A stretch of DNA of 40,957 nucleotides, from NCBI GenBank assembly GCA_040757475.1, contig JBFLWW010000007.1, positions 26,277-67,233 on the forward strand. The letters are read 5' to 3'. The stretch is from Nitrospirota bacterium (GTDB lineage: Bacteria; Nitrospirota; Thermodesulfovibrionia; Thermodesulfovibrionales; SM23-35). Of the stretch, positions 1 to 40,957 are shown in pieces (position 1 is the first letter of the stretch; each line of letters begins with the position of its first letter). The notes below the pieces were generated by a model. It had not been told where the DNA came from and ran no database searches. It worked only from the letters and a program-made list of their open reading frames with translations. Made by a program: the position numbers and the translations under genes.

Positions 1-17
1 AAATCAAATTAAAAACT

Positions 18-45
18 CTTGACTTTTGACTCGTAACTATTGACT
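18..45. repeat. Degenerate 7-bp tandem array (CTTGACT TTTGACT CGTAACT ATTGACT), probably the right arm of an array cut by the window edge
   Basis: Four units with period 7, preceded by TTAAAAACT as in the spacer of the gyrB-gyrA array. Confidence 0.7.
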
Positions 46-60
46 ATTACCATAACATCT

Positions 61-1080
61 ATGCTTGAGATTGACGGTAGCTACGGCGAGGCAGGAGGAC
101 AGATACTGAGGACTTCCCTCAGCCTCTCATGCCTTTTAAGAAAACCCTTCAGGATGTTCAATATAAGAAAAGGCCGTAAAAAGCCAGGTCTGATGCCACA
201 GCACCTCACATGCGTCCGTGCAGCAACCCTTATATCTGATGCAAAGGTTAAAGGTGACGATGAAGGTTCTACTGAACTCATCTTTGAGCCTGAAGAAATT
301 AAGCCCGGTGATTATTATTTTGATATCGGCACTGCCGGCTCCACATCCCTCCTGCTGCAGTCAATATTACCACCTCTTATCTTTTCAAAGGAAAAATCGT
401 CCATAACCCTTAAAGGCGGAACACATGTGCCCTTCAGCCCGACCTTTCATTATTTAAGTGATGTATTCGTGCCCATGCTGAGTAAACTCGGAGTAAGATT
501 ATCTCTCAGTATAGAGAGTTATGGGTTTTATCCAAAAGGAGGTGGAAAGATACGTGCTGATATCATGCCGGCTAAAGATATATCCGGCATCAACCTGACA
601 GACAGAGGAGATATTATCAGTATCGCTGGTATCTCAGGGATTGGAAATCTTCCATTGAGTATTGCTGAAAGACAGAGAGCTTCTGTATTAAAAACCCTTA
701 CTGGATTCAAGGTAAATATAGAAACAATAGATGTTCCAACACCTGGCCAGGGCACATTTGTTTTTCTAAGGGCAGAGACCAATACATGTATCACTGGTTT
801 TTCATCCCTCGGAGAAAGAGGTAAAAGGGCTGAGGTTGTAGGTGAAGAGGTAGCAAAAGAATTTCTTGAATATTATTCAACAGAAGCTTGCCTCGACCCC
901 TATCTATCTGACCAGATTATGCTTTATCTTGCTATTGCAAAAGGTGAATCCTCATTCACAACATCCCGAATATCAAACCATCTTCTTACAAATATCTGGG
1001 TCATAGAGAAATTTCTCAGAGTAAAATATAAGGTTGAGGGAGAAAAGGGACTCCCGGGAAGGATAGCTATCTCAAAATGA
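61..1080 (+). CDS. rtcA: RNA 3'-terminal phosphate cyclase
   Basis: N-terminal IDGSYGEAGGQILRTSL, GFYPKGGG and SDQ...HLLTN motifs; ATG at 61 fits the family start better than TTG at 40. Confidence 0.93.
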   Translation: MLEIDGSYGEAGGQILRTSLSLSCLLRKPFRMFNIRKGRKKPGLMPQHLTCVRAATLISDAKVKGDDEGSTELIFEPEEIKPGDYYFDIGTAGSTSLLLQSILPPLIFSKEKSSITLKGGTHVPFSPTFHYLSDVFVPMLSKLGVRLSLSIESYGFYPKGGGKIRADIMPAKDISGINLTDRGDIISIAGISGIGNLPLSIAERQRASVLKTLTGFKVNIETIDVPTPGQGTFVFLRAETNTCITGFSSLGERGKRAEVVGEEVAKEFLEYYSTEACLDPYLSDQIMLYLAIAKGESSFTTSRISNHLLTNIWVIEKFLRVKYKVEGEKGLPGRIAISK

Positions 1081-1196
1081 CTAAATTACAAATTTCAAAG
1101 CTCAAAGTTCAAATGTTTTGGCATTTGGATTTGGCATTTGGATTTTGAAATTTGGATTTCATTTGGCATTTGTAATTTGGTAATTGGTGTTTGGAT
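1075..1196. repeat. Inverted pair of degenerate ~7-bp arrays (CAAAnnn units, then TTTGGnn units)
   Basis: Left CAAATTT CAAAGCT CAAAGTT CAAATG; right TTTGGCA TTTGGA TTTGGCA TTTGGAT TTTGAAA ... TTTGTAA TTTGGTA. Confidence 0.8.
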
Positions 1197-1198
1197 TA

Positions 1199-1274
1199 TG
1201 GTGGGCAGTCGCAGAATCGAACTGCGGACACGAGGCTTTTCAGGCCTCTGCTCTACCGACTGAGCTAACTGCCC
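1199..1274 (-). tRNA. tRNA-Phe (GAA)
   Basis: 76-nt cloverleaf: acceptor GGGCAGT/ACTGCCC, anticodon arm GAGGC-CTGAAAA-GCCTC, T-loop TTCGATT, encoded CCA. Confidence 0.97.
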
Positions 1275-1348
1275 ACACTTTAAACTCTACACTTTTAACT
1301 TTTCTACTGTCAAGCCACTAAAGTTATAGTGTAAACTAAGAAAACACA

Positions 1349-2911
1349 ATGGACCTAATGAACCTAAGAAACTCGAAAAACTTAATAACCATGTATGCTC
1401 CTGCATTTATCTCAGGCCTACTTCTTATATCATGCTTTCCTACGATAGACCTTTTCGGTCTTGCATGGATAGCACTCGTTCCATTCCTGTTATCATTATA
1501 TGACAGAAGACCAAAACAGGCATTTAAGGCTGGCCTCTTTCTCGGCACCCTTTATTTTTTTGGAACCCAGTACTGGATTTATTATTCGATAAACCATTAT
1601 GGCCGCATTCCTTTTATTGTTAGTATCTGTATTGTCCTTTTACTTTCTCTTTATCTCGGTCTGTATATAGGTATTTTTGCTCTCTTATTCTCAAAAACTA
1701 TTAAATCAACACACCTCCCGGCCCTTTTTATTGCACCTGTTTTCTGGGTAGCTCTTGAGTTCCTACGTTCCTATGCCTTAACCGGCTTCCCATGGTCAAG
1801 CATAGGCTATAGCCAGTATAAGTTCCTACCAGTAATCCAGTTTGCAGATATAACAGGTATATACGGTGTATCTTTCCTAATAGTTGCTGTAAATGGTGCG
1901 ATAGCAGATATCCTTTTTATTAAAAAACGCCTCCAGGATATGCCTCTTTTCCCATTGTCCCACACAGTGATAGGATTTTCACTTCTTTCCCTGTTTGCTG
2001 TCTCAATTTTTGTATACGGCTACTGGAGGCTCGGACAGGAAAGGCCCGGGAGGGAGCTAAGAGTGAGCATTGTCCAGGGGAATATCGAGCAGGATAAAAA
2101 ATGGGAGCCCCTTTATCAGAATGCTGTGATAGAGACTTATAAAAAACTATCTGTGGAGGCGGTTTCCTCTTCCCCGGCGATTATCATATGGCCAGAAACA
2201 GCAGTGCCTTTTTATTTCGATGCAGATAAGTTATATACGAACCAGCTCATTGATTTTCAAAGGGGCCTCAACACCTATCTTCTCTTTGGAAGTGTACTTA
2301 TTAAAGGCCAAAGGGAAGGGAGGGTGCTTCTCTCAAATAGTGTTATACTGCTAAATAGGGATGGAATAGTTTCATATATTTATGATAAAATACATTTAGT
2401 TCCCTTTGGAGAATATGTTCCCCTACGAAAAATCCTCTTTTTCCTGGATAAACTCGTAGTTGGTATTGGGGATTATATTCCTGGTGGGAGTTATTTAAAG
2501 GCTGTAACTCCATTCGGGGATTTTGGCACTGTAATCTGTTATGAGATTATATTCCCTGGACTTGTGAGAAAGTTTTATGCAAAAGGTGGAGATTTTATTG
2601 TGACTATTACGAATGATGCATGGTTTGGAAGGACAACAGGTCCTTATCAGCATTTCAGCATGGCAGTTTTCCGAGCAGTAGAAAACAGAAAGCCTGTAAT
2701 AAGGGCTGCAAATACAGGAATCTCAAGTTTTATAGACAGCAACGGTAGGATACTCTCAAAAACCCGGCTCTTTCAACAGGAGATATTAACACAGGATATA
2801 AGAACAGATCCTACAAAGAGTTTTTATACAAAGTACGGTGATATTTTCTCTTATATATGTATTGTTTTTTCAGTGATATTATTAGCTCCATTAATCTGGA
2901 GGCCAAAATAG
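1349..2911 (+). CDS. lnt: Apolipoprotein N-acyltransferase (start uncertain)
   Basis: Multi-TM N-terminus, GFPW, QGNIEQ, WPETA, KIHLVPFGEY, ICYE and TNDAWFG motifs. Confidence 0.95.
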   Translation: MDLMNLRNSKNLITMYAPAFISGLLLISCFPTIDLFGLAWIALVPFLLSLYDRRPKQAFKAGLFLGTLYFFGTQYWIYYSINHYGRIPFIVSICIVLLLSLYLGLYIGIFALLFSKTIKSTHLPALFIAPVFWVALEFLRSYALTGFPWSSIGYSQYKFLPVIQFADITGIYGVSFLIVAVNGAIADILFIKKRLQDMPLFPLSHTVIGFSLLSLFAVSIFVYGYWRLGQERPGRELRVSIVQGNIEQDKKWEPLYQNAVIETYKKLSVEAVSSSPAIIIWPETAVPFYFDADKLYTNQLIDFQRGLNTYLLFGSVLIKGQREGRVLLSNSVILLNRDGIVSYIYDKIHLVPFGEYVPLRKILFFLDKLVVGIGDYIPGGSYLKAVTPFGDFGTVICYEIIFPGLVRKFYAKGGDFIVTITNDAWFGRTTGPYQHFSMAVFRAVENRKPVIRAANTGISSFIDSNGRILSKTRLFQQEILTQDIRTDPTKSFYTKYGDIFSYICIVFSVILLAPLIWRPK

Positions 2912-2933
2912 GGGGGCACTAAAAGGAGGTAAT

Positions 2934-4038
2934 ATGCTTATACAGGCCGAGTTAAGAGAAGCCTTATCAAACCTTAAGGTCAAAATAGAGGACTTAAGAG
3001 GTTATCTTTGATATACCAAGATTAAAAGAAGAAATTGAAAAGATAAAAAACAGTCTTTCCTCAGAGGAGATATGGTCGTCTCCACAAAAAACCAAGGAAC
3101 TACTAAGAAGAAAGTCGAAACTTGAGGATATAGTATTGCCCTTTGAGTCGCTGTCTAATAAGCTTGCCTATCTGGAAGAATCAATAGGGATACTTGAAGA
3201 AGAGGGTGGTAACCTATTTATAAAGGACTTGCAGAAGGGGATAAATGAGCTAAAAGAAGACCTGAATTCCTTAGAAGTTCAACATCTCCTCTCTAAAGAA
3301 GTGGATAAAAATAACGCTATCCTTACCATCCATCCGGGTGCAGGTGGAATAGAGAGTCAGGACTGGGCACAGATGCTTATGAGAATGTATCTACGATGGG
3401 CAGAAAGACATAAGTTTAGCACTCAGGTTGTTGACCTACAATTAGGTGAAGAGGCTGGTATAAAAAGTGCGACTATCACAATAACAGGGCTATATGCATA
3501 TGGGTACCTAAAGGCTGAAGCAGGGGTGCACAGGCTTATCAGGATTTCACCTTTTGATGCAAATAAGAGAAGACATACATCCTTTGTTGCTGTCCTCGTA
3601 TATCCTGAAGTTGAAGATGATATTGATATAGAAATAAAGGAAGAGGATATAAAGATGGAAACCTTCAGAGCATCTGGTGCAGGTGGACAACATGTAAATA
3701 AGACCTCATCAGCTGTAAGACTTACTCATATCCCGACAGGTATTGTTGTCAGCTGTCAGAATGAACGCTCACAGCATAAAAATAGGGCTGTTGCTATGAA
3801 GATATTAAAGGCACGCCTATATGATTTAGAGCTGAAGGAACAAGAAAAAAAGATGGAAGGTCTAATAGGTGATAAAAAAGATATTGCATGGGGAAGCCAG
3901 ATAAGGTCTTATATCCTTCAGCCGTATAGGCTTATAAAGGATCATAGGACAGGTATAGAAATAAGTGATGTAGATTCTGTTCTTGATGGTAACATTAATG
4001 AGTTTATTAAGTCTTATCTTAGGAATTCTGAAGTCTAA
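2934..4038 (+). CDS. prfB: Peptide chain release factor 2, expressed by programmed +1 frameshift at 3006-3011
   Basis: SD AGGAGG, ATG 2934, 25 codons to CTT TGA; +1 frame from 3010 is open into the 3136..4038 ORF with SPF and GGQ motifs. Confidence 0.95.
2997..3012 (+). promoter_or_regulatory. RF2 frameshift cassette AGAGGT-TAT-CTT-TGA-T
   Basis: Internal SD-like sequence 3 nt before the slippery CTT-TGA. Confidence 0.9.
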
Positions 4039-4047
4039 TGTCTTATT

Positions 4048-4092
4048 TCTACTATTACTATTTTTTTATGCTTTTAATGTAGTAATAGTAGA
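4048..4092. repeat. 13-bp inverted repeat TCTACTATTACTA / TAGTAATAGTAGA with 19-nt spacer
   Basis: Perfect complementarity of 4048-4060 with 4080-4092; may be the prfB terminator or part of the origin unwinding region. Confidence 0.7.
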
Positions 4093-4239
4093 GAGTATTA
4101 GTATGTTTAAAAGTATTCTTATATGGCCTTAAATAAGGGTTCACTCTATGGATAACTATGGATAACTATATAATAAAATAGAGGTTATTTTAAATATTTT
4201 TTAGGGATTTAATAAGTAACAAAATAGTAATAAGTTTTC

Positions 4240-4268
4240 TTGCCTATACTGTTAACATGAGTTATAAT
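4240..4268 (+). promoter_or_regulatory. Sigma70-type promoter of dnaA
   Basis: TTGCCT-17 nt-TATAAT. Confidence 0.65.
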
Positions 4269-4336
4269 ATTTTACCTTCCTGAAAAGAAGTTATTAACAG
4301 ATGTTAGTAATTTGTTAGTAAGCTAAGGGTGTAGTT

Positions 4337-5668
4337 ATGACCTTAGAAGAAATATGGAATAAAAGTCTTAATAAAATAGAGGGCAAAATAAGCAGTAATG
4401 TTCTTGAACTCTGGTTTAAACCACTGAGACTTTTTCAGATGAAAGAACAGCAAGCAACCATTGAGGCCCCGAATAAGTTCTTTAAGGATTGGATAGAGGA
4501 TAACTATCCAAATGTAATAGCCGAGGCTATAGAGGCTGTTTTAGGACAGCCGGTAACCCTGCAATACAAAATAGCAGAGAAGATAGATGCAACTGTCAAG
4601 AAGATGGATGCAAGGCTGGAGATTAGGAGGCACAGGCTTGCAAGTAGAGGGATATATCTCAATCCGAAATATACATTCGAGAATTTTGTGATCGGGCCGA
4701 GCAATCAGTTTGCACATGCAGCAGCAAAGGCTGTTGCAGAGGCACCAGGCAGGGCATACAATCCCTTGTTTGTCTATGGCGGTGTAGGCCTTGGGAAGAC
4801 CCATCTGATAAATGCAATTGGCAATGCTGTAATAGACAGGATACCTGAGCTCATAGTCCTTTATGCAGCCGCAGAACAATTTACGAATGAGGTGGTTTCA
4901 GCTATAAGACACGAGAAGATGGGCGAACTGAAGGAGAAGTACCGGAATGTTGACCTTTTGCTTTTAGATGATGTTCAGTTTATAGCAAATAAGACACAGA
5001 CTCAGGAGGAATTTTTTCATACATTTAATGCGCTTTATGAAAAGCAGAAGCAGATAGTAATCTCGAGTGACAGGCCACCCAAGGAAATAAGTGCTGTTAC
5101 AGACAGACTCAGGTCAAGATTCAGTATGGGGCTCATCGCTGACATACAGCCGCCCGAAATAGAAACAAAGATTGCGATAATACTCAAAAAGGCTGAAATG
5201 GAAAGGATAACCCTCCCGGAGGATGTTGTTTACTACCTTGCCTCTAAAGTAAAATCAAATATAAGGGACTTAGAGGGTTGTCTCATCCGCCTTGGTGCTC
5301 AGGCATCACTTACAGGGAGTCTTATAGATAAAGAAATGGCAAAAAATATCCTGCGGGACTTTATAGTGGAGGATGAGAAGCCCATAACAATAGAAAATAT
5401 CCAGAAAATAGTATGTGAATACTTTTCCCTTAAATTATCTGACATGAAGGCAAAGAAGAGGACAAAGGAGATTGCCTTACCGAGGCAGGTAGCCATGTAT
5501 ATAAGTAAACAGGTTACAGATGCCTCTCTGAGTGATATTGGAAAAGGCTTTGGTGGCAAGGACCATGCGACTGTCATATATGCATGTAAGCACATAGAAG
5601 ATAAGAGGTCAAAAGACGAGGTATTTAACAGAATGGTTGAGAATCTTTTACGTAAGGTAAAACCATGA
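4337..5668 (+). CDS. dnaA: Chromosomal replication initiator
   Basis: YNPLFVYGGVGLGKTHL, LLLDDVQF, QEEFFHTFN, domain IV RQVAMY...GGKDHATV. Confidence 0.99.
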   Translation: MTLEEIWNKSLNKIEGKISSNVLELWFKPLRLFQMKEQQATIEAPNKFFKDWIEDNYPNVIAEAIEAVLGQPVTLQYKIAEKIDATVKKMDARLEIRRHRLASRGIYLNPKYTFENFVIGPSNQFAHAAAKAVAEAPGRAYNPLFVYGGVGLGKTHLINAIGNAVIDRIPELIVLYAAAEQFTNEVVSAIRHEKMGELKEKYRNVDLLLLDDVQFIANKTQTQEEFFHTFNALYEKQKQIVISSDRPPKEISAVTDRLRSRFSMGLIADIQPPEIETKIAIILKKAEMERITLPEDVVYYLASKVKSNIRDLEGCLIRLGAQASLTGSLIDKEMAKNILRDFIVEDEKPITIENIQKIVCEYFSLKLSDMKAKKRTKEIALPRQVAMYISKQVTDASLSDIGKGFGGKDHATVIYACKHIEDKRSKDEVFNRMVENLLRKVKP

Positions 5669-5673
5669 GATTT

Positions 5674-5752
5674 TAATAACCAATAACAAAATTCCAGTAA
5701 CCAAATAATCATTTGAGTTTGGTGCTTGGTTATTGATTATTGGTAATTGGAG
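5674..5752. repeat. Inverted pair of degenerate 7-bp arrays between dnaA and dnaN
   Basis: Left TAATAAC CAATAAC AAAATTC CAGTAAC; right TTTGGTG CTTGGTT ATTGATT ATTGGTA ATTGGAG. Confidence 0.75.
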
Positions 5753-5766
5753 CAGAAGGAGGGGTT

Positions 5767-9254
<3,488 letters not shown>

Positions 9255-9257
9255 CGA

Positions 9258-9351
9258 CAGTGACGAGTGACAAGTAACGAGTAACAAGTTAAAAACTAAA
9301 GACTTAAGACTTTTAAACTTCTCGTTACTCGTAACTCGTTACTTGTTACTG
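9258..9351. repeat. Inverted pair of 7-bp arrays (AGTRACR x4 / YGTWACT x4) forming a long hairpin
   Basis: AGTGACG AGTGACA AGTAACG AGTAACA (9259-9286) versus CGTTACT CGTAACT CGTTACT TGTTACT (9323-9350). Confidence 0.9.
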
Positions 9352-9370
9352 AATTAAGAGGGGAGATTGA

Positions 9371-11779
9371 ATGGTAAAGGTATCGGTTAGCATCGAAGAG
9401 GAGATGAAGGTCTCCTACCTTGACTATGCAATGAGCGTCATCATCGGCAGGGCACTCCCTGAGGCAAGAGATGGGTTAAAGCCTGTTCAGCGTAGAATAC
9501 TTTATGCAATGTTCAGAGAGGGCCTGCTCCCGGGAAAGAAGTACTCTAAGTGCGCAGGTGTTGTTGGTGAGGTTCTGAAGAAATACCATCCTCACGGTGA
9601 CACTGCAGTATATGATGCACTTGTAAGATTAGCCCAGGATTTTAATATGCGATATCCACTCGTGGATGGCCAGGGCAACTTTGGCTCGGTTGATGGGGAC
9701 CCACCTGCTGCATACAGGTATACCGAGTCGAGGCTTGCAAAGATTGCAGAGGAGCTTCTATCTGATATAGATAAGGACACAGTGGATTACATACCGAATT
9801 TTGATGAGACAACAGCGGAACCTGTTGTCCTGCCTTCGAGGATTCCGAATTTAATAATAAACGGCTCATCAGGTATTGCAGTTGGGATGGCTACAAACAT
9901 ACCTCCGCACAACCTCGGAGAGATTATAGATGGACTTGTAATGTTACTTGAAAATCCTGAGGCCAAGGTCAAAGACCTGATGTCTTTTATAAAAGGCCCT
10001 GATTTTCCAACAGGCGGTATCATCCATGGCACTGATGGGATTATTCAAGCATATAACGAAGGCAGGGGTCTTATAAAGATCAGGGCAAAGGCAAGAATAG
10101 AGCGAGGGTACAGGGGTGGAGAGGACATTATCATCACAGAACTGCCCTATCAGGTTAATAAGGCAAGACTTATTGAAAAGATTGCAGAGCTGATCAGGGG
10201 AAAGAAGATCGAGGGGATATCTGAACTCAGGGATGAGTCTGACAGGGACGGCATCAGGGTCGTGCTCGAACTTAAAAGGGGTGAGATGGCACAGGTCATC
10301 CTCAATAATCTGTATAAACATACACAGATGGAGACGACCTTCGGAGTTATCATGCTTGCCCTTGTCGGTGGCCAGCCCCGAATATTGGGATTAAGGAAAC
10401 TACTCAGCTATTTCCTCCAGCACAGGCGTGATGTGGTTCTCAGGAGAAGCCGTTTTGAACTAAGAAAGGCTGAGGAAAGGGCGCATATCTTGGAGGGGTT
10501 AAAGGTCAGCCTCGACCACCTTGATAAGATAATTGCGCTCATAAGAAGGTCAAAAACACCTGATGATGCAAAGCAGGGGTTAATGGATAACTATCCCCTC
10601 TCTGAGATTCAGGCACAGGCAATCCTCGATATGAAACTCCAGAGGCTAACAGGCCTTGAGAGGGAAAGGATAATAAAGGAGTATACGGATACATTAAAAG
10701 AGATAGAGAGGCTGAAGGCTATTCTCAGCAGTGAGGCACTTGTTTCCCAGATTATCAGAGATGAGCTCATCGAGATAAAGGCTAAATATGCTGATGAAAG
10801 AAGGACGGAGATTACCTCAGAGACAAAAGAGATTACAATTGAAGACCTGATTACAGAAGAGGAGATGGTGATAACAATATCACACCAGGGATATATCAAA
10901 AGGAATCCATTGAGTGCCTATCGTAGCCAGAGGCGGGGTGGTAAGGGCCTTATCGGCATGGAGACAAAGGAAGAGGATTTCGTTGAACAGCTTTTTATCG
11001 GCTCAACGCATGATTATATGCTCTTCTTCTCTAACCTCGGAAGACTATACTGGCTCAAGATATATCAGATACCTGAGGCAGGCAGGGCTGCTAAAGGGAA
11101 GGCATTAGTGAACCTGCTTACACTATCAGAAGGTGAAAGGATTACAACAGCGCTTCCTGTAAGGGATTTTAAAGAGGGGTTTCTTGTGATGTTTACAAAG
11201 AACGGCACAGTAAAAAAGACGGCACTTGAGGATTATAGCAATCCCCGTGGAAAGGGCATTATAGCCATCTCACTTGAGGAAGGCGATGAACTTATTGCAG
11301 TGGGGAAGACTGATGGAAGGAGTGATTTAATAATAGGCACAAGAGGCGGCCTCGCAATAAGATTCAATGAGGAGGATGTGCGTGATATGGGGCGTACCGC
11401 AAAAGGTGTTAGGGGCATCAGGCTTGTGAAAGGTGATGAGGTTGTCTCAGCAGAGGTTGCAGAGGAAAAAACTGCCCTCCTTACAGTTACAGAAAAAGGT
11501 CTTGGTAAAAGGTCTCGTATAGAGGACTATCCTGTTCAGGGTAGAGGTGGCAAAGGTGTTATCTCAATAAAACTTATAGACAAAGGTGGAAAAGCGGTTG
11601 GCCTCATACAGGTACGCGATGAAGACGAAGTCGTTATGATAACTAATTCAGGAAAGCTCATCCGCATGGCCGCAGGCAATATCTCACTTCACGGAAGAAA
11701 TACACAGGGCGTGAAACTCATGGATGTTGAGGATGGGGACAAGATTGTAAGCATAGGCCGAGTGGCAGAGAAGGATTAG
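9371..11779 (+). CDS. gyrA: DNA gyrase subunit A
   Basis: [23 protein letters not shown], GyrA box QRRGGKG, C-terminal pinwheel repeats. Confidence 0.99.
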
Positions 11780-12717
11780 ACATGGAACTCCACGATATCC
11801 CGGTCCTTTAATATGTAATCTTTCTGTACCTTCTGGCCTTCAAATCTTGCAGAGCCCCATATCCGAGCAAACTTAAGGGTAAAGATGAAATCTTTATGAA
11901 TAAGGCTGGCAAGGTCAAGTATTGTAGAGCCTGAGGGAATAGTGAAAGGTTTTGTCAGGTCAGGCTCTTTTTTGGGGGGTTTTGAGTAAACCCTGATGAT
12001 TCCTGAAATCTCAAATACAGCGTCTCTTAATTCCTCAAGGTTTTCCTTCTTCAAAGCTGATATTGAGATGCACCGGTAGAGATGCGAATATTTCTCCACG
12101 AGCCTGCCAAAGCATTCCTCTGCTTCCGGGAGGTCTCTTTTGTTTGCAGCTATAAGGGCCCTTTTGAACACAATTTTCCATCTTTCAAGCTGTTCGATAA
12201 GGAGCTCTGCCTGCACCTCAGGCTCCTCTGAGAGATCTATGACGAGCAGAAGTGCATCCGCACTCCTCAGTATGCCTGATACCCATCCGTCAGTTGCCTC
12301 ATTTCCTATCGGAGGTAAATCAACAAGCTGAAACTGAATATCCTCAAAAGGCATCATGCCTGGAAAAGGAGTGAGGGTTGAGATAGGATAATCAGCAATC
12401 ACAGGTGTGGCATTTGTCAGGCTTGCGAGCAGAGAGGATTTCCCTGAATTAGCAAACCCCACAAGTGCTATCTGGGCAGCTCCTTCTTTCTGCACAGTAT
12501 AAAGGTTTCCCCTGCCCCCTTTCTTTACTTTTTTTATGGCCTCTTCTCTTAGTAAGGATAGCCTTCTCCTTAAGTCAGCCCTGAGCTTGTCTGTACCCTT
12601 ATGCTTCGGGACTGTAGCTATCAGGTCTTCCATGGCAGAAATCTTTTCTGCAGGGGTTGATGCCTGTTTAAATCTCTTTTCAGCAGCAAAATATTCTGGT
12701 GGAAGATTTGTCGGCAT
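11776..12717 (-). CDS. DRG/OBG-like GTP-binding protein with C-terminal TGS domain
   Basis: [10 protein letters not shown]-terminal motif, [23 protein letters not shown]-like IRVYSK...ARIWG...[10 protein letters not shown]. Confidence 0.85.
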
Positions 12718-12749
12718 ATGATTACTTTTTTATCATAACAATAAACCTC

Positions 12750-12782
12750 TATCGGTATCCCTGGAAAACCAGCACCACTTCC
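12750..12782 (-). pseudogene. Probable sliver of rsmG (SAM-binding motif only)
   Basis: Minus strand reads GSGAGFPGIPI, the RsmG/GidB motif I, with no host gene around it. Confidence 0.5.
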
Positions 12783-12821
12783 AAATTTTTCGAGATTTCG
12801 ATGTTGTTCTTAAGCCCATAT

Positions 12822-13242
12822 CTATATGGGGTCATCGGTGTTGAGTTCAAGCCATAGAGGGTCCTTAACACATGTGCTTTTCCATGTGCAGATGGTGCAG
12901 TAGGATTTAACCCAATCTTTAAATATATCAGGCAGGGTTTCTTTTATCTTTAGCCAGTTCAGCTTCACACCAGGTTCTGTATTAAGTAATTCAAGTGCCT
13001 TTGAATCCATCTGTCTTATCTCATCCTCAGAGTTTTTTATTATAAAAGCACTTATTATCTTTAAGGTAGGGGCACTTTGCACATACATCATCTGCACCTT
13101 CAGAAACCTCTATTATTTCCCCATATTCAACCTTTTTGATGAGTTCATGGAGATTAATTATAAACTCAGGATTGTATCCTTCGCCTCTAAAGAAATGTAG
13201 ACATATAAGATGATGACCCCTGAATCTTATTACCCTATTCAT
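12822..13242 (-). pseudogene. DUF1284-like Cys/His-rich protein split by a frameshift in an A6 run (13033-13038)
   Basis: RGHHLICLHFFRGEGY and DDVCAKCP in one frame, DSKALELL...CTICTW...C in the next; removing one A joins them. Confidence 0.75.
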
Positions 13243-14143
13243 ACGGTCTGACGTATTTAGTCTCCCATAATCTTTCAGCCAATCTTTCGAGATATTCTCT
13301 ATTTTCTAACCTGTCCTTCCACCTCCATGGTATCCCTTCTACACCATAACAAGCTCCTGCAATCGCACCAGTCATCGCTCCAATAGTATCAGCATCTCCC
13401 CCCAAGCTTACAGCATAAACAACAGAGCTTTCAAAATCAGAATTAGATAAAAAAGAATAAATTGCTGCTGGAACAGAATTAAAGGCCTCAATACTGTTTC
13501 CAAGTTTTTTAATAACCTCATCTCTCTTGGGATTTTTATCTAATAAACTTTCTATAGCCTCCAATCTATCTTGATAAGGTTTAAGCTTGACAAATTTCTT
13601 CAGCTCCCTTAAAAACTCGTATTTATTTAAACTTGAAGGTTTTAAGTTTACGGCTAAAGCAGCTGCATAAGCTTCCAGGGCTGCTCCCTCCATTGCTAAT
13701 TCATGAGTATGGGTGATTCTGCTCGATTGATAAGCGACAGCACGAAGTCTCTCAGGATCATCACAATAGAAAAGCCCAATCGGCGCTATCCTCATTGCAG
13801 CTCCATTACCGAATGAACCACCTAAATATATCTCTCTGTCAAGCATCTCGTTCCATTTTCTGCCAGATTTTATCATTCTGAAGATTCTCGGAGGTCCCCA
13901 TCCATAACCACGCCATGGCTCTCTTTCATAATTCTCAATAAATCTCTCTGCCATATGCTCTCCATCAAAACCCGTACATTCTATAAGAGATTCAGCAACC
14001 CCTATCATCATTGCTGTGTCATCTGTATATCTCGGTCCAATGTCTCCTACTTCCAGAAAGTCAAAAAATCCTTCTCTTCGGGCTCCTAACGAATCCCCTG
14101 TTGCTGTTCCAATCAAACAACCAATAAATTTTGAAAGTTCCAT
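13235..14143 (-). CDS. ADP-ribosylglycohydrolase (DraG/ARH family)
   Basis: GDSLG, YTDDT, GNGAAMRIAP, GGDADTIGAMTGAIAGA. Confidence 0.92.
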   Translation of the reverse strand: MELSKFIGCLIGTATGDSLGARREGFFDFLEVGDIGPRYTDDTAMMIGVAESLIECTGFDGEHMAERFIENYEREPWRGYGWGPPRIFRMIKSGRKWNEMLDREIYLGGSFGNGAAMRIAPIGLFYCDDPERLRAVAYQSSRITHTHELAMEGAALEAYAAALAVNLKPSSLNKYEFLRELKKFVKLKPYQDRLEAIESLLDKNPKRDEVIKKLGNSIEAFNSVPAAIYSFLSNSDFESSVVYAVSLGGDADTIGAMTGAIAGACYGVEGIPWRWKDRLENREYLERLAERLWETKYVRPYE

Positions 14144-14206
14144 TTTTGCCTCTTTTGTTCGTTACCTCTGCTGACCCAGAAGTCTCAGAATGCGGACAGA
14201 TAAAAC

Positions 14207-14243
14207 ACAGGGGGGATGGAGATGCATCTCCATCCCCCCCTGT
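14207..14243 (-). terminator. Intrinsic terminator after hsp20 (30-bp perfect palindrome)
   Basis: GGGGGGATGGAGATG|CATCTCCATCCCCCC at 14210-14239, followed on the minus strand by TGTGTTTT. Confidence 0.75.
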
Positions 14244-14250
14244 TAGTCAA

Positions 14251-14709
14251 TCAGGATACTTCAACCTTTATCTCCTTAGGCTTTGCCTCTTCCTTTTTCG
14301 GAAGGGTTATTTCGAGTATCCCATTCTTGAAAGTGGCCTTTGCCTTCGAGCTGTCAACCTCGGAAGGAAGGGCTATCGTCCGTGTGAAACTCCCGTAGCT
14401 CATTTCGCGGGAATAGTAGTCTTCTTCCTTGATCTCTTCTTCTTTCTTGACCTCACCTTTTATTGTGAGGTTATTCTCGGTGATTTTAAGGTCAATGTTC
14501 TCCTTTTCGACGCCAGGGAGCTCAGCCTTGACCACAATCTCGTTCTTCCTGTCATACATGTCCACATTAGGGACAACAACACCAGGTTCGAATCTGGGCC
14601 ATAGACGCCTTCTCCTTGGAGCTGGCTCAAAGAACTCCTCGAAGAGCCTCTCCATATCCCTCCTCATGCTCTCGAGCTCTTTAAAGGGACTCCATTTTAC
14701 AATGGACAT
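14251..14709 (-). CDS. Small heat shock protein (Hsp20/alpha-crystallin)
   Basis: AELPGV, YGSFTRTIALP, ATFKNGILEITLPK; SD AGGAGG before ATG 14709. Confidence 0.95.
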   Translation of the reverse strand: MSIVKWSPFKELESMRRDMERLFEEFFEPAPRRRRLWPRFEPGVVVPNVDMYDRKNEIVVKAELPGVEKENIDLKITENNLTIKGEVKKEEEIKEEDYYSREMSYGSFTRTIALPSEVDSSKAKATFKNGILEITLPKKEEAKPKEIKVEVS

Positions 14710-14747
14710 ATCTGACACCTCCTTTCTGCTTTCAGGCCTTCGGCCTG

Positions 14748-14801
14748 AGTTAATAGGTCATTGGTTATTAACTCATTGACTAATGACTATTGACCATTGA
14801 C
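14748..14801. repeat. 7-bp array (CATTGAC TAATGAC TATTGAC CATTGAC) plus a degenerate inverted arm, overlapping the clpB 3' end
   Basis: Units at 14774-14801; opposite arm GTTAATA GGTCATT GGTTATT. Confidence 0.75.
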
Positions 14802-17428
14802 TCCTCAGCAGTCACCTCCTTTTTAAACTTGATTTTATCTTCTTCAAAATCAACTTCAACTGTATCTCCTTCCTTGAATGTCGTGTCAAGGATTTTTAGT
14901 GAAAGGGGATTCAGTATCTCTCTCTGTAACGCCCTCTTTAATGGCCTCGCGCCATAAACAGGGTCAAAGCCTATCTCAGCAAAATATTCTTTGGCGCTAT
15001 CTGTTAGTTTTATATCAACATTCTTCTCCCTGATATATTTTTTCATTCTATTTACCTGTATCTCCACAATCTGTTTCAGGAGCTCCATGGTCAGAGGGTT
15101 AAAGACGATAATCTCATCAACTCTGTTCAGAAATTCCGGCCTGAAAAATGCCTTTAGGTCTTCCATAATCCTTTCCTTCAATTCAGCATTGTTACTGACC
15201 CAGTAAGCAGCAGGTCTCCTTACTCTTTCTTCGAGCATCTCGTGTATATGCGTGCTCCCTATATTTGATGTCATAATAACCACTGTATTTCTGAAATCAA
15301 CTGTCCTCCCATGGCTGTCAGTAAGCCGTCCATCATCGAGTAATTGAAGCAGAAGATTGAATACCTCTGGATGGGCCTTCTCGACCTCGTCAAACAGGAT
15401 TACAGAATAGGGCTTTCTCCTTACAGCCTCGGTGAGCTGGCCACCTTCTTCATAGCCTATATATCCTGGAGGTGCACCTATAAGCCTCGATACAGTATGC
15501 CGTTCCTGATATTCAGACATATCTATCCTTATCATTGCGTTTTCATCATCAAACAGAAATTCTGCAAGTGCCCTTGCCAGCTCTGTCTTCCCAACACCTG
15601 TAGGTCCTAAAAAGATAAAAGAGCCGATGGGTCTGTTGGGGTCTTGAATTCCTGCACGTGCCCTCCTGACCGCATTCGATACAGCCTCAATCGCCTCATT
15701 CTGTCCAACAACCCTTTGCTTTAACCGCTCATCCATGTGGAGCAGTTTCTGTACCTCACCCTCGAGCATCCGCGATACAGGTATTCCTGTCCATTTAGAA
15801 ACAACCTCTGCAATATCCTCTTCGTCTACCTCTTCCTTCAGCATCTTCCTTTTCTTTTGTGTCTCAAAAAGTCTTTTATTTTCCTCTTCGAGGGCCTTCT
15901 GAAGTTCGAGTAATCTTCCATATCTGAGTTCTGCTGCCTTTGTCAGGTCTCCTTCGCGCTCTGCCCTCTCTGACTCTATCTTTGTCTTCTCAATCTGCTC
16001 TTTATGTTCTCGTATCTTCGCTATAATTTCTTTTTCACTCATCCACTGAACCCTTAATTCATCACGTCTCACCTGAAGCTCAGCCATCTCCTTTATTATC
16101 TTTTCAAGCTTCTCTTTAGAATCTTTTGAATCCTCTCTCATCACTGCCTGCTTTTCTATCTCATGCTGCCTGAGTTTTCTTTCGATCTCATCGAGCTCTA
16201 CAGGCATACTGTCTATCTCCATCCTGAGTTTTGATGCAGACTCATCAATCAGGTCTATTGCCTTATCGGGGAGGAATCTGTCTGTTATATATCTGTTTGA
16301 GAGCACTGCTGCAGATATTAATGCTGAGTCCTTAATCTTGACACCATGATGAACCTCGTATCTCTCCTTAAGACCACGCAGGATTGATATTGTGTCTTCA
16401 ACAGTCGGCTCCTTGATAAGGACAGGCTGGAACCTTCTTTCGAGTGCAGGGTCTTTTTCTATATGTTTTCTGTATTCATCAATGGTTGTTGCGCCAACAC
16501 ACCTCAGGTCTCCCTTTGCGAGGGCTGGTTTAAGCATGTTCGATGCATCAATAGCACCCTCTGCTGCACCAGCACCAACAAGGGTGTGAAGCTCATCTAT
16601 GAATAAAATAACCTTTCCCTCTGCCTGTTCAATATCCTTCAGAACTGCCTTTAATCTCTCTTCAAATTCTCCCCTGAATTTCGAACCAGCAACAATTGCA
16701 CCCATGTCGAGTGCAACTACTTTTTTATCCTTTAATGTCTCAGGCACATCACCTGCAACTATCCTTTGTGCAAGCCCCTCTGCAATAGCGGTCTTACCAA
16801 CACCAGGCTCACCAATAAGCACAGGATTATTCTTTGTCCTCCTCGAAAGTACCTGTATTATCCTCCTTATCTCGTCATCCCTCCCAATCACAGGGTCAAG
16901 CTTTCCTTTTCTTGCAAGTTCTGTCAGGTCACGGCTGTATCTCTTAAGTGCCTGATATTTCTCTTCAGGTGTAGGGTCTATCACACGCTGTGCACCTCTT
17001 ATCTCTCTCATGGCTGAAAGGACTCTATCAGCAGTCGCCCCATATCTTTTTAAGAGATCTGAACATGGCCCACCTATTGATATAAGTGCAATAAGAAGAT
17101 GTTCAACACTCACATATTCATCTGTGAGGTGTTCTGCCTCTTTTGTGGCATTTTCGAATACCTCTCTCATCCTTGGCGATATATAAATCTGTCCTAATGG
17201 TGTCGCACCAATAACCTTTGGGAATTTCTCTATCGCCTCTTCAACATCCTGCTGTAGTGCCTTTATATTAATCCCAAGCCTCTTAAGTATCTGAGAGGCC
17301 ACACCCTCATCATCTTCGAGTAGTGCCCAGAGCAGATGCTCAGCATCAAGCTGCTGATTGCCCTTTCTCTCTGCAAGCCTCTGTGCTGTCTGTATTGCCT
17401 CCTGACTTTTTATAGTAAGTTTATCCAT
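14780..17428 (-). CDS. clpB: Chaperone ClpB
   Basis: Two AAA+ modules ([16 protein letters not shown]), long coiled-coil middle domain with [16 protein letters not shown]. Confidence 0.97.
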
Positions 17429-17429
17429 A

Positions 17430-17777
17430 TTACTCCTCCATTAATACCTTTCTGAGCCTCTCAGCAAAATCCTTTCTTATGTCATCTTCAAGCATATTCA
17501 TCATCTCTTCAATCTCTTTCTGCATTGCCTCGAGCCTGTGTTTCATCCGGAGTATTACCTCGACTCCTGCCTTGTTTACTCCGAGTTCTCTTGTGAGCCT
17601 GAGAATCATACCGAGCCTCTCTACATCTTCTTCTGAATAAAGCCTCAGCCTCTTTGTTCGCCTGGGCGTTACAAGACCTTCTCTCTCGTATAACCTTAGG
17701 GTCTGTGGATGAACATTCAGCATCTCAGCCACAACACTTATCATATACAAAGGTTGTTTTTTATCTTTTATAGCCAT
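17430..17777 (-). CDS. hspR: MerR-family heat shock repressor HspR
   Basis: [33 protein letters not shown]; between dnaJ and clpB; HAIR-like operator upstream. Confidence 0.88.
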
Positions 17778-18868
17778 TATCTTCTCACCATCCCCTTTCG
17801 AGGGTCTTCCCTGTAAAGGGCCTCTATATCTTTTATAGTCTCTTTTCCCTTAGCTGTAATATCCTTTGGCACAACTATCTTTATATCTATATACTGGTTT
17901 CCCCTCACCCCGGTCTTTGGTGCTGGAAAACCCTTTCCTGAGAGCTTAAACCTCTGTCCTCCCTGTGTTCCGGGAGGGATAGTCATCGCTGCAATCCCAT
18001 CTATTGTTGGAACCTCTACCTTTGCTCCGAGTGCTGCCTCGCCAAAGGTTACAGGGAGGTCGAGATAAATGTCATCCCCCTTTCTTGTAAATATTGGATG
18101 TTGTTTTACAGTAATCTCTATATAGAGGTCTCCTGAGGGACCACTGCCTATACCAGCACCCCCCATACCCCTGAGCTTGACCCTCGAACCTGTATCAACC
18201 CCAGCAGGTATCTTTACTTTCACTGTTTCTGTCTGTAAAGTCTTCCCCCTTCCTCCACAGGAATGGCAGACCCTTGTTACCTTTCTTCCTGTTCCTCTAC
18301 AATCTGGACACAACTGTGACATCCTGAAGAACCCTTTTGAGGTCTTTATGCTTCCTGTACCCTTACATATGCCACATATCTGTGATGACTCTGCCCCTGA
18401 ACCACTACAAGACCTGCATGTGACTTCTCTATTAAATGTGAGTGGTCTTGTTACGCCGGAGAATGCCTCCTCTAAAGAAAGTTCAATGCCCATGGCCATA
18501 TCAGGCCCCTTTGCATGTGCAGTCTCGGGTCTTGCCTTTGTGCCGAAGAGGTCTGAGAAGACATCTCTGAAATCGCCAAAATCAAAGGTGTCTCTGAAAT
18601 CATAGGTCCTAAACCCTTCAAACCATGGGCCTCTACCTTCAAATGGAGAATGGCCAAACTGGTCGTATTCGGCCTTCTTCTTTTGGTCGCTTAAGACCTC
18701 GTATGCCTCATTCAGCTCTTTGAACTTCTGCTCTGCAACCTTGTTCCCCGGGTTCAGGTCAGGGTGATATTTACGCGCAAGCTTCCTATACGCCTTCTTT
18801 ATCTCATCCTGAGAGGCATTCTTGCTTACTCCGAGTATCTCATAATAATCCTTCACACCAGCAGCCAC
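17777..18868 (-). CDS. dnaJ: Chaperone DnaJ
   Basis: J domain with HPD, G/F region, four CxxCxGxG repeats. Confidence 0.95.
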
Positions 18869-18889
18869 CTTTCCTCCTTAGTTATTCAT

Positions 18890-18919
18890 ATAATATCATT
18901 TGAGTAGACTTTTGTCAAG
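18890..18919 (-). promoter_or_regulatory. Sigma70 promoter overlapped by a HAIR-like HspR operator
   Basis: Minus strand TTGACA-17 nt-TATTAT; CTTGACA-N7-ACTCAAA (18899-18919) resembles HAIR CTTGAGT-N7-ACTCAAG. Confidence 0.85.
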
Positions 18920-19001
18920 TATTTTGTTATGATAAGCATAAATAAAAAGCTCTAAGGATTGCCACGTGGCTGAGGCACCTTAATCCTGATTTAAGATTCA
19001 T

Positions 19002-19811
19002 CTAATATACAATCCTTTCCAGAAAAAGGCCGTTTGCAGGAGCAGTTGGCCCAGCGAGCCTCCTGTTATGTGATTTTAGAATCTCCTCTATCCTGTCTGC
19101 AGGTATCTTCCCTCTTCCAATCTCAACAAGGGTGCCTGCGATATTCCTGACCATATGCCTGAGGAAACCATTCGCCTCTATTCTTATCTTTATGAATTCG
19201 CCTTTTATGCTCGCAGTCATAAAATCAAGCCTCTCAAACCTTTCTATACTCAGAGAAAAAATCTCCCTGACAGGATTCCTTGAACTACTGCCTGCACCTC
19301 TAAAAGAAGAGAAATCATGTGTGCCAATGAGTACCTCTCCTGCCTTTTTCATAGATTTCATTTCAAGAGGTTGCTGAACCATCCATGTATATCTGTGAAG
19401 AAATGCTGAGGATTCTCTCTGGTTCGCAATGATATAGAAGTAGGTTTTTTTGACAGCATCATGCCTTGGATGAAATGAATCATCAACCTCAGATACCTTA
19501 AGAACCTTGATATCCTGAGGTAGGAGTGCATTCAGCGCCCTTTTTATCGTCTCAGGGGTAAGCCTCGATTCTGTCCTGAATGCAGCCACCTGTCCGAGTG
19601 CGTGCACACCCGCATCTGTTCTGCTTGCACCGATAACCTTTGCATCTTCACCGGTTATTTTCTTAATCGTCTCCTCAAGAACCCCCTGGATTGTAGGAAC
19701 AGTCCTTTGACTTCTAACTTCTGACTTCTCACTTTTGACTTCTGATCTTTGCGCCTGCCAGCCCTGATAGGCTGTGCCGTCATATTCAAGGAGAAGCTTA
19801 ATCTTTTTCAT
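19002..19811 (-). CDS. truA: tRNA pseudouridine(38-40) synthase with a 14-aa repeat-derived insertion
   Basis: YDGTAYQGWQ, ASRTDAGVHA, GFLRHMVR, GPTAPANGLFL. Confidence 0.97.
   Translation of the reverse strand: MKKIKLLLEYDGTAYQGWQAQRSEVKSEKSEVRSQRTVPTIQGVLEETIKKITGEDAKVIGASRTDAGVHALGQVAAFRTESRLTPETIKRALNALLPQDIKVLKVSEVDDSFHPRHDAVKKTYFYIIANQRESSAFLHRYTWMVQQPLEMKSMKKAGEVLIGTHDFSSFRGAGSSSRNPVREIFSLSIERFERLDFMTASIKGEFIKIRIEANGFLRHMVRNIAGTLVEIGRGKIPADRIEEILKSHNRRLAGPTAPANGLFLERIVY
19706..19747. repeat. Six 7-bp units in frame within truA
   Basis: TTTGACT TCTAACT TCTGACT TCTCACT TTTGACT TCTGATC = 42 nt, encoding RSEVKSEKSEVRSQ. Confidence 0.9.
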
Positions 19812-19886
19812 TTGTCATGATTTTCATTTAAACCGGTTTTTAAGTCAAGTGCTCTTAGTTTCTGGTAAAATATTAAGGGAGATAAA

Positions 19887-20957
19887 ATGATAGACATTGA
19901 AGCCCTCACCTTCCAGATTAAGAGAAACTGCAATATCTCTGATGCAAAATACTGGGGGACTTATTCTATATGTGGCCTCCTGCTTAGACTCAGGGAGCTA
20001 TATCGTACTGAAAAGGGCATAAAGCCGTGGGAAAGGATTCCACAAAAAGAGATTGGTGAGTGGATATCAGAAAGAGAAGCCCTGTGGCGAGAGCTTGAAG
20101 ATAAAGACTTTGGCGATATTATTATTGAGGGGAATGTATATGGCCCATTCGAGGGCGAAAAGATAAATGCTACATTAGAGAAAGAAAACCTTATCTATGG
20201 TGCTGGCTATGGTACCCATATGAAGCCTTCTTTTTTCCTTGCAGACCTTATATCTAAAGAAACAGTGGAAGGCTATGATATTTATATGGCTGGCAGAGAA
20301 TATGTTAGAGACCTATCAGATTATCCGGCAATGTTACAGGGCAAAACTATCTTAGCGAGGAGAGACACGACAAGATTACTCCTGTGGGGGAAATTCGAGG
20401 AATTAAGACTTAGGGGGTTGAAAGGGGCTCTTGCATTCGCATTTTCGAGATACGGCATTACACCTGATGAAGAACCATCAGAGGATATTGACAGGCTGAT
20501 TTCTCTGATTGCATGTTCTGAGGTAGAAATATACATCCATCATGAGCTGGGTGAAGGGTTTGAAGGAGAAAGATTTGGAGGTGAATGGAAGGTATTTCTG
20601 ACACATCTATCATGCAGCAGGGCAGAACTCTTTGCCCGCGGGGTTAAAGACCTCCTCTCAGATACCTCTGAAAAAGGCATGCTGAGGCACATCATTGAAA
20701 ACAGGAAAGAAGGTTCGCTCGGTTTTTATATCGTATTCCTCGGAGGTTACAGGAGGCTTCTATTTCCTGAAATCCTGAGCACATTCGAGAGGTTTGTTGA
20801 GACAGGAGACTGGGGGCCTATTGAGGATGCCCGAAAGGCTGGTCACAGAAAGGCCGAAGAATATGTAGAAAGACTGATTTCGATATACAGGAACGAACCT
20901 GATAAGACACAGATTTCAGAACGAATCGAGGCTGAAATACTCAGGGGATTACTTTAA
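19887..20957 (+). CDS. Conserved hypothetical protein (resembles the Sfum_1244 family)
   Basis: 356-aa ORF with SD; NCNISDA...YSICGLLLRLR N-terminus and HHELGE motif; family call is from recall. Confidence 0.7.
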   Translation: MIDIEALTFQIKRNCNISDAKYWGTYSICGLLLRLRELYRTEKGIKPWERIPQKEIGEWISEREALWRELEDKDFGDIIIEGNVYGPFEGEKINATLEKENLIYGAGYGTHMKPSFFLADLISKETVEGYDIYMAGREYVRDLSDYPAMLQGKTILARRDTTRLLLWGKFEELRLRGLKGALAFAFSRYGITPDEEPSEDIDRLISLIACSEVEIYIHHELGEGFEGERFGGEWKVFLTHLSCSRAELFARGVKDLLSDTSEKGMLRHIIENRKEGSLGFYIVFLGGYRRLLFPEILSTFERFVETGDWGPIEDARKAGHRKAEEYVERLISIYRNEPDKTQISERIEAEILRGLL

Positions 20958-22223
20958 GTCTTCAGGAGCGATATTATTGACAAAGATGTCGACCAGCTCA
21001 GGGTCAAGCTGGGTTCCTGCATTGCGTTTCAGTTCTTCTATCGCCTCGTCAAAGCTGACACACAATCTATATGAAGTACCGCTCATCATTGTGTCAAATG
21101 CCTCTGCTATTGCTATTATCCTTGCCTCAAGGGGGATGGCCTCTCCCATGAGTTTTGTTGGATAGCCAGAACCGTCATATCTTTCATGATGATAGAGGAT
21201 AAAGGGAGCGGTATCAGCATAAAAATTAATAGGCCTGATCATCTCATATCCGATAACAGGATGTTTCATAAACTCCTCCTTGTTGAAATAATCCTCAGGT
21301 CTTATCTTCAAAAATCCTACATCGTGTAGTAGACATGCGAAATACAACCTTCTTTTTTCTTCATCAGACATATTAATCGCCCTTGCCATTATATTGCTAT
21401 ACCTTGCGACCCTCTTTGAATGCCCTCTTTTTTCAGGGATGTGATAATCAATAGCCTCGACGAGTATATCTGTGAGATATATCTCGTAATTCTTTTCATC
21501 CTCATAAAATTTTGCCCTGTCAATTGCTATAGCAGCCTGATCAGCAAAGTAGGATATGATTTCTACATCCTCCGGGGTGAATGGACCAGAGGTCTTGTTC
21601 AACAGCTCGAGCACTCCGATAACTCCAGTGCTTATTCTTAATGGCACGCAGAGTATGGATCGGGTTTCATACCCTGTCAGCCCATCTATCATAGAGCTGA
21701 ACCGTTTATCATGTTTGACATCATTCACAATGAGGGGTTCTCCTCTTTGCACAACCCAGCCTGCTATCCCCTCGGTTTTCGGCATTGAGACGCCAATCAG
21801 CTGCTTGCTGCCTCCTCCGCGCACAATTTTAAAGACAAGTTTGTCTTTATCAATTAACATGATAGAACCTGCATCAGCACTGGCAATAACAGCTGCATGC
21901 CCCAATATCTTCTCTAACAGGATATCCCCGTATTTTTCCTCCCTTATATCCAGTGTTAAATTCAGCATGCGGTCAAGCTTGTTGGTGTAAGTCTCTATCT
22001 CTTCTATTGCCTGCTTCGAAATCTTATTTGATAAATAAAGACCTGTAAGGATTAAAAGCGCAATTATTGAGAGCATAGCTACAATGGAAGGGGTCCTGAT
22101 AAAGTCCCATGCATAATATAAGAAACGGACTACCAGAAAAAGCAATACATAGACAATAAAGGTTACGATATAATTGAGTATCCTGATTTTTTCCTCAATA
22201 TCTTTTATTACTTCTTTTCTCAT
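20949..22223 (-). CDS. Membrane-anchored GAF + HD-GYP protein (putative c-di-GMP phosphodiesterase)
   Basis: Two N-terminal TM helices, GAF (GIAGWV, SILCVPL), HSKRV, LLHDVG, HHERYDGSGYP. Confidence 0.88.
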   Translation of the reverse strand: MRKEVIKDIEEKIRILNYIVTFIVYVLLFLVVRFLYYAWDFIRTPSIVAMLSIIALLILTGLYLSNKISKQAIEEIETYTNKLDRMLNLTLDIREEKYGDILLEKILGHAAVIASADAGSIMLIDKDKLVFKIVRGGGSKQLIGVSMPKTEGIAGWVVQRGEPLIVNDVKHDKRFSSMIDGLTGYETRSILCVPLRISTGVIGVLELLNKTSGPFTPEDVEIISYFADQAAIAIDRAKFYEDEKNYEIYLTDILVEAIDYHIPEKRGHSKRVARYSNIMARAINMSDEEKRRLYFACLLHDVGFLKIRPEDYFNKEEFMKHPVIGYEMIRPINFYADTAPFILYHHERYDGSGYPTKLMGEAIPLEARIIAIAEAFDTMMSGTSYRLCVSFDEAIEELKRNAGTQLDPELVDIFVNNIAPEDLK

Positions 22224-22295
22224 ACAGCACCTCCCTTAAAAAGCTTATCATATTTTCAGCATTATTAAAACAATTTTTAAAAATTTCAAATTATC

Positions 22296-22324
22296 TTGAA
22301 TAATCCACAGCTTAAGGTTAGAAT
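22296..22324 (+). promoter_or_regulatory. Sigma70 promoter of hisD, 9 nt before the ATG
   Basis: TTGAAT-17 nt-TAGAAT, no clear SD. Confidence 0.6.
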
Positions 22325-22333
22325 TAGCTGAGC

Positions 22334-23632
22334 ATGAGAATTGTAAAGAGCAATAAAGACATGCTGACCTTCTATAAAATACTGAAGGGGCGATCCATCA
22401 ACAGCCCGGAGATAGAAAAAAATGTAAAGACAATACTTGACGATGTAAGGAGAAATGGTGACAGGGCACTCCTAAAATACACGAGGGCCTTTGATTTCCA
22501 GAAGGCAAAAGAATTGAAAATAAAGCCTAATGAGATATCAAGGTATGCAGGAAAGGCGGATAGAAAAGTAGTAAGGGCACTTAAACTCTCTGCAAAAAGG
22601 ATAAGGGCATTTCATGAGATGCAGAAAGAGGAATCCTGGTTCGTCAGAGATCCAGAGTATCGAAGATTTTCCCCTCACACTTTCCTCGGGCAGGTGATAA
22701 GGCCGATTGAGAGGGTTGGTGTATATGTGCCTGGAGGCAAGGCATCATATCCATCAACAGTATTGATGAATGTTATACCTGCACAGGTGGCTGGTGTTAA
22801 AGAAATTGCCCTTTGTGTGCCAACCCCGGAAGGTGAGATTAATCCGTATGTGATGGCTGCAATAAAATTGCTCGGAGTTAAAGAGGTCTACAGGATTGGT
22901 GGTGCACAGGCGATCGGAGCAATGGCATATGGGACAGAGATGATAAAGAGGGTTGATAAGATTGTGGGGCCAGGCAATATCTATGTCGCAACAGCAAAAA
23001 GGCTTGTCTTTGGAGAGGTGGATATTGATATAATTGCAGGACCGAGCGAGATCCTGATTATTGCAGATGATTCAGCAAACCCGGCATTTGTTGCAGCAGA
23101 TCTGCTCAGCCAGGCAGAGCATGACGAGCTTGCATTATCAGTATTAATCACCGATTCTAAGAGACTGGCAGATGCTGTTGATAAAGAGCTAATAGGACAA
23201 CTCGCAAAGCTAAAGAGGAGAGAGATTGTGAGGAAGTCCATTGATAACTATGGAGCGATAATAATCACAAAGGATATAAAAGATGCTGTTGAATTATCTA
23301 ATCATATCGCACCTGAGCACCTCGAAGTTATGACCAAAAACCCTATGGATGTTTTACCCATGATTAAAAATGCTGGTGCAATATTCTTAGGAGAGTGGAC
23401 CCCTGAGCCATTAGGTGATTACTCAGCAGGTCCGAACCATACCCTTCCAACAGGAGGGACTGCGAGATTTTCATCTCCACTTGGAGTCTATGATTTTGTC
23501 AAGCGCTCAAGTCTTATATCATTTACAAAGGAAGGCTTTATAAAACTCGCAGGGACTGTCGAGGCCCTCGCAGACATTGAGGGCTTAGAGGCTCATGGAA
23601 ATACAATAAGAATAAGAAAGGAGAAGAAATAA
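22334..23632 (+). CDS. hisD: Histidinol dehydrogenase
   Basis: GVYVPGG, GPGNIYV, AGPSE, SQAEHD, APEHLE, GPNHTLPT. Confidence 0.98.
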   Translation: MRIVKSNKDMLTFYKILKGRSINSPEIEKNVKTILDDVRRNGDRALLKYTRAFDFQKAKELKIKPNEISRYAGKADRKVVRALKLSAKRIRAFHEMQKEESWFVRDPEYRRFSPHTFLGQVIRPIERVGVYVPGGKASYPSTVLMNVIPAQVAGVKEIALCVPTPEGEINPYVMAAIKLLGVKEVYRIGGAQAIGAMAYGTEMIKRVDKIVGPGNIYVATAKRLVFGEVDIDIIAGPSEILIIADDSANPAFVAADLLSQAEHDELALSVLITDSKRLADAVDKELIGQLAKLKRREIVRKSIDNYGAIIITKDIKDAVELSNHIAPEHLEVMTKNPMDVLPMIKNAGAIFLGEWTPEPLGDYSAGPNHTLPTGGTARFSSPLGVYDFVKRSSLISFTKEGFIKLAGTVEALADIEGLEAHGNTIRIRKEKK

Positions 23633-24508
23633 ATGGAGAAAATCTTAAAAATCGGCCTGCCAAAGGGGAGTCTTCAGGAATCAACATTAAAGCTCTTCAG
23701 GAAGGCAGGTTATCATATCACTGTCTCAAGTCGTTCGTATTATCCTGCCTTTAACGATCCTGAGATAGAGTCCATGCTCATAAGGGCACAGGAGATGGCA
23801 GGGTATGTTGAGGCCGGGATATTAGACTGTGGACTCACAGGCAGGGACTGGATATTGGAGCAGAACGCTGATGTGCATGAGGTCGCCGAATTAATATATG
23901 CTAAAGAAGGCCTCAGGCTAGTAAAATGGGTCATTGCGGTACCGAATGACTCAAAGATAAAGACGATTAAAGACCTTGAAGGGAAGCGTATTGCAACAGA
24001 GCTCGTCGGGTTTACAAAGAGATACCTGAAATCAAAAGGCATAAAGGCTGAGGTTGATTTCTCATGGGGGGCAACAGAGGTTAAACCGCCACACCTCGCT
24101 GATGCGATTGTAGAGATTACTGAGACTGGTGCATCTTTAAAGGCAAATAACCTTAGGATTATTGAGACAATCCTTCAGTCAAGTACAAGGTTTATCGCAA
24201 ACAAAAAGGCGTGGCGTGACAGGTGGAAGAGACAGAAGATGGAGAATATCGTGATGCTTCTTAAGGGAGCACTTGCTGCTGAAGAAAAGGTCGGGCTTAA
24301 AATGAATGTGCCAATGAAGTCTCTGAAACGGGTGATGAGCCTACTTTCTGCTATGCATTCCCCAACAATATCACCCCTTTCTGATAAGGGATGGTATGCA
24401 CTTGAGGTTGTGATTGATGAGAAGATTGTGAGGGACATTATACCAAAGCTCAAGATGGCAGGTGCATCAGGAATAGTGGAGTATCAGCTCAATAAGGTGA
24501 TACCATGA
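23633..24508 (+). CDS. hisG: ATP phosphoribosyltransferase (long form)
   Basis: GLPKGSL, GATE...[15 protein letters not shown]-terminal regulatory domain with SPTIS. Confidence 0.96.
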
Positions 24509-24600
24509 TCGAGCGAAATAATCTCTTTTGCTACATTAAAAGGTGAACTCAGAGCTAACGGGAAGGACTAACTCCTGACCCAGAAAGGAGAACTGAACAG

Positions 24601-25704
24601 TTGGATATTAAAAAACTTGTAAGGCCCAATATCCATTCTTTATCAGCCTATAATGCAAAAGAGATTCCATGCAAGGTAAAGCTCGATGCGAATGAGAGTC
24701 CTTACCCAACATTCAGCATTCAGCATTCAGCGGTCAGCACTAAAAGGATTTTTCAGAGACTAAATCGTTATCCTGACCCAGAGGCTAAGGCACTAAAAAA
24801 AATAATCTCAAAGAATCTTGAACTAAGACCTGATAATATTCTCGTAGGTAATGGGTCTGATGAGCTGATTTATTATCTGATAACAACATTTGGTGGCCCT
24901 GTTCTTTATCCGATACCTACTTTCTCAATGTACGGAATTATTGCACAGGCTATCGGCGAAAAGAGAATTGAGATTCCACTTGATAAAGAATTTGACCTTG
25001 ATATTGAAAAGATTCTTAAGGCAATAAAAAAATACAAGCCGCGATTAATATTTCTAAGCTCCCCCAATAACCCTACAGGAAACTGTTTTTCTTCAGGAAA
25101 AATTCTAAGGATAATTGAATCAACCTCGTCACTCGTTGTGGTTGACGAGGCATATCAGCCATTTTCGAGTGAAAAAGGTTTTCTGCCGTTACTCAAAGAC
25201 TACAAGAACCTTATGATAATGAGGACATTGAGTAAGATTGGACTCGCAGGATTAAGGGTAGGCTTCCTCATAGCTGATGCAGGGATAGTCAATGAAGTGA
25301 ATAAGGTCAGACTCCCATTCAATCTCAATTCCCTTTCTCAGGCAGTTGCAATAGAGGCATTAAAGAATAGAAAGACAATGAAGTCATACATGAAGTCAAT
25401 CATCTCTGAGAGAGAGAGGCTTTTTAATGAACTGGCAGGGGTAAACAGCATAAAGCCATATCCATCAGAGGCGAATTTTATATTATTTAAAACAGAAGAT
25501 TCTGATAGAATCTATAAAGGACTTTTGAAAAAAGGCGTGCTCGTGAGGAATATGAAAGGGGTTATGGATGGCTGTCTCAGGGTCACAGTTGGAACGCCAG
25601 AGGAGAATACAGTTTTTATAAGAGCCCTCAGACAGGTGTTAGGGGAGAAAGGCAGTGCGGATCCCATTTGTTGTCCCGACCTCACGGAGTATTGCACCAC
25701 TTGA
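24601..25704 (+). CDS. hisC: Histidinol-phosphate aminotransferase with an aberrant C-terminal tail
   Basis: [46 protein letters not shown]. Confidence 0.95.
24711..24738 (+). repeat. Four 7-bp units inside hisC
   Basis: ATTCAGC ATTCAGC ATTCAGC GGTCAGC, encoding FSIQHSAVS. Confidence 0.8.
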
Positions 25705-25866
25705 TACCATTACATCAGGCATCCTGAAGGAGCCTCCTATCTCAATAAGTTCACCCCTCGAGACAATAACCTCCTTGCCTTTTGATAATGTATTCAAACA
25801 TAACAGTACTGCTGCTGACTGCTGCTGCATTGTTATTTACGATGAGGGCATCCTCTTTTCATTCAT
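25666..25866 (-). pseudogene. selA: Internal remnant of selenocysteine synthase
   Basis: [13 protein letters not shown] / [33 protein letters not shown]...REVGTTN, interrupted by a 10-bp duplication (25808-25827); rest of the gene absent. Confidence 0.9.
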
Positions 25867-25943
25867 GCGTTAAATTATATCATAAGTGCGCAGGTGGGAA
25901 CTCTGTTTCCCCCTGTGCCCTATATTATGCTAAAATAACCTTT

Positions 25944-27344
25944 GTGATATACAACATTTACGAAGAGTGCGGGGTCTTCGGGGTATACGGGCACCCGGAG
26001 GCAGCAAACCTTACATACCTTGGATTATACGCCCTCCAGCACAGAGGTCAGGAAGGAGCAGGTATCTGTTCCTCAGATGGGAAACAGCTTCAAGTTGAAA
26101 AATCCATGGGACTCGTTGCTGATATCTTCAGCGAAAAAAGATTAAGGAGACTTTTAGGCCATATAGCAATAGGACATAATCGCTATTCTACAGCCGGTAG
26201 CAGTGTCCTGAAGAATGTCCAGCCTATAGTTGCAAATTTTGCCCTTGGCTCCCTCGCAATAGCACATAATGGAAACCTTGTTAATGCAGTAGAACTCAGG
26301 ACATCACTCGAAGCAGAAGGCGCTATATTCCAGTCCACTTCAGATAGTGAGGTCATTGTGCACCTCATAGCCCATTCAAAGGGGAATGACTTTTATGAAA
26401 GGGTTATTCATGCGCTTAAACAGGTCAGCGGTGCCTTCAGCCTGCTCATACTGGGTGAGAAAGAGCTTATAGCAGTGAGGGACCCCTATGGTGTGAGGCC
26501 CCTCTGTCTCGGAGAAGTAGACGGGGCTTATGTTGTTGCCTCAGAGACCTGCGCATTTGATTTAATAAATGCTACTTACCTACGTGATATAGAGCCAGGA
26601 GAGATGCTTATAATAAACGAACATGGCCTTAAATCTCTGAAGGCGCTCATCAGTCCGAGAAAGGCATTCTGTATATTCGAGTTCATTTATTTCTCAAGAC
26701 CTGACAGCTATATCTTTGGTGGATTGAATGTGAATGAGATAAGGAAGGAATTTGGAAGACAGCTTGCGAGGGAGGCCAATGTAGGTGCAGACCTTGTAAT
26801 ACCTGTACCTGACTCAGGTGTACCAGCGGCACTCGGTTTCTCAGAAGTGAGCAACATCCCGTTTGATTTTGGCCTTATAAGAAACCACTATGCTGGAAGG
26901 ACATTCATAGAGCCCAAACAGAGCATAAGACACTTTGGTGTTAAGATAAAGCTTAACCCTGTAAGGAGACTTCTTGAGGGCAAAAGGTTGGTTGTAATAG
27001 ATGATTCGATTGTCAGAGGCACTACAAGCAAAAAGATAATCAAGATGCTCAGGGAAAGAGGAGGTGCAAGAGAGGTACACCTGAAGATAAGCTCCCCGCC
27101 GACCATTGGCCCTTGTTTCTACGGTATAGACACACCTACAAGGCGGGAGCTTATTGCATCCACGCACCTGATTGAAGAGATCAGGAAATATATAACTGCG
27201 GATTCTCTTACTTATTTAAGCCTCGAAGGACTCAAGAAGATAGTCCCGGATTCTCATAATTACTGTGCTGCCTGCTTTGACAATGACTACCCGATAAGTT
27301 TTCCGAGTGAACGCCTTGAACAGATGGAATTTTTCTTCCGTTAG
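25944..27344 (+). CDS. purF: Amidophosphoribosyltransferase (start likely GTG 25944)
   Basis: Short propeptide then [39 protein letters not shown]. Confidence 0.97.
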
Positions 27345-27345
27345 A

Positions 27346-27482
27346 TGTTAGAACAGAATAAGGATAGGAGATCGTCTTGTCGCTCATTCTCGCCCCGCAC
27401 CATCTCATGGTGCGGTTTTGAATTCTGTTGGAGACAGAATTCAAAACCGCTCCCAAGACGATCTCCTATCCTTTTGTTAGAA
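27346..27482. mobile_element. MITE-like nested palindromic element or structured RNA
   Basis: 20-bp outer IR (27360-27379/27454-27473), 17-bp inner IR (27412-27428/27434-27450), flanking TGTTAGAA direct repeats. Confidence 0.6.
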
Positions 27483-27501
27483 AGGAAGTATCTTAATAAG
27501 G

Positions 27502-28629
27502 TTGATAGAGATATTAAGGGCGATATTCAAGACGAACCTCGGTGTTAAAAAATCCGAGAGGGTTCTTTTGTTCACAGATAGGCCCTCTGTCAAAGAGGTC
27601 ATTGATGAATCAGACATAGAAAGAAGGTCGAGACTGAAGTGCATCTCTTTGCTCGCAGCAGAGATAGGCAGGAATTATTGTAAGTCAATAACCTTCTATG
27701 AATACGAATCTACAGGCAGCCACGGCGCAGAACCACCTTCAGGACTCTGGGAGATTGCATTCGGGGAAAAGACGGTTGAGGCATTAAGGAAAGATAAAAT
27801 CCTCAATCCTATCCTGAAGAAGAATACCAGAGATCAGGATATTAAAAAGGCAGAATATATCATCAGAAAACATAAAAATAATGCTGTAAATTGTATAATC
27901 GCACTTTCAAATTATTCAACGAGCCATACGAGGTTCAGGGATTTTCTTACAAGGATATGCAGGACAAGGTATGCGAGTATGCCCCTTTTCGATGTTTCGA
28001 TGTTTGAAGGGCCGATGAATGTTGACTGGAAGGGGCTTGCAAAAAGGACGATAGAGATTGAAAAAAGAGTAAATAGGGCAGAATCTATAGAGATAAGGAC
28101 ATCAAATGGCACTTACATCTCCTTTTCAAAAAAGGGAAGAAGGGCAAAATCAGATACAGGGATACTTACAAGGCCCGGGGCTTTTGGTAATCTTCCAGCA
28201 GGTGAGGTATTCCTTGCACCTCTTGAAGGAACAGCCAATGGAAAACTTATCCTCGAATGGGCTCCGACAAGACAGCTTAAGTCTCCGATAACACTCACCG
28301 TAAGGGATGGTTATGTCGTGGATGTCGCGGGTGCAGATGAGTATGCTGAATATCTCAATGTGAGGCTTTCTGAAAGGAGAGAAAATGGGAATATTGCTGA
28401 GCTTGGCATCGGCACAAATGACCGTGCAACAAGGCCTGACAATATACTCGAATCAGAAAAAATCCTCGGCACAATTCATATAGCCCTCGGTGACAATAGC
28501 TCTTTTGGTGGGACAGTCAAAACACCCTTTCATCAGGACTTTGTGTTTTTTAAACCGACTGTAACCTTGATCCACAAAGATGGAAACAGAGAGACAATCT
28601 TTAAAGCTGGTAGATTGCTCCATTTTTGA
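27502..28629 (+). CDS. Aminopeptidase-like protein (M29/thermophilic metalloprotease-like)
   Basis: GNLPAGEVFLAP, AELGIGTN, ESEKILGTIHIALG, FHQD. Confidence 0.85.
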   Translation: MIEILRAIFKTNLGVKKSERVLLFTDRPSVKEVIDESDIERRSRLKCISLLAAEIGRNYCKSITFYEYESTGSHGAEPPSGLWEIAFGEKTVEALRKDKILNPILKKNTRDQDIKKAEYIIRKHKNNAVNCIIALSNYSTSHTRFRDFLTRICRTRYASMPLFDVSMFEGPMNVDWKGLAKRTIEIEKRVNRAESIEIRTSNGTYISFSKKGRRAKSDTGILTRPGAFGNLPAGEVFLAPLEGTANGKLILEWAPTRQLKSPITLTVRDGYVVDVAGADEYAEYLNVRLSERRENGNIAELGIGTNDRATRPDNILESEKILGTIHIALGDNSSFGGTVKTPFHQDFVFFKPTVTLIHKDGNRETIFKAGRLLHF

Positions 28630-29344
28630 TTTATTAATCTTCTTATTATTCTGTCTATTCCCAGCCAGTGCACTGGCAGATGTGATCGTCCATGACATGA
28701 TTGTACTCAAAGGCGAGGAGGTTATGCTTACGGCTGAGACAAAGGGTAAGTTCCTAAGCAAAGGTGGTGAGGTTGTAGAGTTCTTTGTTAATGGGAAATC
28801 CATTGGTAAGACCCTTTCAGGCGGTGATGGTTTTGCATTCAAGGAGTTTATCCCGCTAAAGACGGGTATGTATCGAATAACTGTAAAGTCAGGTGGGGAT
28901 GAAGATAACGGATTATTTCTTTCATTGAAAAAGGGTGGCAGGATTATCTTTGTTGATGTTGAAGGAAGCCTATTAGAGGGACTATTTTCAAAGAAGCCGA
29001 AGCACGGCAGCCAGAAGGCAATAGAGAAGATAGCGAAGAGGTTTCCAGTTCTCTTTCTCCAGACAAGCCTTCTCAGTGTAAAGGCCATCAAGGTATGGCT
29101 GAAAAAGAATGGATTCATAGAGTTACCTGTGGTTCCATGGAGACGGGGAGCAATATTTGATGAGATAAATGAAAAAGGGTTAAAGATCAAGGCAATAATT
29201 GGGAGTGCAAATGTAATCGAATCTGCAAAGGAATACAAACCAAAGGCGTTTAGCTTCGAAGAGACAGACGATGCAGAGGAAGTAAAGGACTGGGAGGAGA
29301 TCAGGGAAAGGCTGATTGACATAACTACCTCTAAAGATAGATAA
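28580..29344 (+). CDS. Hypothetical exported protein with a degenerate HAD-like domain (start uncertain)
   Basis: Signal-like segment ending ALA-D, beta-rich domain, then IIFVDVEGSL. Confidence 0.6.
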   Translation: METERQSLKLVDCSIFDLLIFLLFCLFPASALADVIVHDMIVLKGEEVMLTAETKGKFLSKGGEVVEFFVNGKSIGKTLSGGDGFAFKEFIPLKTGMYRITVKSGGDEDNGLFLSLKKGGRIIFVDVEGSLLEGLFSKKPKHGSQKAIEKIAKRFPVLFLQTSLLSVKAIKVWLKKNGFIELPVVPWRRGAIFDEINEKGLKIKAIIGSANVIESAKEYKPKAFSFEETDDAEEVKDWEEIRERLIDITTSKDR

Positions 29345-29351
29345 TTTGAAT

Positions 29352-30281
29352 ATGGCACAGAGATATAATTCCTTTGGTTCATATATAAGAAAAAAGTTTG
29401 GTACTACTGTCCATAAGGTAAATGTAGATGCAGGGTTTACATGTCCTAACAGGGATGGCACAATCAGTACATCAGGCTGTATCTACTGTAATAATGATAG
29501 TTTCAGGCCGAGCTCCTGTAAGCCCCTCATCTCTCTGAAAGACCAGATTAGGAATGGCATATCCTACCTTAAAAAAAGATATGGTGCTGAAAAATTTCTT
29601 GTCTACTTCCAGCCATACACAAACACCTATGCCCCTGTTGACGAGCTGGAGCGTCTCTATAGAGAGGCACTGTCTGAACCTTCTGTCATAGGACTTGCGA
29701 TTGGTACACGGCCTGATACTGTGGATAAAGAGAAGATTGCACTTCTTGAGACACTTGCAGAGAGATATTTCATCCTGATTGAGTATGGCATGCAATCAAT
29801 CTATGACAGGACACTCGAGTTCATAAACCGCGGTCACGACTATAATACTTTTCTTAAAGCACTTGATTTAACAAAAAATAGAGGCATATTCATTGGCGTG
29901 CATGTTATAGTCGGTTTCCCAACAGAGACAGAAGAGGAGATGCTTACAATGGCTGATGAGGTCTCACATCTCCCGATAGATTTTCTCAAGATACATCAAC
30001 TCCAGGTAATAAAAGAAACACCCCTCGAGATTATTTACAGGGAGAGCCCATTCCCTCTCTTTGGATATGAAGAATATCTTGAATTTATTACAAAATTCAT
30101 AGAGAGGCTTTCTCCTCGAATAATACTGCAACGGTTGTTTGCTACTGCACCTGATAGTATCCTGATTGCACCACAGTGGGGGAAAGGCAGACAAGAGATA
30201 TTAAGAGATATAGAAAAAAGACTCAGATTAAGAGACGCCTATCAAGGGAAAAATCCACGCCCCCTTAGCTCAGTAGGATAG
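29352..30281 (+). CDS. Radical SAM protein, YhcC/TIGR01212-like
   Basis: GFTCPNRDG...GCIYC, YFQPYTNTY, GTRPD, NRGH, KIHQL. Confidence 0.92.
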   Translation: MAQRYNSFGSYIRKKFGTTVHKVNVDAGFTCPNRDGTISTSGCIYCNNDSFRPSSCKPLISLKDQIRNGISYLKKRYGAEKFLVYFQPYTNTYAPVDELERLYREALSEPSVIGLAIGTRPDTVDKEKIALLETLAERYFILIEYGMQSIYDRTLEFINRGHDYNTFLKALDLTKNRGIFIGVHVIVGFPTETEEEMLTMADEVSHLPIDFLKIHQLQVIKETPLEIIYRESPFPLFGYEEYLEFITKFIERLSPRIILQRLFATAPDSILIAPQWGKGRQEILRDIEKRLRLRDAYQGKNPRPLSSVG

Positions 30282-30335
30282 AGCACAGGTTTCCTAAACC
30301 TGGTGTCGCAGGTTCGATTCCTGCAGGGGGCACCA
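30259..30335 (+). tRNA. tRNA-Arg (CCU)
   Basis: 77-nt cloverleaf: acceptor GCCCCCT/AGGGGGC, anticodon arm CAGGT-TTCCTAA-ACCTG, encoded CCA. Confidence 0.97.
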
Positions 30336-30375
30336 TGTTGCCTCGCCTGAGATATTTCCGTAAAATACATTAATC

Positions 30376-31167
30376 ATGAAGATTGAAGTTCTCAGAAACA
30401 TTGGCAGGAGGCTTCTTAAGGAAATTCCAGCTATGAGGCTTAAGCCTTATAGCCAGGGTGCCCTTGGAGTCGGTGCATCAGGGGATAAGACCTTCCCGGT
30501 TGATAAAAAGGCTGAGGAGATTATCATTTCTATCCTTGAGTCATCCGGAGACGCGCTGACAATTGTCTCTGAGGAGTATGGATTCAAGGATATAAAAGGC
30601 GGTGGTAAAAAGGTTCTTATAGACCCTATAGACGGAAGTAAGAATGCAATCTCAGGAATCCCTTTTTACTGCACATCCATTGCAGTTGCAGATGGAGATA
30701 TCGTCGGAGATATTGAACTCGCATATATTGTAAACCTCATTAATGGCGATGAGTTCTGTGCAGAAAAAGGCAAAGGCTCATTCTTAAATGGCAAAAGGAT
30801 TTTTACACAGAAGGATGATGAATTTTATCTTATTGCATATGAGGCACAGTCCCCCGGCAAGGAGTTACCACAGATAATACCCCTCCTCTCTAAATCAAGA
30901 AAGACACGTTGCCTTGGCGCAACAGCATTAGACCTCGCATATCTTGCATACGGAGCAATAAGTGTGTTTGTAAATCCTGCACCTTCGAGGAGCTTTGATT
31001 TTGCAGGAGGTTGGTTGCTTGTCAGGGAGGCTGGAGGTGTATTCACAGAGATTAATGGAAATCCGGTTGAGGACATAGAAATCGGGCTTAAAAAGACTGC
31101 ACCACTGCTTGTGTCAGGAAATGAGAACTTACATAAGAAGGCGTTGAGACTATTAACACGCAGGTGA
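30376..31167 (+). CDS. Inositol monophosphatase / FBPase family protein
   Basis: SEE, IDPIDGSKN, LGATALD, FDFAGG; TTGCCT-17 nt-TAAAAT promoter at 30338-30366. Confidence 0.9.
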   Translation: MKIEVLRNIGRRLLKEIPAMRLKPYSQGALGVGASGDKTFPVDKKAEEIIISILESSGDALTIVSEEYGFKDIKGGGKKVLIDPIDGSKNAISGIPFYCTSIAVADGDIVGDIELAYIVNLINGDEFCAEKGKGSFLNGKRIFTQKDDEFYLIAYEAQSPGKELPQIIPLLSKSRKTRCLGATALDLAYLAYGAISVFVNPAPSRSFDFAGGWLLVREAGGVFTEINGNPVEDIEIGLKKTAPLLVSGNENLHKKALRLLTRR

Positions 31168-32618
31168 GCTTTAATATCCCATACAGAAAAATCTCCTATA
31201 TTGGTATAACCATTTTCTGGATAGTTACCATGACTGTTCTCATCATAAGACATTATGGTTTTCAACTAAAGACAACACTGAGTGAATATGAGGGTATTCT
31301 TCCTGCAGGGCTTAATTATGACCAGTGGATGGGGATGTATCTCAAAGGAGAGAAGATTGGATATTCACACAGAGAGACGAGGAGATGGGATAGTGGTTAT
31401 AAAATATCCGAGACTGCAAAGATGAGACTGAAGGTTATGGGCATAAAAAAAGATATGGAGACAGTTACCGATGCCTATCTCGATTCAAATCTCAGGCTAA
31501 AATCCTTTGATTTTATCCTCAAGTCTGATATTAACATGAATATCAGAGGCCAGATAGAAGGTAAAAATCTTAATGTATCCATAGAAGCAGGTGGCCTGAG
31601 GTCTCAGAGGACAATTCAGATTTCAGACAGACCCCAGCTCAATTTCTCTATTATACCAGAGATTCTTCAGCATGGGCTCAAAACTGGCACAAGATTGAGG
31701 TTTCCTATAATTGACCCAACAACATTGAGTGAGGAGCAGATGGACATAGAGATCATCGGCAAAGAGTCCATAATGGCGATGGGCAGAAAGCAGGATGCCT
31801 TCAAGCTTAGAGGCTCTTTTAAAGGTATTGAGCTTTTCGTGTGGCTTACTGAAAAAGGGGAAGTCCTGAGGGAGGAAAGCCCCATGGGGTTTACCCTCAT
31901 AAAGGAGATAGAACAGGACGCAATACAAATAGGCAAACCGTCAATTGACCTTATAGCACAGGTTGCTATACCTTTTAGTATCAAATTACCCTTAGATGCG
32001 AGCTATCTTAAGGTAAGACTTTCCGGGGTTGATTTAAAAGGCCTTGAGCTTGATGGTGGAAGACAGAGCCTTAGAGGAGACATACTTGAGATAAATAAAG
32101 AAGTTCTTGAGTCAGGAGTCAAGAGTCAAGAGTCGAGAGTTTTGGATGAATATCTGAGAGATACCATGTTCATTCAATCAAAAGACCCTGAGATTATATC
32201 TCTCGCAAAAAAGATTGTTGGTGATGAAAGAGATAGCCTTAAGGCAACACAGCTTCTGTATGAATGGGTTTATAAAAATATTGAGAAGACACCAACCATA
32301 AGTATCCCGATGGCAACAGAGGTGTTGCGGACAATGAGAGGCGACTGTAATGAGCATACAACCTTTTTTGTTTCTCTGAGCCGTGCATCAAGGATTCCAG
32401 CAAGAATAGCGATTGGCCTTGCATACAAAGATGGATATTTCTACTACCATGCATGGCCTGAGGTCTACCTCGGGAGATGGGTTGCAGTAGACCCAACCCT
32501 TGGACAGTTCCCTGCAGATGCCAGCCATATCAGGCTTCTGACAGGGGATATTGATAAACAGGTGCAGCTTTTACCTGTTATCGGTAAACTGAAGATAGAG
32601 GGGATAGAATACAGGTGA
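31164..32618 (+). CDS. Membrane-anchored transglutaminase-like protein
   Basis: N-terminal TM; Cys-His-Asp triad GDCNEH, YHAWPEVY, WVAVDPT. Confidence 0.88.
   Translation: MSFNIPYRKISYIGITIFWIVTMTVLIIRHYGFQLKTTLSEYEGILPAGLNYDQWMGMYLKGEKIGYSHRETRRWDSGYKISETAKMRLKVMGIKKDMETVTDAYLDSNLRLKSFDFILKSDINMNIRGQIEGKNLNVSIEAGGLRSQRTIQISDRPQLNFSIIPEILQHGLKTGTRLRFPIIDPTTLSEEQMDIEIIGKESIMAMGRKQDAFKLRGSFKGIELFVWLTEKGEVLREESPMGFTLIKEIEQDAIQIGKPSIDLIAQVAIPFSIKLPLDASYLKVRLSGVDLKGLELDGGRQSLRGDILEINKEVLESGVKSQESRVLDEYLRDTMFIQSKDPEIISLAKKIVGDERDSLKATQLLYEWVYKNIEKTPTISIPMATEVLRTMRGDCNEHTTFFVSLSRASRIPARIAIGLAYKDGYFYYHAWPEVYLGRWVAVDPTLGQFPADASHIRLLTGDIDKQVQLLPVIGKLKIEGIEYR
32109..32140 (+). repeat. Four-plus 7-bp units inside the transglutaminase gene
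   Basis: GAGTCAG GAGTCAA GAGTCAA GAGTCGA GAGT, encoding ESGVKSQESRV. Confidence 0.85.
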
Positions 32619-33331
32619 TAACCCTCGATAACATCGGTAAATCCTTTGGTGGGGAATGGGCTGTAAGAAGATTATCCATTGCTATAAATGATGGAGAGGT
32701 ATTTGGCCTTCTCGGGCCAAATGCTGCTGGTAAGACGACCACTATAAAGATGATGACTGGCCTTCTGAGGCCAACCGAGGGAAGAATCCTTATCAGAGGC
32801 TATGACATTGTAAAAGAACCTATAAAAGCCAAATCCATCATTGGCTATGTGCCTGACAGGGCATTCTTCTACGAAAAGCTTACAGGACGGGAGTTTTTAT
32901 TATTTATTGCATCCATCCATGGGCTCGGCAAGATAGAGGCGTTATCAAGGATAGAAGAACTCATTAATACCTTTGGGATAAAAGATATAGAGAATGAGCT
33001 TATAGAAAGCTATTCCCAGGGTATGAGACAGAGACTTCTGTTTGCATCCAGCATGGTACATAATCCAGAGGTCTTTATTATAGATGAGCCATTTGTTAGT
33101 ATTGACCCATCCGGCATGAGGAGGCTTAAAGGGGTTATAAAAGACCTATCTTCTGTTGGCACTACCATCTTCCTCGCAACCCACAGCCTGCATATTGCTG
33201 AGGAGCTATGTAACAGGGTTGGAGTGATAAATAAAGGTTATCTAATCGCCCTTAAAAATAGAGACGAGATAACCAGCATTGAAGGTGGGCTTGAAGGACT
33301 GTTTGATGAACTCCTCTATCTTACTCCTTAG
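32615..33331 (+). CDS. ABC transporter ATP-binding protein
   Basis: GPNAAGKTT, YSQGMRQR, IIDEP, ATH. Confidence 0.92.
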   Translation: MITLDNIGKSFGGEWAVRRLSIAINDGEVFGLLGPNAAGKTTTIKMMTGLLRPTEGRILIRGYDIVKEPIKAKSIIGYVPDRAFFYEKLTGREFLLFIASIHGLGKIEALSRIEELINTFGIKDIENELIESYSQGMRQRLLFASSMVHNPEVFIIDEPFVSIDPSGMRRLKGVIKDLSSVGTTIFLATHSLHIAEELCNRVGVINKGYLIALKNRDEITSIEGGLEGLFDELLYLTP

Positions 33332-34946
33332 ACCAGGATTACTCTCTTTTAAGAATTCAATTAATAAAGATGTTATCCTGAAGAGGCTCCCATTCATCAT
33401 CATAGGCATTATATTCTGGATCTTATTTTATATCGCTACTTATAAGGTCCTATCTTATGTAAGGGGCATTGAATTCTTTGGAGAACTCATTTCAAAAAAA
33501 CTCTTTTCAATGATATTTTTCAGTCTCACAGGATTCCTCATACTGAGTAATATCATCACTGCCATATCTTCATTTTATCTATCGAGAGACATCCCCTTTC
33601 TCCTTTCGATACCTGTTGAGATTAAAGATATCCTCAATCTTAAATCAGTCGAAACAATCATGAATTCATCATGGATGGTTATCTCTTTTATACCTCCAGT
33701 CTTTATCGCCTATGGTACTATCTATAAGGCACCTCTCAGCTATTACATATTTACTGCAGCCACATTCATCCCCTTTATCTTTATAACTGCTGGTACAGGT
33801 ATCCTCATTGCCCATGTCCTCACACGGCTGTTCCCTGCAAAAAGGGTCAGAGATGTTTTACTGGCAATCGGCCTTCTTCTTTTTCTCGGTTTATATTTTG
33901 TCCTGAGGTCAATCACACCTCTTGATACAGGGACGCCCGAGGGTTTCATAAGTTCTATTATGACATTCAGGATTAACTCGCACATCCTTCCAGGTTACTG
34001 GATTACTGAGGCCATCTTCCCGGTGCTTAAAAATAGAGATACAGACCTTTTTTATATAGCTATACTTTTGAGTAATGGTGCATTCCTATTCATGCTATCT
34101 GTCTTGATAGGGGAAAGGCTTTACAGGAGAAACCTTGAAAGGATTCAACCTGCAGGTAAGGGTTTTAATAAAGGATTGCTACAGGATTTTTATCCTAATT
34201 ATAAATCAGCCATACTCTGGAAGGACACAAAGATATTCTTCAGGGACACAGGCCAGTGGTCCCAGCTTTTCATAATAGGTGCCCTTATGATGGTCTATAT
34301 TTACAACTTTAAAACCATCCCTGTAAAGGCTATATCAGGGCTTTTGCCATATATTAAAGAACTCATGGTATTAATTAACATGGTTATGACTGGCCTTGTG
34401 CTTTCCGCCGTCTCTGCGAGGTTCCTTTATTCATCTGTAAGTCTCGAAGGTGAGGCATTCTGGATAATCAGAGCGTCCCCTGTGGTATTAAAAAAGTTTC
34501 TATGGAGTAAACTTCTCTACGGAAGCATACCGGTATCCGTAGTGATTGTAGCATTAGTGTTTATAACAAATATTGTTATGGATGTTACCGGCCTTCTGAT
34601 GTTTCTATCCGTTGGTACTGCATTGATGCTGTGTATCAGTATAAGTGGCCTTGGTACAGGTCTCGGTGCAATGTATCCTAAATTTAAATATGAGAATATT
34701 GCCTCTGTGTCCATGAATCTTGGAGGTATAGCATTCATGCTTATAGCCTTTACTGTTGTGCTCCTCACAGTATTACTTGAGGCATGGCCTGTATATCTCT
34801 ATCACAGAGCCACGCTTATCGGCCACAATATGAATATGTTAGAAAAGGTTCAGTCAGTTCTATGTGCAGGTTTGATCGTTATTATTAATGTGATAGCCTT
34901 TTATCTCCCGATGAGGATGGGGATAAAGAGATTAGAAAAGGATTAG
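33306..34946 (+). CDS. Putative ABC exporter permease
   Basis: Many TM segments, follows the ATPase, SLEGEAFWIIRASP motif. Confidence 0.8.
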   Translation: MNSSILLLRPGLLSFKNSINKDVILKRLPFIIIGIIFWILFYIATYKVLSYVRGIEFFGELISKKLFSMIFFSLTGFLILSNIITAISSFYLSRDIPFLLSIPVEIKDILNLKSVETIMNSSWMVISFIPPVFIAYGTIYKAPLSYYIFTAATFIPFIFITAGTGILIAHVLTRLFPAKRVRDVLLAIGLLLFLGLYFVLRSITPLDTGTPEGFISSIMTFRINSHILPGYWITEAIFPVLKNRDTDLFYIAILLSNGAFLFMLSVLIGERLYRRNLERIQPAGKGFNKGLLQDFYPNYKSAILWKDTKIFFRDTGQWSQLFIIGALMMVYIYNFKTIPVKAISGLLPYIKELMVLINMVMTGLVLSAVSARFLYSSVSLEGEAFWIIRASPVVLKKFLWSKLLYGSIPVSVVIVALVFITNIVMDVTGLLMFLSVGTALMLCISISGLGTGLGAMYPKFKYENIASVSMNLGGIAFMLIAFTVVLLTVLLEAWPVYLYHRATLIGHNMNMLEKVQSVLCAGLIVIINVIAFYLPMRMGIKRLEKD

Positions 34947-35233
34947 TTATTGCCATAAGGGCCATTATGGGGACAAATAACGCCTCTGGTAATAACATGG
35001 CACTGTATACCTGATAAAGAATGCAGGGGGAAATGGCATATCCAGATGATGAGATCAGGCCTTTTGTCTAACGGTATGCCTCTGCTAATCCTCTCGACAG
35101 TCCTCTTTTCACGATAACGGCAAATTGCTTCTTTTATTAAAAACTCAACATCCATATCTATTTTTAGAATAGGCTGGATGGAGGGAAAAAATCAAATTGC
35201 GACATATTGTCAAAAATAGCATAAAATACTTCT

Positions 35234-35933
35234 ATGGTAAATAAAGAAACAGTACTCTCATTTTTCATGGAAAAGACAAGGAAACCTCTGGATTTCAGGG
35301 AGATGGTTTCTCTCCTTAGGCTGAGCCATCCTGAGGCGAGGGCATTAAAGAGAATCCTCAGGGAGATGCTCCGTGATGGAGATCTTGTGCTCACAAGAAT
35401 ATGATTATTGAGGAGTTTATGATAGCAGCCAATGAGGCAGTTGCTGAGTATCTTAAAGGACTTGGGATACCGAGCCTCTAAGACGATATCCTGACCTTGT
35501 TGTGCATCGGATATTAAGGGAGGTATTGAATAAAAAACAACTGCCAGATAAACGAATTCAGGAGCTTGAAAGACTCCTTCCAGACATTTCCTTCAATTCC
35601 TCGCACATGGAGCGCCTTGCTGATGATGTAGAATACGAGGTCATAGATGCAATGAGGGTATGGTTTATGAAGGACAAGGTTGGAGATGAATTTGATGGGA
35701 AAATTGTGGGTATTACTCCTTATGGGATAAAAGTCAGGTTAAAGGACTTTTATGTAGAGGGGTTTCTCCATGTCTCATATATGACAGACGACTTCTACCA
35801 GTACAATGAACGGACATTGAGCCTTGTTGGAAGACACACAAGACGTTCATTTATAATAGGGAAAGAGTTAAAGGTAAGAATAGACAGGGTTGATATGGAA
35901 GAGATGGAGATAATCTTAGGGATAAGTGATTAG
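35234..35933 (+). pseudogene. rnr: Ribonuclease R reduced to three fragments
   Basis: N-terminal HTH-like piece 35234-35404; RNB piece MIIEEFMIAANEAVA 35401-35481; RRYPDLVVHR plus S1 domain 35481-35933. Confidence 0.9.
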
Positions 35934-35952
35934 GTATAAAAAGGAGGGAAAA

Positions 35953-37041
35953 GTGAGCCAGAGAATGAAGATAGCTGTTAATATTGGTGGTGGGGATGCT
36001 CCGGGGCTTAATGCAGTCATCCGGGGTATTGTCCTTGCTGCCTATCAGAAAGGATGGGAGGTTCACGGCATAAAATACGGTTACCAGGGGCTTATTGATA
36101 CAAAACAGATTGTCCGTTTACTTCCGGAGTCTGTCTGGGATATCACGAATATTGGAGGTACAATCCTCGGCACGGCAAGCAAGGGGGACCCGTTCAGATA
36201 CCCAATGAAAGGCCCTGATGGAAATGTGGTCGAGACTGATATTTCAGACATGGTGGTTTCGAACTTCAAGGCGATTGGGTTTGATGCATTAATCGCTATA
36301 GGTGGTGACGGCAGCCTGCGCATTGCAAGTAAGTTCATGAAGAAAGGGATACCTGTTATCGGAGTCCCAAAGACTATAGACAATGACATCAGTGCAACAG
36401 TCTTAACATTTGGGTTCGATACAGCGGTCAACACAGCTACTGATGCGATAGATAAGCTTCATACCACTGCCAGATCACATGACAGGGTCATGGTTGTTGA
36501 GGTGATGGGCAGGTATGCAGGCTGGATAGCATTGAATTCAGGGGTGTCAGGGTCAGCCGATGTTATCCTGATACCAGAAATCCCCTTTGATATTGAAAAG
36601 GTATGTAACAAAATCAGACAGCTTGAACCCATGGGTCAGAATTACGCCATCGTGGTTGTGGCTGAAGGTGCAAAACCTGTTGGTGGAGATATAACTATAA
36701 TTGAAAAAAAGCTAGGCCAGGAAGTCAGACTTGGTGGGATTGCTAAAAAGGTAGCAGATGAAATTGAGGATAGGACAGGGAAGGAGACAAGGTCTCTGGT
36801 CCTCGGTCACCTCCAGAGGGGAGGAGCCCCCACTACCTTTGATAGGCTCCTCTCACTGAGATTCGGTGCAGCTGCAATAAGGTTTATCGAAGAAGGAAAA
36901 TTCGGGACCATGGTAGCGCTTCATCCGCCTGAGGTGCGTGCAGTTCCTCTCGATGAGGCAATCGGCCGGATGAAATCTGTGCCTCTGGACTGCGACACCA
37001 TTCAGACAGCAAGGTCTCTCGGCATCAGTTTTGGGGATTAG
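35953..37041 (+). CDS. pfkA: 6-phosphofructokinase (GGDG + PKTIDND type, probably ATP-dependent)
   Basis: GGDAPGLN, GGTILG, GGDGS, PKTIDND, EVMGR, LGHLQRGG; SD AAGGAGG before GTG 35953. Confidence 0.93.
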   Translation: MSQRMKIAVNIGGGDAPGLNAVIRGIVLAAYQKGWEVHGIKYGYQGLIDTKQIVRLLPESVWDITNIGGTILGTASKGDPFRYPMKGPDGNVVETDISDMVVSNFKAIGFDALIAIGGDGSLRIASKFMKKGIPVIGVPKTIDNDISATVLTFGFDTAVNTATDAIDKLHTTARSHDRVMVVEVMGRYAGWIALNSGVSGSADVILIPEIPFDIEKVCNKIRQLEPMGQNYAIVVVAEGAKPVGGDITIIEKKLGQEVRLGGIAKKVADEIEDRTGKETRSLVLGHLQRGGAPTTFDRLLSLRFGAAAIRFIEEGKFGTMVALHPPEVRAVPLDEAIGRMKSVPLDCDTIQTARSLGISFGD

Positions 37042-37044
37042 GGG

Positions 37045-37973
<929 letters not shown>

Positions 37974-38767
37974 TGTCCTTTGCTTCGTCACCCTCTGCAC
38001 TTATCTTCCTGTTTTTGAGGTCTTCGATTGCACGGTCTCTATTTCCTTTATAAAGGGGATCAAGCTCTATTGCACGCGCAATCGCTATGGATGCATCGCC
38101 GTATTTACCTTTAGCATTATAACAGAGGGCAAGCCCATAATAGGGTAGAACAAACTCAGGAACTCGTTTAATAGCCTCCCTGTATGCATCTATTGCATCA
38201 TCGTATCTTCCGAGTCTGTAATATATACGACCCAGATTATTGAGGGCCTTTTCTGCAGTCTGATACAGGGGATTAGCAAGCGCAGTTTTATAAGATTTAA
38301 TAGCATCTTTAACCATGCCTGTTTTTTCATAAGCATATCCGAGGTTGTTATGTGCATCAGAGAAATCTGCATCTATACTGATTGCCCTTTCAAAAAATTC
38401 TATAGCCTTTGGGATGTCCTCAAGATTAAGGAGATAAATTACACCAATCGCATTCAGGACTTCCTTATCATTAGGGTTAAATTCAAGGGCCTTTTGAAAT
38501 TCTACATATGCTGCTTGGATTTTGTTATTGTTGTAATAGGAAATACCCAGTTTGTAATGGGCACTGGCCCTCTGAACATTCTCTCCTGTCTTAGAGGTTG
38601 CGCAGGAACTTAAAAAAGCTGTAAGTAATAGAAATAGAATAAGAAGATATTTTCTCATTTTTAAAAATTATCAGAAACTGACAGGTAAGTAAAGAGAAAA
38701 TTCGGTTGCCCAAATCGTCCCTTTTAGTGCACAATAAACAATCTGTTTCGAGGAAAAGGAGGGGGTC

Positions 38768-39685
38768 TTGCCTGTCAAGGTAGGTGTAGTTGGAGTTGGC
38801 TATCTGGGCCAGCATCATGTCAGGCTCTATTCTGAGATTGAAGACACAGAGCTTACGGCTATTGTTGACATCGATGAAAAGAGGGCTGATGCGTTTGCAG
38901 AGAAATATGGATGTGAGGCATATTCTGACTACAGAGAGATTCTCGATAAGGTTGATGCCCTGAGTATTGTAACACCTACAACATCTCACTATAATATTGC
39001 CCTCGATTGCCTCAGGGCAGGGAAGGACATACTTATAGAGAAGCCAATAACAGTGAATGTCGAAGAGGCTGATGAGCTTATCAGAGAGTCAGAAAAGAGG
39101 GGCTGCATCTTACAGGTAGGCCATCTTGAGAGATATAATCCGGCTGTGCTAACTGCCTCTGAGATGGTAAAAGAACCGAGGTTCATCGAGGCAGAGAGAC
39201 TTTCACCATTCTTAGGAAGGGGAATTGATGTTGATGTTACACTCGATCTCATGATTCATGATATAGACATAATACTGAGTCTTATATCTTCGCCTGTCAA
39301 AGAGATAAGGGCAGTAGGGGCAGAGGTCTTGACTTCTAAGATTGATGTTGCAAAGGCATGGCTTGAGTTCGAAAATGGCTGCATAGCCCTTATTACAGCA
39401 AGCCGTTTATCACCCGAAAAACAGAGGAGGCTTAAGGTCTTTCAAAAAGACTCTTATATATCCATTGATTTTCAGAGCTATGAGGTAAGGTGTTATTTCA
39501 GAACAGGAGATGATATATCGTTCGATGTCATAAAGCCTGAACATAAAGAACCACTGAGAGAAGAATTGAGGGATTTCATTAATTGTGTGAAGGAAAGAAA
39601 AAGACCAAAGGTCTCTGCTACTGAAGGAAGGAATGCACTTAAGATAGTCTTGAAGATAACAAATAAAATTAAAAATGCAAAATGA
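38768..39685 (+). CDS. Gfo/Idh/MocA oxidoreductase, GnnA-like UDP-GlcNAc 3-dehydrogenase
   Basis: GVGYLG, IEKP, GHLERYNP, DLMIHDID; upstream of an aminotransferase and lpxB. Confidence 0.85.
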   Translation: MPVKVGVVGVGYLGQHHVRLYSEIEDTELTAIVDIDEKRADAFAEKYGCEAYSDYREILDKVDALSIVTPTTSHYNIALDCLRAGKDILIEKPITVNVEEADELIRESEKRGCILQVGHLERYNPAVLTASEMVKEPRFIEAERLSPFLGRGIDVDVTLDLMIHDIDIILSLISSPVKEIRAVGAEVLTSKIDVAKAWLEFENGCIALITASRLSPEKQRRLKVFQKDSYISIDFQSYEVRCYFRTGDDISFDVIKPEHKEPLREELRDFINCVKERKRPKVSATEGRNALKIVLKITNKIKNAK

Positions 39686-39735
39686 AAAATGCAAAATTAT
39701 GGAATTCATTAATTTTAAATTTTAAATTTTGAATT
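39665..39735. repeat. Inverted pair of AT-rich 7-bp arrays containing the oxidoreductase stop codon
   Basis: AAAATTA AAAATGC AAAATGA AAAATGC AAAATTA ... TTAATTT TAAATTT TAAATTT TGAATT. Confidence 0.75.
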
Positions 39736-39754
39736 CTCACGGACGGAGTGAGTT

Positions 39755-40846
39755 ATGGTTCCAATGGTTGATCTTAAAAAACAGTTTAAAGATATCAGGG
39801 AAGAGGTCATCGAGGTTGTGACAGAGATTCTGGAGAGTTCACAGTATGTACTCGGGCCGAAGGTCTCTGAGTTCGAGAAGAAGATAGCAGATTATCACGG
39901 TGTCCGGGAGGCGATAGGTGTTGCATCAGGTACGGATGCCCTTCATCTATCAATTGATGCACTCGGTATCAGCGAAGGTGATGAGGTTATCACAACACCA
40001 TTTACATTCTTTGCTACTGTTGAGGCGATTCTTTATACAGGTGCCGCACCTGTGTTTGTTGATATTGAGCCTGACACATTGAATATAGATGTAAGCCAGA
40101 TAGAGTCAAAGATAACAGAAAAGATAAAGGCTATTCTGCCTGTCCACCTATTCGGCCATATGGCTGATATGGAAAGGATATTGGATATAGCAAAGAGGTA
40201 TGGTCTGAAGGTAATCGAGGATTGTGCCCAGTCTTTTGGTGCTCGGTTGAATGATAAAAAGGCTGGAAGCTTTGGAGATGCTGGATGTTTCAGTTTTTAT
40301 CCGAGCAAAAACTTAGGTGGATACGGGGATGGGGGTATGATAATCCTTAACGACTCGATGGTGGCTGATACAATAAGAAAATTAAGAAACCACGGCTCCA
40401 GGGGTTCATACAGACATGAGAACGTTGGTTTTAACAGCAGGCTGGATGAGATACAGGCAGGCATCCTTCTTGTGAAGTTCAAGCGTATAGATGAATACAA
40501 CAGAAAGAGGAGGCAGAATGCAGCACTTTACAATGAGCTCCTTTCAGGTAAAGTAAAATGCCCTGTTGAAAAGAATGGTGCATATCATGTCTTTCACCAA
40601 TATACAATTATGAGTGAGAGAAGGGATGAGATACAGAAAAGGCTGAAGGAGAACGGCGTATCATCAGTTATTTATTATCCAGTACCACTCCACATGCAGG
40701 ATGCACTGAAATTTTTAGGTTATAAAGAAGGGGCTTTCCCTGTTGCTGAAAAGGTAGCCCGAAAAGTCCTTTCATTACCTATATATCCTGAACTTGAGGA
40801 ATCAGTGATAATAAGGATAGCAGAGATAATCAGGGATGTTGTGTGA
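39755..40846 (+). CDS. DegT/DnrJ PLP aminotransferase, GnnB-like
   Basis: ASGTDAL, EDCAQ, SFYPSKNLGGYGDGG, GFNSRLDEIQA, LSLP. Confidence 0.9.
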   Translation: MVPMVDLKKQFKDIREEVIEVVTEILESSQYVLGPKVSEFEKKIADYHGVREAIGVASGTDALHLSIDALGISEGDEVITTPFTFFATVEAILYTGAAPVFVDIEPDTLNIDVSQIESKITEKIKAILPVHLFGHMADMERILDIAKRYGLKVIEDCAQSFGARLNDKKAGSFGDAGCFSFYPSKNLGGYGDGGMIILNDSMVADTIRKLRNHGSRGSYRHENVGFNSRLDEIQAGILLVKFKRIDEYNRKRRQNAALYNELLSGKVKCPVEKNGAYHVFHQYTIMSERRDEIQKRLKENGVSSVIYYPVPLHMQDALKFLGYKEGAFPVAEKVARKVLSLPIYPELEESVIIRIAEIIRDVV

Positions 40847-40849
40847 TTG

Positions 40850-40957
40850 ATGAATACTGTGATGATAGTTACTGGTGAAAGCTCGGGTGAATTATATGGC
40901 TCACTCCTTGCAAAAGAACTGAAAAGCAAATGGCCTGAACTTCGAATCCTTGGTGTT
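40850..40957 (+). CDS. lpxB: Lipid-A-disaccharide synthase, N-terminal part cut by the window end (missing from the ORF track)
   Basis: MNTVMIVTGESSGELYGSLLAKELK...ILGV matches the LpxB start (GExSGD/E). Confidence 0.85.
   Translation, partial: MNTVMIVTGESSGELYGSLLAKELKSKWPELRILGV

Follow-up and report, generated by a model that had tools for sequence, protein, structure and literature searches.

Rickettsia palindromic elements (RPEs) are small non-autonomous repeats, in the form of 105-146 nt palindromes, which lie in frame in housekeeping genes and are read as an extra peptide. Repeats fused in frame into protein genes are also covered by a review (PMC3184786), and tandem arrays with a 7-nt unit have been described in several bacterial settings. 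In E. coli K1, neuO, which encodes the O-acetyltransferase of the CUS-3 prophage, carries 3-53 near-perfect AAGACTC units, a number that varies both between and within strains; a full-length product requires a number of units divisible by three, and neuO was out of frame in 42 of 64 genomes (PMC13001214). Geobacter metallireducens has 49 four-unit heptanucleotide elements (GGGACCG), located within and between genes (PMC2700814). Arrays of two to six TAACTGA heptamers have been reported from marine Beggiatoaceae, cyanobacteria and Bacteroidetes: genes there exclude the strand that carries stops in every frame, and 'reverse' copies are tolerated in ORFs, mainly at the periphery (MacGregor 2015, PMC4679880). 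As related in the same paper, Mrazek et al. (2007) recorded 7-nt units as the commonest class of long simple sequence repeats (SSRs) in many prokaryotes, for which slippage was proposed (via PMC4679880). Among openly accessible papers we found none that joins heptanucleotide repeats with Nitrospirota.

Repeats of 7 bases are usually viewed as intergenic elements or as switches of contingency genes; the array analysed here lies in the coding sequence of a core tRNA-modifying enzyme, TruA, of a Nitrospirota bacterium from groundwater. We consider it probable that these 42 nt are an array of the AGAAGTN unit family, carried as an in-frame passenger in a TruA loop, gained recently and now stable.

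A heptanucleotide array within truA

The window, i.e. the whole stretch of 40,957 nt that was analysed, encodes TruA on its minus strand. The features relevant to the array are as follows (coordinates are those of the window):

19002..19811, minus strand: truA CDS, 269 aa, intact (ORF list, PF01416 and PDB matches)
19706..19747, minus strand: six-unit heptamer array, whose predicted translation lies within RSEVKSEKSEVRSQ (sequence, TRF, lag identity and shuffles)
19695..19748, minus strand: whole 18-residue loop, codons 22-39, RSEVKSEKSEVRSQRTVP, between GWQAQ and TIQ (alignments)
19747..19751, minus strand: CAAAG, upstream copy of a 5-nt direct repeat at the insert junction (sequence)
19705..19709, minus strand: CAAAG, downstream copy of the junction repeat (sequence)
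19638..19694, minus strand: codons 40-58 behind the loop, with a cluster of substitutions relative to the protein P0002 and raised likeness to families f7 and f12 (alignments and windows)

The product is a tRNA pseudouridine(38-40) synthase: Pfam PF01416 is matched with E 5.2e-45 in two stretches that cover both halves of the fold, and, along residues 3-268, the ORF matches the sequences of the solved structures 1dj0, 2nqp and 1vs3 with E-values of about 1e-41. It keeps all 50 of the 50 columns that are invariant in a 52-sequence alignment, including R64, T65, D66 and H70 of RTDAGVH, D66 being the catalytic Asp of the RTDxGVH motif. The neighbourhood, with dnaA, dnaN, gyrB, gyrA, clpB, a MerR-type regulator, dnaJ, a DUF6866 protein and hisD/hisG, is ordinary chromosome close to the replication origin. 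The sequencing runs in which the stretch occurs are groundwater, biofilm and hot-spring metagenomes, with no RNA run among those listed.

On the plus strand, positions 19706-19747 read TTTGACT, TCTAACT, TCTGACT, TCTCACT, TTTGACT and TCTGATC. The corresponding units of the coding (minus) strand, from 19747 down to 19706, are GATCAGA, AGTCAAA, AGTGAGA, AGTCAGA, AGTTAGA and AGTCAAA, with the consensus AGTCAGA and 2, 1, 1, 0, 1 and 1 mismatches to it, respectively. TRF reports 19708-19745 with period 7, 5.4 copies, 80% matches and a score of 55. Self-identity within the array reaches 0.74 (lag 7) and 0.79 (lag 14), as compared to 0.21-0.28 at the other lags from 1 to 13, and the best 42-nt window in truA has 27 of 35 possible lag-7 matches, a value attained in neither 5000 codon shuffles (maximum 24) nor 5000 base shuffles of the gene (maximum 22). 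The units are degenerate: none repeats its neighbor exactly, and identity at lag 7 never runs for more than 6 nt. The array begins 64 nt into the CDS and occupies codons 22-35 of 269. A preceding sequence-only reading of this DNA had described it as six heptamers (42 nt, 14 aa) set in frame into truA, and sequence, TRF and shuffles agree with that description, the count of six resting on the net length difference of +42 nt. The two end units are the most degenerate. As CAAAG stands at both junctions, the exact borders of the insert are free within 5 nt; this junction repeat may represent microhomology, a target duplication or a part of the array itself.

Going by the open frame, the array would encode 14 hydrophilic residues with a 7-residue period (SEVKSEK SEVRSQ), and it is predicted to be translated along with the rest of TruA. 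In the alignment to E. coli TruA (1dj0, E 1e-41) 14 gap positions face RSEVKSEKSEVRSQ, and in that to T. thermophilus TruA (1vs3) 13 gap positions do so. By sequence alignment alone, the insert falls in the gap between conserved blocks of the solved enzymes, and the loop that holds it may be surface-exposed. An inverted partner of the array is absent from 19500-19950, as are RPE-like hairpin arms; the predicted mRNA fold has a z of -0.25 with the array unpaired in the centroid, i.e. no RNA-structure signal, and the array region has no match in Rfam.

Frame and strand constraints

The two strands of the array differ in what they permit. On the plus strand, TGA or TAA occurs in five of the six units and all three frames are closed (by 1, 2 and 2 stops); on the coding strand of the array two of the three frames are open. 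Since 7 and 3 have no common factor, a stop that occurs in some register of the unit closes every frame once at least three units are present, and a stop-free array yields the same cyclic 7-residue peptide in all three frames. For the unit found here this cyclic peptide is SQKSEVR, whichever frame is used. The sequence-only reading had pointed out that TGA or TAA falls in most units of the opposite strand, which is borne out by the above counts, and that only multiples of three units keep the frame, which holds by arithmetic. Its further suggestion that selection filters such arrays is supported by the opposite-strand stops in three frames and with the occurrence of 42 and 63 nt loops in relatives (see below).

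The insert among close relatives

Four residues separate GWQxQ from T[IL]Q in 28 of the 29 relatives compared first, and 18 do so in TruA here, a net difference of +42 nt. All 24 relatives read from its own family, f1, have four or five loop residues (five in two of them), every other full-length f1 truA among the order matches listed spans 765 nt, and 52 of the 53 f1 genomes with truA are without a long loop. The closest protein in a large protein collection, P0002 (255 aa), has KRGT as its loop and is identical at 222 of 251 positions outside it. In a loop-masked tree (FastTree, 69 rows, L057 dropped as a duplicate of L005, arbitrarily rooted on an f9 row and read for topology without support values), truA here is sister to P0002, deep within f1. 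The array appears to have been gained after the split from this closest known relative and, given the position of the pair deep in f1, the gain would be recent on the scale of the family.

The spacing of about four residues that the earlier reading had given as usual for TruA is also the one observed in these relatives, and the ortholog alignment that it proposed as a check places the insert in the gene here relative to close orthologs. It had further named orthologs with a similar-length loop lacking 7-nt periodicity as contrary evidence. The comparison speaks against this: close orthologs have loops of four residues, and most of the distant ones with long loops have a 7-nt period.

Genome G001 (83% complete), from the same genus, yielded no truA, and the synteny of its contig ends at about the hisC-like gene. 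A scan of genome contigs with whole TruA gave 26 loci with spans of at most 765 nt and no match of insert length; a metagenome scan with the loop-region alignment kept 80 loci spanning 108-135 nt, none of which has a 14-residue insert and in which the generic TruA pattern was dominant; and a protein search limited to the loop here gave five candidates, with the own protein as the sole match.

Heptamer arrays across the genome and the order

The source genome (G000, a 1.74-Mb assembly) is rich in comparable repeats: 625 of 1553 TRF rows have period 7, and these merge into 604 arrays with 185 canonical units, making up 1.0% of the assembly. An open frame of at least 150 aa spans 60% of the arrays, as against 85% of random positions, i.e. 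the arrays are depleted in genes, yet far from absent there. Open frames of this length hold 301 arrays, an upper estimate of the arrays inside genes, as open frames were counted by length; in 225 of these 301 the unit has a stop on one strand only, and in 251 the consensus is stop-free on the strand read. The AGTCAGA unit occurs in five arrays of G000, each of them located in sense orientation within a long open frame.

Two arrays on contig C9 match the one in truA with 89.7% identity over 39 nt, and the truA unit variants AGTGAGA, AGTTAGA and AGTCAAA belong to the large AGAAGTN unit family of G000. A pattern of four such units, (AGAAGTN)x4, with at most two mismatches, has 49 matches in G000 versus one for the reversed control. 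At the same threshold it is present in 137 of 317 genomes of the order, with reversed controls giving 0-2 matches in nearly all of them. By family, it occurs in 37 of 56 genomes of f1, 41 of 68 of f7, 18 of 20 of f12 and 22 of 54 of f2; in f4 and f11 a single genome has it (1 of 22 and 1 of 21, respectively), and in f3 and f5 none (0 of 11 and 0 of 12).

The TruA loop as a recurrent site of arrays

truA was detected in 293 of the 317 genomes of the order (306 matches, 150 of them listed). Among the 150 listed, 27 have odd spans, i.e. other than 765, 762 or 759 nt, and these were examined along with 10 normal-length genes from the same genera. In the alignment, nearly all length variation of TruA is concentrated in the loop between GWQxQ and TIQ. 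Loops of 10-27 residues are present in 22 of the 27 odd-length listed matches (13 from f7, seven from f12 and one each from f5 and f10); a further long loop, in G229 (f12), brings the total to at least 23 relatives from four families other than f1, with f7 and f12 accounting for 21. For 16 of the 22 long loops the best lag is 7, with a lag-7 identity of 0.54-0.74 in 12; those of f5 and f10 have no periodicity. Several distinct units are represented in these loops:

CAGATT[GT]: G030, G064-G066, G076, G103
CAGTCAG: G048
CAGCCGT-like: G237, G246, G229
GTTCAGA: G243
GAGTTAA: G077
CAGAAGT, the same unit as in the truA array here: G100, G101

The shorter loops of the CAGATT[GT] type (G064, G066 and G075) measure 42 nt and the longer ones (G065, G030, G103 and G076) 63 nt, the difference being an exact three-unit step. 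The plain and the extended state can also be found in closely related genes: G063 has a 4-residue loop and G065 one of 21 residues, with 228 of 251 positions identical outside the loop. From these comparisons the TruA loop emerges as a hot spot of heptamer arrays across the order.

Loop content, gene phylogeny and the origin of the array

The content of the long loops does not follow the phylogeny of the genes that carry them. P0110 is identical to G233 and G234 at 242 of 251 positions outside the loop (96%); it has SSEVRSQKSEVGSHRTVL where these have an unrelated 27-residue loop. P0109 and P0110, by comparison, are only 82% identical and share their loop at 17 of 18 residues. This 18-residue loop is identical to the loop here at 13 of 18 residues, including a non-periodic RTV tail that is absent from the close relatives of P0109/P0110 and from those of truA here; outside the loop both are 62-65% identical to TruA here. 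Related pieces occur elsewhere: P0125 has SKVRSQKSEVR within a 36-residue loop, P0123 contains the loop piece KSVKSRESGVKSQKNVI, and a loop-limited protein search with P0110 gave seven proteins. The loop content is decoupled from the gene phylogeny; arrays of this kind occupy the loop in at least two families, and their content turns over faster than the remainder of truA and independently of it.

Two accounts of the origin of the array have to be weighed in this light. It is conceivable, though we lean against it, that the loop along with about 20 codons was recombined in from an f7/f12-like truA that already had the array. The loop of P0109 and P0110, which shares its length, 13 of 18 residues and the RTV tail with the one here despite the low identity outside, argues for such an import, as does the capacity of loops to move independently of the gene, seen in both the P0110 versus G233/G234 and the P0109 versus P0110 comparisons. 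Furthermore, 8 of the 29 differences from P0002 crowd into 20 of 251 positions adjoining the loop. In 20-codon nucleotide windows along codons 59-268, the best identity to an f1 gene is 0.77-0.93, and at least 0.80 in all but one window; it falls to 0.75-0.88 in the windows of codons 11-68, for which the closest f7/f12 gene scores 0.70-0.83. An f7/f12 gene equals or exceeds the best f1 gene in five of 47 windows, and all five fall within codons 11-68. Against import, no donor was found, the flank identity to the best f7/f12 gene being 0.78-0.83, and in a strict family-consensus mosaic test, which had only three informative sites in the patch, one of the three is of the outside type. Moreover, AGAAGTN units are widespread among genomes of f1, f7 and f12, so that the unit could recur independently, and a heptamer array gives one cyclic peptide in all three frames. 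Import bears on the origin alone. It is compatible with the array being a passenger.

The remaining account is a gain in place from the AGAAGTN repeat pool of the genome itself, in keeping with the 89.7% identity over 39 nt to the C9 arrays and with unit variants that belong to this family. Given a shared AGAAGTN pool and a selection filter, the same unit could arise repeatedly. A simple gain leaves unexplained both the near-identical 18-residue loop in the distant TruA proteins P0109 and P0110 and the cluster of changes beside the loop.

Array length and alternative explanations

The length of the array in independent samples bears on whether it could act as a switch. Contigs from four runs were compared over positions 9000-28999 of the window: X1, the likely source run, and X2, X3 and X4, which belong to three studies. 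A 10.5-kb contig of X1 extends across the truA array with 0 gaps. X2 and X3 contain a strain that is about 1% diverged, with 161 and 163 other letters over 15.5 kb, and their contigs span the array; the 16 gap letters of X2 all fall at listed indels elsewhere (13033, 14157, 14215-14229, 19811 and 22238), and of the 16 gap letters of X3 four are listed, none of those in the array. In X4 a 374-nt contig covers 19414-19787 with 0 gaps. The array appears to be stable in length, a constancy that is measured on contigs, which drop rare length variants, so that slippage at a low level may still occur.

The sequence-only reading had raised the possibility that gain or loss of units turns the gene on or off, and a phase-variable switch, in which single-unit slippage would flip truA in and out of frame in the manner of neuO, does have some points in its favor: a heptanucleotide array sits in the 5' part of the CDS, the frame is kept only by multiples of three units, and neuO operates exactly in this way (PMC13001214). 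This idea found no support, and we regard such a switch as very unlikely. The units are degenerate, without identical neighbors and with lag-7 identity runs no longer than 6 nt; array length is unchanged in the contigs of the three non-source runs, each from a different study; and the 24 truA genes whose long or array-type loop was read at the DNA level (the one here and those of 23 relatives) are without exception in frame, which stands against the 42 of 64 neuO genomes reported as out of frame. Where truA is split, namely in G018 and G008, the breaks are near residues 82-94 and 124-130, away from the loop, and truA is a housekeeping tRNA-modification gene, no contingency gene. A further objection, that the array is a mis-assembly at a repeat or a binning error, could draw on a contig break of the likely source run at 24708/24710, which coincides with another heptamer array. 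The probability of this is next to nil in view of the gapless 10.5-kb X1 contig, the independent X2, X3 and X4 contigs with equal array length from other samples, and the preserved reading frame of truA.

A different challenge to a passenger is that the repeat extension serves the enzyme, through tRNA contact, dimer contact or stability, and that the variability of the loop reflects selection. Long loops indeed persist in most of the f7 and many of the f12 genes read, their peptides are consistently polar and charged, bacterial TruA dimerises via loops atop the core according to a review (PMC12710931), and an order-wide hot spot whose content turns over fast might also point to a loop of some importance. 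Nevertheless, a functional loop seems quite unlikely to us: close relatives swap 4 for 21 residues (G063 and G065, with 228 of 251 positions identical outside the loop), the content is replaced wholesale between near-identical proteins, the extension is absent from 52 of 53 f1 genomes with truA, and the E. coli and T. thermophilus enzymes have a short loop. Somewhat less improbable, yet still unlikely, is that the TruA loop is a site-specific hypervariable cassette, in which arrays would be written, replaced and passed between lineages by an active process. The latter might copy other arrays as templates, or rely on the frequent recombination of short patches between co-resident species; slippage by itself would then be insufficient, and the hundreds of in-frame arrays in core genes would be seeded in the same way. 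If true, this would constitute a new bacterial route to loop diversity in conserved proteins.

Mechanistic interpretation

Under the favored reading, i.e. a passenger array, the heptamers lie in the loop joining the GWQxQ strand to the first helix of TruA, where they are predicted to be read as 14 polar residues. The array would have arisen by slippage or insertion in place, or have come with a truA patch imported by recombination. It would do nothing for the enzyme and be carried as a tolerated passenger: neutrality is the most likely state, as suggested by the short loop of E. coli, T. thermophilus and 52 of 53 f1 genomes, the free change of length and content, and the polar nature of the peptide. 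Survival of such an array in a core gene would depend on four circumstances, namely that the strand read is stop-free in the frame used, with the other strand closed in all frames; that the net length is a multiple of three units; that the encoded peptide is polar; and that the site is a loop tolerant of changes in length. The TruA loops of the order, with 4, 10, 14, 18, 21 and 27 residues, offer a natural series for the study of repeat entry, selection and the tolerance of the enzyme to loop length. For annotators, the practical implication is that odd low-complexity loops in Nitrospirota proteins may be repeat-derived.

Comparison with known repeat systems

The truA array belongs to a known kind of element: it is a heptanucleotide tandem array, i.e. 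a long SSR, with a unit from a multicopy family. With neuO it has in common that 7-nt units are repeated in tandem within the 5' part of a translated CDS (PMC13001214); unlike neuO, it consists of six degenerate units, is of equal length in every sample seen and resides in a housekeeping gene. The Geobacter elements have one GC-rich unit and a proposed role as regulatory RNA elements (PMC2700814), whereas G000 has 185 units in 604 arrays and the array in truA is coding. RPEs offer a parallel in the sense of small repeats read within housekeeping genes but are palindromic, in contrast to the truA array, which has neither an inverted partner nor a fold signal. In the account of Mrazek et al. (2007) given in PMC4679880, the emphasis for genes is on units of 3n length; here, 7-nt arrays lie in frame in core genes.

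In the TAACTGA repeats the same strand logic operates as in the truA array. They differ in having one dominant unit that is mostly placed just upstream of starts, as opposed to the 185 units of G000 and an array 64 nt inside a CDS, and the TAACTGA paper is not known to describe a recurrent hot spot inside a conserved enzyme (PMC4679880). What the TruA loops add to these prior descriptions is the recurrence of arrays at one loop of one core enzyme, their change in three-unit steps and the decoupling of the loop from the gene that carries it.

Further heptamer arrays in the window

Beyond the array in truA (19706-19747, minus strand), period-7 arrays occur at several other places in the window, both within genes and between them:

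1083-1194, period-7 array behind the RNA cyclase gene
5680-5750, period-7 array in the dnaA-dnaN spacer
9259-9350, two heptamer arrays of opposite polarity in the gyrB-gyrA spacer, AGTAACG-type followed by CTCGTTA-type
14766-14802, period-7 array across the clpB stop
24601-25704, hisC-like class I/II aminotransferase gene (PF00155)
24710-24739, second in-frame heptamer array of the window, within the hisC-like gene: three CATTCAG units plus degenerate units
31164-32618, transglutaminase-like protein gene
32109-32140, third in-frame heptamer array, GAGTCAA-type, directly ahead of the Transglut_core domain
39665-39735, period-7 array ahead of a DegT-type aminotransferase gene

The window's remaining period-7 arrays, at 1083-1194, 5680-5750, 14766-14802 and 39665-39735, all lie in spacers or at gene ends. 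The paired arrays of the gyrB-gyrA spacer are a hairpin made of heptamers. Many contigs that belong elsewhere in the same genomes also match this spacer, so the element is multicopy. Genome-wide, the most frequent unit pair is AGTGACG/ACTCGTC.

Arrays within other coding regions

The array of the hisC-like gene is read as FSIQHSAVS, and both the length and the sequence of the loop holding this peptide differ among 13 orthologs. In the transglutaminase-like protein the array is read as ESGVKSQESRV; the linker holding it is 0-44 residues longer in relatives, and in the 93% identical protein of a same-genus genome it is of unchanged length, with substitutions.

The vicinity of the hisC-like gene also differs in the approximately 1% diverged strain of two metagenome runs, X2 and X3. 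Between hisG and the hisC-like gene, 1327 other letters stand in place of 132 nt (24505-24636), and in the likely source run a contig break at 24708/24710 falls at the heptamer array neighbouring this replacement. At a second place, near the start of a glutamine amidotransferase-like ORF (25782-27344), the strain has one copy fewer of a 10-nt direct repeat, ACTGCTGCTG, present twice in the window, as well as TTAAA inserted behind 25869 and a single base absent at 25909, a net change of -6 nt across 25808-25909.

Relatives of the truA array and its loop

Another contig of the same genome (C9) carries two mutually identical 39-nt arrays (48281-48319 and 48508-48546), 227 nt apart, each 89.7% identical to the truA array. 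The sharpest instance of TruA loop replacement seen is a set of four proteins: L062 and L063, from two genomes of the same order, with loops of 27 residues each, and P0110 and P0121, from a large protein collection, with 18 and 17. Their loops are partly unrelated in content; outside the loop, P0110 is identical to L062 and to L063 at 242 of 251 positions in either comparison, and P0121, as judged by eye, is nearly identical to the other three.
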